A stretch of DNA of 64,000 nt from NCBI GenBank assembly GCA_963757355.1, contig CAVWRG010000003.1, positions 261,120 through 325,119 of the forward strand. The letters run 5' to 3'. The notes beneath the pieces are model-generated. The model ran no database searches. It was not told where the DNA came from and saw only the letters and a list, made by a program, of their open reading frames with translations. The position numbers were made by a program, and so were the translations under genes. The stretch is from an uncultured Acidobacteriota bacterium. Lineage in GTDB: Bacteria; Acidobacteriota; Vicinamibacteria; Vicinamibacterales; CAVVIG01. This document shows, piece by piece, positions 1-64,000 of this stretch; within the stretch, counting starts at the first letter, position 1, and the number at the start of each line of letters is the position of its first letter.

Positions 1-1552
1 CGTTCGGACGCCCAGACGATTCGATCGACTGCTGCGCGTTGATCACGAAGTTGAGCGCCACCTGCTCGATCTCCGTGAAGTTGGCGTAGACCGCGCGGGC
101 GGAGGAGATCTCGACGTCGAGCGCAATCGACAGGTTGTCGAGATCGCGGCGCCGAAGCTGGATCACTTCGGTGATCACGTCGCGCAGATCGATGAACGAC
201 GGCGGCTCGGATTGCTGGCCGCTGAACCGCGACAGGTTGCGGATGATCTCGCGGGCCCGCCCGCTCTGCGTCTTGACGAATGCGATTTCGTCGCGCGCCT
301 GCGCCGACAGATCTTCCTGCCGCTCCAGCAGTTCCGCCGTGCCGAGAATCGCCTGCAGAGGATTGTTCAGCTCGTGCGCGACGCCGGACACGAGGACGCC
401 GACGGCCGCGAGGCGCTCCTGCCGCACGACCTGTCGCTGCAGCGACTGCAGCGTCTCGCGCATTTTGCGCTCCTGCTCGATCTGATGATCGAGCGCCGCG
501 TGCGTCTCGCGCAGGTTGGCGGCCATCGTGATGAAACCGTCCTGAAGCTGCTCGAGCTCGAGGTTCGGCACCGGGTTCCGGGCGGGGGGCGACAGATCGC
601 CATCGGCAATGCGCTGCACGGCGATGCGGAGGCGATTGAGATCCCGGCTGAGGATCGCCGAGAGCCAGAGCGACACCGTCAGCACCGCGAAGATGGCGAG
701 CCCGCTGATAATCAGGTTGCGTCGTTTGAGATTGGCGATGCTCGAGGCGGCGACGTCAATTGGGATGCCGACGCTCAACAGCCACGGGCCGCGTTCCACG
801 ATCGCATTGCCATAGAACCGCTCGACGCCGTCCGGGCCAACGAGCGTTTGCGACCGCGCGACATCACGCGGCTGCATGGGGTTCGCGCTCATCGCGGTGC
901 CGATGAAGCGCTCCGGATCCCGGCTGCGCGCCAGCACGCGGCTCGCACCGTCGGCCAACGTGATCACGGATCCCTCCGGGAGCGGCACGCTGCCGAACAC
1001 CGTCTGCAGCCGCGCGAGATTGATGCCGAGTCCCAGCACACCGGAGATGCCGCCGTCCGGCCCCCACACCGGGTACCCGAGCACGATCGTCGACTTGCCG
1101 GACACCTGGCCTTTGAAGAGCTCGCTCACGACCGGCTTCCCCGTGGTCACGACGTCGTGGACGTATGCACGCGTCAGCTGTCCGAGCTGTGGCGAAACGG
1201 GCAGCCCGGATCCCTTCAGGGACCCGTGTGTATCGGTGAGCAGAATATTCAGGATGAGCGGCTGGTCGTGGATGATGCGGGCAAACAGGCGGTCGCACCG
1301 TGCGCGGTCGAGGGCCATCACATCCGGATGTTGCTCGAGCACCGACGCCATCAAGTCGAGGCCGCTCAGGTATTGATTCAAGTAGGCGGCCGCCGTCGAG
1401 GCGATCGAGGCGGCTTGATCACGGACGTCGTTCGCACGCTCGAGCCGCGTCCGCTGCGAGGCCCACATCGCGGCGACCGCGAACGGCAGCAGGAGGACGC
1501 CGGTCGCGACGAGCACCTGGCGACGAATGGGCTGGCCGTTGAAGATTCGCAA
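1..1552 (-). CDS. sensor histidine kinase (partial; C-terminal part runs off the left edge)
   Basis: Not in the ORF track because there is no stop in the window. The reverse-strand frame from TTG at 1552 stays open to position 1. It shows an N-terminal TM (VLVATGVLLLPFAVAAMW), a sensor region of about 250 aa, a second TM, a HAMP-like linker and the H-box SGVAHELNNPLQAILGTAELL. GC3 is high. Confidence 0.8.
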   Translation of the reverse strand, partial: MRIFNGQPIRRQVLVATGVLLLPFAVAAMWASQRTRLERANDVRDQAASIASTAAAYLNQYLSGLDLMASVLEQHPDVMALDRARCDRLFARIIHDQPLILNILLTDTHGSLKGSGLPVSPQLGQLTRAYVHDVVTTGKPVVSELFKGQVSGKSTIVLGYPVWGPDGGISGVLGLGINLARLQTVFGSVPLPEGSVITLADGASRVLARSRDPERFIGTAMSANPMQPRDVARSQTLVGPDGVERFYGNAIVERGPWLLSVGIPIDVAASSIANLKRRNLIISGLAIFAVLTVSLWLSAILSRDLNRLRIAVQRIADGDLSPPARNPVPNLELEQLQDGFITMAANLRETHAALDHQIEQERKMRETLQSLQRQVVRQERLAAVGVLVSGVAHELNNPLQAILGTAELLERQEDLSAQARDEIAFVKTQSGRAREIIRNLSRFSGQQSEPPSFIDLRDVITEVIQLRRRDLDNLSIALDVEISSARAVYANFTEIEQVALNFVINAQQSIESSGRPN

Positions 1553-1570
1553 GGATCCAGTGATTTTAGC

Positions 1571-2242
1571 TTAGACCAGCGGGTCGGGCACGCCCGCTTC
1601 ACTGAATCCTTTCGCTCGCAGCAGACAGCTGTCGCAGCGCCCGCACGGGCGGCCGGACGGCAACGGATCGTAACAGCTATGGGTCAGCCCGTAATCGAGG
1701 CCCAAGTCGAGTCCGCGGCGAATGATCTCGGCCTTGCTGAGCGAAATGAGCGGCGTGTGGATGTGGAACCGCGCGCCTTCGATCCCCGCGCGCGTGGCCA
1801 CGGCCGCCAGCAATTCGAACGCACTGATGAACGCGGGGCGGCAGTCGGGATAGCCCGAATAGTCGAGCGCGTTGACGCCGATCACGATGTCGTGCGCGCC
1901 GAGCGTTTCCGCCCAGCCGAGGGCGAGCGACAGGAAGACGGTGTTCCGCGCCGGCACGTAGGTGGAGGGAATGCCGGCGTCCACGGCGGCCACATCGCGA
2001 TCGCGCGGCACCGCATCATCCGACGTCAACGACGAGCCGCCGATGCCGCGCAGGTCCACGGAGAGCTCGAGATGCCGCTCGACGTCGAGGGCCTGCGCGA
2101 CGGCGCGCGCAGCGTCGACCTCGCAGGCGTGGCGCTGGCCGTACTGCACGGTGAGCGCGTACAGCGAAAAGCGCTGCGCCTTGGCGATCGCTGCGGCGGT
2201 GTACGAGTCGAGACCGCCACTCAGGAGGACTACTGCACGCAT
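1571..2242 (-). CDS. queC: 7-cyano-7-deazaguanine synthase
   Basis: Has LLSGGLDS (PP-loop) and a C-terminal Cys cluster [17 protein letters not shown]; 223 aa. Confidence 0.95.
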
Positions 2243-2245
2243 TGA

Positions 2246-2365
2246 GTGAATTGGTAACTTGGTGAATTGGTAATTTTACGCACGACGCGGTCGCCGAATC
2301 CTTCTTCCATTCGCCTTATCCACTCACCAACTCACCAATTTACCAATTTACCAATTTACCAATTA
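2246..2365. repeat. inverted low-complexity word repeat (GGTGAATTGG / CCAATTTACC arms) between queE and queC
   Basis: The left arm (2246-2276, gtgaattggtaacttggtgaattggtaattt) is roughly complementary to the right arm (2320-2365, ccactcaccaactcaccaatttaccaatttaccaatttaccaatta). The right arm includes the queE stop codon. Confidence 0.8.
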
Positions 2366-3004
2366 CACGCCCCTGGTGGTGGGTGACCAAATGTATTTGT
2401 GCAGCTGCAACTGCACACGGACGGGAAGATGGTCCGCCAGCACCCATTCCGACAGCGATCGCGCATCGAGCACGCCGTGCACCGGGGACATCAGCACCTC
2501 GGCGGCGCGCGTCGCGAGATCGTGGCGCGCGATCACGTCGCGCGCGAACTCGTAGTCCGCACGATCCTGCACGACGAACTTCACTTCGTCGTGCGGCGCG
2601 AGGCGCGCGAGATTCGCCCACTCGTTCTTGTCCGCTTCCCCGCTGCCGGGACACTTGACGTCCACGATCTTCACGACACCCGCCGGCACGCGATCGATCG
2701 GCCGGTGACCGCCGGTCTCCAGCAGCACGGTTCGGCCGTCCTGCATCAGCCGGTCCATCAGCGCGTAAACATCCTCCTGCAGCAGCGGCTCGCCGCCGGT
2801 AATCTCGACGAGCGGACACTGATACTGTGCGACGGTGTCGACGATGTCGGCGACCGAGCGTTTGTGGCCTTCGTGGAAGGCATACGGCGTGTCGCACCAC
2901 GAGCAGCGCAGATCGCAGGCCGTCAGCCGCACGAACACACACGGCCGTCCGGCGCGGGTGGACTCTCCCTGGATCGAGTAGAAGATCTCGTTGACGGTCA
3001 GCAT
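2363..3004 (-). CDS. queE: 7-carboxy-7-deazaguanine synthase (radical SAM)
   Basis: N-terminus EIFYSIQGEST, CxxxCxxC-like radical SAM cluster (CDLRCSWCDTPYA); 213 aa. Confidence 0.95.
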   Translation of the reverse strand: MLTVNEIFYSIQGESTRAGRPCVFVRLTACDLRCSWCDTPYAFHEGHKRSVADIVDTVAQYQCPLVEITGGEPLLQEDVYALMDRLMQDGRTVLLETGGHRPIDRVPAGVVKIVDVKCPGSGEADKNEWANLARLAPHDEVKFVVQDRADYEFARDVIARHDLATRAAEVLMSPVHGVLDARSLSEWVLADHLPVRVQLQLHKYIWSPTTRGV

Positions 3005-3021
3005 CCGTCTTTCATTATCCT

Positions 3022-3360
3022 ATGGACATGGCGAAACCGACCTTCTACTGGAAACCCACTTGAACGACCTGCAAAAACGCCAGAAGTTATCTGGACACGG
3101 CGCACGTCGCAGTACACGAAGTCGACATCAACAAAGAGCCACCGTCGCGACAGTTTCTCGAGCAGCACATCGACGCGGATCACTTCCTCGACTACGTGAG
3201 CACGCGGAGTCCCGTCTTCAAGGAGCGCCCGCTGCCCCGGTCGAAGAAGGAAGCCATCGACCTCATGATGGAAAACGCAAACCTCATCAGGCGGCCGATC
3301 CTCATCCAGGGCTCAACCGTGATTTTCGGGTTCGATAAAGACGCGTACAGTGAGCTCTAA
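3022..3360 (+). CDS. ArsC/Spx/YffB-family thiol-redox protein with in-frame TGA (candidate selenocysteine) at 3061-3063
   Basis: My own translation gives MDMAKPTFYWKPT-[TGA]-TTCKNARSYLD...NANLIRRPILIQGSTVIFGFDKDAYSEL. The TGA falls exactly where this family has the first Cys of its CxxC motif (compare NCDTCKKARRWL in YffB or SCTSCRKAR in Spx). There is no other stop up to TAA at 3358-3360. The ORF track misses the gene. Confidence 0.6.
3078..3099 (+). promoter_or_regulatory. candidate bacterial SECIS-like hairpin downstream of the TGA
   Basis: Stem ccaga(3080-3084)/tctgg(3090-3094) with loop AGUUA containing G-U, plus 2 extra bp (3078-3079 with 3098-3099) across a 3-nt bulge. The loop starts 22 nt after the UGA. 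The stem is short, so the call is weak. Confidence 0.3.
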
Positions 3361-4399
3361 CCTGCGCATCGGCACGTCGGGTTGGAACTATCCGTCTGGC
3401 CGAGGGACGTGGAACGGCGTGTTCTATCCGCCGCCACGGCGGCGCCCGAAAGGATTCGACGAGCTCGCCTTCTACGCCGAGCACTTCGACACGGTCGAGA
3501 TCAACTCGACGTTCTACGGCCAGCCGCGCGCCGACGTCGCGCGGACGTGGGCCGAGCGCACGCCGCCCGCATTCGAATTCTCGGTGAAGCTCTATCAGAA
3601 GTTCACGCATCCCAAGATGTACTCGGAGCGCGTGGCGCGTACGCTGCCGCCGGACGCCCGCGGCGACGCGAGTCTGGTCGGCATGCTTGCGGCGCCGAAC
3701 TCGGCTGATCTCGACGAGTTTCGGCGCGGCATCGATCCACTGGCGTCGAGCGGCAAGCTGGGCGCGCTGCTCGCGCAGTTTCCGCCGAGTTTCAAGGATG
3801 CGCCGGCGTCGCGCGAATACCTCGCCGGCCTGCTGCGCGCGTTCGCCGGATACGCCGTGGCGGTGGAGCTCCGTCACCGCAGCTGGAGCGACGGCATCGG
3901 CAACACGTTGACGCTGCTGAACGAATTCGGTGCGGCCTGGGTGCAGATCGATGAGCCGAAATTCCAGTTCTCCATCCGCCAGAACCATCTGCCCAACGTG
4001 AAGGGCTTTTACTACATGCGGCTGCACGGCAGGAATGCCGCCGCGTGGTGGCGCCACGACAAGGCCGAAGACCGCTACGACTACCTCTATTCGGCCAGCG
4101 AGCTGAAGGAGTTTGCCGACACCGCGGATGCGGCGCGGCACCTGGTGAAGAAGACCTATCTCTAAAACACGAACAATCACTTCTCCGCGAAGTCGGTGGC
4201 GAACGCGGCGATGATCAAGCAGCAGCTCGGCGAGCCGGCGACCGGCGAGTACCCTCGGGAATTCGCCGAGCGCTACCCGGAAATCGCCTCCGCTCTCACG
4301 ATCGCGTCCGGCGCGGGGGCGTCCGCTATTCCCTCACGTACATCCTCCGGATCAGATCGCCTTTTTGAAGCTGCGCCGGCACATCCGCGCCGGAAATAA
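3350..4399 (+). pseudogene. DUF72 (UPF0759/YecE-like) gene interrupted by in-frame TAA at 4163-4165
   Basis: The track ORF 3350-4165 (GTSGWNYPSGRGTWNGVFYP..., DTVEINSTFYGQP) stops at TAA. The same frame continues as NTNNHFSAKSVANAAMIKQQLGEPATGEYPREFAERYPEIA, which matches the conserved DUF72 C-terminus (NNH..G.AV.NA..L). Track ORF 4196-4399 is in the same frame. Confidence 0.55.
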
Positions 4400-4856
4400 T
4401 CCGGCCGAACACCGCGTACCTGCCGTTCAAGTCGGGCCGATCCGCGAGCGTCACGTAGATCTGACTGTCGGCCGCAGCCGGGTTGCCCAGGTGTGCCATG
4501 CCGACGGCGCCCTTCGTGTGCGGATGTTTCTTCGACATCTCCGCCGCGCCGATGGGCGCGCCGCTCGACGCCGCCTCGCCCCGGCCCCACTCGCTTTCCT
4601 GGGCGAGATCGCGGGATCGAGGATCACCCCATTGCACGACGAACCCCGGCAGGGCGCGGTGGACACGCTGGCCATCGTAAAATCCGCGCTTCACCAGGGC
4701 CATGATGTGTGCGACGGTCTGTGGTGCGTCGGCGGGGTACATCTCGAACGCGAACGTGCCCTTCGTCGTATCGACCACCACGACGGGAGCGGCGTTCTGC
4801 GCCGGAGCGGCCGTCGCCGCGGCGATCGCGATCAGCAGCGCGCAGCCGAGCCTCAC
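4326..4856 (-). CDS. secreted cyclophilin-type peptidyl-prolyl cis-trans isomerase
   Basis: Signal peptide LGCALLIAIAAATAAPAQ; FYDGQRVHRALPGFVVQWGDP and YAVFGRII motifs. The GTG at 4856 overlaps the nth stop (GTGA); an alternative ATG lies at 4895. Confidence 0.85.
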   Translation of the reverse strand: MRLGCALLIAIAAATAAPAQNAAPVVVVDTTKGTFAFEMYPADAPQTVAHIMALVKRGFYDGQRVHRALPGFVVQWGDPRSRDLAQESEWGRGEAASSGAPIGAAEMSKKHPHTKGAVGMAHLGNPAAADSQIYVTLADRPDLNGRYAVFGRIISGADVPAQLQKGDLIRRMYVRE

Positions 4857-5524
4857 GACTTCCCTTCCTGCGTCACGCCGATGCGCGGACACCACTCACG
4901 GATCACGCACGCGCCGCACCGCGGGTAGACCGGACGGCAGACGTTCTGTCCCCAGGTGACGAGATACAGATTGATGTACGGCCACCAGCGATCCGCCGTC
5001 GCGGCGTACAACGCCTGCTCGGTCTCATCTGGCGATTTCGTGCGCACCCATCCCAGCCGGTTCGCGATGCGGTGCACGTGGGTATCGACGCAGATGTTCT
5101 TCAGGCTGCGGAACGACAGAATCAGCACGAGGTTTGCCGTCTTCCGGCCGACGCCCGGCAGCGTCAGCAGTTCCTGCATCGTGCCCGGCACGCGGCCCTT
5201 GAATCGGTCGACGAGGATCTTGCACGTCTGCTTCACGTGCCGGGCTTTGTGCCGGTAGAAGCTGACGGGATAAATCAGCTTCTCGATCTGCTTCACAGTC
5301 AGCTTCGCCATCGTCCGCGGCGTACGCGCGACGCGGAACAGCCGCGCGGAGGCCGCGGCGGTGACCGGGTCCCGCGTCTGCGCTGACAGCATCGTGGCGA
5401 TCAACACCTGGAAGGGATCTTCGGGACTCGCTTCGGAGATCTTCTCGACGGCCGGCAGATCGAGGTGATCGATCGCCAGCGCGAGGGCGCGCATGACCGG
5501 CTCGACATGACGGCTTCTCTTCAC
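4853..5524 (-). CDS. nth: endonuclease III
   Basis: HhH-GPD motif LPGVGRKTANLVL, VDTHVHR, and the C-terminal Fe-S cluster CRPVYPRCGACVIREWC. Confidence 0.92.
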   Translation of the reverse strand: MKRSRHVEPVMRALALAIDHLDLPAVEKISEASPEDPFQVLIATMLSAQTRDPVTAAASARLFRVARTPRTMAKLTVKQIEKLIYPVSFYRHKARHVKQTCKILVDRFKGRVPGTMQELLTLPGVGRKTANLVLILSFRSLKNICVDTHVHRIANRLGWVRTKSPDETEQALYAATADRWWPYINLYLVTWGQNVCRPVYPRCGACVIREWCPRIGVTQEGKS

Positions 5525-5543
5525 AACGGCAAGCCCGTGATCC

Positions 5544-5578
5544 GTGAATTGGTGAGTTGGTGAATGGGTGAGTTGGTG
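5544..5578. repeat. single-arm word repeat of the GGTGA(A/G)TTGG family
   Basis: Sequence gtgaattggtgagttggtgaatgggtgagttggtg, lying between the nth start and the dehydrogenase stop. The word matches the element at 2246-2365. Confidence 0.7.
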
Positions 5579-5588
5579 TTCCCAAATT

Positions 5589-6533
5589 TCATTCGGGAAC
5601 CGGTGTCAGTGGCGGACGGCCTGCGAGGACGGCGAGCACATTGTCGGCTGCGAGATCGGCCATCGCCGTGCGCGTTTCCGTGGTGCCGCTGGCGAGATGC
5701 GGCACGAGGAGCACGTTTTCGAGCGACAGCAGGTCCGGGTGAACCTCCGGCTCGTTCTCGTAGACATCGAGCGCCGCGCCTGCGATCAGATGGTGCTGCA
5801 GCGCCCACGCGAGCGCCCCTTCGTCCACGACCGGACCGCGTGCGGTGTTGATCAGATACGCGGAGCGCTTCATGCGCGAGAACGCCCGCTGGTCGATCAG
5901 GTGACGCGTCTCCGGCGTCAAGGGCACGTGCAGCGACACGACGTCGGACGTATTCAGCAGACGATCCAGCGACATCGCTTCCGCTCCTGGCAGATCCGAC
6001 TCCCGCCTCGACGTGTAGGCGACCCGCATGCCGAACGCGGGCGCCCGCGCCGCGACGGCGCGCGCGATACGGCCCAGGCCGACGATCCCCAGCTGCTTGC
6101 CCTTCAGCTCGGTGCCGAGCATGAAGTCGAGCGCCCAGCCTTTCCACTCGCCGCGCCGCAGCAGCCGTTCACCCTCGGACAACCGGCGCGTAATCGCCAG
6201 GATGAGCGACCAGGTGAAATCGGCCACCGACTCGGTGAGCACATCGGGCGTGTTGGTGACGACGATGCCGCGAGAGCGGGCATACGGGACGTCCACGTTG
6301 TTGAAGCCGACCGCGACGTTGGCGACGATCTTCAGCGACGGCGCCGCATCGATCACGCGTCGATCGATGCGATCCGTGAGCAGACACACGAGCGCGTCCT
6401 TGCCGTCGAGACGGGCGCACAATTCATCCGGCGGAATCGCCGCGTCCCCCGTATACAGGTCGACGTCGCCGATCGCCCGGAGCTTCGCCAGGACGGACGA
6501 TGGAAGTTTCCGGGTGATGAGAATGCTGGGCAT
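5589..6533 (-). CDS. D-isomer-specific 2-hydroxyacid dehydrogenase (glyoxylate/hydroxypyruvate reductase-like)
   Basis: NAD-binding LGIVGLGRIARAVA, catalytic region LINTARGPVVDE, and VLLVPHLASGT. Confidence 0.85.
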   Translation of the reverse strand: MPSILITRKLPSSVLAKLRAIGDVDLYTGDAAIPPDELCARLDGKDALVCLLTDRIDRRVIDAAPSLKIVANVAVGFNNVDVPYARSRGIVVTNTPDVLTESVADFTWSLILAITRRLSEGERLLRRGEWKGWALDFMLGTELKGKQLGIVGLGRIARAVAARAPAFGMRVAYTSRRESDLPGAEAMSLDRLLNTSDVVSLHVPLTPETRHLIDQRAFSRMKRSAYLINTARGPVVDEGALAWALQHHLIAGAALDVYENEPEVHPDLLSLENVLLVPHLASGTTETRTAMADLAADNVLAVLAGRPPLTPVPE

Positions 6534-6555
6534 GGTCGGAATGAGATCGGTCTAA

Positions 6556-6625
6556 CACAAAGGACACAATGGACACAAAGGAAACCTCTACTGGCTTTAC
6601 CTTGGTGTCCTTGGTGTCCTCTGTG
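6556..6625. repeat. hairpin of CAC(A/G)(A/G)AGG words after the BMC operon
   Basis: Arm cacaaaggacacaatggacacaaagg (6556-6581) pairs with ccttggtgtccttggtgtcctctgtg (6600-6625), with an 18-nt loop. Confidence 0.8.
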
Positions 6626-6662
6626 TTGAATCAGCGCGTCGTTCACCAGAAAGCGCGCGGCT

Positions 6663-6908
6663 TCAGTGTCCGTACGACTGGCAGAACCCGCAGTGGTTGC
6701 AGCGCACCGCCGGCTCGATCAAGCACGCACCGTCAGTGTCGCCGCCGGATGCCAGGGGAAGCAGCCCGTGGCTGGCGTGCAGCCGGCAGGCATCCTGTCC
6801 CGGCGAAGGCGCAGCCGCCGAGGCGGGCGACCCGGCCTGGCGGGCGATCGCGTCACGCACCATCGCGCGGAGCTCCTGCTCAGAGACTTCCATCGAATTC
6901 CACGTCAT
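6663..6908 (-). CDS. small Cys/His-rich protein with N-terminal encapsulation-peptide-like helix
   Basis: 81 aa (76 if it starts at ATG 6893). It has helix SEQELRAMVRDAIARQ, a Pro/Ala/Ser linker and a C-terminal C-x7-C-x2-C-x2-C (ACLIEPAVRCNHCGFCQSYGH). GC3 is high. It overlaps the 3' end of the preceding BMC-P gene. Confidence 0.6.
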   Translation of the reverse strand: MTWNSMEVSEQELRAMVRDAIARQAGSPASAAAPSPGQDACRLHASHGLLPLASGGDTDGACLIEPAVRCNHCGFCQSYGH

Positions 6909-7158
6909 CGATGATCCCGATGATCGCGGCGTCCACGGGCGCCGCTTTCCGGCCCAGCGCCTCTCCAGCCGCGCGACCCTCGAGGACGATCAGGACTTTT
7001 TCGTGCACGCCAGCGCCGACGCCGTCCACCGCGAGCAACGCCACACCGCGCGGCGTGTCGTCCATATTCAGCGGCTGCACCAGCAACAGCTTGGCGCCCT
7101 CGAACTTCTTGTGCTTCTGCGTCGCGACGACGGTCCCCACGACTCGGCCAATCTGCAT
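6880..7158 (-). CDS. BMC vertex pentamer protein (BMC-P, EutN/CcmL family), paralog 1
   Basis: MQIGRVVGTVVATQK...LLLVQP...AVDGVGAGVHEKVLIV...VDAAIIGIID; 92 aa. Confidence 0.9.
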   Translation of the reverse strand: MQIGRVVGTVVATQKHKKFEGAKLLLVQPLNMDDTPRGVALLAVDGVGAGVHEKVLIVLEGRAAGEALGRKAAPVDAAIIGIIDDVEFDGSL

Positions 7159-7265
7159 CTGGTTATCTGGTTATCTAGTGATCTGGTTATCTGGTTATCT
7201 GGTTATTTGGTTATCTGGTTTCAATGATTCAATAAATGACCATATAACCAGATAACGAGATGACC
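7159..7265. repeat. octamer (CTGGTTAT) tandem array forming a hairpin between two BMC-P genes
   Basis: About eight copies of ctggttat/ctagtgat lie at 7159-7220. A complementary arm accatataaccagataacgagatgacc lies at 7239-7265. Confidence 0.8.
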
Positions 7266-7269
7266 ACAT

Positions 7270-7542
7270 TTACGTGTCTGCGAGGTTCCAGTGATCGACG
7301 ATGCCGACGATGCCCGCGTCGACCGGCGGCTCGGCCGGGTAAAACGGAAAGCTCGCTTCCTTGCCGCGCACGAAGAAGACGTTCTCGCCAATGCCCGCGC
7401 CGACGGCGTCGACGGCGACGATCGGCCGTCCGGCCGGCTCGCCCGCGGGTGTGAGCGGCTGCACGACGAGCAGCTTGATGCCGGCAAGTTGCGCGTCTTT
7501 CTGCGTGGCGACGACGTCGCCAATCACACGGGCGAGGTGCAT
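7270..7542 (-). CDS. BMC vertex pentamer protein (BMC-P), paralog 2
   Basis: MHLARVIGDVVATQK...LLVVQP...AVDAVGAGIGENVFFV...VDAGIVGIVD. ATG at 7542 has GGAG 10 nt upstream. The track extension to 7620 would overlap paralog 3. Confidence 0.88.
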   Translation of the reverse strand: MHLARVIGDVVATQKDAQLAGIKLLVVQPLTPAGEPAGRPIVAVDAVGAGIGENVFFVRGKEASFPFYPAEPPVDAGIVGIVDHWNLADT

Positions 7543-7564
7543 GGGACGACGCTCCAAGGGGTCA

Positions 7565-7843
7565 TCAGCGCTTCTCTTCCTGGAGATCCACGGTGTCGAT
7601 GATGCCGACGACCGCGGCATCCACCGGACAATCCTTCAATCCGGACGCCATCCGCGCCGAGCTGCCGCTGACGATCAGCACCGTCTCGCCGACGCCGGCA
7701 TCGACGGTGTCGACGGCGACCAGATAATGGCCTTCCGGCGTGCCGCGCGGATCCATCGGCCGCGCAATGAGCAGCTTACTGCTGACGAGGCGCGGATCCT
7801 TCCTCGTCGCAACGATGGTTCCTACGATTTTCGCCAGCAGCAT
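7565..7843 (-). CDS. BMC vertex pentamer protein (BMC-P), paralog 3
   Basis: MLLAKIVGTIVATRK...LLIARP...AVDTVDAGVGETVLIV...VDAAVVGIID; 92 aa. Confidence 0.9.
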   Translation of the reverse strand: MLLAKIVGTIVATRKDPRLVSSKLLIARPMDPRGTPEGHYLVAVDTVDAGVGETVLIVSGSSARMASGLKDCPVDAAVVGIIDTVDLQEEKR

Positions 7844-7910
7844 TCAGATTTTTCGATTTTCGATTGCAGAGCTTCAATCGTCGCCCGTCCATCGAGCGGA
7901 GATTTCAGCG

Positions 7911-8204
7911 CTAGGCCTTCGACGTCGTCGCCTTGCCGATCGGGAGCGCGTCCTCGAGATTGGCGTGCGGGCGCGGAATCACATGGACCGAGACGAGCTC
8001 GCCGACCCGGCGCGCCGCCGCGGCGCCTGCGTCGGTGGCTGCCTTGACTGCCGCGACGTCGCCGCGAACGATCGCCGTGACGTAGCCCGCGCCGATCTTC
8101 TCCCAGCCGACGAGCGTGACCTTCGCGGCCTTCACCATGGCGTCGGCAGCCTCGATCATCGCGACCAGGCCCTTCGTTTCGATCATCCCGAGTGCCTCAC
8201 CCAT
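7911..8204 (-). CDS. BMC hexamer shell protein (BMC-H, PduA/EutM/CcmK-like)
   Basis: [26 protein letters not shown]...[17 protein letters not shown]...[16 protein letters not shown] lies 6 nt upstream of the ATG. Confidence 0.93.
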
Positions 8205-8293
8205 TACTGACTCCTTGAATATCGCTGATGGCTAATAGCTCATGGACGAGAGATCGAACGCCTTGGCCAGGAGCCGTCAGCCGCTTGGGCATC

Positions 8294-8330
8294 CCCGAGC
8301 CCGAGCCCGGAGCCCGAGCCCTGAGCCCTG
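8294..8330. repeat. tandem CCGAGC/CTGAGC word run between the aldolase and BMC-H genes
   Basis: Sequence cccgagcccgagcccggagcccgagccctgagccctg. I found no obvious complementary arm. Confidence 0.6.
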
Positions 8331-8331
8331 A

Positions 8332-9255
8332 CTATCGTAAGTACCGAATCGCGTCCTCGATGAGCGCGGAGAGCTCGCGGTATGTTAACCGAATTTCTCC
8401 CTCCGCCTCCGCCGAAGACCTCGGCGAGTCGCCGCCGCGCGTGAGCTCCAGCACGAGACGCTGGCCGCCGCCGGAGGGCGCGCGCACCACCTGGCACGTC
8501 GCATCCTCGCTCTCGCGTGGCGCCGGCGCGTCAGACGGACCCCGGCCGCCCGGCGCAGGCGACGGGCCAGCGCCCGGGCCTTCCGCGGGGTCGGCGCAAA
8601 TCGGCGCCGGTGCTTTGATGCCGTACGAGCCCCGCAGCCCCTGTAAACGCGTGACCTCCTCGCGCGAGAGGACGTTCTCGCGGCCAAGCGTGCGCGCCAC
8701 GAGACTGATCTTCGCGAAGTGCTCGATCGTCTCCATCTTGTAGTACGCGCCGAAGAGATCGCTGCCGACCGTCAGCGCGCCATGGTTGGCCAGCAGCATC
8801 CCGTCGTGCGCCTTGATGTATTTGCGGACCGCTTCGGGCAGCTCGTTGGTCGAGGGCGTGGCGTACTCGGCGATCGGCACGCTGCCGAGCGTCGTCAACA
8901 CCTCCGCCAGGACGGCGCGATCGAGTGGAATGCCAGCCACCGCGAAGCCGGTTGCGGTCGGCGGATGCGCGTGCACCACGGCGTTCACATCGGGCCGCTG
9001 CCGATACACTTCGAGGTGCATCAGGGTTTCCGATGATGGATCGCGGTCGCCCTGCAGCTTGCGCCCCTCGAGGTCCGTGATGCACATCATGTCGGGGGTC
9101 ATGAACCCCTTGCACACGCTCTTCGGCGTCATCAGAAGGCGGGCCGCGTCGAGCCGCACGCTGATGTTGCCGTCGTTCGACGCGGTGTACCCGCGCGCGT
9201 ACATTCGGCGGCCGACTTCGACGATGTCGGCGCGGAGCGAGGACTCAGTGCTCAT
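8332..9255 (-). CDS. class II aldolase/adducin-family enzyme with long C-terminal extension ending in an encapsulation-peptide-like helix
   Basis: Core motifs NDGNISVR, SSETLMHLEVY, VVHAHPPTATGF and LLANHGALTVG. A Pro/Gly/Ala-rich tail of about 95 aa follows, ending in the amphipathic helix LTYRELSALIEDAIRYLR. Confidence 0.9.
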   Translation of the reverse strand: MSTESSLRADIVEVGRRMYARGYTASNDGNISVRLDAARLLMTPKSVCKGFMTPDMMCITDLEGRKLQGDRDPSSETLMHLEVYRQRPDVNAVVHAHPPTATGFAVAGIPLDRAVLAEVLTTLGSVPIAEYATPSTNELPEAVRKYIKAHDGMLLANHGALTVGSDLFGAYYKMETIEHFAKISLVARTLGRENVLSREEVTRLQGLRGSYGIKAPAPICADPAEGPGAGPSPAPGGRGPSDAPAPRESEDATCQVVRAPSGGGQRLVLELTRGGDSPRSSAEAEGEIRLTYRELSALIEDAIRYLR

Positions 9256-9554
9256 GCGGTTCGCCCTTCGACAGGCTCAGGGCGGCCTGAGCCCGCCGAA
9301 GGCCGAGCCCGGTATTTGTCGCGGCACGTCGTCGAGCAGAAGAACAACTGCTGGCGTCCGACGGTGACCGAAATCGCGCGTTCAGGCAACACGAACGTGC
9401 CGCAGACAGGGTCGCGCACCATGGGGACCGCGCGCGTAGGACGCACTGGCATCCGGGGCCTGCCGGTGATCCCTTCGATGATTCCGTCGACGACGCGCCA
9501 GAATGCGCGCGCGATGAAGATGAAAAGGATCAGCAGGAGGATGAGACGGAGCAT
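9252..9554 (-). CDS. small membrane-anchored YHS/TRASH-like Cys-motif protein
   Basis: The internal ATG at 9554 gives MLRLILLLILFIFIARAFW (TM), then DPVCGTFV...LFFCSTTCRDKY. The start overlaps the TPR stop (TGATG) and the stop overlaps the aldolase start (ATGA). The rest of track ORF 9252-9890 is out-of-frame overlap with the TPR gene. Confidence 0.7.
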   Translation of the reverse strand: MLRLILLLILFIFIARAFWRVVDGIIEGITGRPRMPVRPTRAVPMVRDPVCGTFVLPERAISVTVGRQQLFFCSTTCRDKYRARPSAGSGRPEPVEGRTA

Positions 9555-10186
9555 CAGGCACCTGGCTTCTGTCCTTCTCCGGAGCCCATGCCTGGGTGAG
9601 CGGACCGCAAGCTCTCGAGCGCGCGCTTGGCCGCCTGTCCCTCGGGACCGTTGGGATCGACCTCGAGAACCCGTTGCCACGCCTGCGTCGCGCCTTCGAG
9701 GTCCTGCTTGCCGAAGGCCTTCACGATCCCTTCGTTGAGCAGCGTTTTCGCGTGCTTCGGATCCAGCTTCAGCGAATGCTCGAACTGCGCGAGCGCCTTG
9801 TCGGGCTGATTCGTGTAGTAGTACGCCACGCCGAGATCGGTGCTCACGTTGACATCGTTCGGGCTGAGCCGCACGGCGTCCGAGTACCACTTGATCGCAT
9901 CGTCGTACCGTTCGGCGTCGAAGTAGAGGTTCGCCAGCTCGACGCGCGGCTTGGCGTTGGTCGGCTCGCGCTCGGCCACCGAGGTGAGGGCTTTCACCTG
10001 CGCATCGTCGAGAACGGCGGCGCGCGTGGTGGTGGAGCCGCTGGCGGCAGGAGCTGATGCGGCTGTCGCCTGCGTCGGCGCCGGGGCGGACGGACGAATG
10101 GCCGCCTGCTGGTTGCCGATGATCCAGCCGGCGATCAAGCCGAACACGACGCCGGCAACGCCGAATGCGATGGCATCAGACTTCAT
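9554..10186 (-). CDS. membrane-anchored TPR-repeat protein
   Basis: N-terminal TM AFGVAGVVFGLIAGWII, an Ala/Ser/Thr linker, then TPR-like repeats (LANLYFDAERYDDAIKWYSDAVRLSPND...). Confidence 0.8.
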   Translation of the reverse strand: MKSDAIAFGVAGVVFGLIAGWIIGNQQAAIRPSAPAPTQATAASAPAASGSTTTRAAVLDDAQVKALTSVAEREPTNAKPRVELANLYFDAERYDDAIKWYSDAVRLSPNDVNVSTDLGVAYYYTNQPDKALAQFEHSLKLDPKHAKTLLNEGIVKAFGKQDLEGATQAWQRVLEVDPNGPEGQAAKRALESLRSAHPGMGSGEGQKPGA

Positions 10187-10204
10187 GGGGACTCAAAACC
10201 GCTT

Positions 10205-10281
10205 CACCACGGAGGACACGGAGGACGCGGAGGAACATTCAATCAGGTTTGCCCTCCGTGTCCTTCGTGTCCTCTGTGGTG
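10205..10281. repeat. hairpin of CACGGAGG words
   Basis: Arm caccacggaggacacggaggacgcggagg (10205-10233) pairs with ccctccgtgtccttcgtgtcctctgtggtgg (10251-10281). Confidence 0.85.
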
Positions 10282-10294
10282 GCGCGTTTATCGA

Positions 10295-11023
10295 TCATAG
10301 CAGTGTGCGGAGAAACCAGTCCACCAACACGCGGACGAGATCCGGATCGTGGTTGAACATGTTCGTGCCGTGCCCGGCGTCGTCGAGCGTCTTGATTTCG
10401 CGCGTGCCGCCCCCGAGTGCGGCCAGCGCCTTGGCGGACCGCAGCGCATATGCGTCGTTCGAGCCGGCAACCAGCAGAGCGGGCCGCGCGCCGTACTTCC
10501 GCATCGCCGCTTCAACGCGCAGCGAGCGATACTCCAGAGTCGCCGACAAGAGCGCAAGGCTCTTGATTGACGGATCCGCAGCGGCAGCGATGATCGCGAT
10601 GTTCGCGCCGATCGACGCGCCGGCGATCCCAATCAGCGTCGTCTGGACCAGATCGGGGCGTGACGCGAGAAACGCGCGCGACGCTTTCACATCCAGGGCC
10701 AGCCGTGCCCAGTCGGGTTCGCCACCGGACGCCTGGGCGGGCGACGAGCCGCCGTGCCCGCGAAAATCGATGGCGAGCGCGTGGACACCCGCGTCAGCCA
10801 GTCGGGTCGCCACAGTCTGCCAATCGTCGCGGGACCGCGTGAGCATGTGCAGCAGAATCACCGCAGGCGCCGGACGCCGCGTGCCTTCGTAGAGCGTCGC
10901 GGCGATCGTCACGCCGTCGTCGGTGCGAAACGTGACGGTTCGAGCGGTAGCCGCTTCGGCCGCAATCGGGGAACACAACACAATGATCGCCAACAGCGCA
11001 ACCGCCAGGCGCCCAACGTTCAC
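10295..11023 (-). CDS. secreted alpha/beta hydrolase
   Basis: Signal peptide; HG-like oxyanion region ILLHML, nucleophile elbow GASIG, C-terminal DDAGHG. Confidence 0.8.
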   Translation of the reverse strand: MNVGRLAVALLAIIVLCSPIAAEAATARTVTFRTDDGVTIAATLYEGTRRPAPAVILLHMLTRSRDDWQTVATRLADAGVHALAIDFRGHGGSSPAQASGGEPDWARLALDVKASRAFLASRPDLVQTTLIGIAGASIGANIAIIAAAADPSIKSLALLSATLEYRSLRVEAAMRKYGARPALLVAGSNDAYALRSAKALAALGGGTREIKTLDDAGHGTNMFNHDPDLVRVLVDWFLRTLL

Positions 11024-11784
11024 GTGGGATTCCCGGACGCCGACGCCAGCACCTGAAGGTATTCGCCGATCACCGTGCGGAGGCCGACAAACAGCGCACG
11101 TGAGATGATGGCGTGGCCGATCGACACCTCGTCCAGGTGCGGCACGTTGCGGAAGAGCACGAGGTTATCCAGATCGAGATCGTGCCCCGCGTTGAGGCCG
11201 AGGCCGTGCGCATGCGCCGCCTGCGCCGACTGAATGTACACGTCGAGCGAGCGCCGCACTTCGTCGCTGTCGGCGCCGTGCTCGGTAAAGGCGCGTGCGA
11301 ACGGCTCGGTGTACAGCTCGACGCGGTCGGCGCCGATCGACGCCGCCCACGCGATGCGGTCGGGCACCGCGTCCACGAAGAGGCTGACGCGGATGCCGCG
11401 CGACCGCAGATCCTTGATGACATCGCCCAACCGATCGGTGGTCGGCCCTGGCTGCCATCCGGCCTGGCTGGTGATCTCCCCGGGCATGACCGGAACCAGC
11501 GTGCACTGATCAGGGCGCACAGCGTGCACCAGATCGAGCAGCTCGGGGCGCGGATCGCCTTCGATGTTGTACTCAACGTGCGGGCGGACGCCGCCCAGCA
11601 GAGCGCCGACCTCGCGGACGTCGTCCGGCGTGATGTGGCGCCGATCCGCACGCGGATGGACGGTGATGCCCGGTGCGCCGGCGTCGAGGCAGACCTTCAC
11701 GGCGTCGAGCACGCTCGGCGAGGTCCCGCCGCGCGCGTTGCGCAGTGTCGCGACTTTGTTGACGTTGACGGACAGGCGAACCAT
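11020..11784 (-). CDS. pdxJ: pyridoxine 5'-phosphate synthase
   Basis: LSVNVNKVATLRNARG, ITVHPRADRRHI, NIEG, HAHGLGLNAGHDL. Confidence 0.93.
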   Translation of the reverse strand: MVRLSVNVNKVATLRNARGGTSPSVLDAVKVCLDAGAPGITVHPRADRRHITPDDVREVGALLGGVRPHVEYNIEGDPRPELLDLVHAVRPDQCTLVPVMPGEITSQAGWQPGPTTDRLGDVIKDLRSRGIRVSLFVDAVPDRIAWAASIGADRVELYTEPFARAFTEHGADSDEVRRSLDVYIQSAQAAHAHGLGLNAGHDLDLDNLVLFRNVPHLDEVSIGHAIISRALFVGLRTVIGEYLQVLASASGNPT

Positions 11785-11798
11785 TCAGACGCTCGGAG

Positions 11799-11965
11799 GT
11801 GCTGGGATGCTAGGTGCTAAGTGCTAGGGTGCTGGGTGCTCTAGGTGCTCGGTGCTGGGTGCCACGTGCCGAGTGCCACTGGCTACATGCTGAGCTATGG
11901 CTCCGAATTGTTCCTGGCCGAATTCTGATTCTTGTCGCAGCACTCTCAGCACTCCAGCACCTCGG
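11799..11965. repeat. long GTGCT(A/G)GG word array with a short complementary arm
   Basis: About ten gtgctggg/gtgctagg-like units lie at 11799-11879. The complementary arm gcagcactctcagcactccagcacctcgg lies at 11938-11965, ending 2 nt before the glmM stop. Confidence 0.8.
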
Positions 11966-11967
11966 AT

Positions 11968-13329
11968 CTACCCGAGATGTTCTTTCACCACGTCCACAAT
12001 CTCCTGCGCCCAGGCGCGGATCTCCTGCTCGTTCTGGCCTTCGAGCATCACGCGCAGGAGCGGCTCCGTGCCGGAGTAGCGCACGAGCAGGCGGCCCTGT
12101 CCGTCGACGCGCGCCTCGACGCGCGCGATCGCGGCCGCGACGGCCGGCACCGTCTTCAAGTCGGTCTTCTCTCGCACGCGGACATTGAGCAGCACCTGGG
12201 GATACGTCGTGAGATCGGCGGCCAGGTCGGCGAGCGATCGGCGGCTCAGGACGATCGTCCGCAAGACGTTGAGCGCAGTACAAAGCCCGTCGCCGGTGAA
12301 CAGATACTCGGAAAAGATGATGTGCCCCGATTGCTCGCCGCCGAGCGAGAGGTCGCGCGCGAGCATCTCTTCCATGACGTACTTGTCGCCCACCGCGCAG
12401 CGCACGAGGTCGATCGCGGTACGACGCAGCGCGATCTCGAGCCCGATGTTGCTCATCACCGTGGCGACGATCGCGCCGCCGCGCAGCCGCGCCTCGCGCT
12501 GCAGCTGCACGCCGCACATCAGCAGCACGGCGTCGCCGTCCACGATGCGGCCGCGCTCGTCGACGAAAATGGCGCGGTCGCCGTCGCCGTCGAACGCTAC
12601 CCCCATCCGGCAGCCGCGCTCGACGACCGTGCGTGCGAGCCGCTCCGGATGCGTCGATCCGCATCCCAGGTTGATGTTGCGTCCATCGGGCTCGTTGCCG
12701 ATGACGATCGCATCGAAGCCGAGGCTGCGGAACAAGGCGGGCGCGACGGTCGTCGTCGCGCCGTTTGCGCAGTCGATGGCGAGCGGGAAACCGACGAGCG
12801 CGGACGACTCGGGAAAAACCGCGCGCAGATGATCGAGATACGCGCCGACGAGATCGGCCTCCAGAACGGGCCCGGCCTCGCCCGGCGTCGCGCGCCAGGC
12901 GGAGTCGGCGACGACGGCTTCCACCTCGCGCTCGACGCGCTCGGTGAATTTCTCACCGCGCCCGGAAAACACTTTGATCCCGTTGTCCTCGAACGGATTG
13001 TGCGACGCGGAGATCACGACGCCCGCATCGTAGCCCAGCTTGCGCGTGAGGTACGCCACCGCCGGCGTGGGGACGACGCCCGCGCTCGTCACAGAGGCTC
13101 CTTCGCCTGTGGCGCCGTGGGCGAGTTCGCGTTCGATCCACGGACCCGACTCACGCGTGTCGCGCCCGACCAGCAAGCGCGGCGATTCAGCGGCGCCGTG
13201 CGGCAGCGCGCGCACGAGCGCGGCGCCGAGACGGCGCACGGTCGCCGGGTCGAGCGGCGCGCGGCCGGCGACGCCGCGGACGCCATCAGTGCCGAATAGC
13301 CGGGGGATTGTCGCTTCAGTTTCTGACAC
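11968..13329 (-). CDS. glmM: phosphoglucosamine mutase
   Basis: LFGTDGVRGVAG, active-site SASHNPFEDNGIK, GDGDRAIFVDE. GTG at 13329 is the probable start; the track ATG at 13398 lies inside cdaR. Confidence 0.93.
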   Translation of the reverse strand: MSETEATIPRLFGTDGVRGVAGRAPLDPATVRRLGAALVRALPHGAAESPRLLVGRDTRESGPWIERELAHGATGEGASVTSAGVVPTPAVAYLTRKLGYDAGVVISASHNPFEDNGIKVFSGRGEKFTERVEREVEAVVADSAWRATPGEAGPVLEADLVGAYLDHLRAVFPESSALVGFPLAIDCANGATTTVAPALFRSLGFDAIVIGNEPDGRNINLGCGSTHPERLARTVVERGCRMGVAFDGDGDRAIFVDERGRIVDGDAVLLMCGVQLQREARLRGGAIVATVMSNIGLEIALRRTAIDLVRCAVGDKYVMEEMLARDLSLGGEQSGHIIFSEYLFTGDGLCTALNVLRTIVLSRRSLADLAADLTTYPQVLLNVRVREKTDLKTVPAVAAAIARVEARVDGQGRLLVRYSGTEPLLRVMLEGQNEQEIRAWAQEIVDVVKEHLG

Positions 13330-14245
13330 GTGAGATTCGCACCTGCACCACCGACGGATCCGTCCCCGTGACGCCCGCGTCTCGCGCGCCGCCGGCATGC
13401 ACGGTCAGCGTGTATTGACCGGCGCCGAGACGAGCGAGATCCACATACGCCGAGACATCGTCGGCCTCGACGCGGCTCAGCGCCGCCCGGCTCCCGCGCA
13501 GCCGCACGTCGACCACGGGAGGCACCGCTTCCGCCGACAGCCCGGCGGTCACATTGCGCAAGTGCACGGGACGCTCACGGATGACCCGCTCTTCCGGCCC
13601 TGGCAGGACATCCACCAGGACATTCGCGGAGCGCGGCAGTTTCAGCCGCACGGCGGGGTCCAGAAACCCAACCGTAACATTTTCGCGGACAGGCGCGCTC
13701 GCCCCGTCCAGGGAGATGGGCTCTGTAATGGCCTCGCTCACGCGCCCGACTGCGCTCGCCGGGCCGATCATCTCGACCGTGGGCGGGTCCGCGGTGATCT
13801 TCCCAATCACGTAGCCGGGTGCCGGCTCTCCCTCGATATCCGGCGTGACCGGCACCTGGCGCGAGGCTTCTGGTTCGAACACCATCGCCACAGACGGCGG
13901 CGTGATCTGCACCACCTCGACGCCGAACGGCGCGCGCACTTGTTCGGGCGTCAGGTGAAACAGCCGCCGGCCGGCGCGCGCGCCGCGCAAGTCGAGCACC
14001 GCGACAATGTCGCCCGGCGAGACGCGGCTCAGCGCACCTGACGCACCGCGGACGCGGACGTCCACGGTCGACGGCGCGTCGTCGTGCAGCTCGAGCCCCG
14101 GGGGAAACTGCTGGAGCTCGAGCGGCACGCGCAGACCGCGCTCGACGGTTTCTTCACCCGAGACCACCATCCACAGCATCAGCGCGAGGCCGAGGGAGAG
14201 GACCTTCAAGCCGAAATGACGGAACGGCCAGATGCGGCGCATCAC
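13316..14245 (-). CDS. cdaR: YbbR-domain protein (CdaA regulator CdaR)
   Basis: N-terminal TM followed by repeated YbbR-like beta modules (VPLELQQFPPGLEL..., VDVRVRG...). It sits in the conserved position between cdaA and glmM. Confidence 0.8.
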   Translation of the reverse strand: MMRRIWPFRHFGLKVLSLGLALMLWMVVSGEETVERGLRVPLELQQFPPGLELHDDAPSTVDVRVRGASGALSRVSPGDIVAVLDLRGARAGRRLFHLTPEQVRAPFGVEVVQITPPSVAMVFEPEASRQVPVTPDIEGEPAPGYVIGKITADPPTVEMIGPASAVGRVSEAITEPISLDGASAPVRENVTVGFLDPAVRLKLPRSANVLVDVLPGPEERVIRERPVHLRNVTAGLSAEAVPPVVDVRLRGSRAALSRVEADDVSAYVDLARLGAGQYTLTVHAGGARDAGVTGTDPSVVQVRISRVRN

Positions 14246-15057
14246 GTGTACTGCACCCGCGCATCACGCCTTGGCGCGCGGCCGCGGCGATTGAGCATCA
14301 ACATGCGCAGCCGCGCCCGCAGCGCGTCCGCGTCGAGTCCGCGCTCAATCTGCCCGTCGTTCACCAGCGACACGCTCCCCGATTCCTCGGACACGACGAT
14401 GGCGACCGCATCGTTTTCTTCCGTCAAGCCAATCGCCGCGCGATGGCGCGATCCGAGCTCCTTACCGAGCTTCGGGTTGACCGTGAGCGGCAGGAAGCAG
14501 GCGGCTGCCGCCACGCGATCGTCCTGCACGATCACCGCGCCGTCGTGCAGCGGAGACGTGGTTTGAAAGACGCTCAGCAGGAGATCGTATGTCAACACGG
14601 CATCGAGCGGGATGCCCCCTTCGATGTAGTTGCGCAGACCGATCTGCCGCTCGATCGCGATAATGGCGCCGACGTGCTGAGCGGAGAGCATCGTCGCCGC
14701 GACAACCAGCTCTTCGATCGTCTCCTCAGCCGACTCCGGTTTGGCGAAGTACCGGAAGAACGGCGCACGGCCCAGATGCGCGAGCGCGCGGCGGATGTCA
14801 GACTGAAACAACACGATCACCGCGAACACGATGTAGCCGACCATGTTGCGGATCAGCCAGTTCACGGTGTCGAGGTGGCCCCATCGCGATCCGTAGAAGA
14901 GGGCCACGATCACGCCGCCGCCGAGAGCCATCTGCACGGCGCGCGTGCCTCGAATCAGCTTGAGGACCTCGTAAATCAGCACCGACACCACGAGGATGTC
15001 GACGAGATCCCACCAGCCGATCGGCGGACGACGAAGGAACGCGGTGATCCAACTCAT
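14242..15057 (-). CDS. cdaA: diadenylate cyclase
   Basis: Three N-terminal TMs, DisA_N motifs DGAVIV and LGSRHRAAIGLTE, then AIVVSEESGSVSL. Confidence 0.92.
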   Translation of the reverse strand: MSWITAFLRRPPIGWWDLVDILVVSVLIYEVLKLIRGTRAVQMALGGGVIVALFYGSRWGHLDTVNWLIRNMVGYIVFAVIVLFQSDIRRALAHLGRAPFFRYFAKPESAEETIEELVVAATMLSAQHVGAIIAIERQIGLRNYIEGGIPLDAVLTYDLLLSVFQTTSPLHDGAVIVQDDRVAAAACFLPLTVNPKLGKELGSRHRAAIGLTEENDAVAIVVSEESGSVSLVNDGQIERGLDADALRARLRMLMLNRRGRAPRRDARVQYT

Positions 15058-15062
15058 ATCAA

Positions 15063-15112
15063 GGCAGAGGGCAGAGGGTCATATCAGGGCAAGCCCTCTG
15101 CCTCCTGCCCTG
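15063..15112. repeat. GGCAGAGG word hairpin spanning the folP stop codon
   Basis: Arm ggcagagggcagaggg (15063-15078) pairs with gccctctgcctcctgccctg (15093-15112). The folP TGA is at 15084-15086 in the loop. Confidence 0.8.
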
Positions 15113-15983
15113 CGCGCCATATCTCCTCGGCCACCCGTACCACTTGCACCATTTCCTTGACCGCGTGCACGCGCACGATATGGGCGCCGGCCAGCACGGC
15201 CGCGGTGACCGCGGCGGCCGTTCCCCAGTCGCGCTCTTTCGGCGGACGATCCGCAAGAGCGTGGCGCATGAACGACTTGCGTGACGGCCCGACGAGCAGC
15301 GGACGATCGAGCGCCGCTGCGAGCGCCGGCAACTGGCCCAGCACACCATAGCTGTGCCGCGGCCGTTTGGCAAACCCGATCCCGGGATCGGCGATGATGC
15401 GGTCGATCGGGACGCCAGATGACACGGCCGTGGCGATGCTCGCACGCAGTTCCGCGGCGATCTCGACGATGAGGTCCGCGTACTCCGCTTCGCTCTGCAT
15501 CGTCTGCGGCACGCCGCGCGAGTGCATCAGCACCAACGCGGCGCCGCCGGCTGCCGCGACCGAGCCGAGCGCGGGATCGAGGCGCAGGCCGCTGACGTCG
15601 TTGATCATCACGGCGCCGGCATCGACGGCGGCGCGCGCCACGCTGGCTTTGTACGTATCGATGGAGAGTGGAATCGACAAACGTCCCGACAGGCCCTGAA
15701 TGACGGGCAGGACGCGCGCGAGCTCGTCTGCCGCTGCTACCGGCTGCGCGCCGGGCCGCGTGGACTCCCCGCCGACGTCGATGATGTCTGCGCCGTCAGC
15801 TTCGAGTTGCAGCGCCTGGGCAACGGCCGCGTCGGTATCGACTGGCGAGCTGCCGGCAAACGAATCCGGCGTGACGTTGACGACGCCCATGAGGAGACAA
15901 CGTTCCCCAAGCCGGAGCACTCGATGACCGGCGAGCGAGACGTCGTAGACTCGACGAGGGGGAGAGGGGAATTTACAATTCAC
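15084..15983 (-). CDS. folP: dihydropteroate synthase
   Basis: MGVVNVTPDSF, DIIDVGGESTRPG, SIDTYK, INDVSG. The GTG start at 15983 lies inside a repeat arm, so the true start is uncertain. Confidence 0.9.
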   Translation of the reverse strand: MNCKFPSPPRRVYDVSLAGHRVLRLGERCLLMGVVNVTPDSFAGSSPVDTDAAVAQALQLEADGADIIDVGGESTRPGAQPVAAADELARVLPVIQGLSGRLSIPLSIDTYKASVARAAVDAGAVMINDVSGLRLDPALGSVAAAGGAALVLMHSRGVPQTMQSEAEYADLIVEIAAELRASIATAVSSGVPIDRIIADPGIGFAKRPRHSYGVLGQLPALAAALDRPLLVGPSRKSFMRHALADRPPKERDWGTAAAVTAAVLAGAHIVRVHAVKEMVQVVRVAEEIWRAGQEAEGLP

Positions 15984-16052
15984 AATTAAGAATTAGGAAT
16001 TCAGAACACGACAAGCATTCTCAATTTCCTAATTCCCAATTGTAAATTGCCC
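15967..16052. repeat. AT-rich AATT(A/C)(G/A)GAATT word hairpin between ftsH and folP
   Basis: Arm ggggaatttacaattcacaattaagaattaggaattcag pairs with attctcaatttcctaattcccaattgtaaattgccc. The left arm covers the annotated folP start. Confidence 0.8.
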
Positions 16053-16059
16053 GGGTCTA

Positions 16060-17973
16060 TTACCCTTGGGGCAGCGGCTTGCTCAACGCGGGCACAATCG
16101 GCGTCCGCTCCTTGGCGCGCGGACGTTCCTCGTCCTCGTTTGTCGCCGCCGCACGCGGAGCGACCGGCTGTGGATCGTCGAGCGGGAGACCCGCCGCGAG
16201 GCGCTTCACCTGCTCGGCGTCGAGGACTTCGCGCGCCAGCAGCGCGTCGGCCATCTTGAGCAGCGGTTCCTTGTTCTCGCTCAAAATCCGGTGCGAGCGC
16301 TGGTAGTTGTCGGTGACGAAGCGCTTGACCTCCTGGTCGATCTTCAGCGCCGTGTCCTCGCTGTAGTCCTGATGCTGCGCGATTTCCCGGCCGAGGAAGA
16401 TCTGCTCTTCCTTCTTGCCGAAGGTGAGCGGCCCCATCGCGTCGCTCATGCCCCACTCACAGACCATGCGGCGCGCCAGCTCGGTCGACCGCTCGAGATC
16501 GTTGCCGGCGCCGGTCGTCAGGCTGTCCATCGTGATCTCTTCGGCGATGCGGCCGCCGAGCAGAATCGCGATCTGATCGTTGAGGTAGTCGCGCGAGTAG
16601 TTGTGCTTCTCGTCCGCCGGCAGCTGCTGCGTGAGGCCGAGCGCCATGCCGCGCGGAATGATCGTCACCTTGTGAATCGGATCGGCGTACGGCAGCAGCA
16701 CCGTGAGCAGCGCGTGCCCCGCTTCGTGAATCGCGGTGACGCGCTTCTCCGCGTCGCTGATGATCATCGAACGGCGCTCGGATCCCATCAGCACTTTGTC
16801 CTTCGCGTACTCGAAATCGTGCATGCGCACGACCTTCTGGTTGTAGCGCGCGGCGTTGAGCGCCGCCTCGTTCACCAGATTCGCCAGGTCGGCGCCCGAG
16901 AAGCCCGCCGTGCCCCGCGCCAGCACCGGCACCTGGACATCGTCGGCCATCGGAATCTTGCGCGTGTGGACGCCGAGAATGCCCTCGCGTCCCTTCACGT
17001 CGGGGCGGTTGACCACGATGCGGCGATCGAAGCGGCCGGGACGCAGCAGCGCAGGGTCGAGGACGTCGGGGCGGTTCGTCGCAGCGACGAGGATGACGCC
17101 TTCGTTCGACTCGAAGCCATCCATCTCGACGAGCAGTTGATTCAGCGTCTGCTCACGTTCGTCGTGGCCGCCGCCGAGCCCGGCGCCGCGATGGCGCCCG
17201 ACCGCGTCAATTTCATCGATGAAGACGATGCACGGCGCGTTCTTCTTGCCCTGCTCGAACAGGTCGCGGACGCGCGAGGCGCCCACGCCGACGAACATCT
17301 CGACGAAGTCCGAGCCGCTGATCGAAAAGAACGGCACGTTGGCTTCGCCCGCGACGGCGCGGGCGAGCAGCGTCTTACCGGTTCCCGGAGGGCCCATCAG
17401 CAGGACGCCTTTGGGGATGCGGCCGCCGAGCTTCTGGAACTTCTGCGGCTCCTTGAGGAACTCGATGATCTCCTGAAGCTCTTCCTTCGCCTCGTCGACG
17501 CCCGCCACGTCCTTGAAGGTGACCTTCTTCTGAGAGCTCGACGACAGCTTCGCTTTGCTCTTGCCGAAGGAGAGCGCCTTGTTGCCGCCGCTCTGCATCT
17601 GGCGCATGAAGAAGATCCAGAAGCCGATCATCAACAGCACCGGCGCCCAGGAGTACAGCAGCGAGGCCCACGGGCTGGCGGTCGGCTCCTTCGCCTTCAC
17701 GATCACGCCTTTGTCGATCAGCTTGTTCGCGAGGCCGTCATACTGCGCGGGCGCATACGTGTGAAAGGTCTCGTGCGTGCCCTTGCTGACGCCGACGATC
17801 TCCTGGCCGGTGATCGTGACGCTCTCGACGGTGCCGGCATCGGCCGCCGACATGAACTCGCTGAACGTCGCCACCCGCTCGTGCTGCTGGAGCTTCGTCG
17901 AAAAGTTCCAGATGAGCACGCCGACGACGACCAGCACGATCCAGAACAATAAGCTCTTCAGCGTCGAATTCAA
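16060..17973 (-). CDS. ftsH: ATP-dependent zinc metalloprotease FtsH
   Basis: Walker [12 protein letters not shown] region, zinc motif HEAGHAL; 637 aa. Confidence 0.97.
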
Positions 17974-19430
17974 GCAGGGCCTCCCAAACGCTTAATTCTC
18001 AAGATTACCACGGCTTGCGCGGGGTCCGTTACGCGAAACGACTCATCCAGCGCGTACCCGGCGACCCAGACAATCCGATCCGTTTCGTCCACCACCAGCG
18101 GCACCGAATCACGATTCTGTCGAGCGATCTTACGGTCGACGAAAAAATCCTGCAGCTTCTTGCGCCCACCCAGCCCAATCGGGCTGAAGCGGTCGCCCGG
18201 CCGCCGATTTCGAACCGTCAGTCCGCCGCCGCAGCGATCCCGGCGCACCACGACGACCGACCCGTTGCTCACAACTGCACGCGACGTGACATCCGTGGAG
18301 AGCTCGGCTGAGAGGACGCACGCGCCGTGCGCCCACGCGACCTCACCTGGAATAGACAACGGATACGACAAAAGGTTCGCTGAGTTCGCCGGGTTCGTTC
18401 GGTTCGCCGCGTCCGCTCGGTTCCCACGGCCGACGGTTCCCGGCGGTCTACCAGTTAAGACGAGCCAGCGGCCAACACGTTGCACGCGCTGCCCGGGCGC
18501 GTCGACCCCGCCTTCCTTCTCATGCATTAGACGGAGGACGGCTGCCACGTGCTCGAACGCGACCGGCCGCCCGCCGCTCATGGCGGTCATCGCGCGCCAC
18601 ACGGCGAATCGGCGAACCGCCGCTGGGGCGCCATCGAGCGCCTCGATGTCGAGCCGCTGCGATTCCGCACCGGCCGTGTGCTCCGAAGGGGCATCCATGC
18701 CGCGCGTCAGGGCGTCGGCCGCCGTCTCCATCCATCGCCAGATGTCGCGCGTCATGTCCGCTTCGTCCGCCAGGATGTCGACGATCGCCGGGTTGAAGCG
18801 CCGCTCGAGAAGCGGCAGCAGCTCGGCGCGCACGCGGTTGCGCGGAATCGTCGTGTCGCAGTTCGACTCATCCTCCACAAACGCCACGCGCCGCTCGGCG
18901 AGGTAGGCCTGCAGCGCGCTGCGCCGGCAAGCCAGGAGCGGACGAATCAGCGCACCGCGCCTGGGGTGCATCGCCGCGAGCCCCCGGGGGCCGGCGCCGC
19001 GCAGCAGACGCAGGAGGAACGTTTCCGCCTGATCGTCGCGCGTGTGTCCCAGCGCGATGGCATCGGCAGCAAAGTGCGCGCGCGCCCTTTCGAAAAACGC
19101 GTGCCGCGCCGTGCGCGCCGCGTCCTCGATCGACCGCCGCTCGCGCCGCGCACGCGACGCGACATCTTCGCCGTCCGCGAGCAGCGGCCAGCCGAGCGCC
19201 AACGCCTGGTCGCGGACGAAGCGCTCCTCGGCGTCGGCCGCCGGACGAAGTTGATGATTGAAATGCGCGAGGCCGGCCACTTGCAGCTCGCCCGCCGCGG
19301 CGAGCTCGCGAAGCAAGTGCGCGAGCGCCATCGAATCGGATCCGCCAGACAGCGCCACGACGACGCGCGTTGCCGGACCGGCCAAATCGTGGTCGCGAAT
19401 CGTCTGCCTGACGAGATCGAGCAGCGACAT
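17970..19430 (-). CDS. tilS: tRNA(Ile)-lysidine synthase
   Basis: PP-loop ALSGGSDS and the C-terminal TilS domain (RNRRPGDRF...[12 protein letters not shown]). ATG at 19430 (MSLLDL) is preferred over the track start at 19517, which runs into a repeat. Confidence 0.9.
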
Positions 19431-19536
19431 GTTCTGTGAGGGCGGGAACGGCAGGATAGGCGGGAAGGGCAAGAGGGTGGCTCGGCACCGTCCAGCCGCT
19501 CCTGCCGATCCCGCCATCCTGACGCTAAAAAAACGC

Positions 19537-19614
19537 TGGTGCCGGAGGGCGGACTCGAACCGCCGACCCCGCGCTTATGAGACGCGTGCTCTTAACCAAC
19601 TGAGCTACTCCGGC
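19537..19614 (-). tRNA. tRNA with CAT anticodon (elongator Met or lysidine-dependent Ile2), CCA encoded
   Basis: The reverse complement GCCGGAGTAGCTCAGTTGGTTAAGAGCACGCGTCTCATAAGCGCGGGGTCGGCGGTTCGAGTCCGCCCTCCGGCACCA folds as a cloverleaf (7-bp acceptor, GCTC/GAGC D stem, CGCGT/GCGCG anticodon stem, GGCGG/CCGCC T stem). It is not initiator-like: 1-72 is paired and the anticodon stem has no GGG/CCC. Confidence 0.9.
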
Positions 19615-19757
19615 TGGGAAACCTTGATCGTAGCATGGGCAAACCCATCGCCGGTAGGGGCCGACCCGCGTGTCGGCCCGGGCGGCCGCCTCCGCGCATG
19701 GCGCTTCGGCGAGCCTAGCCGCAGCCGTGGCGAAGACTGGACACACAGGTCCGCCCG

Positions 19758-20729
19758 CTACGGTCTGGGGGAGTCGATCGAATGCGCCGCGCGCTCGATG
19801 ACCGCCGCCGCGAGCAGCGGGATCATCAGCTCGTGATGACCCACGAGCGAGTAGCCGCGCCCAGTGCCCGCCGTGGGACGCGCGACGACGTTGGTCTGTG
19901 CGCGGTACGCGCGTACGAAGTCCAGATTGACCGTCGTCAGCCCGGCGAGCGGCAGACCCCGATTGCGCGCGAGCGCGACCGCTTTCAGAAATATCTCGGG
20001 CAGAATGACGGCGGATCCGCAGTTGAGATACACACCCTGGTCGAGGCGCGCGACATTCGCAGCGAAGTAGCGGAAGTCGCGCAGGCTGCCTTCGCCGAGC
20101 GCCGCGCCCGACGCCGCCGGGTGCATATGGATGATGTCGGTACCGATGGCGACGTGCACGGTGACCGGAATCTGCAGACGCGCTGCCGCCGCCAGCACAC
20201 TGGCGCGCGCACACTGCGGCTGCTTCTCGTCGAGGAACCGCGCCACCGCCTGACCGAGTCCGAGGCCGGCCGCGACGCCTTCGTTGATGGCGCCGTTCAG
20301 CAATCGGCCGGTCTCCTCCGCCATGCCGAAGCGTCCCGGGCCGAGCGCCTCGTCGACATCCTCGGACGTCGCGCCCACGAGGGCGATCTCGAAATCGTGA
20401 ATCACCGCAGCGCCGTTGGTCGCAATCGCGGACACGAACCCGCGCTCCATCAGGTCGATCAGCACTGGCCCCAGACCGGTCTTGATCACGTGGGCGCCGA
20501 TGCCCCAGAGAACACCGCCGCCGGTGCGCTGCGCGTCCACCATCGCGGCGACAACCGCCTTGAGATCCGCGGCGGCGAGCAGGTTCGGCAGCGAGTCGAT
20601 CAGCGCGGCAACCGTCGCGCCAGGCTGAATCGGCCGCCCGAAGTCTTCGCGCCTCACTTTGCTCGCGCGCGACTTCAGCGGATACGTCCTGATGTCAGAC
20701 AGATCAAAGTCGTCGTAAGTGAAGGCCAT
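19758..20729 (-). CDS. conserved protein, deoxyhypusine-synthase-like (tentative)
   Basis: The internal ATG at 20729 gives MAFTYDDFDL. GIGAHVIKTGLGPVLIDLMERGFVSAIATNGAAVIHDFE resembles the DS-family NAD-binding core. The upstream 309 codons of the track ORF overlap queA out of frame. Confidence 0.5.
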   Translation of the reverse strand: MAFTYDDFDLSDIRTYPLKSRASKVRREDFGRPIQPGATVAALIDSLPNLLAAADLKAVVAAMVDAQRTGGGVLWGIGAHVIKTGLGPVLIDLMERGFVSAIATNGAAVIHDFEIALVGATSEDVDEALGPGRFGMAEETGRLLNGAINEGVAAGLGLGQAVARFLDEKQPQCARASVLAAAARLQIPVTVHVAIGTDIIHMHPAASGAALGEGSLRDFRYFAANVARLDQGVYLNCGSAVILPEIFLKAVALARNRGLPLAGLTTVNLDFVRAYRAQTNVVARPTAGTGRGYSLVGHHELMIPLLAAAVIERAAHSIDSPRP

Positions 20730-20744
20730 ATCGCTGTTCTTTTT

Positions 20745-20828
20745 CACGAAGTCACGGAGAACACGACGTTCACGAAGAACACAACGTACCAGAGATCTTC
20801 GTGATCTCCGTACCTTCGTGTCTTCGTG
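20745..20828. repeat. hairpin of CACGAAG/CACGGAG words
   Basis: Arm cacgaagtcacggagaacacgacgttcacgaagaacac (20745-20782) pairs with cttcgtgatctccgtaccttcgtgtcttcgtg (20797-20828). Confidence 0.85.
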
Positions 20829-20842
20829 AAAGATGATGCCGC

Positions 20843-21895
20843 CTACGTGATCAACATCGCGTCGCCATAACTGTAAAAGCGGTAGCGCGCCGCGATGGCG
20901 GCTTGATACGCGGCCAGGACACGCTCTCGGCCGGCGAACGCGGACACCAGCATCAGCAGCGACGATTGCGGCACGTGAAAGTTCGTCAGCAGCCCGCCGA
21001 TGACGCGAAACTCGAACCCCGGATAGATGAAGAGATCCGTGGCGCCCGCACCGGCCACGACCTCGTCGTCGTGCGCGCAAGCCACCGCCTCCAGCGTCCG
21101 CGTCGTCGTCGTCCCCACGGCGATGATGCGCCGCCCCTCGCGGCGCGCGCGCGTGATGGCTGCCGCCGCCACGCCGCCAATCTCGTAGTGTTCGCTGTCG
21201 AGGGTGTGATCTTCCACGCGCTCGGCCCGCACCGGCTGAAACGTGCCGTAGCCGACGTGCAGCGTGATCTCTACGACTTCGATGCCGCGTGCCTCGAGGG
21301 CGCGTATCAGCGCGGCGTTGAAGTGGAGGCCGGCGGTCGGAGCAGCGACCGAGCCGCGGGCCCGTGCGAAGACGGTCTGGTAGCGCTCGCGGTCGGCCCC
21401 ACGATCCGCACGCTTGATGTACGGCGGCAGCGGCACGTGGCCAATCGCGTCGATCGCCTCGTCCAGCGAACCGCCATCGCCGGTCCAAAGGCGGACGAGG
21501 CGGCGGCCGTAAAATCGCCGCTCGAGCACGTGCCCGTGGATCCGGCGCTCGCCGGATCCGCCTTCGAACAGCAGTTCGGCGCCCGGCTTCAACTTCTGGC
21601 CGGGGTGCATCAGCGCTTCCCAATGCTGATCGTCCACCCGGCGAATCAAGAGACACTCGACCGCTCCACCGCTGGGCACGCGGTGGCCGATCAGACGCGC
21701 GGGAAATACGCGGGTGTTGTTGACAACGATCACATCGTCGGAGCGCAGGAGAGCGGGCAGCGCGTTGACCGTCGTGTGCGCCAGGCGGCCGGTGTCCCGG
21801 TCGAGATGCAGCAGGCGCGAGGCGCCGCGCTCGGCGGCCGGCTCCTGCGCAATGAGATCGGCGGGAAGATCGAAGTCGAAATCGTGGACGTCCAT
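20843..21895 (-). CDS. queA: S-adenosylmethionine:tRNA ribosyltransferase-isomerase
   Basis: FDFDLPADLIAQEP, SRLL, VNNTRVFPARL, GSVAAPTAGLHF, TNFHVPQSSLLMLVSAF. ATG at 21895. Confidence 0.93.
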   Translation of the reverse strand: MDVHDFDFDLPADLIAQEPAAERGASRLLHLDRDTGRLAHTTVNALPALLRSDDVIVVNNTRVFPARLIGHRVPSGGAVECLLIRRVDDQHWEALMHPGQKLKPGAELLFEGGSGERRIHGHVLERRFYGRRLVRLWTGDGGSLDEAIDAIGHVPLPPYIKRADRGADRERYQTVFARARGSVAAPTAGLHFNAALIRALEARGIEVVEITLHVGYGTFQPVRAERVEDHTLDSEHYEIGGVAAAAITRARREGRRIIAVGTTTTRTLEAVACAHDDEVVAGAGATDLFIYPGFEFRVIGGLLTNFHVPQSSLLMLVSAFAGRERVLAAYQAAIAARYRFYSYGDAMLIT

Positions 21896-21979
21896 GCCCG
21901 CGATCGATCTTAGAGCAGTTAGCTCAGCGAATGGTGTTGGCCGCGGCATCGCTGGTCACGCTATTGCAGCTGCACGTCA

Positions 21980-23170
21980 GTGTTGCTCGGAGCCACAACC
22001 ATGAGCGTCGAACCGGCGCGCGCCTTCTCCCGGCCGGATGGAGCCGCCGAACCGCCGGAGGCCGATCCGCTTGTGATTCGGATGCCCGTGGACATCCGCA
22101 GCGCGGCCCTGACCGTGCTGGCCGTGATCGCCGTGATCCTGCTTCTCCAGTACGCGCAGGCGATGATCATCCCGATGGTGCTGGCCCTGCTGATCAGCTA
22201 CGCGCTCGAGCCCGTCGTGGTGGCAATGGGACGGGTGCATCTGCCGCGGGCCCTGGCGTCCGCGCTCGTCCTCATGGCGCTGACCGGAACCCTCGGGTGG
22301 ATGGCGTACGGTCTGCGGTCGGAAGCGACGTCGCTTCTCGAACAGCTGCCGCAGGCGGCGAGGAGAATCCGGACCGCGTTCGAAATCGAGCGGCCGCAGG
22401 CTGGCGTCGCGATTCAGCAGGTCCAGAAGGCGGCCGCCGAGCTCGAGAAGGCAGCGAACGCGGCGGCCACCCCGCCACGGCCGGCATCCGGAGTGACGCG
22501 CGTGCAAGTCGAGCCGCCGCCGATCGACATCGGAGACTATCTGATGTGGGGATCGGTCGGCGCCGCCGCCGCCGCAGGCCAGCTGGTGCTGATCCTCTTC
22601 CTCACATATTTCCTGCTCGCCTCAGGGGACCTGTACCGTCGCAAGATGGTGAAGATTGCCGGGCCATCGCTGACAAAGAAAAAGATCACGCTGCAGATCC
22701 TGGAGCAGATCGACCATCAGATCGAATCGTTTCTGCTGCTGCAGCTCGTCACGAGCACAGTGGTCGCGGTCGTCACGTGGCTGGCCTTCCGCGCCATCGG
22801 CCTCGAACAGGCCGGCGTCTGGGGGCTGCTCGCCGGCATTTTCAATTCGATTCCGTACTTCGGCCCGGTGCTCGTGACGGCCGGCACGTCGGTCGTCGCC
22901 TTCATGCAGTTCGGCACGATCCACATGGCGGCGCTCGTCGGCGGCGTGTCGCTCGTCATCACGAGCCTGGAAGGATTCCTCCTGACGCCGTGGCTCACCA
23001 GCCGCGCCGCGCGGATGAACGCGGTGGCCGTGTTCGTCGGCTTGCTGTTCTGGGGCTGGATCTGGAACATCTGGGGCATGCTGCTCGCCGTGCCGATGTT
23101 GATGGTCCTCAAGGCGGTGTGCGATCACGTCGAGGATCTGCACGGCGTCGGCGAGTTGCTGGGCGAGTAG
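21980..23170 (+). CDS. AI-2E family transporter (PerM/UPF0118)
   Basis: Multiple TMs; the C-terminal conserved block is LLFWGWIWNIWGMLLAVPML. Confidence 0.85.
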   Translation: MLLGATTMSVEPARAFSRPDGAAEPPEADPLVIRMPVDIRSAALTVLAVIAVILLLQYAQAMIIPMVLALLISYALEPVVVAMGRVHLPRALASALVLMALTGTLGWMAYGLRSEATSLLEQLPQAARRIRTAFEIERPQAGVAIQQVQKAAAELEKAANAAATPPRPASGVTRVQVEPPPIDIGDYLMWGSVGAAAAAGQLVLILFLTYFLLASGDLYRRKMVKIAGPSLTKKKITLQILEQIDHQIESFLLLQLVTSTVVAVVTWLAFRAIGLEQAGVWGLLAGIFNSIPYFGPVLVTAGTSVVAFMQFGTIHMAALVGGVSLVITSLEGFLLTPWLTSRAARMNAVAVFVGLLFWGWIWNIWGMLLAVPMLMVLKAVCDHVEDLHGVGELLGE

Positions 23171-23173
23171 GAA

Positions 23174-24106
23174 TCAGACGAACTTGCTGAGATCGACGCG
23201 ACCGCGAGCGCTCAGCAGCGGCTTCCACAAGTCGCCGACCTTGGCGATGCGCGCCGGAACGTTCTGCATCGTGAAGTCTTCGATGCGGATGCCCCGCTCG
23301 ACTTCGCTCCACGTCACGGGCGTCGAGACGCTCGCGTCGGGCCTGGGGCGGACCGAATAGATCGACGCCAGCGTGCTGCCCCACCGGTTCTGGTTGTAGT
23401 CGACGAGGACGCGTCCGCGCGGGCGCTTCGCCACCCGGTACTCGGCGGTGATGAGCGGTGGATGGCGCCGCGCCAGTTCCTGAGCGAGCGCCTTGGCGAA
23501 CGTCCACACCTGTTTCTGTTCCGGTCCGCGGACGATCGGCACATACACGTGAAGGCCTTTGGATCCGGTCGTCTTCACCACCGACGGCATCTTCAGCGTG
23601 TCGAGCGCTTCGCGGACCACGAGCGCCGTCTCGCGGACGCGGTCGAACGTGGCGCCCACACCGGGGTCGAGATCGAAGTGCAGGTAATCCGGTCGATCGA
23701 CATCGTCGCACCGCGCGTACCACTGATTCAGATCGATGCAGCCGAGATTCACGACCCACAGCAGCGCCGCGCAATCCTGCACCATCGGAAAATCGATGAT
23801 GTTGTCGTGGCCGTGATCGATTCGGCACGTGTTGATCCACGCCGGACGCGGCGCCGGCGCGCGCTTCATGAAAAAGAAACCGCCGGCGGCACCGTGCGGA
23901 TAGCGCTTCATCACCATCGCGCGGTCGCGCAGATGCGGCAGCAGCACACCGGCCACGTCAGCGTAGTACTGCAGGAGATCGCCTTTGGTGAGCGCCGGCT
24001 CGCTCCAGAACACCTTGCGCAAATTGGTGAGCCGGACCTCTTTGCCGTCCACGGCGATCACCGCGTTCTCGGCGTCGCGCGGGAGAATCAGACGCCGTCC
24101 TGCCAT
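23174..24106 (-). CDS. stand-alone LigD-type NHEJ polymerase/primase domain protein
   Basis: LTNLRKVFW, DLLQYY, MKRYPHG, FDLDP, KTTGSKGLHVYVP, VLVDYNQN, and the S.Y..RP segment. Confidence 0.88.
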   Translation of the reverse strand: MAGRRLILPRDAENAVIAVDGKEVRLTNLRKVFWSEPALTKGDLLQYYADVAGVLLPHLRDRAMVMKRYPHGAAGGFFFMKRAPAPRPAWINTCRIDHGHDNIIDFPMVQDCAALLWVVNLGCIDLNQWYARCDDVDRPDYLHFDLDPGVGATFDRVRETALVVREALDTLKMPSVVKTTGSKGLHVYVPIVRGPEQKQVWTFAKALAQELARRHPPLITAEYRVAKRPRGRVLVDYNQNRWGSTLASIYSVRPRPDASVSTPVTWSEVERGIRIEDFTMQNVPARIAKVGDLWKPLLSARGRVDLSKFV

Positions 24107-24783
24107 TTGGCCCTTGATCGGAGAGGCGGCAGCTTGGGCGGACGCGCCCCGTGCCGGACCGCGCCGGCTACCGGGACGTACTCGAGCTCGACCCCCTCTC
24201 GCGATCGGCGCAGCAGCAAGCCGCCGCGGCTCATGTCGCCCCGCCCGACGAAGTCGATCGGAAACCGCAGCTGCTCGCCGAAGATGCCGAGCAGGATGTC
24301 GACGTACTTCGGCGACGCGATGCTGCCCAGGAGCACGACGTCGCAGTCCGGGCCGACCTCGCGGGCCAGCGCCCTGGCGCTGCGCTCGAACGGCCGGCGA
24401 TACGCCGCGTTGTCCTGGTGCACGTCGCCCTCGGCGAACGAGACGACGGCCTTGTGGGTGACGTACGTGTCGGGGCTGCGCAGCCCCGCGTTCGGGGTGA
24501 TCACATGCACGCCGCAGCCGATGATCGGATGATCGCGCTCGGGCGGCGCGGCGAATCGCAGCGCATACGTCAGCTTGCCGCGGAAATACAACCCACTGAC
24601 GAACATGAAGACGTCGCCGAGCATCGCCCCGCGCCGCGATCTGAGCTCCGCCGCCAGCGCGAACTGCGCGTTGGGCGAGAGGACCTGCTTCGCACGCGTC
24701 CCGCTGCAGTTGGCGGGCGACAGCAGGAAGATGCGGGAGCGCTGCGCAGCTACCACAGAGGATACGGGGGGCACGGGGGGCAC
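24088..24783 (-). CDS. hypothetical protein, overlapping and presumably co-translated with the LigD-Pol gene
   Basis: 231-aa ORF with high GC3 (RIFLLSPANCSGTRAK..., VVLLGSIASPKYVDILL, FVGRGDMSRGGLLLR). I recognise no family. The GTG start at 24783 lies inside a repeat arm, so the true start is probably 20-30 nt downstream. Confidence 0.55.
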   Translation of the reverse strand: MPPVPPVSSVVAAQRSRIFLLSPANCSGTRAKQVLSPNAQFALAAELRSRRGAMLGDVFMFVSGLYFRGKLTYALRFAAPPERDHPIIGCGVHVITPNAGLRSPDTYVTHKAVVSFAEGDVHQDNAAYRRPFERSARALAREVGPDCDVVLLGSIASPKYVDILLGIFGEQLRFPIDFVGRGDMSRGGLLLRRSREGVELEYVPVAGAVRHGARPPKLPPLRSRAKWQDGV

Positions 24784-24828
24784 AAAAGTTATCCTAAATG
24801 GTTTTCTCCTCTGTGTCCTCCGTGGTGG
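24753..24828. repeat. hairpin of CACAGAGG/CACGGGGG words
   Basis: Arm ccacagaggatacggggggcacggggggcac (24753-24783) pairs with ctcctctgtgtcctccgtggtgg (24806-24828). Confidence 0.8.
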
Positions 24829-24834
24829 AGATTT

Positions 24835-25863
24835 TCAGAATCCCCACCGCACCAGCACCGCCCCGACGGTGAACCCGGCGCCGACCGACGCCAGCAGCAC
24901 GAGATCGCCCTTCTTCAACCGTCCCGACGCGACCGCGTCGTTGAGCGCGAGCGGAATGGTGGCGGCCGTCGTGTTGCCGAAGCGTTCGATGTTGATGATG
25001 ACCTTCTCCGGATCGACGCCGAGCTTCTCCGTCGCCGACATGATGATCCGGCGGTTGGCCTGATGCGAGACGAACAGATCGAGATCCGCCGGCGTCAGCC
25101 CGTTCCGCCGCAGGACGCGCAGCGCGATCTCCTCCGTCTTGCGCACGGCGAACTTGAACACCGTGCCGCCGTCCTGCTTCACGTAGTGCAGCCGCTGGTC
25201 GACCGTCTCGCGCGACGGCGGGCGCAGGCTGCCACCCGCCGGCATGCACAGCGCCGGACCGCCGGCGCCGTCAATCTCGTGCTCGAAGTCGAGGATCGCG
25301 CCGTCCGTCTCCATCTCCGCCGCCGAGATCACCACGGCGCCCGCGCCGTCGCCGAAAAGCACGCACGTCGACCGATCCTGATAATCGATGATGCTCGACA
25401 TCACGTCGGCGCCGATCACGAGCGCGTGCTCGTGCGCGCCGCTGCTCACGATCTGGCTCGCCGTGGTCAGCGCGTACGTGAACGCCGAGCACGCCGCACT
25501 GATGTCGAAGCCCCACGCCCGGTGGGCCCCGATCTTGTGCTGCAGCAGGCAGGCAGTGCTCGGAAACATCATGTCTGGTGTCACCGTGCCGACAACGATG
25601 AAGCCGATGTCGTCGGGCGTGAGCCCGGCGTTGGCAATGGCCTGAACCGCCGCTTCCTTCGCGAGATCGGACGTCGCGACGCCCGGATCGACGATATGGC
25701 GCTCGCGGATGCCGGTCCGCTGCAGGATCCATTCGTCGGTCGTGTCGACCATCTTCTCCAAATCGGCATTCGACAGAATGCGCGGCGGCACGTAGGTCGC
25801 CAACGCGCGGATGGTCGTCGGACGCCCGCCGCAGCGCGGCGCGCGCTTCACCTCGGTCACCAC
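24835..25863 (-). CDS. fabH: 3-oxoacyl-ACP synthase III
   Basis: [15 protein letters not shown], active-site [21 protein letters not shown]. Confidence 0.93.
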
Positions 25864-26945
25864 AGTCGTGAATCCCTTCCGGGCGCATCCAGCCCGAAGT
25901 ACCCGTACGCAAGCGGCGTCGCCACGCGTCCGCGCGGCGTCCGGTCCAGGAACCCGGCCTGGATCAGGAACGGCTCGTAAATGTCCTCGATCGCGTCCTT
26001 CTCTTCGCTGATGGCGGCGGCGATCGTGCCCAGACCCACCGGCCCGCCGCCGAACTTCTCGATGATGGTGCGCAAGAGCTTCCGATCGATCTCATCGAAG
26101 CCGTGCTCGTCCACTTCGAGCAGCTTCAGCGCGGCGTGCGCGACGTCGATCGTAATCGTCCCGCCTGCGCGCACCTGCGCGTAGTCGCGGACGCGGCGGA
26201 GCAGCCGGTTCACGATCCGCGGCGTGCCGCGCGCACGGCGCGCGACCTCGGTGACGGCCGCTTCCTCGATCGGCACGTCGAGGATCCGCGCCGAGCGCCG
26301 GACGATTTCCTCGAGATCCGGCGCCGTGTAGAACTCGAGCCGGTGCGTGATGCCGAAGCGCGATCGCAGCGGCGACGTCAGCAGCCCCGTCCGCGTCGTC
26401 GCGCCAATGAGCGTGAAGGGCTCGAGGCGCACCTTCACCGTGCGCGCGCTGGGCCCCTGACCGATCACGATGTCGACCTGATAATCCTCGAGCGCGGGAT
26501 AGAGGATCTCTTCGACGGCGGGCGACATGCGATGAATTTCGTCGATGAAGAGCACCTCGCCGGCGGCAAGGTTGGTGACGATGCCCACGAGATCGCCTGG
26601 CTTTTCGATCGCCGGGCCGGAGGTCGCCCGCACCGGCACGCCCATCTCGTTGCCGATCACGTACGCCAGCGTGGTCTTGCCGAGGCCGGGCGGCCCGTGC
26701 AGCAGCACGTGATCGAGCGGCTCGCCGCGCTGTTTGGCGGCCGCGATCGCGACCTGCAGGTTCTCGCGGACGCGGTCCTGCCCGATGTATTCGTCGAGCA
26801 GCCGCGGCCGAAGGCCCGCTTCGTCCTGCGCGTCCTCGTCGACACGCGCCGGTGTCACGATCCGGGAATCAGTCATCAGCGTTGGTCGGGGCCGGCCGTC
26901 GTGTCGAACGTGGGCCGGTTGCCGCCGCGCCGCGGACGTGGACAC
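25857..26945 (-). CDS. ruvB: Holliday junction branch migration ATPase RuvB
   Basis: Walker [25 protein letters not shown]. The start is GTG 26945 or ATG 26876. Confidence 0.95.
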
Positions 26946-26957
26946 ACGGGTTCATCT

Positions 26958-27554
26958 TCAGCGCGCGAGCTCCCTCAGCGCCTGTTTCAGCGTCTGCTCG
27001 AAGCTGCCGTCCGGTGTGGCCTTGACGGCGGCGCCGACCGCTTTTTCGGCGAGAGGGCGATGATACCCCAGGTTGATCAGCGCCGAGAGCACATCCTCCC
27101 GCACGGGCGCCGGCTCAGGCAGACCGTCGCCGGCATCGGCCGTCAACTGCGCCCGCGGCAAGCGGTCCTTCAGCTCGAGCACCATGCGTTCGGAAGTTTT
27201 CTTGCCGACGCCCGGAATGGCGGTGAGCCGCGCGACGTCGCCGCGCTCGACCGCACGCACAAGCTCCTTCGGCTCGATGCCGGACAGCACGGCGAGCGCG
27301 ACTTTCGGACCGATGCCGCTGATGCCGATCAGCCGCTCGAAGAGATCCTGCTCGAGCACGGTCGCGAAGCCGTATAACAGCAGCGCGTCTTCGCGCACGT
27401 GCGTGTGGATCCGCAGCGCAATCTCGGCGCCCGGCTCGCCAAGCCCGTAGAACGTGGACAGCGGCACGGCGACGTCGTACCCGACGCCGTTGACGTCGAC
27501 GATGATGCGGTTGGGATGCTTGGCGAAGATCCGGCCGCGGAGATGCGCGATCAC
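26958..27554 (-). CDS. ruvA: Holliday junction DNA-binding protein RuvA
   Basis: MIAHLRG..., and the HhH motifs GIGPKVALAVLS and IPGVGKKTSERM. Confidence 0.93.
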   Translation of the reverse strand: MIAHLRGRIFAKHPNRIIVDVNGVGYDVAVPLSTFYGLGEPGAEIALRIHTHVREDALLLYGFATVLEQDLFERLIGISGIGPKVALAVLSGIEPKELVRAVERGDVARLTAIPGVGKKTSERMVLELKDRLPRAQLTADAGDGLPEPAPVREDVLSALINLGYHRPLAEKAVGAAVKATPDGSFEQTLKQALRELAR

Positions 27555-28105
27555 GAGCGTGCGGGCCGGTAGTGGCGCCAGCTCGTCGCCGCCTTCGTCC
27601 GCGGCAGCGGCACGGTCGCAGCGCCCGCGCGTGCGGCCCCGTGCGCGTGCACGTGGCAGATCGCCACGGCGAGCGCGTCGGCGGCGTCGTGCGGCGACGG
27701 CACGGCCTCGAGGCCGAGGAGCAGCTTCACCATCTGCTGAACCTGCGGCTTCTCCGCCCGGCCGTAGCCGACGACGGCGCGTTTGATCTCCGCGGGCGTG
27801 TACTCGAACACCGGCAGCCCGGCCTCGACCGCTGCCAGCATCGCCACGCCGCGCGCGTGCCCCAGCTTGAGCGCGCTCCGCACGTTGGTGGCGAAGAACA
27901 GATTTTCGATCGCGACGCAGTCCGGGCGGCAGCTGTCGATGATGGCGGTGAGCCGGCTGTGAATCAGCAGCAGCTTTTCAGGAAACGTCGCGGAGGCCGG
28001 AGTGGCGACCGCGCCCGCGACGATCAGGCGGTGGCGCGCGCCGTCGGTGTCGACACAGCCGTACCCCGTGCGCTCGGAGCCGGGATCGATGCCGAACACC
28101 TTCAC
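27551..28105 (-). CDS. ruvC: crossover junction endodeoxyribonuclease RuvC
   Basis: VFGIDPGSERTGYG, IENLFF, DAADALAVAICH. Confidence 0.93.
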   Translation of the reverse strand: MKVFGIDPGSERTGYGCVDTDGARHRLIVAGAVATPASATFPEKLLLIHSRLTAIIDSCRPDCVAIENLFFATNVRSALKLGHARGVAMLAAVEAGLPVFEYTPAEIKRAVVGYGRAEKPQVQQMVKLLLGLEAVPSPHDAADALAVAICHVHAHGAARAGAATVPLPRTKAATSWRHYRPARS

Positions 28106-28851
28106 GCGAGCGACGCCTCGATCTCCTTCTCCTCGATGTCGAAATTCGACCAGACGTGGCGGATGTCGTCGAGATCGTCGAGCGCTTCCATCAGCTTCAG
28201 CATCGACTGCGCGGTCTTGCCTTCGAGCTTGATGTAGTTCTGCGGCAGCATCGCGACCTCGGCCGACGCGGTCTCGATGCCGAGCTTCTTCACCGCCTCG
28301 TGTACGGCGAGAAACGCCTCCGGCGCCGTCAGCACTTCCCAGTTGTCCTCATCGTCTCGCAGATCGTCGGCGCCGGCGTCGAGGACAGCCGCCATCAGCG
28401 TCTCTTCGTCGGCCTTGCTCTTCTCGATGACGATGTAGCCGCGCTTGGCGAACATCCAGGCGACGGCGTTGGTCTCGGCGAGCGTGCCGCCATGCTTGGT
28501 GAGCGTGTGGCGCAGTTCGCCGACCGTCCGATTCTTGTTGTCGGTGAGGACGTCCATGATCACGGCGGCGCCGCCCGGCCCGTACGCTTCGTACTGGGCT
28601 TCCTCGTACGACACGCCGGGCTCTTCCCCGGTGCCGCGGCGGATCGCCCGCTTGATGTTGTCCGCCGGCATGTTCTCGGCCTTTGCATCCGCGATGATGG
28701 TGCGCAGCCGGGGGTTCATGTCGGGGTCGCCGCCGCCCGCGCGGGCGGCCACGGTCAATTCCTTGATGAGGCGCGTGAAGATCTTGCCGCGCTTGGCGTC
28801 GGCGGCGCCCTTCTTGTGCTTGATTGAGTGCCACTTGGAATGGCCGGACAT
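28102..28851 (-). CDS. yebC: YebC/PmpR family DNA-binding transcriptional regulator
   Basis: MSGHSKWHSIKHKKGAADAKRGKIFTRL..., full length 249 aa. Confidence 0.93.
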   Translation of the reverse strand: MSGHSKWHSIKHKKGAADAKRGKIFTRLIKELTVAARAGGGDPDMNPRLRTIIADAKAENMPADNIKRAIRRGTGEEPGVSYEEAQYEAYGPGGAAVIMDVLTDNKNRTVGELRHTLTKHGGTLAETNAVAWMFAKRGYIVIEKSKADEETLMAAVLDAGADDLRDDEDNWEVLTAPEAFLAVHEAVKKLGIETASAEVAMLPQNYIKLEGKTAQSMLKLMEALDDLDDIRHVWSNFDIEEKEIEASLA

Positions 28852-28893
28852 GTCAGAACTCCAGAAGAATCAACGAATTGAGGACTGAAAATC

Positions 28894-29751
28894 TTACATC
28901 TTTTTCGCGAGAATGATCCAGACATCAGCCCGATCGTCCCAGGCGTGTCCCTGGTAGTCTCCGAGCACGGTCTCGATGCGAAAACCCGCCCGTTCGAGGC
29001 GGCGGGTCATCTGCCGGATCGTCAGCGTCCGAAACGTCAGCGTGAACGGGTGCTCGGTCGTCCTGCCGGCCCGCCGGACGATGTAGCGCTGTTCGAAGGT
29101 GGTGAGGCGGCGCGCGGGGTCCTGGCGCACGGACTCGACGAGCGTGAGATGCGCCCCGCCTGCGGCCTTGCCGCGATGCTGGATCCGGTCCGTGTACTCC
29201 CGCCAGTTGGGGACGTCGGGCACGAGGTCGATGCCGAACGTGCCGCCGGGCGCCAGAACGCGCGCAACGGCGTCGAGCGTCGCCGTGAGGTCGTGATCGC
29301 GCAGCAGCGACTGCAGGATGCCGTAGGGCGCGAGGACCATCGGGAAGGCGTTCGCGGCGAAAGGCAAATACCGGATGTCGCCTCTCACGAATCCCGGGAT
29401 TTGGGACTTGGGATTTGGGATTCGAGGGGATTTGGGACTTGGGACTCGGTCGGGCGAAGCCGCGCGCCGACCGATCTTCGCGCGGCGAGCGGCGCGAGCC
29501 AGCATCTCCGCCGAGCGATCGACGCCGACGAGCGGCACGCCGGCGGTCGCGAGCGGCAGGGAGACGCGTCCGGTTCCGCATCCAAGCTCGAGAACGGGTC
29601 CGCCGGCGCCAAGCGCCACGCGACGCCAGAACGCGACGTCGCGTCGTCCCAAGGTCCGCGCGTTTTCCCAGTCGTAGAACGGCGCGTACTCATCCCAGCC
29701 TTGCCAGCCTTCGGGGAAGGGATTGGGGACTTGGGATTTGAGATTTGCCAC
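28894..29751 (-). CDS. class I SAM-dependent methyltransferase carrying in-frame copies of a GGGATTTGGGACTT word repeat
   Basis: Motif I VLELGCGTGR, then VGVDRSAEML and DIRYLPF. The loop after motif II is expanded (SPDRVPSPKSPRIPNPKSQIPG). The N-terminus (ANLKSQVPNPFPEGW, GTG 29751) is encoded by the same repeat. Confidence 0.8.
   Translation of the reverse strand: MANLKSQVPNPFPEGWQGWDEYAPFYDWENARTLGRRDVAFWRRVALGAGGPVLELGCGTGRVSLPLATAGVPLVGVDRSAEMLARAARRAKIGRRAASPDRVPSPKSPRIPNPKSQIPGFVRGDIRYLPFAANAFPMVLAPYGILQSLLRDHDLTATLDAVARVLAPGGTFGIDLVPDVPNWREYTDRIQHRGKAAGGAHLTLVESVRQDPARRLTTFEQRYIVRRAGRTTEHPFTLTFRTLTIRQMTRRLERAGFRIETVLGDYQGHAWDDRADVWIILAKKM
29393..29449. repeat. GGGATTTGGGACTT word array inside the methyltransferase CDS
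   Basis: Sequence cccgggatttgggacttgggatttgggattcgaggggatttgggacttgggactcgg. A second copy in the same orientation lies at 29713-29749 (ggggaagggattggggacttgggatttgagatttgcc). Confidence 0.85.
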
Positions 29752-29774
29752 GCACCCACATCATATTCGGACGA

Positions 29775-29919
29775 CACTTCATCACGAAGTCACTTCATCA
29801 TTCATCACGAAGAACGAAGAACACGGAGATCACGAAGGCGGTTCTTGTTCGAAGACTGTTCTGGTACGTTGCACAAAATGACGCCTTCGTGACCTTCGTG
29901 CCCTCCGTGACTTCGTGAT
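29775..29919. repeat. large hairpin of CACGAAG/CACTTCAT words in the divergent promoter region
   Basis: The arm at 29775-29838 (cacttcatcacgaagtcacttcatcattcatcacgaagaacgaagaacacggagatcacgaagg) pairs with 29884-29919 (ccttcgtgaccttcgtgccctccgtgacttcgtgat). Confidence 0.85.
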
Positions 29920-29942
29920 AAAGAGAAGAGACGCTGGAGGTA

Positions 29943-31139
29943 ATGGTGGTGACGACCGACGATCTCACGCGGTGGCGCGACGAGTTCCCGATTCTGTCGC
30001 GCTCGGTGTATCTCATCAGCAACTCGCTCGGCGCGATGCCGCGGCGCACAGCGCAGCACCTGGCGGAGTACGCCGAGGTGTGGGCCACGCGCGGTGTGCG
30101 CGGCTGGGAGGATCGCTGGTGGAACATGGCGGCGGAGGTGGGCGATAAAGTGGCCCGGATCATCGGGGCACCGGCGGGCTGCGTGAGCATGCACGAGAAC
30201 GTGACCACCGCGCACATGGTCGCACTGTCGTGTCTGCGGCCGGTCGCGACGCGGCGGCGCCTCGTGTGCTCGGCGATGGATTTCCCATCGATGATCTATC
30301 TGTATCGCGCGCAGCAGGCAGCCGGCTTCGAGGTGACGATCGTCCCCGGCGAAAACGACCTCACCGTGCGCACCGATCGCTTCCTCGACGCCATCGACGA
30401 GACGACGGCCGTCGTCTGCTTTTCGCAGGTGCTGTTCCGGACGTCGTACATCATGGACGCCGCCGCCATCATCGCGCGCGCGCACGAGGTCGGCGCGCTG
30501 GTGATCATGGACACGTATCAGTCCGCCGGCATCATCCCGATCGACGTCACCGCGCTCGACGTCGACTTCGCCACCGGCGGCTGCTTGAAATGGTTGTGCG
30601 GCGGCCCCGGCAACGCGTTTCTCTACACGCGCCGCGATCTCCTGATGTCGGCGACGCCCGCCTTCACAGGATGGCTCTCGCACCGCGCGCCGTTTGCGTT
30701 CGACATCGACGCGTTCGACGCGCGCGATGATGCGATGCGGATGATGAACGGGACGCCGTCAATTCCCGCCTACTACGCCGCCCTGGCGGGGCTCGACATC
30801 ATCCACGACGTCGGCGTCGAGCGGGTTCGCCGCCAGTCGAAGCGGATGACGGCGCACCTGCTCGATCTGGTCGATCGTTACGGCTTCACGTCCGCCGCGT
30901 CGCGCGATCCTGAGCGGCTCGCCGGAACCGTCGCGGTGGATGTGCCCGACGCCCTGCGCGTGTCGCGGACGCTCAAAGCACGCGAATTCGTCGTGGATTA
31001 CCGGCCGCCGGTCGGCATCCGCATCTCGCCGCACTTCTACAACACGATGGACGAGATCGATCGCGTGATGGCAGAAGTCGCGTCGATCGTGACGAAGAGA
31101 GAGTACGTCGAGGACGTTCGAACGTCGCCCGTCACGTAA
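29943..31139 (+). CDS. kynU: kynureninase-family PLP-dependent enzyme (class V aminotransferase fold)
   Basis: YLISNSLGAMP, RGW.DRWW, and GGCLKWLCGGPGNAFLY (PLP lysine context as in kynureninase). GGAGG lies upstream of the ATG. Confidence 0.72.
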   Translation: MVVTTDDLTRWRDEFPILSRSVYLISNSLGAMPRRTAQHLAEYAEVWATRGVRGWEDRWWNMAAEVGDKVARIIGAPAGCVSMHENVTTAHMVALSCLRPVATRRRLVCSAMDFPSMIYLYRAQQAAGFEVTIVPGENDLTVRTDRFLDAIDETTAVVCFSQVLFRTSYIMDAAAIIARAHEVGALVIMDTYQSAGIIPIDVTALDVDFATGGCLKWLCGGPGNAFLYTRRDLLMSATPAFTGWLSHRAPFAFDIDAFDARDDAMRMMNGTPSIPAYYAALAGLDIIHDVGVERVRRQSKRMTAHLLDLVDRYGFTSAASRDPERLAGTVAVDVPDALRVSRTLKAREFVVDYRPPVGIRISPHFYNTMDEIDRVMAEVASIVTKREYVEDVRTSPVT

Positions 31140-31150
31140 TCTCCCACGTC

Positions 31151-31432
31151 AAATAGGCCACAGAGACACAGAGACACGGAGGCACGGAGGAAACGCCTTG
31201 TCACACAATGGCAGCGCGGACCAGCACGTCAACGCCGAGTCGATTCGATGGGCCGGCCTGCATGGCAGGCCGGCTGGCTCGACCGGATTGAGTCGATTCA
31301 CGAACAGCTCGCGCGGCAGCGTCAAGTTCGTGAGTTGACTCGACTCCGGCCGAGCGCGTCGCAACGCGACGCCCATCGAATCGGGCGCGGCGCCTCAGTG
31401 CCTTTGTGTCTCTGTGTCTCTGTGGCCTATTT
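31151..31432. repeat. composite palindrome of about 280 nt: 35-bp near-perfect terminal inverted repeats enclosing nested hairpins
   Basis: aaataggccacagagacacagagacacggaggcac (31151-31185) matches the reverse complement of 31398-31432 at 33 of 35 positions. An inner perfect 13-bp pair joins cgattcgatgggc (31241-31253) and gcccatcgaatcg (31370-31382). Local hairpins follow at 31252-31273, about 31279-31351 and about 31347-31361. Confidence 0.8.
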
Positions 31433-31492
31433 CTTCGTGTTCTTCGTGCGCTTCGTGGTTTCGTGATGATCCGGCGGATCGCTGCACCTGCT

Positions 31493-32203
31493 CTAATCGG
31501 AAACAGCCAGCTCGCCCGGAACGATTGGCCGCGTGCGCGGCAGACGCCCTCGGCGTGCGAGGTGGCCCACGAAGCCGAGGATGCCGATGAAAATGACCAG
31601 CTTCAGCGCGTCCGACGCGCGGGTCCGCGGCATCACCTTCCACAGGAGCCACAAGGTGGGCTGCGCCCAGCAGACCGCCCAGATCGAGCCGTAGAAATAC
31701 CGGCGCTCGTGCCCTTCGCCCTTCGTGGACGCCTTCACCCGCGGCAGCATCCCCAACGCCCCCAGCAGCCAGATCGTGCCGGCGATCGGGAAATACGCGG
31801 TGCGGTAGATCTGTTTCAGATACCAGTGGCCAGTGACGATCGCGACGATCAGGCCGGCGATGTTCAGCAGCGCGAACGTGATCGCCTCGCTCCACGCGAA
31901 CGTGTAGCAGACGCGGCGGTAGAGCGGATTCGGCCGATCCTCGGTGAAGCGGATGATGTACGGCCGCGGCTCGACGCCGGGCAGCCGGCCACGCAGACCG
32001 GCGATGCCGGTGCCGATCAGCACGGCGCCCAGCCACAGCGCCATGCGCGCGTCGAAGCCGCGGTCGAACAGATCGAACGTGAGCGGGCCCGGCGCGATGA
32101 AGAACACGAAGATCCAGATCGGCCAGTGATTGAACCGGTAATACAGCTTGTTGCGCTCGCGGATCTTCCGCTGAGAGGCGTACTCGACTGGGATAGCGGT
32201 CAC
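31493..32203 (-). CDS. polytopic membrane protein of unknown function
   Basis: GTG at 32203 overlaps the nuclease stop (GTGA). About six hydrophobic segments (WPIWIFVFFIAPGPL, LWLGAVLIGTGIAGL, ...). I recognise no family. Confidence 0.6.
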   Translation of the reverse strand: MTAIPVEYASQRKIRERNKLYYRFNHWPIWIFVFFIAPGPLTFDLFDRGFDARMALWLGAVLIGTGIAGLRGRLPGVEPRPYIIRFTEDRPNPLYRRVCYTFAWSEAITFALLNIAGLIVAIVTGHWYLKQIYRTAYFPIAGTIWLLGALGMLPRVKASTKGEGHERRYFYGSIWAVCWAQPTLWLLWKVMPRTRASDALKLVIFIGILGFVGHLARRGRLPRTRPIVPGELAVSD

Positions 32204-32793
32204 GGCTTCTTCTTTTTCTTCTTCTTGCTCGATGTTTTGGGTTGAGCGGTTGCCGGCGCCCGCACGCGCGGCACGCGGAGGCGCGTGACGCGCGGTCCGC
32301 TGGATTTCGAAGTATAGCCCGGCATCGGAATCTGCGGCGTCGATCCCCACATCCCGCGGCGGAAACTCTGCGCTTCCGCTTCGGCGTTCTTCAGCTCGCC
32401 GAGGCGTGTGAGCGGCGTCCGGGCGGACACGCGTGCAAGCCCTTCCCGCACGAGCACCGCGTTCACGAACAGCCCATCTTCGCGGACCACGTACGCCAGA
32501 TGCCGATCGTAGACATCGAGAGGCGCGCCTTCCTGTTCGAGCCGAATCCAGCGGTGCAGGACGAGTGCGGTGAGGCGGTCCCGCGCTTCCTGGCCGAAGG
32601 GCGCCGCGGTGTCGAATCCGCGCCCGAGTTCCGGCGCGTCGATGCCGAGCAGCCGGACGCGTCCGACCGGCAGGACATCGATTGTGTCGCCGTCGATCAC
32701 CGTGCGAACCAGCACCGGATCGGATCGGGTGATCGGCGAGGCGAATTGAACGGCAGCCACAGCCGCCGCAGCGAGAGTGGGCAGAAACTGCAT
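32200..32793 (-). CDS. secreted thermonuclease (SNase/micrococcal nuclease-like) with poly-Lys tail
   Basis: Signal peptide MQFLPTLAAAAVAAVQ; VIDGDTI, RLLGIDAPE, GLARV, G.W; C-terminus SSKKKKKKKP. Confidence 0.85.
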   Translation of the reverse strand: MQFLPTLAAAAVAAVQFASPITRSDPVLVRTVIDGDTIDVLPVGRVRLLGIDAPELGRGFDTAAPFGQEARDRLTALVLHRWIRLEQEGAPLDVYDRHLAYVVREDGLFVNAVLVREGLARVSARTPLTRLGELKNAEAEAQSFRRGMWGSTPQIPMPGYTSKSSGPRVTRLRVPRVRAPATAQPKTSSKKKKKKKP

Positions 32794-32865
32794 ACGCGAC
32801 TCCTCTGGCAAGGGATTGCGCGGATCGCGAATGCGTCGGAGCAAGACGCTCGCCAGCCCCTAAAC

Positions 32866-32923
32866 CACGAAGTCACGAAGAGCACGAAGAGCACAAAAGT
32901 ACGCAGAGCAGAAAATCTTCGTG
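32866..32923. repeat. CACGAAG word run with a short complementary arm
   Basis: cacgaagtcacgaagagcacgaagagcac (32866-32894), followed by cttcgtg (32917-32923). Confidence 0.7.
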
Positions 32924-33023
32924 TCGGGCGACTCGGGCTTCTGAGGACCGCTGCTGCGCATCGCCGCAATAGATCCGCTTGACCGCCGCCAGAGACGATG
33001 GCATCGTCGTCGAGAGGTGATGT

Positions 33024-33575
33024 ATGGCTGACGCGCGGTTGGTGACGACCACGGATTATCTGTCGTCCGAGGAAACGACGCGGCGGACGGAGCTGCGATC
33101 GGGTCTGATCTTTCGCGAGCCTGCCGCGCCGTATTTCACGCATCAGACGCTCGTCCTGCGCATCGCGCGCGTGCTGTGCTCCCATGTCGAGCCGCGCGGC
33201 CTCGGCCACGTGGCGATCGCGCCTGTGGACGTGGTGCTCGATCGGGCGCGCGGGCTCGTCGTTCAGCCCGACGTGTTGTTCATCGCGGCAGCGCGGCAGT
33301 CCATCATCCGCCATCAAGTGTGGGGCGCGCCCGACCTGGTCGTGGAGGTGCTGTCAGACAGCACCGAAGGACACGATCGCGGTGAAAAACTCGGCTGGTA
33401 TCAACAATACGGCGTGCGCGAGTGCTGGCTCGTGGATGCCTATGAGGACGCGGTGACCGTCGTCGACTTCACGGGGACTCATCGGGACGAGCGGACCGCA
33501 CACGGCGTCGAACGGATCGCATCCACGGTGCTGCCGGATTTCGCCTGCCAGGCGCTCAGACTGTTCTCAGCGTAA
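33024..33575 (+). CDS. Uma2-family (DUF820) putative endonuclease
   Basis: PD-(D/E)xK-like signature: VVQPDVLFI and APDLVVEVLSDST, then K...Y...GV.E.W.VD. Confidence 0.85.
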   Translation: MADARLVTTTDYLSSEETTRRTELRSGLIFREPAAPYFTHQTLVLRIARVLCSHVEPRGLGHVAIAPVDVVLDRARGLVVQPDVLFIAAARQSIIRHQVWGAPDLVVEVLSDSTEGHDRGEKLGWYQQYGVRECWLVDAYEDAVTVVDFTGTHRDERTAHGVERIASTVLPDFACQALRLFSA

Positions 33576-33682
33576 TCGCGCTCCATCCTTGGCGCGCTGC
33601 AAAATTCGCGAGCTCGCGGGTGGCCGCGAACGGGGCCGCCCCGCGTTCTTGGCGGGGTTCGCGGAGAGGCCCCGCCAGAGAG

Positions 33683-35149
33683 CTAATTTGGCAACGAGCC
33701 AGGCTTCCACAGACCTTCCGCCTCGAGTACGCGATCCACTCGCGCGGCCGCGAGCATCGCCGCAATCGCCGCGCGATCCAGCCTCGGGGCGATCGGCTGC
33801 TCAGCGTCTGCGATGGCATACGCCGTGATCGCCATCGTCGCGGCGCCGATCGCGAGATTGTGGCGATCGACCTTGTCGAGGGTGTCGCTCGCCGTGTGGT
33901 GCACTTCCTCGTATTTCGTGTCGTCCGGATTCAGATCCAGCGCCGGAATGCCGTGGAGGATGAAGGGGCCGTCATCGGACTGAAACGCATAGCGCATGCT
34001 CTGATCGATGTCGGTCGCACCGAGATTGGCGAGCAGCGCCTGGCTGAGCGGCCGAAGCGCACCGGCGACGTCGCGCCGGCCTGGGGTGAAAAAACCGAGC
34101 ACGCGTCCGGACCCGCCGTCCGTGTTGATGTTCGCGATGCAGTGCGAGAGGTCCGCGTTGTGCGCGCGCACGTACGCGAGCGAGCCGACGAGCCCTTGTT
34201 CCTCACCACCCCAGAGGGCGAAGCGGATCGAGCGGCGAGGCGGCCGGCCCAGCGCGGCAATCGCCCGCGCGGCGTCGAGCACCATCGCCACACCCGTCCC
34301 GTTGTCCTGCGCGCCCGTCGCAAAATCCCACGAGTCGAGATGCGCGCCCACAATCACCCACTCGTCAGGCCGCTCGCGCCCGAGGATTTCGGCGACGACA
34401 TTGTTGACGATCACCGGCCCGGCAGAGATGCGATTGTGGAGCTCGAACGCGACCCTGACTGGTCCTCTGTCGAGTAGGCGGCGGATCAACTGCACGTCTT
34501 CGCGGCCGACCTGCGCGGACGGCAACCCGCCGACTTCGGTCCCGAACCCGCGAGATCGGGCAGCGAGGGCGTTGCCCGGCTCGCTGTCGGGCCAGAGCAC
34601 GGCGAGCGCGCCCGCATCGCGCAGCCTATCGTCGAGCCGATCGCGGAGCGTCAGGCGCTCGGCCGAATCGGCGGAGCCGCCCTGCGCCATCAGCGCGATG
34701 CGGCCCCTCAGCGAGGCTGCGGTGATCTTCTCTGGCGCGAGATCGCTGACGAGGACGACGTCGCCCTCGACGCCGCCGTCCGGCGTGGACGGCATCCAGC
34801 CGAGCGACTCGAGGTGCAGTGGTCGATCGAGCGGCGCGACCATGCGGCCGTGAGCCACGCCGCGTTCCCACCCGCGGGCGATCGTGAACGGTTCGATCCC
34901 CACCGCGCTGACGCCGGCTGCCGTGAACTGGGCGACCGCCCATTCCGCCGCACGCCCATAGGCCGGTGAGCCGGTGAGGCGGCTGCCGAACGTGTCGGTG
35001 AGCTCGGACACATATTGATAGGACTTGCCCTCGACCAGGATCGCGCCCGCCAGCCGGCGGCTGACGTCCACGTCGAAGGTCGATTGTCCCGCGAGGGGCA
35101 TCGCCAGCGCGAACAGCGCAGCGGCGGCGAGCGGACGGAAGCGATGCAT
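33683..35149 (-). CDS. secreted M28-family aminopeptidase with PA domain
   Basis: Signal peptide from ATG 35149; AHLDSWDFATGAQDNGTG, ALWGGEEQGLVGS, HHTASD. Confidence 0.85.
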   Translation of the reverse strand: MHRFRPLAAAALFALAMPLAGQSTFDVDVSRRLAGAILVEGKSYQYVSELTDTFGSRLTGSPAYGRAAEWAVAQFTAAGVSAVGIEPFTIARGWERGVAHGRMVAPLDRPLHLESLGWMPSTPDGGVEGDVVLVSDLAPEKITAASLRGRIALMAQGGSADSAERLTLRDRLDDRLRDAGALAVLWPDSEPGNALAARSRGFGTEVGGLPSAQVGREDVQLIRRLLDRGPVRVAFELHNRISAGPVIVNNVVAEILGRERPDEWVIVGAHLDSWDFATGAQDNGTGVAMVLDAARAIAALGRPPRRSIRFALWGGEEQGLVGSLAYVRAHNADLSHCIANINTDGGSGRVLGFFTPGRRDVAGALRPLSQALLANLGATDIDQSMRYAFQSDDGPFILHGIPALDLNPDDTKYEEVHHTASDTLDKVDRHNLAIGAATMAITAYAIADAEQPIAPRLDRAAIAAMLAAARVDRVLEAEGLWKPGSLPN

Positions 35150-35225
35150 GGAGGCTCGTCCACACGTTCGGCCAGTACCGGGTGCGAAGTCAACCCCGCG
35201 AGGCTGCGTTCCGTCTAACCTCACA

Positions 35226-37832
35226 ATGTTCTTCCGTGATCTTCGCTATGCCTGGCGCGGGCTGACGCGCTCTCCCATCTTCACCATCGTCGCGCTGCTG
35301 TCGATCGCGCTGGGGATCGGCGCCAACACCGCGATCTTCACGCTCGTCAACGAGGTGCTCCTGCAATCGCTGCCAGTGAAGCATCCGGAGCAGCTCGTCC
35401 TGTTTACCGGACCGCGGAATCACTACGGCAACAATTCGGGCGGGAACATGCTGTCGTTCCCGATGTACGAGGACTTCCGCGACAGCTTCGTCGATCGAGG
35501 CGGCGCCGCGGCGCTGCCGCGCGTCAGTCTGCCGGTCGTCGATCAGCAGACCGCCGGCGTGCCGCCGCTCTTCTCCGGCATGTTTGCGCGCCGAACGGTC
35601 GCGATGAACGTCGGCGTGAACGGTCAGACCGAGCGCGTGCCAGGCGAGCTGGTCTCCGGCACGTACTTTCAGATGCTGGGCGTCGGCGCCGCAGCCGGCC
35701 GGCTGATTGCGCCGGAGGACGACAGGGCGCGCGGCGGGTCGATGGTCGCGGTGCTGAGCTACGACTACTGGCGCAATCGCTTCGGCGGCGACCCCGCGAT
35801 CGTGGGCCGCACGCTGACGATCAACAACTACCCGTTCGTCGTCATCGGCGTTTCGCAGCGCGGCTTCGACGGCGTCGATATCGGCTACGTCCCAAGCGTG
35901 CGCGTGCCGATCATGATGAAGGCGCAGATCACGCCCAACTGGGACGACATGGACAACCGGCGCAGCCGCTGGGTCAATGTGTTCGCCCGACGGAAGCCGG
36001 GGATCTCGCTCGAGCAGGTCAAGGCGGGCTTGCAGCCGTTCTTCCACAGCCTGCTCGAAGAGGAAGTCCGGCAGCCCGCATTCCGCAATGCGTCGGCTGA
36101 AATGCGCGACCGCTTCCTGAAGGGACAGCTCGACGTGCTGCCCGCCGCGCAGGGACGATCGCCGATTCGCCAGCAGCTGTCGCAGCCGCTCTGGCTGCTG
36201 ATGGGCATCGTCGCGGGCGTGCTCCTGATCGCGTGCGCGAATGTCGCGAGCCTCCTCATTGCACGGGCCGCGGCGCGCCAGAAGGAGATCGGCGTTCGCC
36301 TGGCGCTCGGCGCGAGCCGCTCGCGGATCGTCAGGCAACTGCTCGTGGAGAGCGTGCTCCTCGCCGCGCTCGGCGGGCTGCTGGGCCTCGTCGTGTCGGC
36401 GTGGACCACGAAGTCGCTGCTCGGATTCCTGCCGACCTCCGACACACCACACGTCATCTCCGGTGCGCTCGACACGCGCATGCTGCTGTTCAACTTCGCG
36501 CTGTCGCTGGTCACCGGTCTGTTGTTCGGGCTCGTGCCGGCGCTCAGATCGACGAAGCCGAGCCTCGCGCCGACGCTGAAAGATCAGGTGGGCGCCGTGA
36601 TCGGCGGCGGCGCCGGCGTGCGGGTCCGCAAGGCGCTGGTGATTGCGCAGGTCACGGTGTCCGTGCTGCTGCTGATCGGCGCCGGGTTGTTCATCCGCAG
36701 CCTGCGCAACCTGCGGATGCTCGATCTCGGCCTGAAGACCGAAAACCTCATCGCGTTCAATCTGTCGCCGACGTTGAGCGGGTACACACCGCTGCGCACG
36801 AAACAGTTCACCAAGCAAATTACCGAGCGGATCCGGACCGCCCCTGGCGTCGTCGCCGCGGCCTTTGCCAATATCGGCCTGCTCGAAGGCAACGAGTGGG
36901 ACAGCTGGATCACCGTCGACGGCTACACGCCAAAGGCGGGTGAAGTGCCCGATCCGTACTGCAATGCCGTGAGCCCGGGATATTTCGCCGCCATGGGCAT
37001 TCCGTTGCTGCGCGGGCGGGATTTCGACTCGCGCGATGAGCGATACGACCCGCCGCGCGATCAGGACTCGAACGCACCGCCGCCGTACCGCGTCGCGATC
37101 GTGAACGAAAGCTGGGTCAAGCATTACTTCGGCGATCGCGATCCGATCGGACGGCATTTCGGCTTTGGAATCGACCCGGGCACCACGACACCGATTGAGG
37201 TGATCGGCGTGGTCAAGGACGCGAAGTACACAGGCGTGCGCGACGAGATTCCCGAGCAAGTCTTCGTCCCGTTTCTCGAGAACGATTTCGCCGGCGGCTC
37301 AGTGGTGTATGTCCGGACCACGGCGGAACCAAGTGTGGCGTACGGCGCCATCCGGCAGGTCGTGCGCGCGATCGATGCGAACGTGCCGGTTTACAATCTG
37401 CGAACGCTCGAGCATCAGATCGATCAGTCGCTGTTGAACGACAGGTTGATTGCGACGTTGTCCACGGCGTTCGGCGTGCTGGCGACGCTGCTGGCGGTGA
37501 TTGGTCTCTACGGCGTGATGGCGTACACCGTGGCGCGGCGCACTCGCGAAATCGGTGTCCGCATGGCGCTCGGCGCGGTGCCCGGCCACGTCGTCTGGCT
37601 GGTGATGCGCGAGGTGCTGGTGCTCGTCGGCAGCGGCATCGCGCTCGGTCTCGCCGCAGCGTTCGGCCTGAGCCGGTTGATCACGAGTCAGCTGTACGGC
37701 CTCACACCCAATGATCCGCTGACCATTGCCGGCGCAGCCGCCATCCTCGGCGTCGTCGCGCTGCTGGCGGGCTACATCCCGGCGCGACGCGCGACGCGCG
37801 TCGATCCGACCCTGGCGCTGCGATACGAATGA
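35226..37832 (+). CDS. duplicated MacB-like ABC transporter permease (ADOP family)
   Basis: ATG 35226 gives MFFRDLRYAWRGLTRSPIFT. Two MacB_PCD/FtsX halves each end in an FtsX motif (REIGVRMALGA...). About 868 aa. Confidence 0.9.
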   Translation: MFFRDLRYAWRGLTRSPIFTIVALLSIALGIGANTAIFTLVNEVLLQSLPVKHPEQLVLFTGPRNHYGNNSGGNMLSFPMYEDFRDSFVDRGGAAALPRVSLPVVDQQTAGVPPLFSGMFARRTVAMNVGVNGQTERVPGELVSGTYFQMLGVGAAAGRLIAPEDDRARGGSMVAVLSYDYWRNRFGGDPAIVGRTLTINNYPFVVIGVSQRGFDGVDIGYVPSVRVPIMMKAQITPNWDDMDNRRSRWVNVFARRKPGISLEQVKAGLQPFFHSLLEEEVRQPAFRNASAEMRDRFLKGQLDVLPAAQGRSPIRQQLSQPLWLLMGIVAGVLLIACANVASLLIARAAARQKEIGVRLALGASRSRIVRQLLVESVLLAALGGLLGLVVSAWTTKSLLGFLPTSDTPHVISGALDTRMLLFNFALSLVTGLLFGLVPALRSTKPSLAPTLKDQVGAVIGGGAGVRVRKALVIAQVTVSVLLLIGAGLFIRSLRNLRMLDLGLKTENLIAFNLSPTLSGYTPLRTKQFTKQITERIRTAPGVVAAAFANIGLLEGNEWDSWITVDGYTPKAGEVPDPYCNAVSPGYFAAMGIPLLRGRDFDSRDERYDPPRDQDSNAPPPYRVAIVNESWVKHYFGDRDPIGRHFGFGIDPGTTTPIEVIGVVKDAKYTGVRDEIPEQVFVPFLENDFAGGSVVYVRTTAEPSVAYGAIRQVVRAIDANVPVYNLRTLEHQIDQSLLNDRLIATLSTAFGVLATLLAVIGLYGVMAYTVARRTREIGVRMALGAVPGHVVWLVMREVLVLVGSGIALGLAAAFGLSRLITSQLYGLTPNDPLTIAGAAAILGVVALLAGYIPARRATRVDPTLALRYE

Positions 37833-37838
37833 CCGGCG

Positions 37839-38040
37839 GCAGGTCTAAAGACCTGCGCCACGAATGAGTGCGGGCAAAGACCTGCGCCACGAATGAGTGT
37901 GGGCGTAGCATGACTTCAGGCCCGTCAATGTCGTGGCCGTAGCGCAGGGACCTCAGGCCCGCCAAGCCGTGGGCGTAGCGCGGGACCTCAGGCCCGCCAA
38001 GCCGTGGGCGTAGCGCGGGACTTTAGTCCCGCCTGACGCC
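37839..38040. repeat. array of six REP-like hairpin units (about 31-36 nt each)
   Basis: The units are built on G(C/T)AGCGC(A/G)GGNC-TNNAG-GNCC(C/T)GC hairpins, e.g. gcaggtctaaagacctgc at 37839-37856 and gcgggactttagtcccgc at 38015-38032. The core matches the repeats flanking the RAYT gene at 60.5-61.2 kb. Confidence 0.85.
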
Positions 38041-38158
38041 GCTGACGCGCGAGTGACCTCGCGCCCCGCCATCGAGCGCCCGCCCGAAGCCGGGGATCGA
38101 CAGGGCTGTCGGTCGCAGTCGACACGGCCGATAAGGAATCAGGTCACTCCGTGTTCTC

Positions 38159-40039
38159 TTGCCTTTCGCGAAAATGTCGTCGCCGGAGCCGTCGCCGTTC
38201 CTGATGGTTTTTCATTTCATCACGCCGAGCCGGTCGCGGATCTGGCAGCTGGCGATCGCCGCCGGCAGCATGACGTGCGCGCTCGTGTTGACTCATACAT
38301 TCTGGCGGTTCCTTCAGCAGACGCCGTTTCTCTTGTGCTTCGGTGCGGCGATGCTGAGCACCCGCCTGGGTGGACGAGCGAGCGGATTTTTGGCGGTCAC
38401 CTTCGGCGTTCTCGGATGCCTGTGGGTGCCACTGCCGCTGCCGGCTGAAGGGCGCACGGGGCTCCTGTTCGGTTTCGTTGCCGTCTCTGGCGCCGGTAGT
38501 TGGCTTGTCGCGCGTCGATACGAGATCGAGGCGGACCTGCGCGCCAACCAACGGCGCCTGCATGCGGTCGTCTCGAGCCTTCCCGTCGTTGTGTGGGTGA
38601 TCGACCGTGACGGACGTGTCACGCTCGCCGAGGGCAGCGGACTCGAAATGATGGATCTGAAACCGCGCGAGCTGGTTGGGCGCTCGGTGTTCGAGTTATA
38701 TCGAGACGTCCCGGAGGTCATCGCGAACACCCAGCGCGCACTGGATGGCGGAACGTTCACGGCGGCGGTGACACTGGGCGAGCTCGTTGTGGAAACATGG
38801 TTTTCGCCACTTCGTGACCACCAAGGTATCGTGACGGGGGCCCTCGGCGTTTCTCTGGACGTCACCACCCGCCGTCGATTGGAACAGCAGTATCTCCAGG
38901 CGCAAAAAATGGAGGCCGTCGGGCAGCTGGCAGCTGGCGTCGCGCACGATTTCAACAATCTCCTGGTCGCGATCGGAGGCTACGCCGAGTTGGTCATGGG
39001 GACGCTGGACGCGACCGACACGCGATACGCGGACCTGCTGGAGGTCCGCAAAGCCTCTGAACGCGCCGCCGTCCTCACGCGGCAACTCCTTGCCTTCAGC
39101 AGACGGCAGCCGGTGCATCTCAAGGTGCTCGATTTGAACCTCCTGGTCGGGAATGTCCAGAAGTTGTTACGACGGACGCTTCGTGAAGACATCGACCTCG
39201 TGCTCAGTTTGGATGCGGTCGTCGAGCCGATACGAGCAGACCCGACGGACCTCGAGCACGTGCTGCTGAATCTCGCCGTGAATGCTCGGGATGCGATGCC
39301 TGGCGGCGGTCAGCTTCGTTTTGCGACCGGGAACGTCGATGTCGATGAAGCCCTCACGGCCCGGTTGCCGTCCATGCCCACAGGGCGCTACGTCCGGCTG
39401 ACCGTGACTGACACAGGAACGGGCATGACGCCCGAGGTGCAGGCGCGAATCTTCGAACCGTTTTTCACGACGAAGGATCACAGCCAGGGAACGGGCCTCG
39501 GCCTGGCGACCGCCTACGGGATCGTCAAGCAAAGCGGCGGATTCATCTGGGTGACCAGTCGACCCGGACACGGCACCAGCTTCGAGATCTATTTCCCGGC
39601 CGTGCACGAAGCCATCGAACGACCGGATGACACTGAAGATGTCGGGCCAATGAGCGGAGGGTCCGAGACGATCGTGTTGGCGGAGGACGATGGAGCCGTT
39701 CGCCGGCTGGCGAGCGAAGTGTTGAAGCGATGGGGTTATACAGTGCTGGATGCACGCGACGGAGATGAAGCGTTGGCTGTCGCGCGATCACATGGCGGCA
39801 TCATTCACCTGCTCATCACGGATGCGGTGATGCCCGGGCTCGGTGGTCGGGCGCTGGCGGGGAAGCTCACGGAAGATCATCCCTTCGTGCGCGTGCTGTA
39901 CACCAGCGGTTACGCGATGGATGTCATGCTTCGCGCCGGCATCGAAGAACGTGTGCCGTTCCTCCCAAAGCCCTTTCTGCCGCTGGACCTCGTCCGCATG
40001 GTTCGTGAAGTTCTGGACGCGCCAACTCGGGTCAACTGA
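38159..40039 (+). CDS. hybrid sensor histidine kinase (membrane N-terminus, PAS, HisKA, HATPase, receiver)
   Basis: H-box GVAHDFNNLL, N-box LNLAVNARDAM, G-boxes DTGTGM and GTGLGL, and a receiver domain (ETIVLAEDD...LLITDAVMPG...K). The start is TTG 38159 or ATG 38174. Confidence 0.9.
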   Translation: MPFAKMSSPEPSPFLMVFHFITPSRSRIWQLAIAAGSMTCALVLTHTFWRFLQQTPFLLCFGAAMLSTRLGGRASGFLAVTFGVLGCLWVPLPLPAEGRTGLLFGFVAVSGAGSWLVARRYEIEADLRANQRRLHAVVSSLPVVVWVIDRDGRVTLAEGSGLEMMDLKPRELVGRSVFELYRDVPEVIANTQRALDGGTFTAAVTLGELVVETWFSPLRDHQGIVTGALGVSLDVTTRRRLEQQYLQAQKMEAVGQLAAGVAHDFNNLLVAIGGYAELVMGTLDATDTRYADLLEVRKASERAAVLTRQLLAFSRRQPVHLKVLDLNLLVGNVQKLLRRTLREDIDLVLSLDAVVEPIRADPTDLEHVLLNLAVNARDAMPGGGQLRFATGNVDVDEALTARLPSMPTGRYVRLTVTDTGTGMTPEVQARIFEPFFTTKDHSQGTGLGLATAYGIVKQSGGFIWVTSRPGHGTSFEIYFPAVHEAIERPDDTEDVGPMSGGSETIVLAEDDGAVRRLASEVLKRWGYTVLDARDGDEALAVARSHGGIIHLLITDAVMPGLGGRALAGKLTEDHPFVRVLYTSGYAMDVMLRAGIEERVPFLPKPFLPLDLVRMVREVLDAPTRVN

Positions 40040-40673
40040 CGCTGGCAGGTTCAGTCAGGTACTGACGCAGGGTCAAGTTGAAGCGTCCGGTGAGACCGAG
40101 CTCCGCTGGCGCCGTGCCTGGAAGGATGCGTGTCACGCCGTGATAGCGCAAGCGGGCCGGGCCGCCGAACACGAACGCATCGCCCGATTCGAGCAGGTAC
40201 GGCGTCACGGCCTCGCGCCGCTTCAGCCCACCGAACAAAAAGCGCGCCGTATCGCCGAGCGAGATGGACACGACCGGGATGCCCGCCGCAAGCGATGCGG
40301 CGCCTTCGTCCTTGTCCTGGTGCAGTCCCATCCGGCCGTCGGCATCGTAGTAATTGAGGATGCAAAGATCGGCGTCGAGCGCCATGCCGGCCGACGAGGC
40401 GATCTCGCGCGCCAGCCGCCGAAATTCATCAGGCAGCGGCGGGGCCGGGAGTCCGTCGAAATCCGACCGGACCGGCTCGTACGAATAGGTCTGCCCGTTC
40501 CAATGGCGCCCGAGACAGAGCATTCGCACGTGCATCTGTCCGCCGCCGCGCACGGTCGGCACATACGCCGGCACTTCACCGTCCACCAATGACCGACACT
40601 GCGCGACCAGGTCGCGCTGTTGATCCAGCGTGAGGCAGCGGCTGAAATGAAACGCCCCCGGCGCGATTTCCAC
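40032..40673 (-). CDS. alkB: alpha-ketoglutarate-dependent dioxygenase AlkB
   Basis: NYYDADGRMGLHQDKDE (HxD), VSISLG and RLRYHGV motifs. Confidence 0.88.
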   Translation of the reverse strand: MEIAPGAFHFSRCLTLDQQRDLVAQCRSLVDGEVPAYVPTVRGGGQMHVRMLCLGRHWNGQTYSYEPVRSDFDGLPAPPLPDEFRRLAREIASSAGMALDADLCILNYYDADGRMGLHQDKDEGAASLAAGIPVVSISLGDTARFLFGGLKRREAVTPYLLESGDAFVFGGPARLRYHGVTRILPGTAPAELGLTGRFNLTLRQYLTEPASVS

Positions 40674-40698
40674 AGTCGTACGTTACCATTGGCGCGCC

Positions 40699-41772
40699 AT
40701 GCTGCGGATGAGGATCAGGCTGTTCTGCGTGGTGCTGATCGTGTGCGCATTCGCCGCGCCCGCCTTCGCGCATCCAGTGCCGTTCAGTTATCTCGATCTG
40801 CGTCTCGGGTCCGGCGAGATCGACGGTACGCTCGTCGCCCACATCTTCGATGCCGCGCACGAGCTGAACATCGATCCGCCCGAGCGGCTGCTCGACCCGT
40901 CAACGGCGGTGGCGCAGGCGGCAGCCCTCGAACGGTTACTCGCGCCGCGACTCCAGGTGTCGGCTGACGGCCGATCGCTGTCGCCGGAATGGTCCGGCAT
41001 CGAGGTCATCCCCGATCGTCAGTCGATTCGCCTGCGCCTGAAGTATCGTCTCGACCGATCGCCCGGCACCGTGACCGTGACGGCGGCGCTGTTTCCGTAC
41101 GATCCCAGTCATCAGACGTTCCTCAACATCTATGAGCGCGACACGCTGGCGTCGCAATCGATTCTCGACGGGGGACGCCCGCGGTTCGAGTACTTCGCCG
41201 GCACGCGCCAGGGCACATGGGCCGTCATTCAGAAGTTCGTGCCGGCGGGCATTCACCACATTCTGATCGGTCCCGATCACCTGCTGTTTCTCGTCGGCCT
41301 CCTGCTGCTCGGCGGCACCATCCGGCAGCTCGCCGTCGTCGTGACCTCGTTCACTGTCGCCCACAGCATCACGCTGTCGCTTGCCGCGCTGAATCTCGTC
41401 AGCCCGCCTGCGCGCGTCATCGAACCGGCGATCGCGCTCAGCATCGTCTATGTCGGCGCGGACAATCTGCTCGTGCGCAATGGCCGCGACGTGCGCGCCT
41501 GGATTGCCTTCGCGTTCGGCTTCATCCATGGCTTCGGGTTCGCCAACGTGCTGCGCGAAATGGATCTGCCGACCCGCGCGCTTGGCTGGTCGTTGTTCTC
41601 GTTCAACGTGGGCGTCGAGATCGGGCAGCTTCTGGTCGTCGCGCTCGTGGCGACGGCGTTCGCGGCCGTGCGATCGCGCAGCGCGGTGGCCGGACAGCGC
41701 CTCGCCTTCGCCGGCTCGCTCGTCGTCATCGCCGCCGGGGCGTTCTGGTTCGTTCAGCGGGTGTTCACCTGA
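40699..41772 (+). CDS. HupE/UreJ-family membrane protein with N-terminal periplasmic domain
   Basis: Signal peptide; C-terminal TM bundle with GIHHILIGPDHLLFLV, FTVAHSITL and GFIHGFGFA. Confidence 0.8.
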   Translation: MLRMRIRLFCVVLIVCAFAAPAFAHPVPFSYLDLRLGSGEIDGTLVAHIFDAAHELNIDPPERLLDPSTAVAQAAALERLLAPRLQVSADGRSLSPEWSGIEVIPDRQSIRLRLKYRLDRSPGTVTVTAALFPYDPSHQTFLNIYERDTLASQSILDGGRPRFEYFAGTRQGTWAVIQKFVPAGIHHILIGPDHLLFLVGLLLLGGTIRQLAVVVTSFTVAHSITLSLAALNLVSPPARVIEPAIALSIVYVGADNLLVRNGRDVRAWIAFAFGFIHGFGFANVLREMDLPTRALGWSLFSFNVGVEIGQLLVVALVATAFAAVRSRSAVAGQRLAFAGSLVVIAAGAFWFVQRVFT

Positions 41773-41773
41773 A

Positions 41774-41829
41774 ATTTCAGATTTCAGATTTCAGATTTCA
41801 GATTGCAGAGTGCAGAGTGCAGATTGGAG
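41774..41829 (+). repeat. eight tandem heptamers (ATTTCAG x4, ATTGCAG, AGTGCAG x2, ATTGGAG) ending at the RBS of the MBL gene
   Basis: Exact 7-nt register from 41774 to 41829. The last unit supplies GGAG 8 nt before ATG 41838. A short copy (atttcag ctttcag atggagg) lies at 42758-42778 before the paralog. Confidence 0.85.
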
Positions 41830-41837
41830 TGGCAGCG

Positions 41838-42755
41838 ATGACACGTGGAATCGCCTTGGGCGTCTTGATGGGGTTTGGCGCGTTGCCGATGGCAGTCAGC
41901 GCCCTTCAGGCGCCCTCGCCTGGAGCGTTGTCGCAGGCGGCGCTGGACGCGACGAAGATCGAAAAAGTCAAGGACAACCTGTACATCATCACCGGATCGA
42001 ACCCGACGAACCGCGACGCGTTCAGCGGCGGCAACACGGCGGTGTTCATCACCGACGCCGGCGTCACGATTGTCGACACGAAGCTGGCCGGCTGGGGACA
42101 GGTGATTCTCGACAAGATCCACACGGTGACGAACAAGCCGGTGACGCGCATCATCAACACGCACACGCACGGCGATCACACCGGGAGCAACAGCTTCTTC
42201 GGCACGACCGTCGATGTCGTCACCCAGGAGAACACCGCCGCGAACATGGCGAAGATGGACGCGTTCAAGGGCGACAACGCCAAGTTCGTGCCGAAGACGG
42301 TCTTCAAGGACACGATGACGCTCGGCAGCGGCAAGGATCGGATCGACCTGCATTATTTCGGCCGCGGCCACACGAACGGCGACACGTGGGTGGTATTCCC
42401 CGCGTTGCGTGTCATGCACACGGGCGACATGTTCGCCTGGAAGGACGCCCCGACGCTGGACGCCGCCAACGGCGGCAGCGGCGTCGAATACGCGGCGACG
42501 ATCGGCAAGGCGCTTGCGACCGTCACCAATGTCGATACGCTGATTGTCGGCCACAGCCCGCTCAGGACGGTGCCCGAGCTGCGCGAATATCAACAGTTCA
42601 TGACCGACTTCGTCGCCGCGGTTCGCGCGGCTAAGACCGCAGGCAAGAGCGTCGACGAGGCGACCGCATCGATCAACCTGAACGAGAAGTACAAGGGGTA
42701 CGAGAACCAGCGTTACAAGGCGGCAATACAGGTCATCTACAACGAGCTTCGCTGA
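41838..42755 (+). CDS. secreted MBL-fold metallo-hydrolase
   Basis: ATG 41838 gives MTRGIALGVLMGFGALPMAVSA (signal peptide). NTHTHGDHTGSN (HxHxDH) and GHTNGDTWV. The upstream part of the 512-aa track ORF overlaps hupE out of frame. Confidence 0.85.
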   Translation: MTRGIALGVLMGFGALPMAVSALQAPSPGALSQAALDATKIEKVKDNLYIITGSNPTNRDAFSGGNTAVFITDAGVTIVDTKLAGWGQVILDKIHTVTNKPVTRIINTHTHGDHTGSNSFFGTTVDVVTQENTAANMAKMDAFKGDNAKFVPKTVFKDTMTLGSGKDRIDLHYFGRGHTNGDTWVVFPALRVMHTGDMFAWKDAPTLDAANGGSGVEYAATIGKALATVTNVDTLIVGHSPLRTVPELREYQQFMTDFVAAVRAAKTAGKSVDEATASINLNEKYKGYENQRYKAAIQVIYNELR

Positions 42756-42782
42756 GCATTTCAGCTTTCAGATGGAGGAGCG

Positions 42783-43675
42783 ATGAAACGTGGAATCGTG
42801 TTGGGTGCGCTGATCGCGATCGGCGCACTTTCCCTCGGCGCGAGGGCGTATCAACAGCCGTCAGGTCCGAAAGTGATCGAGGTCGACAAGGTCAAGGACA
42901 ACCTGTACGTGCTGAAGGGCGGCGGCGGCAACACGGCCGTGTTCGTCGGCGCCAACGGCGTCACCGTGGTGGACGCGAAGAACCCGGGATGGGGCCAGCC
43001 GATCCTCGACAAGATCAAAGAGCTGACGCCGAAGCCGGTGACGATGCTGATCAACACCCACACACATGGCGACCACGTGAGCGGCAACGTGGAGTTCCCG
43101 GCGACGATCGACATCATCGTCCAGGAGAACACGAAAACGAACATGGAGAAGATGGACATCTTCAAGCAGAACAGCGGCAAGGGTCTGCCGAAGCGGACGT
43201 TCAAGGACAAGATGACGGTCGGCAAAGGCGCCGAGCAGATCGACCTCTACTACTTCGGACCAGGGCACACGAACGGCGACGCGTGGGTCGTGTTCCCGGC
43301 GCTGCGCGCGATGCATGCCGGCGACATGTTCGCCAGCAAAGGCATTCCCACGGTCGATGGCGACAACGGCGGCAGCATGCTGCACTACGCGGAGACGCTC
43401 ACGAAGGCCATCAACGGCATCAAGAACGTGGACACCATCATCAACGGCCACTCGAACGCGACGACAACGTGGGCCGATCTAGGCAGTACGCCGACTTCAA
43501 CAAGGAGTTCATCGCCTGGGCGCAGGCGGAGCTGAAGGACGGCAAGACGCCTGAGCAGGCCGCGGCGGATTGGAAGCTGCCGGCAAAATATCAGGGGTAC
43601 TCGCCGACCGTCGGCGCGATTTTCGGCGGCTTGACGGGGCGCATCCAGCGGCTCGCGGACGAGATGAAGAAGTAG
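42783..43675 (+). pseudogene. MBL-fold metallo-hydrolase paralog with a 1-nt frameshift near 43481
   Basis: Frame 1 reads ...INGHSNATTTWADL, then nonsense to 43535. The -1 frame from 43481 reads RQYADFNKEFIAWAQAELKDGKTPEQA..KYQGY, which aligns with the C-terminus of the upstream paralog (LREYQQFMTDFVAAVRAAKTAGKSVDEA..KYKGY). Confidence 0.7.
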
Positions 43676-43681
43676 TTCGAG

Positions 43682-43708
43682 CAGGGCGGACCCCGGTGGT
43701 CCGCCCTG
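43682..43708. terminator. bidirectional GC-rich hairpin between convergent genes
   Basis: 11-bp perfect stem cagggcggacc/ggtccgccctg with a 5-nt loop, lying between the stops at 43675 (+) and 43716 (-). No clear U-tract. Confidence 0.5.
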
Positions 43709-43715
43709 CGCCGGC

Positions 43716-45545
43716 TTACTTCTCCTGCGGCGCGCCCTTCTCGGACAGGAGCCGCGCGAGCACGACGTTCACCAGACCCGAGGAGCCGTCGCCGCTGACG
43801 GCGATATCAGGCACGACCTTGACTTGATGCTCGCCCAGGATCGTGGCGATCTGCATCGCCGTATACCCCCCGGCGCCAACCGCTTCGATCCCCGCCGTGT
43901 ACGCCGCCGCCTTCGCGGCACCAATCGCACGCACCACCGCGGCCTCTGCCTCACCCGACAACCGGATGGATGCGGCCTGGCCCGCGGCCCTCAGCTCGAG
44001 CGCGTTGCCTTCGCCCCGCGCCGATTCGGCAGCCGCCAGCGCGTTCTGCTGCGCGACCTTCACCATTTGCTCCGAACGCACGACGTCGTTCTGGAAGTTC
44101 GCCACCGAGGTCTCGCGCTCGAGCGCCTGACGCTTGATCTGCGCTTCGCGCTGCACCTCGTAGGTCCGCTCCAGTTCCTCGGCGATCTTGCGGTCGGTCT
44201 GCGTCTTCATCAGCTCGGCAGGCGGCGCGATGTCGCCGATCAGCGTGTCAATGCACTCGACGTCGTAGGCCTCGATGGCTTTCTTGATGTTCTCGAACGC
44301 ATGCCGCTGCCGAGCGGAGCGCGCCGAGAGGAACTCCAGCACCGAGACCTCCTGCGCGGAGTTGCGGAAGTAGTTCCCCACCGTCGGTTGCAGCACGTGG
44401 TCCACGAGATTCTGCATCGATCCGACGCGCGAGATCACGCGGGGCGCGTTCCGCATGCCGATGTGAATGATCTGCGACACGTCGAGGCTGAACGAAAAGC
44501 CATCGCGCGAACGCACGAGGATCGACGACAGCCGTTCGTCGTAGTGATGCGCCTCGGTCCGCTGCGCCCAGTTCAACACAATGTTCGTCGTGGGCACGAG
44601 CTCCACCTTCATCACTTTCGTGTTGAGCGGGTGCTTGCCAGGCAGCAGCGGGTCGACCCACACGCCCTTGCGTCCACGCTCGACGAGATCGCCGTGCGTG
44701 AAGGCCTCGCCCGACACGTCGAGGTGCTCGCGTCCGACATAGCTGACGACCACGCCGACGTAGCCGATCGGCACCTCGACGAGCGGCACCTGTTCCACCT
44801 GCGCAAACCACGGGCTCAGGTTCCACGACCCGGACAAGAGCACCTGCTCCTGCAGGCCACGGCAGCCGCCGGCGTCGATGAACGCCTGGCCGCGCTGGAA
44901 GCTGTCGTGCTCGGCGACCACGGGGCCCGCAAGATCACCCGCGGCGATCGGACGTCCGTCCAGCACCGTCACGATGCCCACGCGCTCAGGCTGGACCTGA
45001 TACACGTGCAGCTCCGCCGGCGTCAGCCCATATTTCGACGCGCTCGCGGTCGTGACAACCTCGAACAGCGCCGGGTTGATGCGATACGTGCCAGCGGTGA
45101 CGAAGGCGAGCTGACGGCCGCGCTCGCCGCCGTTGCGCAGGAACGCCTCCGCGTCCTGGAAGTTGTCGCACGCGACCGCTTTCGCCAGCACCCGCTCGTA
45201 GGGAATCGCCGCGCCGTCGGCTGCGACCACCAGCGCGATCTCACCGGGGCGCACGACGATGGTCGGCACTTTGACGATGCGATAGCGCCAGCGCCAGAGG
45301 CCGAAGTGCCATCCCGGCGACAACAGGCGCGCCTGATAGCCAGCTTCCCCCTCCAACGCGATGAACCGGCCGGCCGCCAGCGGTGGGCCGAACCGTTTCA
45401 CGACCAGTCCCGACTGATTCGCGGCGATGACCCAGGTCCCCGAGGCAACCAGTACAACGGCGACGACACTTGCGAGCGCGGCGGCCGAGATCCAGATGTG
45501 AGCGAGAACGACAGCAAGCATGGTGACCTTTCTGTGGGCTGACAC
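43716..45545 (-). CDS. SPFH/Band 7 flotillin-like membrane protein
   Basis: N-terminal TM, an SPFH-like region, and a long Ala/Glu/Gln-rich coiled-coil C-terminus (EAQIKRQALERETS..., AAAESARGEGNALELRAAGQA). The start is GTG 45545 or ATG 45521. Confidence 0.82.
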   Translation of the reverse strand: MSAHRKVTMLAVVLAHIWISAAALASVVAVVLVASGTWVIAANQSGLVVKRFGPPLAAGRFIALEGEAGYQARLLSPGWHFGLWRWRYRIVKVPTIVVRPGEIALVVAADGAAIPYERVLAKAVACDNFQDAEAFLRNGGERGRQLAFVTAGTYRINPALFEVVTTASASKYGLTPAELHVYQVQPERVGIVTVLDGRPIAAGDLAGPVVAEHDSFQRGQAFIDAGGCRGLQEQVLLSGSWNLSPWFAQVEQVPLVEVPIGYVGVVVSYVGREHLDVSGEAFTHGDLVERGRKGVWVDPLLPGKHPLNTKVMKVELVPTTNIVLNWAQRTEAHHYDERLSSILVRSRDGFSFSLDVSQIIHIGMRNAPRVISRVGSMQNLVDHVLQPTVGNYFRNSAQEVSVLEFLSARSARQRHAFENIKKAIEAYDVECIDTLIGDIAPPAELMKTQTDRKIAEELERTYEVQREAQIKRQALERETSVANFQNDVVRSEQMVKVAQQNALAAAESARGEGNALELRAAGQAASIRLSGEAEAAVVRAIGAAKAAAYTAGIEAVGAGGYTAMQIATILGEHQVKVVPDIAVSGDGSSGLVNVVLARLLSEKGAPQEK

Positions 45546-45668
45546 GCTTCCATCAGCCGCTATGGTCCAGCTGCATCAGCCGCGCCGGCGGATCCTGCGT
45601 GTTTTGATTGGCGTTCGGCATCCAGATCATTAATCTATTCATGTTAATGTCGTGTTGTAATAGCGATC

Positions 45669-47000
45669 ATGAATTACATCGGGTGGACGGGGCGCCCGCC
45701 GGATCGCCAGATCGCCGCGGCGCTCGCAGCACGCGGGATCGCGATCGATCGCGCCGACAGGGATGCGCTGCCGCTGGTCGTCGCGACGGCGTCCGCGGAC
45801 CGGGTGCCGGCGGCGCACGCCGAGCGCCGGCGGTGGCTCTGGGTCTGCGCCGTGGCCGTCGCCGCCGGACGGGTGACCGACGCGGTGCTCCGTGGCGCGT
45901 ACGACGTGATCTCGCTCCGCGCGCCGGACGCGGCCGCGACAATCGTCGCGCGCGTCGAGGAGATGCTGACCCCGGAGCCGGCGCCGCCGCAGACCGACCT
46001 GCTGGTCACCACGAGTGCAGCAGGCCGTGCCGTCGCGCGCCAGGCAGCCCGCGTGGCGCAGACCTCGATGCCAGTGCTGCTCACCGGCGAGACCGGGACC
46101 GGTAAGGAAGTCACGGCGCGCCTGATTCACGCCTGGTCCGCGCGAAAGGCCCGGCAGTTCGTGCCGATCAACTGCGCGGCCATCCCCAACGAATTGATGG
46201 AGGCGGAGCTGTTCGGCTACGCGCGCGGCGCATTCTCGGGTGCCGTGCAGGCGTACGACGGCCAGCTGATGGCCGCCGCCGGCGGCACGGTGCTCCTCGA
46301 CGAGATCGACGACACCCCGCCCGAAACACAGGTCAAGCTTCTACGCGTGCTCGAGGACCGCGTGGTCAGCCGTCTCGGCGAGAACGTGTGGCGGGAAGTG
46401 GACTTCCGGATTCTCGCGGCCACCAACCGCGACCTGCAGCCGCTCGTCGCCGCCGGCCGCTTCGGCGCGGATCTCTACGAGCGGCTGGCGATCGCCCGCA
46501 TCCACTTGCCGCCGCTGCGCGAGCGGATTGAAGATCTCGAGGCGCTGTCGCGGCACTTCCTCGAGCGCTTCGCGCGCGAGCAGGCCCGGCCGCTCGTCGG
46601 CGCGATTCGGGCCGAGGCGATGCGCGCGCTCGCCGCATATCCCTGGCCGGGAAATATCCGCGAGCTCCGCAACGTGCTGTACGAGGCGCTGGTCTACAAG
46701 CGGGCGGGCACGGAAATTCTTCTGTCGGATCTACCGGCGCGGATCCTGAAGAGGTCTGCGACTCGCCACGACGGATTGGTCGATCCCGCACTCGTCCGTC
46801 AGAAATTGCGCGCGGGCGCGATGAATCTCCGCGCCGAAATTGAAGCGCTCGAGCGCGCCGCGCTCGACGCCGCGCTCGCCGAGTCGGGCGGCAACGCCAC
46901 GCACGCCGCGCGGCTCCTGGGGAGCGTCGGCCGCGGCGCCGCCGCCGATCCAGGCGGCACCGTGCGGGCGATGAAGCGACGGCTCGGGTATCGCGGCTGA
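45669..47000 (+). CDS. sigma-54-dependent transcriptional activator with degenerate receiver-like N-terminus
   Basis: Walker [24 protein letters not shown] (GAFTGA variant), Walker B LLDEID, R-finger region, C-terminal HTH ([11 protein letters not shown]). Confidence 0.9.
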
Positions 47001-47045
47001 ATCGCCGCCGCCCACCCTCGCGTTTCCTCCAGTAGAATCCCGCCT

Positions 47046-49685
47046 GTGCCCATATCCTCCGACGACGACCTGACGCGAGCGCCAGGGATGACCCAGACGG
47101 TTGCGCCCGACTCCGCGTCCGCCGGACGTCCCCCATCGTCGCGCTCAGATCGGTTCGCGCCCGGATCGATCATCGCGGGCCGCTATCGACTCGTCGCGCT
47201 GCTCGGCCGCGGCGGCATGGGAGAAGTGTACCGCGCCGACGACCTGACGCTCGATCATCCGGTCGCGCTGAAGTTTCTGCCCGAAGGTGTCGCCTCGGAC
47301 GCCAACCGCCTCGCGCAGTTCCACCAGGAGCTGCGGATCGCGCGCCAGGTGTCGCACAAGAACGTCTGCCGTCTGTACGATCTCGGCGACGCCGACGGCC
47401 GGCGTTTCCTCACGATGGAGTACGTGGACGGCGAAGATCTCGCGTCGCTGCTCCGCCGGATCGGCCGCATCCCGCAGGACAAGGCGATCGAGATCGCGCG
47501 ACAGTTGTCCGCGGGCCTCTCAGCCGCGCACGAGCGCGGCGTGCTGCATCGCGATCTGAAGCCGGCCAACGTGATGATCGACGGCGACGGCAACGTGCGC
47601 CTCACCGATTTCGGCCTCGCGATCGCGGCGGGCGATGCCGCGGCGGTCCGAGCGGGCACGCCGCAGTACATGGCGCCGGAGCAGTTGTCCGGACATCCGG
47701 CTTCGGTCCGGAGCGATCTCTACGCGCTCGGGCTCATCCTCTTCGAGCTTTTCACCGGGCGGCGCGCCATCGACGCGAAAACCCTGCCCGACCTGATGCA
47801 GTGGCACGAGAGCGGGACGCTGACGACGCCCTCTTCGGTCGTGCGCGATCTCGACCCGGCGATCGAGCGCCTCATTCTCCGGTGTCTGGAAAAGGATCCG
47901 CAACGACGGCCCGGATCGGCCTTGGCCGTGGCCGCGGCGCTGCCGGGCGGCGATGCGCTCGCCGCCGCGCTCGCCGCCGGCGAAACGCCCTCGCCCGACA
48001 TGCTCGTGGCGGCCGCCGAGCGCGAAGCGACACCCGTGCCGACGGCGCTCGCGATTGCCGCGGCGGTCGTGCTGGGGCTCGCCGTCTTCGTGGCGATCGC
48101 TCCCTCCGCGGGCCTGGCCGCCTTTGATCCACTCGAGAAGCCGCCCGCAGTCCTCGCCGATCGCGCCGAGCAGATCTTCGCGTCGCTCGGCTACGCCGGA
48201 CAAGACGTCGATCACGCCTCGGGCTTCGCGTTCCCCGGCGACTACCCGCGCTGGATTGAGCAAACGAAACAGACCGCAGACCGATGGGAGGAGGTCCGGC
48301 TCGCTCGCCCACCGGCGGTCGTCTTCTGGTATCGCACCAGCCCGCGCGACCTGGTCGCGGACCGCGCAGCGGGCGGCGTCCAGGCCGACGACCCGCCGGA
48401 GGCCATCTCCGGCATGCGCAGCGTGATCCTCGACACGCGCGGACGGTTGAACGAATTCCACGCGGTTCCACCACAGGTGGATACCGTGGTCCCTGCGCCG
48501 GCGGCGACGGTATGGAAACCGCTGTTCGATGCGGCCGCGCTCGACATTCGCATGTTCACGTCCGTTCCACCTGAATGGACGCCGCGCAGCTTCGCGGACG
48601 AACGCGCCGCCTGGGAAGGGCCCTACGCGGAACGGTCCGGCATCCGCATTCGAGTCGAAGCCGCGGCGTATCGCGGACGGCCCGTCTCGTTCCTGATCGT
48701 CGGGCCATGGACGCGGCCGTCCCGCATGACGCCGGTGCCGAAGACGCGCCAGCAAAATTTCCTGATGGCGCTGGGCCTCGCCGTGTACTTCACCGTGCTC
48801 GTCGCCGCCGCGCTGATCGCGCGGCGCAACGTGCGCGTGAACCGCGCCGATCGCCGCACGGCGCAGCGCCTCGCGGCGTGCCTCGTCGTCGAAATCGCCA
48901 TCCGGTGGGCGGTCCTCAACCACCACACGTCGAGCGCGAACGTCGAGGCCGCGCAATTCTTTTCGGCGCTCGGATACGGGTTGTATCTCGCTGCCACGTT
49001 ATGGGTCCTGTATCTGGCCATCGAACCGTACGCGCGGCGGCTCTGGCCCGACGGGCTGTTCGGATGGACGCGGCTCTTCGCCGGACACGTGCGCGATCCG
49101 CGCGTGGGGCGCGACATCCTGATCGGGTGCCTGTTCGCCGTCGTCATGTCGCTGCTCGAGGCCGGCCGCATCGTGCTGCTGCCGCTCGCCGGACAGCCGA
49201 TGCCGCAGCCGATTCTCGGTTCGAGCGCGGTGCTGCTGCAGGGCGCGCAGTACATCGTCGGCATGATGTCGAGCTGGACGTACGGCCCACTTCAAACCTC
49301 GTTGCTCTGCGCCGTGCTGTTTGTCGCCTGCCGCTTCCTGCTCCGGCGCGATTGGGCGGCGTTTATCGCCTGCGTCGTTATCCTCCTGGCGATTGGCGAC
49401 AACGGGCAGGGCATAATCGGGGGCATCGGGCTGAACACCCTCTTCTACGCCCTGTTGTACGTCACGATTCTGATCGCGCTCGTGAAGTTCGGTCTGCTCG
49501 CCACAACGACGGGGCTGATCGTTGACGCCGCGTTGACGAGCGTCCCGTTTCCGGCGCATCTCTCCAGTTGGGCCGGCGCGCCGGCGATGTGGACGATCGT
49601 GTTGGCCGTCGCCCTGATGGCGTTCGGCTTCTACTCGGCACGCGCGGGGCAGCCGCTGTTTGGCGATTGGGGCGGGGAGAACTGA
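47046..49685 (+). CDS. Ser/Thr protein kinase fused to a large polytopic membrane domain
   Basis: GRGGMGEVYRA, ALKFL, HRDLKPANVMI, DFGLA, GTPQYMAPE. A TM and a C-terminal region of about 550 aa with multiple TMs follow. Confidence 0.9.
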   Translation: MPISSDDDLTRAPGMTQTVAPDSASAGRPPSSRSDRFAPGSIIAGRYRLVALLGRGGMGEVYRADDLTLDHPVALKFLPEGVASDANRLAQFHQELRIARQVSHKNVCRLYDLGDADGRRFLTMEYVDGEDLASLLRRIGRIPQDKAIEIARQLSAGLSAAHERGVLHRDLKPANVMIDGDGNVRLTDFGLAIAAGDAAAVRAGTPQYMAPEQLSGHPASVRSDLYALGLILFELFTGRRAIDAKTLPDLMQWHESGTLTTPSSVVRDLDPAIERLILRCLEKDPQRRPGSALAVAAALPGGDALAAALAAGETPSPDMLVAAAEREATPVPTALAIAAAVVLGLAVFVAIAPSAGLAAFDPLEKPPAVLADRAEQIFASLGYAGQDVDHASGFAFPGDYPRWIEQTKQTADRWEEVRLARPPAVVFWYRTSPRDLVADRAAGGVQADDPPEAISGMRSVILDTRGRLNEFHAVPPQVDTVVPAPAATVWKPLFDAAALDIRMFTSVPPEWTPRSFADERAAWEGPYAERSGIRIRVEAAAYRGRPVSFLIVGPWTRPSRMTPVPKTRQQNFLMALGLAVYFTVLVAAALIARRNVRVNRADRRTAQRLAACLVVEIAIRWAVLNHHTSSANVEAAQFFSALGYGLYLAATLWVLYLAIEPYARRLWPDGLFGWTRLFAGHVRDPRVGRDILIGCLFAVVMSLLEAGRIVLLPLAGQPMPQPILGSSAVLLQGAQYIVGMMSSWTYGPLQTSLLCAVLFVACRFLLRRDWAAFIACVVILLAIGDNGQGIIGGIGLNTLFYALLYVTILIALVKFGLLATTTGLIVDAALTSVPFPAHLSSWAGAPAMWTIVLAVALMAFGFYSARAGQPLFGDWGGEN

Positions 49686-49711
49686 GAGTCGCGGGCCCCA
49701 AAGGACCCACC

Positions 49712-52135
<2,424 letters not shown>

Positions 52136-52138
<3 letters not shown>

Positions 52139-52216
52139 GGAGACACGAAGAACACGGAGATCACGGAGAGTTCGAACGTCCTTCGTGAACTTGGTGTTCT
52201 CCGTGACTCCGTGATG
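52136..52216. repeat. hairpin of CACGGAG/CACGAAG words overlapping the hrpB start
   Basis: Arm cacggagacacgaagaacacggagatcacggagag (52136-52170) pairs with ccttcgtgaacttggtgttctccgtgactccgtgatg (52180-52216). Confidence 0.85.
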
Positions 52217-52273
52217 AAGTCTGATACTGCTTGGATCCAGCGGTTGGATCTTGCGGCCCAGAGGTTCGTCTGG

Positions 52274-52921
52274 TTACGCCTGCGCGCCGACGCCGATCGG
52301 GCACGTCACGCCGGTGCCATCCACTCCGCAGTAGCCGTTCGGGTTCTTCGCCAGGTACTGCTGGTGATAATCCTCGGCGTAGTAGAACTCCGGTGCGGGG
52401 AGAATTTCCGTCGTGATCGCACCGTAGCCGGCGGCGGTCAGCTTCGCTTGAAACAGGCGTCGCGTGCGCTCCGCCGCCTCGTGCTGCGCAGCGTTGAACG
52501 TGTAAATCCCGGAACGATACTGCGTGCCGGCGTCGTTGCCCTGCCGCATACCCTGCGTTGGATCGTGATTTTCCCAGAAGGTTCTCAACAGCTCGTCGTA
52601 GCCGATGATGTGCGGATCGAACACCACGAGGACGACTTCGGCGTGTCCGGTCATGCCGGTGCACACTTCGCGATAGGTAGGGTTCGGCGTCTGACCCGCC
52701 GCATAGCCGACAGCCGTCGTGTACACGCCCTTCAGCTGCCAGAATTTTCGCTCCACACCCCAGAAGCATCCCATGGCGAACATCGCGCGCTCGAGGCCAT
52801 CCGGAAACGGCGCCTCGAGACGATGGCCGTTCACGAAATGCTTATCGGGCACAGGCATGCGTTCGGCTCTGCCCGGAAGCGCTTCGGCTTTCGACGGTAT
52901 CGTCTTCGCTTTGGAGAACAT
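52274..52921 (-). CDS. msrA: peptide-methionine (S)-S-oxide reductase
   Basis: [15 protein letters not shown]-like [23 protein letters not shown] 52921. Confidence 0.93.
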
Positions 52922-52982
52922 GACTCCATTGTACCGGAGCGTCAGGCGGCGGCACACCCGCCGCCCGACCTCAGCCTGACTG

Positions 52983-53783
52983 TTACGCGCGCGCCGCCGG
53001 GGCGAAGATCGCGAACATCGCGCCCTGCGGATCGCTGATCACGGAAAACCGACCGGTGTTGGGGATGTCCATCGGTGCGACCGCGATGTTGGCGCCGAGC
53101 TGCTTCGCCTTCGCCGAGCTCGCGTCGCAGTCGGTGACCTGAAAGTACGGCATCCAGTAGGGCGGCACCTGAGCGGGCACCTGCGGCGGCATCTGCATCA
53201 TGCCGACGCCTGGCTGGCCGTTGTTGTGGAATTCCGTGTATTCCATCGATGTGCCCATGCCTCCGACCTTCGCTGTCCATCCGAACAGCTGGGTGTAGAA
53301 CTTCTCGGCGGTCTTCGTATCGCGCGTAGCGAGCTCGGTCCAGCAGAGGGCACCCGGCTCGTTGAGAACGCGCGCGCCAACATGCTTGGTGGCCTGCCAC
53401 ACCATGAAGATCGCGCCGGTCGGATCCTGCAGCACCGCCATGCGTCCGGCATCCATGACGTCGAACGCCGGCGCGAGCACCTTCCCGCCGAGCGACTCGG
53501 CCCGCTTCGCCGCTTCGTCCGCATTTTTCACCGCCACGTACGATCCCCAGTGCGGCGGCATGCCCTGCTGCCGCTGCTCCGGTCGCATCGTGTACGCCGC
53601 GCCGACCGCGCGGTCTCTGACCTCAAACATCGAATAGGTCTCGCCCGGACCCATCGGCTGATCGTTCACTTTCCACCCGAACAGGTCTCGATAGAACGCC
53701 GTCGCCCCTTTCTGATCGGTGGTCGAGAGCTCGGGCCAGCAGAACGTTCCCGGTGCGTGCGTGTCGATGTCAGCCATCGTCAT
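52983..53783 (-). CDS. two-domain VOC (glyoxalase/bleomycin-resistance fold) protein
   Basis: Two repeats of the module F.W.EL.T.D...A..FY..LFGW... followed by QDP.GA.F.. Confidence 0.85.
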
Positions 53784-53937
53784 TCTCCTTGAAACGCCGT
53801 GATGAGTGAGGCGCCAAACCCTGGATCATAGCGCCGACACGGTGTTCGGATGTGGGACGAGCGCTGGCCAGGAGTGAGGAGATGAAATAGTCCTTGCGCT
53901 ACAACGTAGTGTCAGTAGACTCACGCTTCATGGCGCC

Positions 53938-54816
53938 ATGAGGATTATGTCGCGCAACATCGTGTTCGTCGGCGCAGTCGTCTGTTGGCTAGTTACCGCG
54001 GCTGGAGCTACGGCTGCCCAAGATTCACCGAGTCGCGCGGTCACGATTACGAATCCTTCTGGCGCTCCCGCACGCATTGACACTGCCACTCTTGTCGAGT
54101 CGGACGGGAATTGGACGCTCTCGATTCAAGTCACCAATGCCAGCGAGAGCTCAATCGTTCGCGTGGAGACGACGATAGCGATCTTTGACTCGGAGGGCCG
54201 TCGCCGAGGCGCGCAGGTGGATGCTTTTCCGGATGCGATCCTGCCGATTGAGCCAGGTCAGGCACGCCGTATGACAGTGCCCGTTACATCAGCCGTCGAG
54301 GAGACTGATACCGTCCGCGTCGGATTGAGCACAATCGGATCCGATGTCGACATTTGGACGAATGACGGACTCACGACTGATCCCACAAGCAAACCCGCAG
54401 AAGCGCCGACGCCGACGCCAAGATCCACAGCTGCGGCTTCATCGGTGATCGTTCTCAACGCTGAAGACTCGCCCGCAGAAGTGATGGACGCGATCCTGGT
54501 TCGATCTGCGACAGGCGCCCCCGCAGTCCTCCACATCACGACACACAATCGGCTCACAGGGCCTTTGTTTAAAGTGAGAGTTGCGGCATTGCTGTTCGAT
54601 TCAAAGGGCGGCTTGCAGCTGCAGTCGTTCGGTGTCGACGCCAGACCGATCGCGCCTCTTGGTAACTGGATGTCCAATATCATCGTGAATCATGTGCGAG
54701 CCGACTCGCACTGGCGCGTGGTCATCGCGATTGAACAGGCGTATACGATCACAAATAAATGGACGAATGCTCATCTGAGGGAGCGGGCAACTGAACGCAT
54801 CCGACAAGATGAGTGA
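53938..54816 (+). CDS. secreted hypothetical protein with an internal two-domain duplication, in a lower-GC segment
   Basis: Signal peptide IVFVGAVVCWLVTAAGATAAQ. Two modules of about 120 aa (ITNPSGAPARIDTATLV...AIFDSEGRRRGAQ and VLNAEDSPAEVMDAILV...LLFDSKGGLQLQS) are joined by a Thr/Pro linker. Codon third positions are visibly more A/T-rich than in the neighbouring genes. Confidence 0.6.
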   Translation: MRIMSRNIVFVGAVVCWLVTAAGATAAQDSPSRAVTITNPSGAPARIDTATLVESDGNWTLSIQVTNASESSIVRVETTIAIFDSEGRRRGAQVDAFPDAILPIEPGQARRMTVPVTSAVEETDTVRVGLSTIGSDVDIWTNDGLTTDPTSKPAEAPTPTPRSTAAASSVIVLNAEDSPAEVMDAILVRSATGAPAVLHITTHNRLTGPLFKVRVAALLFDSKGGLQLQSFGVDARPIAPLGNWMSNIIVNHVRADSHWRVVIAIEQAYTITNKWTNAHLRERATERIRQDE

Positions 54817-54877
54817 TCCCAACGGTACGACTATGTGGTCACATTGGATGTGATGACCGCGGGCGGTAAAGATCGCG

Positions 54878-57079
54878 TTAGCGCCGGACGTAGAGCTGCA
54901 GGCGCGGGAACGCAAACGTCCCGGCCGCATCGTCGATCACGTTGATCTGGCAGGTGTACAGGCCCGGCGGGAGCGACGCCGCCGGGACGTCGAACTGAAA
55001 CACGGCCGACTTGCGATCAGCCGCCGAGAGCGATGTCGCCTCGACCACAGGCGTTTCGAACGCGCGGACGCGGCCGCGGAAAAAAGCGATGCTCGTCATC
55101 ACCTTGATGGGCTCAGCCGGATTGGCGCCCGCCGCGTGCGCCGGATCGTACAGCTCGTAGTAGAAATACAGATGCTGCGCGCCTGAGACCACGTGCGTGA
55201 CGTTCGGCACGAGCTCGCGGCCATCGCGCGCCAGCGGGTTGCGATCGTTCTTCTTGACGCCCGCCTGCAGCTGCGTGCCGACCACGATCGAGCTGAGCTT
55301 GACGCTCTCGCTTTTCACATCCGGTTTCAAGTCGGGTACGACCAGATCGGTCTCGTACGAGCCGAGCGTCCCGTTCTGATTTTCGCGAACGACGACTTTC
55401 ACATGGTAGCGTCCGGCCGGCATCTCGAGGCCGGTCTGGTACTGGATCGTCTTGCGTTTGAGCTCGTCGGCCTGATCGGCGGCGAGCTTCACCGTGTCGC
55501 GAACACGTCCGATCGGCCGGTGGTGGTCGTCGCTGACGAGACCGAGCACGTCGATTGACGCGTGATTCTTGTCGGAGGTCCGCGTAATCGGCACCTGATA
55601 GCCGGGGACCACCACGGAGAGCGGCACGTAATACCGATTGTCCGCCAGCCGGAAATACGCCGCGGAAACGTACGCGCTCAGATCCGTCGCGGACAGATCG
55701 GACAACAACTGATCCTGCAGCTGCTGCTCGCGGTCGTCTTTCGTCGAGTGCGCGAAATCGCGCGGCGCGTAGTAGCCGGATCGGTACTCCAGCTTCACGT
55801 CCGTCCGCGCCACCCGCACGTTGATCCGCCGGAAGCGCCCATCCCGAGCCGGATTCGTGCTGCTGAAGCCGAGCACGTAGTAGGCGGAGGTGTCGGCGAC
55901 GACGCGGTCGAAGACCTGACCGAACGAATTGGAATCGAAGAAGGCCTTCCCGCCGGTGTCCTCGGCCATCGTCGACAACGTGTCCTGCGACCCCGCGAGG
56001 CTGTCGACCTGCGAGCGGGTCGACGCGCCGGAGAACGCCGACGTGCCGCGAGTGCTCGCCTGCGTGGCATCGCCGCCGGGCACGAGCGCCACCAGCCCGC
56101 GCATGTCCGCGGCATAGATGGAGACGTTTGCGCGCGTGGCGCGATCCACGGTGCGGCGGAGCTCCACCTGATTGTCCTGGCCGCTCTGGCTCATGCCGCT
56201 GCTGAAATAGATGACCGACTTTTTCTGCTCGATCCCCGCAAGCGCATCGGACAAGGTTTGCAGCGCGTCGAGCCGGCGATCGGTGTTGAAGATATTGAAT
56301 TCCGTGTCGTCTGGCGTGAACGCGGTGCCGTTGTCCGGTGTCCCTTCCGAATCGCCGGTCGTGCCCTCCTCGAAGCCCTGGGCATTGGCGCCGCCGTACG
56401 AATCGATCGCCGCGTCGAGCAGCGCGCGATCCGCCGTGAAGTCCTGCGCGACCTGCAGCGACGTCGAAAACGACGTGACGGCGATCACGTCCGACGGCGA
56501 CAGCTTCTGATCGACGTAGTCGTGCGCCGCTTTCACCGCTCGCTGCAGCTCCTCGGGCTGCATGGAGCTGAGGTCGAAGAAGAGCACGATCAGACGACGG
56601 CCGTGCATATCGACGATCGGTGGAGCCGGCACGGCTGCGTTAGGCGTCGCTGCCGCCGGCTTCTTGGGCAAGACCACCCGCGGCTCATCGGCAGGCGCCG
56701 GCACGTCCGTGCGATCGAGCTCCTCGAAGTCGAAGCTGGTGATCGTCTGCGGCTTGCCGTCTTCGGTGATGGAGAAGTCGCGCTGCGTCAATCCGCGGAC
56801 GACCGCCCCGCTCTTGTCGCGCACGACGACGTTCACGGTGACGAGCTCGGTGCCGGAGTGAAACACCGGCGCCTGGGACGCCGCGGGGGCCTGCGCGCGC
56901 GGCACGCTGACACACAGAATCGCCAGCAACGCCACGAGCGATCGCCGAACCCGAGAGCGTCTCGAGGATCTCCGCACCCAGCGAGCATCTGGACCACGGA
57001 GCACCGATCGGTTCCTGATCAGATTTGTGCTCCGTTTCCTCAGTGGTGGAGAGCGCTTGACGAGCTCGGTCGATTGCAT
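54878..57079 (-). CDS. VWA-domain protein of the acidobacterial VWFA-related type
   Basis: N-terminal module TELVTVNVVVRDKSGAVVRGLTQRDFSITEDGKPQTI, VWA region LIVLFFDLSSM, long C-terminal beta-rich region; 733 aa. Confidence 0.85.
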   Translation of the reverse strand: MQSTELVKRSPPLRKRSTNLIRNRSVLRGPDARWVRRSSRRSRVRRSLVALLAILCVSVPRAQAPAASQAPVFHSGTELVTVNVVVRDKSGAVVRGLTQRDFSITEDGKPQTITSFDFEELDRTDVPAPADEPRVVLPKKPAAATPNAAVPAPPIVDMHGRRLIVLFFDLSSMQPEELQRAVKAAHDYVDQKLSPSDVIAVTSFSTSLQVAQDFTADRALLDAAIDSYGGANAQGFEEGTTGDSEGTPDNGTAFTPDDTEFNIFNTDRRLDALQTLSDALAGIEQKKSVIYFSSGMSQSGQDNQVELRRTVDRATRANVSIYAADMRGLVALVPGGDATQASTRGTSAFSGASTRSQVDSLAGSQDTLSTMAEDTGGKAFFDSNSFGQVFDRVVADTSAYYVLGFSSTNPARDGRFRRINVRVARTDVKLEYRSGYYAPRDFAHSTKDDREQQLQDQLLSDLSATDLSAYVSAAYFRLADNRYYVPLSVVVPGYQVPITRTSDKNHASIDVLGLVSDDHHRPIGRVRDTVKLAADQADELKRKTIQYQTGLEMPAGRYHVKVVVRENQNGTLGSYETDLVVPDLKPDVKSESVKLSSIVVGTQLQAGVKKNDRNPLARDGRELVPNVTHVVSGAQHLYFYYELYDPAHAAGANPAEPIKVMTSIAFFRGRVRAFETPVVEATSLSAADRKSAVFQFDVPAASLPPGLYTCQINVIDDAAGTFAFPRLQLYVRR

Positions 57080-57081
57080 GA

Positions 57082-60000
57082 TCAGAATCGAAGCCGCGTC
57101 AGAATCTGCACGCGGCGCATCGGGCGCGCCGCGGTGACCTGGCCGAACGTCGGCGAATTGAAGACCGTATCGATCGACGCGTATTGGACGGTGTTCAGGA
57201 TGTTGTTCGCCAATATTTGCACCGACAGATTGCGCGTCGGTCCCAGGCTGATATTTCGCGTCAACCCGGCGTTCAGCATGGACGTCCCCGGTCCGATGAT
57301 CGTATTGCGCCCCGCCGACCCGAAAGTACCAGCCAGCGGAAGGGAGAATGCGGCGGTGTTGAAAAACTTGAGCACCGTGGGGTCGCTCAGGGTAATCGGC
57401 TGGCCGTTGTAATTCGCCCGCAGCGTCCCGTCAGTGCCGCGGCTGACGTCGCTGACGCTCGCCAGGATGGTCGCGGTGAACGGCGTCCCCGACGCGAGCT
57501 GCACGCCGCCGTTGATCTGCCAATCGCCGAGCAGCTCCGCCGCCATGCCGCTCGTGAACCAGCGCTTCTTCGCGCCGAACGGCAGCTCGTACGTGAAATT
57601 GCCCGTGAACTGATGGCGCTGATCGAAGCTCGAGAGCCCGCGCTCAGCGGCCAGATCCTGATCGTTCTGCGCCACGACACTGCCGGATCCGCCAATCGAG
57701 GAGGCATCGTCGGTCGATTTCGACAGCGTGTAAGACGCGCTTCCGCCGATCCCATTGGTCAGACGCCGCCTGAACCGCAGGGTGAGCGCGTTCATGATCG
57801 AGTCGGCTCCAGACGACTCCCAGATGTACGGCGGCAGGTTTGGATCCAGCAGACCCGTGGGCGTGCGGTTGGGCGCGCGTAGAAGGTCGAGGTCCGAGCC
57901 CTTCGTGCCCGTGTAGCCGGCGCCGACAGTGTAAATCCTCGCGATGTCGTGCTGCACGTCGAAATTCCAGATCTGGACGTAGCCGAGGCGGTAGTTCGGA
58001 TCGACACCGTACGTATTCGTCGTCGCGCTCGACGGAGGTGTCGTGAGCACCGACTCGAGCGGCGCAGCGGTGACGCGGTTCGACAAGACCGTCGTCGTGA
58101 CGTCAAACGGCGGCTGGTTCGCGAGCTGCTGCGCGATCGATTGATACACGCTCGCGCTGTAGTTGATGCCGTACCCGGTTCGCACCGTCGTCGTCGGCGT
58201 CGCCTTCCACGCCAGGCCGACGCGCGGCGCAAAGGCGCCGCGATCGGGCCGCACGATCGAATCGGGCAGCGCGCCCGAAAACGGACTGGTGCCTCCGGCG
58301 ACAACCGGTACCGCCGCGGTGAACGTCGACGGCGCGTCGAGTGTCGCCAGGCGATTGTCCGCTTCGGAAACCGGCGAATAGTACTCCCAGCGAAGGCCGG
58401 CGTTGATCGTCAGCGATGCGCGCGCGCGCCAGTCGTCCTGGATGAACAGGTCGCCGGTGTGTTGACGGAATTGATCGGTTTGTCCGGATTGAAAAGTCGA
58501 CTGCTGCGGCAGCCCCAGCAGGAAGTCGCCGAGAGGCTGGCCGGTATACAGCCCGGTGAACACGAACGAGCCTCGGGCGGTCGGATCCGACCGGCTGTTG
58601 GCGCGAATGTCGCGAAAGTCGCCCCCGAATCGGACCGTATGCGCGCCGTGTGACTTCACAATCGAATCGCCGATCGAAGCCGTTTGATCCGTGCGCATCG
58701 AAGGGCTGATGTCGCGGAGGCTTTGAAAGCCGCCGATCGTTAAGCTCGGCGCACCCCAGTCGAATGGATCGGTCGCGATGCCCTGGATTCCGGCGTCCCC
58801 CGCGATGTTCTGGTTGAACGCGAAGAGATTCTGCGTCTCCGCGCGGTTGCGATTGAAGTCGGCGTGGATCGAATGGAACAGACCCGCCTTCGTGAAGCTG
58901 TAGCCGACCGGAATGTCCCACGCGCTGATCGTGCTCTCGCCCCCGAGTGTGGCGAATGGGTTCTGGCTGGTCGTCGCCGAGTGGCGGTAGTGGATGCCGA
59001 TGTTCAGGTTCGATACGCCGGCGCGCCCGCCACCGCCGCGGCCGCCGCCGCGCGCGCCGCCGAGGCCCCGCTGCCCGCGCTGCGGGACGGCGCCGAAGGT
59101 GTGCACGAGGCGCACATTCACGTCGTCGATATTGCTCGTCGTCGTCGAGATCGTGTGAAGGTTCTTGAGACCCGCCTGATTCGCCTGTGGAAACAGATTC
59201 AGCAGCGCCTTCGCCGCCGGATCGATTTGCGAGGAGGGAATGATCGGGCCGCCAAGCGCCGTCAGGTCGCCGTTCCGCTCGGCGTCGGTCGGCACAGTGG
59301 AATATGTGTCGTACGGGTTACGCGAGTGGTTGCCCGTGTAGTTCAGGAAGAAGAACGTGCGCGCGCTGTCGAACACTTTGGGAATCCCGATCGGTCCGCC
59401 CAACGTTGCACCGAAGCGCTGCTGGAAGTACTGCTGCTTGGCTGTCGGCTGACCGTTCAGCGAGACGGGTCCTGTGTCGAGCGCCGACGTGTCGAAGCTC
59501 TGATACGCCGACCCGCGGATCTGATTCGCGCCGCGGCCGCGGCCGCCGAACGGGCCGGGTCCGATGCCCGCGAGCCCGCGCCCGCCGCCAAATCCACCGG
59601 GACCACCAGGGGCGCCTGGACCGCCGGGACCGAATTCTCCGGCTTGTCCGCCGGGGACATCGGTGCCGGGCCCACCGAACCGCTCGCCGAATCCTCCGGG
59701 GCCGAAAAACTGATCGCCCGAGGCGACCGTGCCGATCGACGTCACCGACTCGCTGGAGGCGTCAGGAGAAAAACCGGGAGGCAGCAACGATTGCAAGGCT
59801 GTGTCGCCGCCGGTATCCTCGGAGCGCACGAGGGCGGAATCGTCGGCCATCAGCGCGAGGCTTTGAAACTGCTGCGGCGTTTGCCGTGCCCCGCCGCGTC
59901 CCTGCCCTCGTCCTCCTCCAGCGCGCACGGCCGTGCCGGGCGCCGCCGCCGCGCCGCCGGGCGAAGGCGCGGTGGGCGCGGCTGGCGACGCAGGCGACGT

Positions 60001-60462
60001 TGGCGTTGGCGCCGCCGCGGGCGCGCGCGACGCGAGCGTCATGGTGAGATCGATCCGCTGTTCACAGCTCGCCTGATCGATGGTCACCTCGCGCACGACC
60101 GGCGCAAACGCGGTCAGCGCCGCCTTCAATCGATATTGCCCGGGTCCGGGACTCTTCAGCGCATAGGCGCCGTCTACAGACGACGAGGTGAGATCGACCG
60201 GTTGATTGTCATCGGTCGTCAGCGACACGGCGACGCCCGGCAGCGGCACGCGGCCAGCGGTGATGGTGCCGGCCACCGCGCACCCTTGCGCCGCCTGCGC
60301 CTGCACGCCGGCGTGCAGCGACAGTGAAGCAGAGAGGACACCCCAGCCGGCAAAAATCGCGAAGCGCCGCAGATGAAATCGAAGCGCGCGTGGCACGTAC
60401 TCTGGAGAATACCCGACGGTCCTCCGCGCGAGGTTTGACAAAATCGTGACACGACTTAGCAC
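57082..60462 (-). CDS. outer-membrane TonB-dependent-receptor-like protein with CarboxypepD_reg N-terminal domain
   Basis: The N-terminus carries VAGTITAGRVPLPGVAVSL...DGAYAL...PGQYRL. Gly/Pro/Arg-rich linkers follow, then a beta-barrel region of about 800 aa ending in ...RRVQILTRLRF (terminal aromatic). Confidence 0.85.
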   Translation of the reverse strand: MLSRVTILSNLARRTVGYSPEYVPRALRFHLRRFAIFAGWGVLSASLSLHAGVQAQAAQGCAVAGTITAGRVPLPGVAVSLTTDDNQPVDLTSSSVDGAYALKSPGPGQYRLKAALTAFAPVVREVTIDQASCEQRIDLTMTLASRAPAAAPTPTSPASPAAPTAPSPGGAAAAPGTAVRAGGGRGQGRGGARQTPQQFQSLALMADDSALVRSEDTGGDTALQSLLPPGFSPDASSESVTSIGTVASGDQFFGPGGFGERFGGPGTDVPGGQAGEFGPGGPGAPGGPGGFGGGRGLAGIGPGPFGGRGRGANQIRGSAYQSFDTSALDTGPVSLNGQPTAKQQYFQQRFGATLGGPIGIPKVFDSARTFFFLNYTGNHSRNPYDTYSTVPTDAERNGDLTALGGPIIPSSQIDPAAKALLNLFPQANQAGLKNLHTISTTTSNIDDVNVRLVHTFGAVPQRGQRGLGGARGGGRGGGGRAGVSNLNIGIHYRHSATTSQNPFATLGGESTISAWDIPVGYSFTKAGLFHSIHADFNRNRAETQNLFAFNQNIAGDAGIQGIATDPFDWGAPSLTIGGFQSLRDISPSMRTDQTASIGDSIVKSHGAHTVRFGGDFRDIRANSRSDPTARGSFVFTGLYTGQPLGDFLLGLPQQSTFQSGQTDQFRQHTGDLFIQDDWRARASLTINAGLRWEYYSPVSEADNRLATLDAPSTFTAAVPVVAGGTSPFSGALPDSIVRPDRGAFAPRVGLAWKATPTTTVRTGYGINYSASVYQSIAQQLANQPPFDVTTTVLSNRVTAAPLESVLTTPPSSATTNTYGVDPNYRLGYVQIWNFDVQHDIARIYTVGAGYTGTKGSDLDLLRAPNRTPTGLLDPNLPPYIWESSGADSIMNALTLRFRRRLTNGIGGSASYTLSKSTDDASSIGGSGSVVAQNDQDLAAERGLSSFDQRHQFTGNFTYELPFGAKKRWFTSGMAAELLGDWQINGGVQLASGTPFTATILASVSDVSRGTDGTLRANYNGQPITLSDPTVLKFFNTAAFSLPLAGTFGSAGRNTIIGPGTSMLNAGLTRNISLGPTRNLSVQILANNILNTVQYASIDTVFNSPTFGQVTAARPMRRVQILTRLRF

Positions 60463-60464
60463 TC

Positions 60465-60556
60465 GTAGCGCAGGTCTTTAGACCTGCCGTTAGTCGTAGC
60501 GCGGGTCTTTAGACCCGCCGTTAGTTGTGGCGCAGGTCTTTAGACCTGCTTTGGTC
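60465..60556. repeat. three tandem REP units downstream of the RAYT gene
   Basis: gtagcgcaggtctttagacctgccgttagtc, gtagcgcgggtctttagacccgccgttagtt, gtggcgcaggtctttagacctgctttggtc. The third unit contains the RAYT stop codon. Confidence 0.88.
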
Positions 60557-61055
60557 GCGCGTTTTTTGAGCTATCGTCCCATGCAGACAACAGCCCCCGC
60601 AGGTCATACATATCCGAACCAGCGAGAGGATATTCTCCAAGCTGCCCGGCCAGACCGCCGCGCACCGGGTTCTCGAGCGTATACCGCACGACCGCCTCGG
60701 TCGATTCATCGTCCCGCAGAATGCGATCGAAATATCCGCGTTGCCAGAGATGCCGGCCATGCCGCTGGCGATACTCGAAACCAGTCACCTTCTTGAAATC
60801 GACGACAAACGCCCGAAGGTCGGAGGTCTCCGACGTCCCGTAGACCAACAGGTGCACGTGGTCCGGCATGAAACAGTACGCAACCAGCGCCATGTCGTGC
60901 GCTGCGGCGCGGCGACGTAGTTGCGTCAGGCAACCATCGGCCACGTCCTGATTCGCGAACGCGCGCTGACGATGTGAGGTGCAAAAGGTTAGGAAATACC
61001 GTTGGTACCCGACATAGGAGACGCCAGGCAACCGCGTCGGTCGGTTGGAGATCAT
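60540..61055 (-). CDS. REP-associated tyrosine transposase (RAYT; IS200/IS605-like Y1/HUH family)
   Basis: YFLTFCT, HUH motif PDHVHLLV, and the catalytic Tyr context VVRYTLENPVRGGL. 171 aa, with lower GC than the flanks. Confidence 0.85.
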   Translation of the reverse strand: MISNRPTRLPGVSYVGYQRYFLTFCTSHRQRAFANQDVADGCLTQLRRRAAAHDMALVAYCFMPDHVHLLVYGTSETSDLRAFVVDFKKVTGFEYRQRHGRHLWQRGYFDRILRDDESTEAVVRYTLENPVRGGLAGQLGEYPLAGSDMYDLRGLLSAWDDSSKNARPKQV

Positions 61056-61085
61056 GCTGGCATCGAAGCAAAGCGCGATCCGAAA

Positions 61086-61241
61086 GCAGGACTAAAGTCC
61101 TGCGCCACGACAGATCGTGTGCAACGGAAGTAGGACTAAAGTCCTGCGCCACGACAGATCGTGTGCAAGCCGAGACCAGTTGTAGCGCGGGTCTTCAGAC
61201 CCGCCGTCGCTGTAGTGCGGCTCTTTTGACTCGCCGTCGCG
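61086..61241. repeat. four REP units upstream of the RAYT gene
   Basis: Two copies of gcaggactaaagtcctgcgccacgacagatcgtgtgcaa (the second begins gtaggac), in orientation opposite to the left cluster. These are followed by gtagcgcgggtcttcagacccgccgtcgct and the degenerate gtagtgcggctcttttgactcgccgtcgcg. Confidence 0.85.
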
Positions 61242-61244
61242 ACT

Positions 61245-61631
61245 TTACTTCGAGGGCTCGAAGCCGAGCGACGTGCCGTTCATGCAGTAGCGCTGACCCG
61301 TCGGGGGCGGGCCATCCGGAAAAACGTGGCCGAGATGGCCGCCACACTGTGCGCAATGAACTTCGACGCGCCGCATGCCGTAGCTGGTATCGGTGGTCGT
61401 CGCAATCGCGCCGTCAATCGGCTGAAAGAAACTCGGCCAGCCGGTGCCGCTCTCGAACTTCGTGTCCGACGTGAACAGCGGCGTGCCACAACCAGCGCAG
61501 CGAAAGATGCCGGACCGCTTTTCCTGATTGAGCGGGCTGCTCCCGGCTCGCTCCGTCCCGTGCTCGCGCAGTACGTGAAACTGCTCAGGCGTGAGCGAGC
61601 GCTTCCAATCGTCGGCGCTTTTCTCGATCAT
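61245..61631 (-). CDS. msrB: peptide-methionine (R)-S-oxide reductase
   Basis: ATG 61631 gives MIEKSADDWKRSLTPEQFHVLREHGTE. Also CAGCGTPLF, GWPSF, CAQCGGHLGHVF and RYCMN. Confidence 0.93.
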   Translation of the reverse strand: MIEKSADDWKRSLTPEQFHVLREHGTERAGSSPLNQEKRSGIFRCAGCGTPLFTSDTKFESGTGWPSFFQPIDGAIATTTDTSYGMRRVEVHCAQCGGHLGHVFPDGPPPTGQRYCMNGTSLGFEPSK

Positions 61632-61710
61632 GCGTCGAGTGTACACCGCGATGACGAATCTGCCGTCGATCTGGCGTCGTGGCGTTAGCATAGGCCGCAC
61701 CGAGGTATTG

Positions 61711-63288
61711 ATGAGACATCCCATCGCTCGACGGCTGTCGATGCTCGCGCTTGCCGCCATCCTCACCGCCGCGAGACTGCTCGCGCAGAAACAGGCGGCG
61801 CCTCCCGATCTCGACGCGTGGGTCGCCCGCGCCATGCGGACGTTCGAGGTGCCAGGCATCGGACTCGCGATCGTGAAAGACGGAGCGATCGTTGCCGCCA
61901 GCGGCTACGGCGTGCGCAAGCTCGGCGAGCCGGCGCCCGTCGACGCGCGCACGCTGTTCGGCATCGCGTCCAACACGAAGATCTTCACCGCCACGGCGCT
62001 GGGTCTGCTCGTGGACGAAGGCAAGGTGGAGTGGGACGCGCCGGTGATCCGCTATCTCCCCGCGTTCGCGATGTGGGATCCGTACGTCACGCGCGAGCTG
62101 ACGGTGCGCGATCTGCTCGTCCACCGCAGCGGTCTGGGGCTCGGCGCGGGCGACTTGCTCTGGTGGCCGCCGTCCACGTACGACCGCGAGGAGATCGCGC
62201 GCCGGCTGCGCTTCATTCCGCCGGCTACCAGCTTCCGATCCGCGTACGCGTATGACAACGTGCTGTATCTCATCGCCGGACGCGTCATCGAAGCGGTCAG
62301 CGGACAGCCCTGGGAGGACTTCGTGTCGAGCCGCATCCTGGCGAAGGTCGGCATGCGCGACACGAACGTGCGGCATTCAGCCGCGGCCGCCGGCGGCAAC
62401 GTCGCGACGACGCATGCGCGCGTCGAGGGCATGGTGCGGCTGATTGCGCCGTTCGTGAGCGACAGCGTCAATCCGGCCGGCGGCATCAACTCGTCAGCCG
62501 GGGACATGGCGAAATGGCTGCTCGTGCAGATTTCCGGCGGCACACTCGCGGACGGATCGCGGCTGTTCTCGCCTGCGACCGCGCGTCAGCTGACACGACT
62601 CGTCACGCCAATCCCCTTCGGCGATCCGCCACAGGAGCTCGCGCCGCTGAAAGCGAACTTCAACGGGTACGCGCTTGGCCTCGGCGTCCGCGATTATCGC
62701 GGACATAAGATGCTGACGCACACGGGCGGCCTGCCCGGCTATGTGTCGCGCGTCGCGATGATGCCCGATATCAACCTTGGCGTCGTCGTGCTCACGAATC
62801 AGGAATCGACCAGCGCCTTCGACGCCATCGTGTGGCATATCATCGACCACTACCTCGGCGCGCCGGCATGCGATTGGATCGCCGGCTACAAGACGGTTGA
62901 GGATCGGTCGCGCGCACAGAATGAGGCCGCCGAGTCGCACGCGAAGGCGGCGCGTGACGCCGGGTCCAGGCCGTCGCTGCCGCTGGCGCAGTACGCCGGC
63001 ACGTACCGCGATGCGTGGTACGGCGACATCGCGATTGCCCTGGAGAACGGCACGCTCGTCATGCGCTTCTCGCACACCCCGGCGCTCGCGGGTCCGCTCG
63101 AGCACTGGCAGCACGACACGTTCATCGCCCGCTGGCGCGACCGCGAGCTGCGCGCCGACGCCTACGTGACATTCGCGCTCAACCCGGACGGTACGGTCGA
63201 TCAGGTGAAGATGCGGCCCGTGTCGCCCGACACCGATTTCAGCTACGACTTCCAGGATCTGCTGCTGAAGCCAGCCCATGCGCGCTGA
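61711..63288 (+). CDS. secreted serine hydrolase of the beta-lactamase (class C/PBP-like) family with C-terminal beta-domain
   Basis: ATG 61711 gives a signal peptide (RRLSMLALAAILTAARLLAQ). S-x-x-K motif IASNTK, YAYDN (Y-x-N), THTGG, and a C-terminal DUF3471-like lipocalin region. Confidence 0.88.
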   Translation: MRHPIARRLSMLALAAILTAARLLAQKQAAPPDLDAWVARAMRTFEVPGIGLAIVKDGAIVAASGYGVRKLGEPAPVDARTLFGIASNTKIFTATALGLLVDEGKVEWDAPVIRYLPAFAMWDPYVTRELTVRDLLVHRSGLGLGAGDLLWWPPSTYDREEIARRLRFIPPATSFRSAYAYDNVLYLIAGRVIEAVSGQPWEDFVSSRILAKVGMRDTNVRHSAAAAGGNVATTHARVEGMVRLIAPFVSDSVNPAGGINSSAGDMAKWLLVQISGGTLADGSRLFSPATARQLTRLVTPIPFGDPPQELAPLKANFNGYALGLGVRDYRGHKMLTHTGGLPGYVSRVAMMPDINLGVVVLTNQESTSAFDAIVWHIIDHYLGAPACDWIAGYKTVEDRSRAQNEAAESHAKAARDAGSRPSLPLAQYAGTYRDAWYGDIAIALENGTLVMRFSHTPALAGPLEHWQHDTFIARWRDRELRADAYVTFALNPDGTVDQVKMRPVSPDTDFSYDFQDLLLKPAHAR

Positions 63289-63574
63289 CCGGCTCACTCC
63301 GTCCGATCGAGCGCAGCGGGCAGGCGCCGACGCACGCGTCGGCCGCTCGTCCTTCATCGAGCGGCATCACGGCGTCGAGCTCGTCGGACACAGCGGCGAT
63401 CAGAACGGCTTCATCTCGCATCTGTACATTCATCGTCCGTCGCGCTCCGGCTACATCGTGTCGTTCAACACGGACGTCACATCCGGGCGGGACGCGCACC
63501 GCACCACGCGCGCGGTCGACAACGACCTGCGCGACGCGATCATTCGAGAGATCTGGTCAGGGGGCACACGATGA
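63278..63574 (+). pseudogene. probable C-terminal remnant of a second beta-lactamase-family hydrolase
   Basis: VELVGHSGDQNGFISHLYIHRPSRSGYIVSFNTDV resembles the K/H-T/S-G box region and end of this family. There is no N-terminal catalytic half. Confidence 0.45.
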
Positions 63575-63990
63575 TGTTGGAAACGCTGCGTCAGATCTGT
63601 CGCGCGTTGCCTGGGGCGACAGAAGACATCAAGTGGGGCGCGGACCTGGCGTTCTGCGTGGGGCGCAAGATGTTCTGCGTCGTGAACACGGAGCCGCCGC
63701 ACCAGATGTCGTTCAAGTGCACGCCTGAGGATTTCGGCGAGCTCGTCGAGCGGCCTGGGCTGATACCCGCGCCGTATCTGGCTCGCGCCGGATGGGTGCA
63801 GGAAGAACAGCTCGGCGAGACGCTCGATCGCCGCGAGCTCGAGCGTCTCATCCGGTCGTCGTACGATCTGGTGGTCGCAACGCTGCCTAGGCGTTTGAAA
63901 CCCGGCGGCGCTAGCTCGCCAGCTGCAGCTCGGCCCGCTTCCCGACGATCTCGCACCGCCCGCGCAGCTGCGCGCCATCGTCGACGCTGA
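63571..63990 (+). CDS. MmcQ/YjbR-family protein
   Basis: LRQICRALPGATEDIKWGADLAFCVGRKMFCV...FKC.PEDF. The last 25 or so codons have poor GC3 and overlap a convergent ORF, so the true 3' end is uncertain. Confidence 0.75.
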   Translation: MMLETLRQICRALPGATEDIKWGADLAFCVGRKMFCVVNTEPPHQMSFKCTPEDFGELVERPGLIPAPYLARAGWVQEEQLGETLDRRELERLIRSSYDLVVATLPRRLKPGGASSPAAARPASRRSRTARAAARHRRR

Positions 63991-64000
63991 CCGTCGGAGC
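63911..64000 (-). CDS. 3' end of an unidentified CDS entering from the right edge
   Basis: The frame is open from 64000 to TAG at 63911-63913 (...SVDDGAQLRGRCEIVGKRAELQLAS) with high GC3. It is too short to identify. Confidence 0.3.
   Translation of the reverse strand, partial: APTVSVDDGAQLRGRCEIVGKRAELQLAS

Follow-up and report, generated by a model that had tools for sequence, protein, structure and literature searches.

The window analysed in the present study is a single stretch of 64,000 nucleotides, and the locus considered here lies near its left end, between queE, which adjoins queC and is read divergently, and a DUF72 gene on the plus strand (Table 1). The queE start at 3004 is located 17 nt from ATG 3022, just as the first-pass annotation had reported, and 23 nt from ATG 3028; the queE product scored 273 bits against TIGR04349 (cutoff 300). 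On the other side, the two plus-strand genes are probably co-transcribed, because the GTG start of the DUF72 gene overlaps the stop of the intervening gene by 11 nt. The order queC-queE, intervening gene, DUF72 was kept in about 74–76 of 80 related loci: queE is adjacent in 74 of them and the DUF72 gene is present in 76, directly downstream in all but one, and the DUF72 gene is also adjacent in two loci that carry a Cys form of the intervening gene (L365 and L368). A literature search for DUF72/YecE gave no functional lead.

Table 1 Features of the putative selenoprotein locus (positions within the window)
Feature	Position	Strand	Remarks
queE (7-carboxy-7-deazaguanine synthase), divergent neighbour	2363..3004	-	Conserved synteny; not part of the selenoprotein
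ArsC/Spx-like selenoprotein CDS, predicted	3028..3360	+	110 aa, MAKPTFYWKPT-U-TTCKNARS...SEL; stop TAA 3358-3360
In-frame TGA, predicted to be read as selenocysteine (U)	3061..3063	+	First position of UxxC, N-terminus of helix 1
Possible lower stem, window only	3065..3109	+	Pairs 3065-3068/3106-3109 and 3070-3072/3102-3104
TGC, second (resolving) Cys of the UxxC motif	3070..3072	+	
Apical hairpin, putative bacterial SECIS	3080..3094	+	Stem 3080-3084 (CCAGA) / 3090-3094 (UCUGG)
DUF72 gene, downstream	3350..4165	+	PF01904, 171.8 bits; GTG start

The frame opened by ATG 3022 and ATG 3028 reads MDMAKPTFYWKPT, and after the TGA it continues for 98 sense codons (TTCKNARSYLD...DKDAYSEL) to the TAA, exactly as had been described from the letters alone. 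Both ATG codons had been offered as possible starts; ATG 3028 is the conserved one, since 72 of 77 orthologs have ATG as the codon at −11 from the TGA, and ATG 3022 is left as an alternative in the same frame. The statement that no start downstream of the TGA could yield a complete domain was also confirmed: the earliest in-frame one, GTG 3196, would give a product of 54 aa that lacks strand 1, helix 1 and strand 2. The lower GC content that had been noticed is real (55.8% for the gene versus 66.0% for the window; GC3 of 0.77 versus about 0.85 in neighbouring genes), with GC1 at 0.53 and GC2 at 0.37, and it results mostly from amino-acid composition, as expressed in codon positions 1 and 2, together with the rare codons of the hairpin described below. 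A foreign origin, at which the low GC content hinted, was rejected on the same grounds and because the synteny is conserved. TGA is the commonest ordinary stop codon of the window (33 of 55 called genes), and the codon is therefore not reassigned genome-wide. A scan of the window for other TGA-split pairs of open reading frames returned only consecutive same-frame genes, with no second selenoprotein gene seen, and when the window and the SelA loci were searched for further in-frame TGAs with a comparable hairpin behind them, only the present gene and three likely chance matches were returned.

Comparison across species-representative Vicinamibacterales/Acidobacteriota genomes provided 111 distinct orthologous loci, of which 107 carry TGA in this column and four carry TGC, at pairwise amino-acid identities of 0.60–0.98 among the TGA forms. 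The claim that TGA replaces the first Cys of a CxxC motif was thereby upheld, as Cys occupies this column in the other orthologs; in full-length metagenomic homologs the matching columns read C-T-T-C, with true TGC or TGT codons in the DNA. A 'W' in the Sec column of P0001 was considered as a possible TGG variant and rejected, the DNA reading TGA. The 77 TGA forms examined all retain the second Cys of the motif (73 as TGC, four as TGT), which is likewise invariant in the alignments of Cys forms. The 11 codons 5′ of the TGA evolve as coding sequence does, with conserved amino acids and varying third positions (Lys, AAG 53 and AAA 24; Pro, CCG 41 and CCC 35; Thr, ACC 43, ACG 17 and ACT 15), and they align with strand 1 of the full-length Cys orthologs; downstream, many residues of the 98 codons are invariant. 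When the genome scan was re-seeded with Cys forms, most of what it recovered was again of the TGA type and no further Cys form turned up, so the sample of Cys forms remains small (n = 9).

With Cys substituted for the stop, the protein matched Pfam ArsC (PF03960) with 47.6 bits (cutoff 24), and Glutaredoxin was matched as well. A structural model of a Cys ortholog with 78% identity (pLDDT 91.7) superposed on Spx, YffB and ArsC structures with TM-scores of 0.69–0.83 and placed Cys12 at the start of a helix spanning residues 13–24. On these profile matches and this modelled structure, membership of the gene product in the ArsC/Spx/YffB superfamily is confirmed. The best-matching NCBIfam family for all 49 members of the clade was TIGR01617 (Spx/MgsR), with 69.9 bits for the window protein with Cys for Sec (cutoff 75.05); the Spx equivalog models gave 48 bits (cutoff 123), TIGR00014 (glutaredoxin-dependent arsenate reductase ArsC) 34.0 bits (cutoff 106), and NF008107 33.5 (cutoff 121). 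NF041106 gave 32.9 bits for the window protein (cutoff 85) and matched 44 of the 49 clade members, each weakly (lowest E-value 5.8e-7). Among solved structures, the nearest in sequence were those of Spx proteins, namely 3l78 (E = 1.5e-11) and 1z3e.

A hairpin after the TGA had been proposed at 3078-3099; a hairpin does exist there, but the conserved element is narrower and is confined to 3080-3094. It consists of a 5-bp stem and a 5-nt loop (3085-3089) that begins 21 nt past the TGA and reads AGUUA in the window, with G3086 and U3087 in its second and third positions, and AGUUU in most relatives. Of 109 TGA forms, 108 have a fully paired stem, and every one has G as the second loop base with U or G after it; over 76 sequences, 99.7% of the stem cells are paired. 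Synonymous sites are frozen in codons +6 to +10 of 77 TGA forms: GCC occurs in 77 of 77, Arg is encoded by AGA or AGG only, AGT is used for 72 of 72 Ser codons, and CTG is found in 76 of 77. The hairpin is thus maintained by very rare codons (AGA, AGT, TTT), AGA accounting for 1.9% of the Arg codons and AGT for 3.7% of the Ser codons in the window genes, and the probability of GCC AGA AGT TAT CTG given the peptide ARSYL is 3e-5 under window codon usage. A stem A-U pair has changed to G-C via two synonymous substitutions in 10 sequences and to G-U in two further sequences; the 10 G-C variants form one clade and therefore count as about one covariation event, and since three stem pairs show no variation at all, the covariation is thin. 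In the Cys forms, the hairpin is lost or altered in eight of nine: seven lack the stem and loop pattern, one has the stem with a different loop, and the one that keeps the whole hairpin is 91% identical to a TGA form.

In the published model of bacterial SECIS elements, the apical loop has 3–9 nt and the stem at least 4 bp, a G in the first two loop positions is followed by G or U, the distance from UGA to the loop is 16–37 nt, and the minimum free energy is −7.5 kcal/mol or lower (PMC13188914, section 5). The hairpin at 3080-3094 agrees with this geometry in its loop, stem, G[U/G] and 21-nt spacing. The minimum-free-energy fold of the 57 nt at 3061-3117 has −14.8 kcal/mol (z = −1.58); the conserved apical hairpin alone has −5.8 kcal/mol, and for this hairpin the TGA forms average −6.8. 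The lower stem that can be drawn in the window was rejected as a part of the SECIS element, as 68.8% of its cells are paired over 76 sequences and RNAalifold keeps the apical helix alone. Rfam scans of the whole window at the gathering threshold and of 2950-3400 at E ≤ 10 returned nothing at the locus, which says little because Rfam holds no general bacterial SECIS model. The best-characterised bacterial SECIS, that of E. coli fdhF, is likewise placed inside the reading frame, shortly 3′ of its UGA, and presents a G followed by U in its apical loop at a fixed distance. The loop GU is located at +23/+24 in fdhF, counted from the U of UGA, in contrast to +26/+27 here, and the present element differs further in having no bulged U, a short stem (5 bp) and no conserved lower stem.

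Genes for the decoding machinery were sought in the same material. Neither selA, selB, selD nor tRNA-Sec was found within the 64-kb window by tblastn with E. coli SelA, SelB and SelD and by ARAGORN, which detected tRNA-Met alone in the window and no tRNA-Sec in 80 ortholog loci and 80 SelA loci. The three E. coli proteins gave no tblastn match in the ortholog loci, and neither SelB nor SelD was found beside SelA in the SelA loci of Vicinamibacterales. At the same time, SelA, which is specific to Sec-tRNA synthesis, was detected in 18 assemblies holding the gene, of which 16 carry the TGA form; these are metagenome bins in which SelA and the gene lie on different contigs. The SelA proteins of three such assemblies (those of loci L002, L004 and L013) scored 524–547 bits against TIGR00474 (cutoff 268).

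Taken together, the best explanation, to which we assign a probability of roughly 0.88, is that the gene at 3028-3360 is intact and encodes a small thioredoxin-fold protein of the ArsC/Spx/YffB type whose UGA is recoded to selenocysteine. The first-pass proposal of a UxxC selenoprotein is in this respect supported by the predominance of TGA, the coding-type evolution upstream of it, the hairpin and SelA. Insertion of Sec, binding of SelB and the chemistry of the product are inferred here, and its function is deduced from fold and motif. The mRNA hairpin, with its loop GU 23–24 nt past the UGA, would act as a bacterial SECIS and recruit SelB-GTP-Sec-tRNA(Sec) to the ribosome paused at the UGA, where Sec would be inserted in place of termination. 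In the product, U-T-T-C would stand at the N-terminus of helix 1, with Sec14 attacking as the nucleophile and Cys17 resolving to give a selenenylsulfide, so that the protein would act as a thiol/selenol-disulfide oxidoreductase, probably together with the co-transcribed DUF72 protein.

Other readings of the TGA have to be weighed against this one. That the gene is a pseudogene, in which a nonsense mutation turned TGC/TGT into TGA, was the alternative left by the first-pass annotation; this reading, or that of a base-calling error, could draw on the fact that a single base change turns TGC into TGA and that gene callers truncate the gene, its nearest relatives being calls of 82–89 aa. But the same TGA recurs in 107 independently assembled genomes, purifying selection acts on both sides of it, further disabling mutations are absent, the synteny is conserved and the gene overlaps the next one, which leaves this reading a negligible probability. 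The same database calls, starting at GTG or ATG after the TGA, could be taken to mean that the TGA is a true stop separating a 13-residue leader peptide from an N-truncated protein with an internal start. This is highly improbable: the internal starts chosen by annotators differ between relatives, the first one available in the window would remove the first strand-helix-strand unit, the codons upstream of the TGA match strand 1 of the Cys orthologs, and truncation would cost the product its redox motif and half its fold. Decoding of UGA as a standard amino acid (Cys, Trp or Gly) by a suppressor or a tRNA-Sec-like tRNA has a specific basis in this phylum, since tRNA-Sec-like 'allo-tRNAs' that may act as nonsense suppressors are reported from Acidobacteria, and a deltaproteobacterial Cys-tRNA mimics tRNA-Sec (PMC5389517); allo-tRNAs of this kind or SelC*-type tRNA-Cys would be the candidates. 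It is nevertheless very unlikely, because the UGA sits precisely in the redox-Cys column of CxxC, the typical position of Sec, the downstream hairpin fits a SelB-type SECIS, SelA co-occurs with the TGA form in assemblies, and insertion of Cys via UGA would bring no gain over TGC, yet TGA is kept in nearly all of the species.

A different question is raised if the Sec gene is accepted and its product is taken to be a redox-sensing, Spx-like, RNA-polymerase-binding regulator instead of an oxidoreductase. In sequence, Spx/MgsR proteins (TIGR01617; B. subtilis Spx 1z3e; S. mutans SMU.1142c 3l78) are indeed the closest relatives, they are among the closest in structure too, and the CxxC with its spacing at the start of helix 1 and the motifs STRS...F and LxRRPI are common to both. 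In B. subtilis Spx, a protein of 131 aa, Gly52 makes the contact with the C-terminal domain of the RNA polymerase alpha subunit. In alignments to 1z3e and 6ghb, this Gly faces His in the window protein and His or Arg in its relatives, and the clade proteins end at 110–112 aa and lack the Spx C-terminal tail. Sec in place of the first Cys, scores under the Spx cutoffs (only just so for TIGR01617), and a host that is not a Firmicute, the group from which Spx regulators are known, likewise set them apart, and YffB (PA3664, PDB 1rw1) and the ArsC-family related proteins (3gkx, 3fz4) fit the fold at least as well, giving the best superpositions (TM 0.83 and 0.82). A regulatory role of the Spx kind is therefore considered unlikely. 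It is rather less likely still that the clade represents a separately evolved, third selenoprotein family of the ArsC superfamily, with Sec serving as an Spx-like redox sensor or in a dedicated redox partner of DUF72, and not in an oxidoreductase of the generic sort. Such a family would be nearly fixed across Vicinamibacterales, an abundant soil order, and we know of no characterised precedent in bacteria for a selenoprotein that regulates or that serves one particular partner.

The intact Sec gene with an oxidoreductase product, which is the reading preferred here, has known counterparts. YffB, 3gkx and 3fz4 are similar small stand-alone proteins of about 115 aa; they share 25–31% sequence identity with the present protein, and none is described as containing Sec. 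ArsC of R773 / E. coli (TIGR00014, PDB 1i9d) belongs to the same PF03960 superfamily and carries its nucleophile at the same position after strand 1, and a UxxS selenoprotein form of ArsC ('Arsenate reductase') is known from the Sargasso Sea (PMC1088965); in contrast to these, the motif here is UxxC, the TM-score is 0.69, and there is no ars operon context. The nearest selenoprotein is 'Arsenate reductase 2' (cd03032, UxxC) from the GOS marine selenoproteome (Zhang and Gladyshev 2008; PMC2398784), now named 'Arsenate reductase-like protein' and represented by NCBIfam NF041106, 'ArsC family (seleno)protein' (PMC13188914). Both share the ArsC/Spx thioredoxin fold, Sec in the first position of UxxC and the existence of Cys homologs, and both were identified computationally. 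The NF041106 type comes from marine samples, in contrast to the present clade, which occurs in soil Vicinamibacterales in fixed synteny with queC-queE and DUF72. By score, the clade falls outside the NF041106 model, and it therefore probably represents a separate Cys/Sec switch.

UxxC selenoproteins of the ArsC type have been on record since 2008, so the clade adds to a known kind, outside the NF041106 model, and what is known of Sec decoding and of the kinds of protein that use Sec is unchanged by it. Its significance lies in the host lineage and in annotation. Because of the in-frame TGA, the gene is missed or truncated by gene callers, and public entries label the N-truncated product 'ArsC/Spx/MgsR family protein' or 'arsenate reductase', one of them with Trp in place of Sec. 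Recognition as a selenoprotein gene would correct this systematic error, in a clade to which the present NCBIfam model for ArsC-like selenoproteins does not extend. Moreover, the scattered Cys forms, one still with its hairpin, offer a clean natural series for following the exchange of Sec for Cys and the decay of the SECIS. Members of the Vicinamibacterales (Acidobacteria subdivision 6) rank with the most common bacteria of soil. In almost all related genomes examined, the gene is found in conserved synteny, and it is very probably conserved across this order as a real Sec gene; this soil lineage would accordingly use selenium, and the gene together with SelA could serve as a marker for the selenium trait.

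The first-pass annotation had described a hidden ArsC-type frame interrupted by TGA, and this description proved accurate: the frame is opened by ATG 3022 and ATG 3028 on the plus strand (M-D-M-A-K-P-T-F-Y-W-K-P-T), reaches TGA at 3061-3063 and continues for 98 sense codons to TAA 3358-3360. The first in-frame start past the TGA is GTG 3196, with a product of just 54 residues, which agrees with the earlier statement that no downstream start yields a complete domain. The lower GC content and larger share of A/T-ending codons reported at that stage were also recovered (55.8% GC vs 66.0% for the window; GC3 of 0.77 vs approximately 0.85 in neighbouring genes). We consider it very probable (about 0.88) that the gene truly encodes Sec.

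Two scans of contigs from one genome per species yielded at least 111 distinct orthologous loci, all in MAGs labelled as Vicinamibacterales, as Vicinamibacteria or in some other way as Acidobacteriota. The homolog alignment proposed earlier placed TGA at exactly the same column (K-P-T/S-TGA-T-T-C-K/R) in 107 of the 111 and TGC in four, with amino-acid identities of 0.60 to 0.98 between pairs of TGA forms. The first ortholog list, comprising the best 80 loci with a top match of 88% amino-acid identity, was incomplete, because it lacked L341 (CAWBJQ010000003.1, MFD05513.bin.2.57), the nearest genome found, with 94.4% DNA identity to window 1537-4850 (3.3 kb). In the eleven codons preceding the TGA the residues are kept, while third positions vary freely (Lys AAG 53/AAA 24; Pro CCG 41/CCC 35; Thr ACC 43/ACG 17/ACT 15). 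Because these codons evolve as coding sequence and ATG stands at codon −11 relative to the TGA in 72 of 77 sequences, translation would start at 3028 and pass through the TGA.

A pseudogene is incompatible with both the conserved TGA column and the coding-type evolution upstream, and a sequencing error with the recurrence of TGA at the identical column throughout those orthologous loci. Separate synthesis of a 13-residue leader peptide and a truncated protein is likewise incompatible with the upstream codons and the conserved column. The genetic code is not altered as a whole, since TGA ends 33 of the window's 55 called genes and is its most frequent ordinary stop. The relatives found by protein search fell into two classes. 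Full-length proteins (108–118 aa, 63–78% identity) carry C-T-T-C in all aligned members except one JGI protein record, P0001, with W at the first position; it is no true Trp variant, since the DNA reads TGA at both of its locations (L363 601-933 and L364 72-404) and the gene caller took TGA as Trp. A selenoprotein can thus hide as a “W” variant in a protein database. The nearest relatives (84–93% identity) are all N-truncated calls of 82–89 aa starting past the TGA column; this truncated annotation of the clade was found in both NCBI and JGI, and one such protein, from a Vicinamibacterales bacterium, is labelled “ArsC/Spx/MgsR family protein” by NCBI.

In a gap-free alignment of 76 sequences covering 57 nt from the TGA onward, RNAalifold retained one helix (columns 20-24 with columns 30-34), with 99.7% of the stem cells paired. 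The hairpin proposed earlier at 3078-3099 is thus conserved, though over the narrower extent 3080-3094. The stem is perfect in 108 of 109 distinct TGA forms, the loops of which are AGUUU (78), AGUUA (19, the window included), AGGUU (6) and a few of GGUC type, with G at the second loop base without exception, followed by U or G. Codon choice in 77 TGA forms, set against the window's own genes, is restricted at positions +6 to +10: Ala GCC in 77 of 77 (34% of window Ala codons); Arg AGA 67 and AGG 10 but never CGN (AGA, 1.9% of Arg codons); Ser AGT in all 72 Ser codons (3.7%); Phe/Tyr TTT 51, TAT 14 and TTC 9 (TTT, 19% of Phe; TAT, 28% of Tyr); and Leu CTG in 76 of 77 (45%). The residues Ala, Arg, Ser and Leu at +6, +7, +8 and +10 are invariant or nearly so, and the codon string of the window's hairpin has P = 3e-5 under the window's own codon usage. 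The hairpin is maintained via synonymous-site conservation on genome-rare codons. The closing A-U pair is replaced by G-C in ten sequences, in nine of these by a pair of synonymous substitutions (AGA to AGG, TTT to TTC; the partner codon in the tenth, L064, is CTC), and by G-U in two more. Since the ten form one clade, they represent about one compensatory event with two wobble intermediates; covariation proper is modest, and it is the frozen synonymous sites that carry most of the argument.

Published constraints on bacterial SECIS elements, the mRNA hairpins that direct Sec insertion at UGA, are a loop of 3–9 nt, a stem of 4 bp or more, a G as first or second loop base with G or U after it, 16–37 nt from UGA to loop, and an energy of −7.5 kcal/mol or lower (PMC13188914, section 5). 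The hairpin agrees with those on loop, stem, G[G/U] and spacing (21 nt from UGA to loop), and the energy value is reached only when a lower stem is counted. This lower stem forms when the window sequence itself is folded (−14.8 kcal/mol, z = −1.58); it was rejected as part of the element, conservation not being found across the aligned sequences.

Nine orthologs have TGC/TGT (Cys forms); genomes contributed four and metagenome contigs five, in the same queC-queE context. Seven of them have 3–4 of the 5 stem pairs and a loop without the G[U/G] pattern, typically with N-A-K-T/A-Y-L where TGA forms have N-A-R-S-F-L. Of the other two (each at 3034-3080), L016 has an intact stem with the loop CGCUU, and L071, 91% identical to a TGA form, retains the complete hairpin. 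Both resemble recent Sec-to-Cys switches with a decaying SECIS, L071 in particular. As the four genome-derived Cys forms are nearest to TGA forms, Sec/Cys switches occurred several times. The hairpin, kept with TGA and mostly lost or altered in Cys forms, goes with TGA as expected of a SECIS.

The search for Sec machinery suggested earlier gave a divided answer. No SelA, SelB or SelD homologs were found in the window, no Sec-machinery domains were detected by Pfam in the 30 larger ORFs scanned, and its sole tRNA is tRNA-Met. SelA does occur in related assemblies with the TGA form. It was first located in Vicinamibacterales genomes by scanning for the pyridoxal-phosphate motif in GC-rich codons, and as a query it returned at least 80 loci, all Acidobacteriota and mostly Vicinamibacterales/Vicinamibacteria. 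With 80 matches listed in each search, at least 18 assemblies were common to the SelA and first ortholog lists, at least 16 of them with the TGA form. SelA of three such assemblies scored 524–547 bits on TIGR00474 (cutoff 267.9), including that of L002, the second-closest relative among the matches listed in the first scan. The Sec trait of the lineage, as distinct from the window's own genome, therefore appears well supported by co-occurrence in metagenome bins. Within 4 kb either side of selA in the Vicinamibacteria loci L203–L282, no selB, selD or tRNA-Sec was found, whereas E. coli has a selAB operon. In many of the Actinomycetota and Proteobacteria loci that the motif scan picked up, tRNA-Sec shares an 8-kb stretch with selA.

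Profile searches were run on the 112-aa product with Cys in place of the stop. Pfam ArsC PF03960 matched at 47.6 bits (cutoff 24), and there was also a match to Glutaredoxin; the best NCBIfam match was the Spx/MgsR subfamily TIGR01617 (69.9 bits, cutoff 75.05), with lower scores for TIGR00014, ArsC (34.0, cutoff 106), and NF041106, “ArsC family (seleno)protein” (32.9, cutoff 85). For a Cys ortholog with 78% identity, a confident AlphaFold model (pLDDT 91.7) places the first Cys past strand 5-8 and directly ahead of helix 13-24, the classic redox position of the thioredoxin fold. Foldseek TM values for this model were 0.83 for YffB, 0.82 for ArsC-related proteins, 0.70–0.79 for Spx and 0.69 for E. 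coli ArsC. The solved proteins nearest by sequence are Spx proteins (3l78, E = 1.5e-11); against a true Spx regulator, however, stand the scores under family cutoffs, His or Arg opposite Spx Gly52, the RNA polymerase contact, the absence of the C-terminal tail, and a host that is not a Firmicute. The motif and fold most likely indicate a selenol/thiol oxidoreductase, in which Sec14 would attack and Cys17 (counted from ATG 3022) would resolve.

The conserved gene order is histidine kinase, queC and queE (minus strand), the selenoprotein gene and DUF72, followed by cyclophilin, HhH-GPD glycosylase and 2-hydroxyacid dehydrogenase. Among the best 80 loci listed, queE adjoins the gene in 74, and DUF72 occurs in 76, where with a single exception it comes immediately after the gene; the locus is a stable chromosomal location and not an island. 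The adjacency of queC-queE to the ArsC-like gene in these approximately 74 of 80 related genomes has no obvious functional link. The DUF72 start overlaps the stop of the gene by 11 nt (3350-3360), and tight spacing or overlap recurs in relatives (an overlap of 4 nt in L365), which suggests translational coupling of the two proteins. Elsewhere, queA lies 18 kb from queC/queE, splitting the queuosine biosynthesis genes across the window. A microcompartment cluster is also present, and EutN genes occur near the Cys-form ortholog in L369 too. No Pfam match was obtained for a putative 228-aa ORF, nor, at E ≤ 1e-5, for a 733-aa ORF that immediately follows an outer-membrane barrel gene of the TonB-dependent-receptor-like kind.

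Positions of the hairpin and of the genes and ORFs discussed (window coordinates)
Feature	Position	Strand	Remark
Conserved stem	3080-3084 with 3090-3094	+	CCAGA with UCUGG; RNAalifold
Loop	3085-3089	+	AGUUA in window; RNAalifold
queC	1571-2242	-	
queE	2363-3004	-	
DUF72 gene	3350-4165	+	GTG start
228-aa ORF	6569-7255	+	putative
Microcompartment cluster	7270-9255	-	
EutN/CcmL vertex proteins, two	7270-7620, 7565-7843	-	
BMC-domain shell protein	7911-8204	-	
Class II aldolase	8332-9255	-	
queA	20843-21949	-	
733-aa ORF	54878-57079	-	
Outer-membrane barrel gene	57082-60462		TonB-dependent-receptor-like

Selenoproteins of the ArsC family are already catalogued, and the present clade adds to a known kind. 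The Sargasso Sea survey contributed an “Arsenate reductase” (UxxS; PMC1088965), and the GOS study “Arsenate reductase 2” (cd03032, UxxC; 42 sequences; PMC2398784), the latter today catalogued under the name “Arsenate reductase-like protein”, NF041106 (PMC13188914). The clade lies far under the cutoff of NF041106 (best E-value 5.8e-7 among 49 members) and possibly represents an independent Sec acquisition. It may already be in BSepDB, whose 57,630 bacterial selenoproteins fall into 111 families and whose BLAST page offers an arsenate reductase-like protein as the example query for selenoprotein homologs (PMC13326102). For the selenoprotein field neither the mechanism nor the kind of protein is out of the ordinary, and the finding would not surprise a specialist; its value is that of a solid, useful annotation and ecology result.

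Follow-up and report, generated by a model that had tools for sequence, protein, structure and literature searches.

A Vicinamibacterales (Acidobacteria subdivision 6) locus assigned to the ACI type of bacterial microcompartment

Described microcompartment types and the identity of the locus

Several described types of bacterial microcompartment (BMC) bear on the locus analysed here. The aldehyde-generating signature enzyme of the PVM metabolosome (Erbilgin et al. 2014, as summarised in the catalogue of Sutter et al. 2021) is a class II aldolase, and a BMC-P triplet but no BMC-T is present; in that summary, the PVM locus also carries an aldehyde dehydrogenase (AldDh), PTAC (PvmB) and other core enzymes, together with two BMC-H. 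The PVM-like loci are found in Firmicutes and encode a GRM5-like AldDh and PTAC. The aldolases of the HO (Haliangium ochraceum) and MIC3 types are the most similar to the aldolase of the ACI type, and the MIC3 AldDh is the closest to the ACI AldDh (Sutter et al. 2021). A BMC-P triplet is likewise found in HO, where the type I variant has an aldolase and two BMC-P together on a satellite locus (Sutter et al. 2021).

The ACI type itself was catalogued in 2021 from soil Acidobacteria, with 125 loci found in Acidobacteria only (Sutter, Melnicki, Schulz, Woyke & Kerfeld 2021, Nat Commun 12:3809; Supplementary Data 2), and its hosts belong mainly to Acidobacteria subdivisions 4 and 6 (Sutter et al. 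2021). Its shell genes are a BMC-H and a BMC-P triplet. Encoded with them are an aldolase (pfam00596) that carries an encapsulation peptide (EP) at its C-terminus, a hydroxyacid dehydrogenase (pfam00389/02826) and a protein of ~80 aa with conserved cysteines and an EP at the N-terminus; the entry also lists another unknown protein with three conserved histidines, and metal binding (Sutter et al. 2021). In most ACI genomes the AldDh is encoded on a satellite locus, bears an EP close to the C-terminus with a domain of ~50 aa after it, and forms its own clade next to that of MIC3; ACI is further described as the sole type of BMC locus in its genomes (Sutter et al. 2021). No experimental study of any ACI BMC was found in the literature searched.

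The window, the whole 64-kb stretch of DNA analysed here, comes from Vicinamibacterales, and the Vicinamibacteria correspond to Acidobacteria subdivision 6. Given that the main components of the catalogue's ACI description are present and that the host taxon fits, we regard it as nearly certain that positions 5589-10186 (minus strand) are the main locus of an ACI-type BMC. Common to the catalogued type (Sutter et al. 2021) and this locus are an acidobacterial host, an EP-tailed pfam00596 aldolase, a hydroxyacid dehydrogenase, one BMC-H, three adjacent BMC-P, a Cys protein of ~80 aa with an N-terminal EP, further small proteins without a curated family, a metal-binding theme and a main locus without AldDh. 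The two differ in details only, not in kind. The catalogue gives three conserved Cys in the small protein, whereas four are nearly invariant here, and the upstream proteins, without a curated family in the catalogue, match TPR and YHS/PP0621 models in current libraries. As to conserved His, the TPR protein has two (at least 97%) and the YHS-like protein none, so neither upstream protein has exactly three. The first-pass annotation had named direct correspondence with a known locus type as grounds for refuting its reading, and the catalogued ACI type (Sutter et al. 2021) provides that correspondence. The locus is real, well conserved and already known rather than new, and the function of ACI is experimentally uncharacterised.

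The initial description of the locus as PVM-like is not supported by this comparison, as the catalogued BMC-P triplet clades are green/grey/orange in ACI and purple/grey/orange in PVM (Sutter et al. 2021). A fucose/rhamnose metabolosome of the PVM or PVM-like kind, stripped of its core enzymes, would explain the class II aldolase, the BMC-P triplet and the lack of BMC-T that PVM and this locus have in common. However, PVM is confined to Planctomycetes/Verrucomicrobia and has two BMC-H, whereas the window is from Vicinamibacterales and encodes one; PVM-like loci are those of Firmicutes; and the catalogue's trees do not place the ACI aldolase and BMC-P inside PVM clades, nor is the PVM aldolase grouped with that of ACI (Sutter et al. 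2021). We consider such a degraded PVM locus exceedingly improbable. As a candidate type, PVM itself was rejected for the absence of AldDh, PTAC and core enzymes from the window, the acidobacterial host and the single BMC-H, the triplet being present; PVM-like was rejected for a host that is acidobacterial and not of Firmicutes, and for the absence of AldDh and PTAC from the window. In HO and MIC3, by contrast with this locus, the main locus encodes BMC-T proteins as well as an AldDh, and the hosts are Myxobacteria or Planctomycetes; compared by description, the Cys-rich EP protein of ~80 aa and the hydroxyacid dehydrogenase are absent from the accounts of either type.

Extent of the module and its shell proteins

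Examination of the open reading frames placed all six genes of the earlier description on the minus strand, namely an aldolase (8332-9255), a BMC-H (7911-8204), three BMC-P (7565-7843, 7270-7542 and 6880-7158) and a small Cys-rich protein (6663-6908), and Pfam confirmed the families that had been assigned to all but the last, which matched none. While the genes between 6663 and 9255 stood as described, these positions proved not to be the limits of the module, since the conserved block consists of nine co-directional genes from 5589 to 10186 on the minus strand. The gene order is kept in about 155 species-level genomes and also in divergent marine and soil metagenome contigs, one of them with different upstream neighbours, and reading frames overlap in a related locus (L160). 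Given this conservation and overlap, we conclude that the module is real and under selection. Nearly all of the best 80 of 446 aldolase loci carry the label Vicinamibacterales, gp6 or Acidobacteriota, and the top match is 98% identical. Upstream of the first gene, a sigma-70-like sequence (TGGACT-18-TATGAT with an extended TG; 10294-10323, minus strand) is a candidate promoter by consensus match only, and might possibly, as a weak indication, mark the start of the operon.

The BMC-H gene (7911-8204, minus strand) encodes a hexamer shell protein of 97 aa (PF00936, 1.5e-30) that scores 145.7 bits with the NCBIfam EutM model, above its cut-off of 133. It is the sole BMC-domain gene and the sole EutM tblastn match in the window. 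Its median identity across loci is 97%, and direct reading shows Lys25 and the IPRPH motif, the standard interface motifs. The three pentamer paralogs on the same strand all match PF03319 (EutN_CcmL): paralog 1 (7565-7843, 92 aa, 2.1e-31), paralog 2 (7270-7542, 90 aa, 7.3e-29) and paralog 3 (6880-7158, 92 aa, 1.5e-29), with median identities across loci of 82%, 78% and 83%, respectively. They are 44-47% identical to one another and each is conserved as an ortholog set; the 3' end of paralog 3 overlaps the small Cys protein gene when the latter is read as 81 aa. Pfam and tblastn bear out the microcompartment nature of the locus, with its single BMC-H, its three BMC-P and its lack of BMC-T.

The tblastn searches found one BMC locus within the window. 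The core enzymes are missing from it, and occasional extra BMC-H, BMC-P and PduS/PduT genes occur elsewhere in ACI genomes (Sutter et al. 2021), which would suit a shell-and-cargo fragment serving a larger canonical metabolosome locus (with more shell genes, AldDh, PTAC and AlcDh) elsewhere in the genome. Such an ordinary satellite is nevertheless highly unlikely: a complete minimal shell set of BMC-H and BMC-P triplet is present here along with the signature enzyme, the catalogue designates this arrangement the main locus, and the same nine-gene block recurs as one unit in hundreds of genomes.

Cargo proteins and encapsulation peptides

The signature cargo is a class II (metal-dependent) aldolase-fold enzyme of 307 aa (8332-9255, minus strand; Pfam PF00596, Aldolase_II, 2.8e-50, domain residues 10-184). 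The first-pass annotation had reported that it keeps the class II metal and active-site motifs, and SSETLMHLEVY, VVHAHPP and LANHGA are indeed present and invariant or nearly so across 144 distinct relatives. The closest solved relatives are L-fuculose-phosphate aldolases (4e-26). Compared with FucA (E. coli 1FUA; S. pneumoniae 4C24), the enzyme has the same fold and retains the Zn ligands H92/H94/H155, the catalytic E73 and the phosphate-binding N29/S71/S72, the equivalents of which are invariant in the 144 sequences. In contrast, FucA has neither the tail nor the EP, and the Tyr113 loop that shapes its aldehyde pocket is not conserved here, the corresponding loop containing no Tyr or His. 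None of the NCBIfam equivalog cut-offs was reached: the best matches were the OtnC decarboxylase (140 bits, cut-off 250) and FucA (124 bits, cut-off 264), and a second FucA model gave 83 bits against 400. Membership of the FucA equivalog was rejected on these scores and the missing Tyr113, though the metal, Glu and phosphate residues are all in place. With no equivalog cut-off reached, a decarboxylase as the top NCBIfam match and an unconserved Tyr113 loop, it is uncertain which substrate the enzyme takes, or even which class of reaction it catalyses.

The whole tail of the aldolase is ~92 aa long. Its linker (residues about 216-286; 8398-8610, minus strand) is Pro/Gly/Ala-rich and variable in length among the tails of 80 loci; in the 144 sequences C220 and C254 are conserved (0.99 each), and a CQVVQAP-x5-RLV element is also conserved. 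The tail ends in the EP EIRLTYRELSALIEDAIRYLR (8335-8397, minus strand), which is nearly invariant in 79 of 80 loci and is of the kind that the ACI catalogue describes. Its helix has a hydrophobic moment of 0.64, a value that 0.2% of shuffles reach.

The putative second cargo or adaptor is the small Cys protein (6663-6908, minus strand), which matched no Pfam or NCBIfam family. The 81 aa first given for it hold for the open reading frame but not for the start, as public gene calls begin at the second Met (76 aa, 6663-6893). An EP helix at its N-terminus (6837-6884) is followed by a variable linker and then, at the C-terminus, by a Cys4/His module, C-x7-C-x2-C-x2-C...GH (6666-6725). Homologs form 777 clusters at 90% identity (71-110 aa among those listed) and 269 representatives at 50% identity; across 134 sequences the four Cys are at least 98% conserved and His72 96%. 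The sole match in the PDB, weak and not significant (E 0.27), is to the structural-zinc lobe of a medium-chain (MDR) alcohol dehydrogenase. In the AlphaFold model, residues 5-20 form a helix with pLDDT above 90, and the remainder, the Cys module included, is below 50 and not confidently modelled.

The N-terminus of the small protein, ELRAMVRDAIARQ, has the motif EL-x-A-[LM]-[IV]-x-[DE]-A-[IV] in common with the aldolase C-terminus. A search of the six-frame translation of the window found exactly two matches, these two termini, and none in 200 shuffles. The hydrophobic moment of the small protein helix was 0.23 on the Eisenberg scale, no better than shuffles. The pairing of a C-terminal EP on the aldolase with a matching N-terminal helix on the small protein, already remarked upon in the first reading, is upheld by the shared motif and its conservation in both families, by the confidently modelled helix of the small protein and by the strong amphipathicity of the aldolase helix, and EP-mediated encapsulation of both proteins is likely.

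In the window, tblastn with EutE, EutG, EutD, EutS and EutQ gave no match. When the remaining 41 candidate genes and long ORFs, those lying outside the locus, were scanned with Pfam, 7 matched no family and none proved to be an AldDh, PTAC, kinase or Fe-ADH. These results confirm that AldDh, PTAC, AckA and AlcDh are missing from the window. The claimed absence of an aldehyde-dehydrogenase core is true of the window alone; in most ACI genomes, according to the catalogue, a satellite locus encodes an AldDh with an EP.

In line with the novel reading of the first-pass annotation, a self-contained organelle was also considered, in which the shell holds the small Cys protein and, as its sole enzyme, the aldolase-fold protein, no AldDh takes part and the chemistry is not that of an aldolase (decarboxylation, epimerisation or dehydration). 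The lack of AldDh, PTAC, kinase and ADH in the window and within 10 kb of about 157 related loci is consistent with it, as are the decarboxylase model at the top of the NCBIfam matches, the absence of any aldolase cut-off reached and the unconserved Tyr113 loop. Against this, the satellite AldDh that the catalogue reports for most genomes of the type belongs to a clade of its own beside MIC3 and its EP implies packaging with the other cargo, and the catalytic Glu, Zn ligands and phosphate-binding residues match aldolases, which makes this reading improbable.

Flanking members and the proposed function

The flanks had been taken for housekeeping genes throughout. This view could not be maintained, as the 2-hydroxyacid dehydrogenase is a listed ACI component that remains attached in divergent lineages, and the genes for a TPR protein and a YHS/TRASH protein also travel with the module. 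The first gene of the block encodes the TPR-repeat protein (9554-10186, minus strand; 210 aa; Pfam TPR_2/TPR_11/TPR_1, 8e-18 to 7e-17), with an N-terminal transmembrane segment. All of the 80 loci have it upstream of the aldolase, and it is kept in the contig whose genes further upstream differ; a conserved N-terminal aG..FGli.GW segment is present, and its two conserved histidines are His145 and His197. The following gene (9252-9554, minus strand), also present in all 80 loci and with a stop that overlaps the aldolase start, encodes a small membrane-anchored YHS/TRASH-type protein of about 100 aa with weak matches to Pfam YHS (0.008) and the NCBIfam PP0621 family (8.8e-5). Its Cys51, Cys73 and Cys77, in a C-x21-C-x3-C motif, are invariant in 122 sequences, and the homolog in L160 is labelled PF04945:YHS; in public sources the protein goes by the name "YHS domain-containing protein".

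The last gene of the block encodes a glyoxylate/hydroxypyruvate-reductase-like D-isomer 2-hydroxyacid dehydrogenase (5589-6533, minus strand; 314 aa; PF02826 2.5e-59, PF00389 1.2e-32) without an EP-like extension. Its top NCBIfam match is glyoxylate reductase at 342 bits, under the cut-off of 455. The gene adjoins the block in 57 of the compared loci, and in marine contigs the frames of the dehydrogenase and the small protein overlap. It is missing from about 12 compared loci, so the dehydrogenase is not essential to the organelle.

Based on these features, we propose that the single BMC-H would tile the facets of a small icosahedral shell with BMC-P pentamers capping the vertices, and that the shared amphipathic helix would draw the aldolase, by its C-terminus, and the small Cys protein, by its N-terminus, into the lumen. 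There the aldolase would cleave a ketose 1-phosphate to DHAP and either lactaldehyde or glycolaldehyde, short reactive aldehydes that an EP-tagged acylating AldDh would oxidise before they could leave; the AldDh, found neither in the window nor within ±10 kb of about 157 related loci, would come from the satellite locus described in the catalogue. The 2-hydroxyacid dehydrogenase, having no EP, would probably act outside the shell on a 2-hydroxy/2-oxo acid product (glycolate/glyoxylate or glycerate/hydroxypyruvate). In favour of this chemistry are the invariant FucA metal ligands, catalytic Glu and phosphate-binding residues, the fuculose-phosphate aldolases as nearest solved relatives and the glyoxylate-reductase-like dehydrogenase. 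We put forward this aldehyde-sequestering route from aldolase to AldDh only tentatively, at somewhat less than even odds.

A metal theme is suggested by the three invariant Cys of the YHS/TRASH protein, the four Cys and conserved His of the small protein, the latter's weak similarity to a Zn lobe and the catalogue's remark on metal binding. The small Cys4/His protein would most likely be a Zn-knuckle adaptor or a metal carrier, and the two membrane proteins may supply the organelle with metal or position it. Judging from sequence features, one could speculate further that ACI is a metal-centred, membrane-associated metabolosome variant and not a PVM-style fucose/rhamnose organelle, in which a remodelled aldehyde pocket would serve another substrate (e.g. 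a pentulose 1-phosphate yielding glycolaldehyde) or decarboxylation, a Zn-knuckle adaptor or metallochaperone would occupy the lumen, and the co-transcribed TPR and YHS/TRASH proteins would deliver metal or tether the compartment to the membrane; we hold this to be rather unlikely.

Taken as a whole, the explanation we prefer, an ACI main locus with the mechanism proposed above, is given a probability of about 85%, a figure set mainly by the ACI identification, the mechanistic steps standing lower. The organelle of these Acidobacteria and that of PVM would probably follow the same logic, the sequestering of lactaldehyde or a related aldehyde.

Assignment of the locus to the ACI microcompartment type

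All six minus-strand open reading frames of the first-pass annotation were recovered with exactly the same coordinates. The aldolase gene (8332-9255) encodes 307 residues, of which residues 10-184 match the Pfam family Aldolase_II (2.8e-50), and the active-site strings quoted in that annotation are present. On the same strand lie a BMC-H gene (7911-8204; Pfam BMC, 1.5e-30), three BMC-P genes (7565-7843, 7270-7542 and 6880-7158; Pfam EutN_CcmL, 2e-31 to 7e-29), a gene for a small Cys protein assigned to no Pfam or NCBIfam family (6663-6908), and a 2-hydroxyacid dehydrogenase gene (5589-6533; PF02826 2.5e-59, PF00389 1.2e-32). A tblastn search with E. coli EutM and EutN found exactly one BMC-H and three BMC-P genes in the window, while EutE, EutG, EutD, EutS and EutQ had no tblastn match there. 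When the other 41 candidate genes or long open reading frames outside the locus were analyzed with Pfam, only housekeeping or unrelated families were obtained (e.g., QueC, FtsH, TilS, RuvABC, FabH, a TonB-dependent receptor and a kinase), and seven had no family.

The ACI type of bacterial microcompartment was defined from 125 loci in a published catalogue (Sutter et al. 2021, PMC8217296). It is exclusive to Acidobacteria, chiefly those of subdivisions 4 and 6. Comparison of the catalogue text and its Supplementary Data 2 with our Pfam results located the ACI main-locus components in the window, including the 2-hydroxyacid dehydrogenase, which had been taken for a housekeeping flank but is a main-locus component in the catalogue. 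No counterpart of the catalogue's ACI protein with three conserved histidines was identified in the window. The locus agreed with ACI in host phylum, in an aldolase with a C-terminal encapsulation peptide, in the hydroxyacid dehydrogenase, in the small Cys protein with its N-terminal peptide, in the side-by-side BMC-P triplet, in the single BMC-H and in the lack of an aldehyde dehydrogenase gene at the main locus, and we put the probability that it is an ACI main locus at about 95%. Its type had been catalogued before and it matches ACI one-to-one, the outcome that the first-pass annotation had itself named as refuting novelty. Neither experiments nor follow-up studies on ACI were found in the searchable literature, and the functional question attaches to this known type rather than to the window specifically.

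The locus resembles the Planctomycetes-Verrucomicrobia metabolosome (PVM) in general design, since both have an aldolase as the signature enzyme together with a triplet of BMC-P genes. However, PVM is restricted to these two phyla, has two BMC-H and a BMC-P triplet whose clade composition is unlike that of ACI, and encodes its core enzymes within the locus, whereas none of them is in the window. On these differences, membership of the PVM type was rejected. The PVM-like loci belong to Firmicutes and carry GRM5-like enzymes.

Extent and conservation of the gene block

A locus scan with one genome per species yielded 446 related aldolase loci and 287 related small-protein loci. Of the 446 aldolase loci, the best 80 came almost entirely from MAGs with the label Vicinamibacterales, gp6 or Acidobacteriota; identity to the window aldolase reaches 98% in the nearest of them. 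Gene order in these 80 loci is fixed: glmM, pdxJ, a TPR protein, a YHS-like protein, aldolase, BMC-H, three BMC-P, the Cys protein, the dehydrogenase and nth. The TPR and YHS-like genes were each present in 80/80, BMC-H in 79, the three BMC-P in 76, the small Cys protein in 65 and the dehydrogenase in 57, with contig ends explaining most of the missing genes. The dehydrogenase is truly absent from about 12 loci, in which nth comes immediately after the gene for the small protein or for the third BMC-P (L016, L026, L027, L029, L031, L037, L041, L048, L051, L060, L067 and L069). The three BMC-P paralogs share 44-47% mutual identity while each is 78-83% conserved across the related loci, which indicates that the triplet is old.

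Since neighbours conserved within one order might reflect mere synteny, divergent homologs of the small protein were examined; clustering of the whole family gave 777 groups at 90% identity and, at 50%, 269 representatives. The set examined consisted of metagenome contigs, two from soil and the others marine, with small proteins 45-56% identical to P0192, the divergent homolog that served as query (P0270 and P0192 are 99% identical). These contigs have the same block from the TPR gene through the dehydrogenase, and a 73-kb contig keeps it with a wholly different set of genes upstream of TPR. Four-base overlaps join the Cys-protein gene to the genes on either side of it in the marine contigs. 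This retention argues that the functional unit is the nine genes at 5589-10186, wider than the 6663-9255 stretch first recognized. A profile of the divergent homologs retrieved almost only contigs labelled Vicinamibacterales or Acidobacteriota, a few of them mislabelled.

The marine carriers of the nine-gene block form a lower-GC lineage, that of P0192 (loci L160-L162); in one representative of this lineage, P0244 (183 aa), the Cys module is fused to an unrelated N-terminal region of ~130 aa that replaces the short helix. Several MAG records with the locus carry implausible taxon labels, namely 'Bifidobacteriaceae/Bifidobacterium' (L018, L039, L041, L098), 'Betaproteobacteria' (L022) and 'Acidimicrobiia' (L070, L115), which are probably binning or labelling errors. 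Upstream of the block, at window positions 11968-15983, come folP, the diadenylate cyclase gene cdaA (DAC domain), a gene resembling ybbR, glmM and then pdxJ. Most related loci share the glmM-pdxJ pair, and one metagenome contig has the four-gene run upstream of pdxJ; this is an ordinary conserved c-di-AMP/cell-wall cluster, lost in at least one lineage that retains the BMC block.

No riboswitch or other Rfam element was found near the operon. Short tandem arrays of 7-9-mers, differing in unit sequence from gap to gap, lie in many intergenic gaps, both in the operon (6540-6640, 7150-7275 and 10195-10290) and elsewhere (2326-2364, 5544-5578, 11797-11863, 29884-29918, 32866-32910, 41774-41825 and 52134-52169). 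In the three operon gaps examined, an array stands opposite an inverted copy and a long transcript hairpin is predicted (-42, -33 and -56 kcal/mol; z -5.3, -4.7 and -9.1), with no shuffle folding equally well. One of these gaps has AACCAGAT in eight copies that extend up to the start codon of the third BMC-P. As the arrays occur genome-wide, they were rejected as an operon-specific element. Longer tandem or REP-like repeats with units of 29-71 bp, such as GACCTCAGGCCCGCCAAGCCGTGGGCGTAGCGCGG, are intergenic and distant from the BMC locus (37847-38060, 60463-60549 and 61084-61240).

Shared terminal helix and properties of the encoded proteins

The last residues of the aldolase tail are EIRLTYRELSALIEDAIRYLR, and the N-terminal region of the small Cys protein reads ...SEQELRAMVRDAIARQ. 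In a six-frame translation of the 64-kb window, the motif EL.A[LM][IV].[DE]A[IV] occurs exactly twice, at the aldolase C-terminus and the small-protein N-terminus, with 0 occurrences in 200 residue shuffles. The terminal helix of the aldolase is strongly amphipathic (hydrophobic moment 0.64, reached by 0.2% of shuffles); on the same scale, the moment of the small-protein helix is indistinguishable from shuffles. This latter helix, a putative encapsulation peptide (EP), is the sole confident part of the small protein's AlphaFold model (pLDDT above 90).

Similar helices were seen elsewhere. Two Vicinamibacterales MAGs encode a small coiled-coil protein with a membrane anchor (L294:6400-6642 and L324:5575-5976), which has a transmembrane segment, 11-residue RFDDLNASVNx repeats and a Pfam HSBP1-like match (4.6e-11) and carries the C-terminal motif ...ELRALV[VI]DAI..AAPA, which is the helix motif of the small Cys protein's N-terminus. 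No ACI locus lies nearby and the neighbours differ between the two genomes; the motif is probably a coincidence of heptad patterns, though the protein could be an EP-bearing membrane tether. A class II aldolase of Candidatus Acidoferrum sp. (L289:2385-3134, DATEQG010000076.1), 50% identical to the window aldolase over 214 aa, has the C-terminal EP-like helix LTRNELDALIDEAVRK with no shell genes within the 8 kb examined, and may be a satellite-locus aldolase of another acidobacterial class. In the window's closest relative (L001:10001-10907, CAWBJQ010000003.1), the aldolase tail is frameshifted and the EP lost, most likely through an assembly indel in a long-read MAG rather than a genuine loss.

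The nearest solved relatives of the aldolase are L-fuculose-phosphate aldolases (4e-26). It reached no NCBIfam equivalog cut-off and scored best against the model for 3-oxo-tetronate 4-phosphate decarboxylase, with 140 bits where 250 are required. Across 144 distinct aldolase sequences, the equivalents of E. coli FucA N29, S71, S72, E73, H92, H94 and H155 are invariant. The loop that holds Tyr113 in FucA has neither Tyr nor His here, so conservation extends to the DHAP/metal half of the active site but not to the aldehyde-binding half. Two cysteines of the tail, Cys220 and Cys254, show 99% conservation, and a CQVVQAP-x5-RLV element is flanked by variable stretches.

The small protein has four cysteines that are at least 98% conserved (C-x7-C-x2-C-x2-C) and a conserved His. 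Its profile gave a single weak PDB match (E 0.27), aligning IEPaVrCnHCgyC to the medium-chain alcohol dehydrogenase segment IEPGVPCGHCRYC, which we take to be the structural-zinc lobe. Judged from its sequence, the Cys module is a candidate zinc knuckle, which we regard as a lead. The YHS-like protein combines a hydrophobic segment near its N-terminus with an invariant C-x21-C-x3-C motif, whose spacing fits the TRASH/YHS metal-binding pattern; a search with it gave only close homologs among the matches listed. The dehydrogenase scores best against glyoxylate reductase (342 bits, where the cut-off is 455) and carries no extension at its termini.

Aldehyde dehydrogenase and a candidate mechanism

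The absence of an aldehyde dehydrogenase (AldDh) from the window, as first annotated, stands, but the conclusion that the system has no AldDh core does not, because the catalogue places the AldDh of the ACI type on a satellite locus (PMC8217296). The apparent "metabolosome without a core" is an artefact of seeing one locus of a split, already catalogued system. This satellite AldDh is taken from the literature (PMC8217296), not from the present analysis. A tblastn search with E. coli EutE found no AldDh within 10 kb of ~157 related loci; the sole match, in L088, proved to be an ordinary non-acylating ALDH. A genome-collection scan for the acylating-AldDh motif GAGNxPxx[VI]DE[TS]A, in a GC-codon version, gave at least 120 matches; those listed were from arbitrary taxa, with no Vicinamibacterales and no ACI-like C-terminus among them. 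The shared EP motif, scanned in the same way, gave four more main loci and no AldDh among the matches listed.

Two candidate links to an AldDh were rejected. For a relationship between the ~50-aa domain that follows the EP in the AldDh and the Cys module of the small protein, no AldDh fusion was found in the 120 best listed matches of a 5.8-billion-protein search or in the 150 best listed representatives, the longer matches being a frameshift fusion (P0236) or having unrelated N-termini (P0244). Insertions of 2.4-3 kb in some related loci encode instead an 846-aa transketolase-like protein on the opposite strand (L020, L042 and L059) or a metallophosphoesterase (L010-type loci).

The window holds a complete minimal shell gene set in co-directional, tightly packed genes, the same terminal helix on two proteins, and a metal-dependent aldolase-fold enzyme. 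In the mechanism we propose, BMC-H would form the facets and BMC-P pentamers the vertices of the shell, and the shared helix would bring both of its carriers, the aldolase and the small protein, inside the lumen, a mode of encapsulation that we consider likely. The aldolase would split a ketose 1-phosphate into DHAP and a short aldehyde, an EP-tagged, satellite-encoded acylating AldDh would use up the aldehyde within the shell, and the dehydrogenase, lacking an EP, would act in the cytoplasm on the resulting 2-hydroxy or 2-oxo acid; this specific chemistry is tentative. A role in metal supply or membrane positioning is suggested by the small protein, a putative metal binder, and by the two membrane proteins (TPR and YHS-like).

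For the first experiments on ACI, comparative details that could help are the nine-gene block with its TPR and YHS/TRASH proteins, the Cys4 module, the Cys pair and CQVVQAP element of the aldolase tail, and the non-conserved Tyr113 loop. Acidobacteria, Vicinamibacterales included, rank among the most abundant bacteria of soil, and the ACI module was found in hundreds of acidobacterial species-level genomes. Given that it is so widespread and conserved, the ACI organelle presumably handles an important soil carbon flux.

Follow-up and report, generated by a model that had tools for sequence, protein, structure and literature searches.

A small Cys4 protein with an encapsulation-peptide-like helix in the ACI microcompartment operon of Acidobacteria, a candidate metal-binding accessory protein

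The 'ACI' type of bacterial microcompartment (BMC) was catalogued from 125 loci found in Acidobacteria only (Sutter, Melnicki, Schulz, Woyke & Kerfeld 2021, Nat Commun 12:3809). Its main locus encodes a pfam00596 aldolase that bears an encapsulation peptide (EP) at its C-terminus, a hydroxyacid dehydrogenase (pfam00389/02826), a BMC-H protein and a BMC-P triplet (Sutter et al. 2021, Supplementary Data 2). Three further ACI proteins are listed there as lacking known homologues: one of about 80 amino acids has an EP at its N-terminus as well as three Cys residues conserved at the C-terminus, another carries three conserved His residues, and metal binding was suggested for the ACI type (Sutter et al. 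2021, Supplementary Data 2). An aldehyde dehydrogenase is encoded on the ACI satellite locus; it bears an EP near its C-terminus and, after this, some 50 residues that form an unknown domain (Sutter et al. 2021). The catalogue also names PduS/PduT in connection with ACI satellite loci (Sutter et al. 2021, Supplementary Data 2). Our literature search returned no later experimental work on the small protein described below or on any ACI microcompartment.

The operon on the minus strand of the window (the whole 64-kb stretch of DNA that was analysed) is of this ACI type. Its class II aldolase gene (8332–9255; PF00596 over residues 10–184 of 307) encodes a linker of about 95 residues and a C-terminal EP (8335–8397), and is followed by three PF03319 genes and one PF00936 gene at 6880–8204. 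These comprise the gene for the BMC-H shell hexamer (7911–8204; PF00936, E = 1.5e-30) and three BMC-P (EutN/CcmL) genes, the first at 7565–7843 (PF03319, E = 2.1e-31), the second at 7270–7542 (PF03319, E = 1.7e-28) and the third at 6880–7158 (PF03319, E = 1.5e-29). The start of the second BMC-P gene is probably at 7542, because the first 26 residues of the open reading frame 7270–7620 precede the Pfam match, which sets in at residue 27. Next come the small gene that is the subject of this report (6663–6893) and a 2-hydroxyacid dehydrogenase gene (5589–6533; PF02826/PF00389), all on the same strand. Like the published protein of about 80 residues, the small protein (76 aa) combines an N-terminal EP-like helix, at residues 5–20, with C-terminal cysteines, four of them in its last 20 residues. 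The taxon agrees as well: the titles of 80 genome loci name Acidobacteriota, Vicinamibacteria or Vicinamibacterales, and five metagenome-assembled genomes are labelled otherwise, yet have Vicinamibacteria-type synteny.

The published description counts three Cys, whereas the small protein has four that are almost invariant, together with three His conserved in at least 90% of sequences. The strict invariance of C57, C68 and C71 alone among representatives at 50% identity could explain the published count. The description cannot be assigned with certainty, because upstream there is a gene for a TRASH/YHS-like membrane protein of about 85 residues in which exactly three Cys are conserved (C-x21-C-x3-C) and the N-terminal helix is very hydrophobic. 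Whichever protein the description of about 80 residues meant, the small gene is one of the three catalogued ACI unknowns; the metal-binding reading is already in print from BMC specialists, and our finding repeats a published annotation. Since the feature has been catalogued, the value of the present analysis lies in a sharper description and in testable predictions, and not in discovery. To the published entry we add the motif in exact form with figures for its conservation, the coupling to the BMC-P gene, the strict synteny, the absent fold and family match, and a set of negative tests.

The small open reading frame is a genuine gene under clear purifying selection. In the list of open reading frames, the full frame (6663–6908, minus strand) has 81 codons, and a second ATG at 6893 yields a protein of 76 residues (MEVSEQELR...CQSYGH, followed by the stop codon), which is also the form of the database protein. 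We prefer the second ATG and consider the 81-residue form unlikely, because the N-termini of orthologues fit the shorter version: most read M-x-[VI]-S-[DE] (-x-ELR) or MT[DE]QELR and lack the residues MTWNS of the upstream in-frame extension (6894–6908), translation of which is improbable. The DNA at 6894–6908 also codes for the conserved C-terminus of the preceding BMC-P gene. The frame has GC1/2/3 values of 0.72/0.58/0.84 and the BMC-P stop lies at 6880, so that the frame, the coordinates, the high GC3 and the overlap of 14–29 nt given in the initial annotation are all verified. High-GC DNA gives rise to many spurious open reading frames, and a chance frame, or an overprint of the 3' end of the BMC-P gene, might be suspected on that ground. 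However, the small protein has hundreds of orthologues in which amino acids are kept while synonymous sites vary, and the overlap with the neighbouring gene amounts to just 14 nt. A word-indexed search returned 777 homologues of 42–142 aa, a scan in which each species was represented by a single genome detected relatives in 252 of these genomes, and HMMER, run exhaustively against 1.84 billion representatives, gave 269 clusters at 50% identity. Across 82 loci, the codon-position entropy was 1.1–1.4 at third positions and 0.2–0.6 at first and second positions, a roughly threefold excess that holds for the helix as well as for the last 24 codons. The conservation data have already refuted the chance-frame reading, and we give next to no credence to it or to an overprint. 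Conservation of the frame and of its Cys pattern in related genomes, the lack of which the initial annotation had named among the grounds for refutation, is thereby borne out in the 252 species genomes and, for the four Cys, in about 100% of 340 sequences.

The small gene is dedicated to the BMC locus and occurs only in the 'ACI' operon of soil Acidobacteria. When the proteins of the window were compared by tblastn with 82 fetched loci, all showed the gene order TPR, YHS/TRASH-like, aldolase, BMC-H, P1, P2, P3, small gene, (dehydrogenase), endonuclease III (Nth) and cyclophilin. The small gene directly follows the third BMC-P gene in 82 of 82 loci, so that the co-occurrence with BMC-P triplets proposed as a check held throughout, and the most divergent members, at about 40% identity, occupy the same position. 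All homologues share one architecture and locus context, and none was found outside an ACI-type locus. In the window, the start of the small gene overlaps the end of the third BMC-P gene by 14 nt (6880–6893), or by 29 nt if counted from the first ATG (6908). Of 81 orthologous loci, 66 have the BMC-P stop overlapped by 1–14 nt, and in the other 15 the two genes are separated by a short gap. This recurrent overlap points to translational coupling, and the constant place after the third BMC-P gene together with the usual stop overlap therefore suggests that both proteins are made together from one message.

The idea that the small gene closes the BMC operon had to be abandoned, as the 2-hydroxyacid dehydrogenase gene, itself part of the ACI locus, lies 129 nt downstream on the same strand. 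Of 79 loci, 68 have the dehydrogenase gene after the small gene and 11 lack it, with the small gene intact in these; in the window, the Pfam domains of the enzyme cover residues 4–312 of 314, with no terminal extension. The spacer between the two genes contains a strong hairpin (6555–6626), and the predicted RNA fold of 6530–6670 (minus strand) has a free energy of -54.4 kcal/mol (z = -5.2), with none of 200 shuffled sequences as stable; the hairpin has no U tract. Neither the ACI locus of the window nor the related loci include a flavoprotein or another obvious redox partner. A few kilobases away, a radical-SAM gene is paired with QueC (queE-queC, PF04055 + PF06508) in a conserved housekeeping synteny. 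Among the best 150 of the 269 HMMER matches, no member of the family is fused to an enzyme; the few long database entries owe their length to wrongly called starts, to linker repeats or, in one case, to a frameshift that fuses the protein with BMC-P.

The EP-like helix of the small protein comprises residues 4–20 (6834–6884, minus strand; SEQELRAMVRDAIARQA). In the structure prediction that had been proposed as a check, AlphaFold2 placed the helix at residues 5–20 or 5–21 in two runs (pLDDT 84–92), followed by a low-confidence linker (residues 21–38, 6780–6833; pLDDT 56–64) that is rich in Pro, Ala, Ser and Gly and falls in unconserved alignment columns. Protein length varies between 68 and 83 aa across the 82 loci, with tandem-repeat expansions of the linker up to about 130 aa in some homologues. 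In the alignments, the helix has the core [DE]-L-R-x-[LM]-[VI]-R-x-[AS]-[IV]-A-R, with L8, R9, R13, A17 and R18 conserved. Its hydrophobic residues are spaced i, i+3, i+4, i+7 and i+8 and would form a face made of L8, M11, V12, A15 and I16. As the initial annotation had noticed, the helix shares a pattern with the C-terminus of the aldolase, whose tail reads EIRLTYRELSALIEDAIRYLR; in all six frames of the window, EL.A[LM][IV].[DE]A[IV] occurs exactly twice, in these two places. Conservation of the aldolase EP (EIRLTYRELSALIEDAIR) extends over 75 loci, and this tail is not covered by the aldolase family models. The maximal hydrophobic moment of the small-protein helix is 0.62, a value that about 20% of shuffled sequences reach (p about 0.2); that of the aldolase EP is similar, at 0.70.

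Terminal position, helicity and a flexible linker are the hallmarks of EPs (PMC8217296). The small protein resembles metabolosome cargo with EPs at the N-terminus (PduP, PduD, EutC) or at the C-terminus (CcmN, aldolase) in having a terminal helix of about 17 residues with a putative hydrophobic face and a poorly conserved linker, in being encoded within a BMC operon and in sharing a motif with another cargo protein encoded there. It differs in that its 'cargo' consists of just about 35 residues and is not an enzyme. That the N-terminal helix acts as a targeting EP is a well-founded inference from the shared motif and the predicted structure.

The C-terminal conserved domain (residues 39–76; 6666–6779, minus strand) reads H-x-S-H ... 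D-G-x-C57-[LIV]-I-E-P-x-V-x-C65-x-H67-C68-G-[YF]-C71-x-S-x-G-H76 and ends at the last residue of the protein. Its Cys4 motif, C57-x7-C65-x2-C68-x2-C71-x4-H76 (6666–6725; CLIEPAVRCNHCGFCQSYGH), is the one first reported for this frame, and it stands: in 340 non-redundant sequences, C57, C65, C68 and C71 are each conserved to about 100%, E60 to 99%, P61 to 98%, H67 to 94%, G69 to 96%, G75 to 100% and H76 to 96%. The inclusion of a preceding CRLHASH segment in the motif holds for H39, which like H67 and H76 is present in at least 90% of sequences, whereas the Cys of this segment is unconserved and H42 is conserved in part (H.SH in 81%). In the alignment of representatives at 50% identity, only C57, C68 and C71 are strictly invariant. 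H76 is replaced by Tyr or Phe in a few divergent members and is therefore unlikely to be an obligatory ligand. When AlphaFold2 was run with close homologues, the C-terminal part had a pLDDT below 60 and only the helix was confident; with diverse representatives at 50% identity, the mean pLDDT was 76.8, residues 41–76 reached 73–87, and the model contained a beta-bridge that pairs residue 56 with residue 64 and a turn at residues 71–73.

A C-x2-C-G-[YF] turn is of the classical rubredoxin or zinc-knuckle type, and CxxCxxC with a remote fourth Cys is one way in which [4Fe-4S] clusters are held. Judged by its sequence, the most economical reading of four invariant Cys accompanied by conserved Gly, Pro, Glu and His is a single metal centre, which we hold about as likely to be redox-active, with Fe or Fe-S, as to be a structural Zn. 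The four Cys might instead form reversible disulfides and act as a metal-free redox switch that gates assembly or enzyme binding, in the manner of CP12 or of the Cys pairs of CcmM/CsoS2. A small, largely disordered protein with conserved Cys near its C-terminus would suit such a role, and the redox-sensitive organisers of carboxysomes provide a precedent, but CxxCxxC with a conserved Gly and with His, Glu and Pro nearby typifies metal sites, whereas disulfide pairs do not typically look like this, and the published specialist reading favours metal binding; we regard the switch as quite improbable. A still slighter chance attaches to the idea of a precursor made on the ribosome, from which a modified peptide or a cofactor would arise once a maturase has acted on the Cys-rich C-terminal end. 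Its short, invariant C-terminal core and the radical-SAM gene a few kilobases away would be in keeping with this; however, that gene belongs to the queE-queC housekeeping pair, the locus encodes no maturase, protease or exporter, and the match of the N-terminal helix is with a BMC targeting peptide, not with a leader.

Searches for a known family or fold agreed with the first impression that no family could be recognised. Scanning the small protein and 119 family members against Pfam and NCBIfam matched no family, weak matches to DUF4630, UL49 and Fer4 being noise and matches to Fer4_2 or Fer4_4 appearing in just 2 of the 119 members (E about 0.5). A sequence profile search of the PDB gave a sole, non-significant match (E = 0.38), Foldseek against the PDB gave 0 matches, and the literature search returned no paper on the motif C-x7-C-x2-C-x2-C. 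Four specific relationships were rejected. A 4Fe-4S ferredoxin domain, with its pattern CxxCxxCxxxCP, contrasts with the C-x7-C-x2-C-x2-C spacing of the small protein, in which no Cys-Pro follows, and no profile match was above threshold. Descent from the Fe-S loop of endonuclease III/MutY (C-x6-C-x2-C-x5-C) was dismissed after hhalign of the C-terminal alignments with the neighbouring Nth gave 2% probability over 8 columns. For rubredoxin or a zinc ribbon there is one knuckle-like C-x2-C-G-[YF], no second knuckle and no Pfam or Foldseek match. The match at E = 0.38 covers 14 residues of the structural-Zn lobe of a medium-chain alcohol dehydrogenase (PDB 5vm2), in which IEPaVrCnHCGyC of the small protein aligns with IEPGVPCGHCRYC. 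Both have four Cys and the spacings 2, 2 and 7, but the order is reversed (C-x2-C-x2-C-x7-C in the lobe; 7, 2, 2 in the small protein), the Gly lies elsewhere, and the small protein has no dehydrogenase domain and no ADH_N Pfam match.

Kinship with the tail domain of about 50 residues in the ACI aldehyde dehydrogenase was not supported either. The top 150 of the 269 HMMER matches are small proteins, the longer ones being artefacts or linker repeats, and a length-shifted word search retrieved no protein of 275–875 aa bearing the Cys4 C-terminal domain; close kinship with this tail is therefore unlikely, though a weak relationship may exist. The 64-kb window contains no aldehyde dehydrogenase, and a regex scan of all fetched 16-kb loci found one ordinary copy and none of BMC type.

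PduS, the pore cluster of PduT and the C-terminal extension of PduK are Fe-S centres of microcompartments that are thought to move electrons or to sense redox state. The small protein is comparable in that a Cys-ligated metal centre, putative in its case, is tied to a BMC, but it has no sequence or domain kinship with PduS, PduT or PduK and is neither a shell protein nor a flavoprotein. CcmN, CsoS2 and CP12 are small or disordered proteins, some with conserved Cys, that tether cargo to the shell or to enzymes by short terminal peptides. They have no sequence similarity to the small protein, and the analogy is limited to a possible working mode.

We propose that the small protein is probably an EP-tethered Cys4 metal-binding accessory protein of the ACI shell lumen, made together with the third pentamer. 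According to this hypothetical scenario, (i) the N-terminal helix (residues 4–20) would be an EP of the aldolase C-terminal type; (ii) this helix would bring the small protein either to the core of cargo or onto the shell's inner face; (iii) the linker of 18–60 residues would serve as a flexible tether; (iv) the last 35 or so residues would fold around one metal centre bound by C57, C65, C68 and C71, with H67 and the terminal Gly-His nearby. The outcome would be a tethered, metal-bearing knot in the lumen, which with Fe or Fe-S could serve as a small redox or sensor module and with Zn as a folded docking knob joining cargo and shell. Metal binding, the Fe-S identity, a relay or sensor function and the encapsulation of the small protein are all points that we infer. 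The initial interpretation, a second cargo protein with a possible small metal or Fe-S centre, finds partial support. Since the locus encodes no flavoprotein or obvious electron partner, the idea of an electron relay is weakened, which leaves room for a structural zinc knot that docks on a partner.

Such a knot could make the protein a Zn-stabilised adaptor or organiser with no redox centre: the structural Cys4 knot would dock on a partner while the helix coalesces with other EPs, giving a bivalent shell-cargo linker like CcmN or CsoS2. Candidates for this partner are the pentamer with which it is co-translated, the satellite aldehyde dehydrogenase by way of its C-terminal tail, and the 2-hydroxyacid dehydrogenase, which has no EP. 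The translational coupling with the third BMC-P gene (66 of 81 loci), the flexible tether of variable length, the missing redox partner and the invariant extreme C-terminus (G75 at 100% and a last residue that is H, Y or F), as expected of a docking end, are all consistent with an adaptor, as are the dehydrogenase's lack of any extension beyond its Pfam domains and the sole database similarity, which is to a structural-Zn lobe. On the other side, the dehydrogenase is missing next to the small gene in 11 loci that keep the latter; the link to the aldehyde dehydrogenase tail is unsupported, with no long protein carrying a related domain; and the pentamers have no matching conserved Cys or His. 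We regard this adaptor as possible but distinctly less likely than the metal-binding accessory protein proposed above, in which the nature of the metal is left free. We consider doubtful, and less likely again, the bolder version in which the C-terminus is a new minimal metal-knot domain of about 35 residues on an EP tether that is stoichiometric with the third vertex pentamer and links the cargo core to BMC-P.

Vicinamibacteria and related Acidobacteria, the hosts of ACI microcompartments, are among the most abundant soil bacteria, and this 76-residue protein is one of the few locus-specific ACI components, of a size that suits direct biochemistry. Knowledge of its metal, Fe-S or Zn, and of the partner it binds would tell if the organelle requires a redox or metal module in its interior or a linker dedicated to joining shell and cargo. 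The small protein might also explain why three pentamer paralogues are retained. Should the reading as a metal-knot linker be true, it would provide the first functional reason for the unexplained BMC-P triplets in ACI, HO and FRAG-type microcompartments; should its centre be Fe or Fe-S, no smaller dedicated redox module would be known from within a metabolosome.

The aldolase gene of the BMC operon is immediately preceded in 71 loci by a gene for a TRASH/YHS-like protein of roughly 85-100 aa, encoded in the window at 9252-9560 on the minus strand. This protein combines a very hydrophobic N-terminal helix with a conserved block, RDPVCGTFV...FCS..CRDKYRAR, in which the cysteines are spaced C-x21-C-x3-C, and its match to the Pfam YHS family is weak. 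Alongside the small Cys4 protein, it is a second candidate for metal binding in the ACI locus, the Acidobacteria BMC operon type, and the published 'three conserved cysteines' may denote this protein. In the 76-aa Cys4 protein itself, the Pro/Ala/Ser/Gly linker between the N-terminal helix and the Cys block carries tandem-repeat expansions in some metagenome homologues (P0019, P0137, P0153 and P0247), for example (SADLQVGGVR)n and (DPGVNT)n, and in one of these the C-terminal domain is seemingly duplicated. Such sequence variation is consistent with the linker acting as a tolerant tether.

For the middle BMC-P gene of the operon, the longest ORF (7270-7620, minus strand) encodes 116 aa, but its Pfam domain begins only at residue 27. 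Translation probably begins at the ATG at 7542 (MHLARV...), which would leave a 22-nt spacer between the first and middle BMC-P genes. At the other end, the spacer separating the small Cys4 gene from the 2-hydroxyacid dehydrogenase gene contains a long, almost perfect hairpin (6555-6626, minus strand) made of repeating GGACAC/GTGTCC-type words; the region 6530-6670, which includes it, folds with -54.4 kcal/mol (z = -5.2). The hairpin has no U tract and may represent a palindromic repeat element of a kind common in the genome, rather than a terminator.

The 2-hydroxyacid dehydrogenase is among the ACI-locus components listed by Sutter et al. 2021. It is absent between the small gene and nth (endonuclease III) in 11 of 79 related loci (L006, L009, L010, L011, L018, L020, L025, L035, L047, L063 and L068), in which the remaining operon is intact, and likewise in L087 and L088. 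Five loci (L031, L033, L042, L063 and L081) show a Vicinamibacteria-type operon and synteny in MAGs labelled Acidimicrobiia, Bifidobacterium, Bifidobacteriaceae or Betaproteobacteria; these contigs are probably mis-binned or mislabelled, and L081 looks like an inverted-duplication assembly artefact.

The BMC operon is set within conserved housekeeping genes (window about 1-16000; loci L001 and L085-L088), with ftsH, folP, cdaA, ybbR, glmM, pdxJ and a hydrolase gene on one flank and nth, cyclophilin, DUF72, ArsC-like, queE and queC genes on the other. This neighbourhood persists even where the small protein is only about 40% identical. Its conservation favours vertical inheritance of the operon and speaks against a mobile island.
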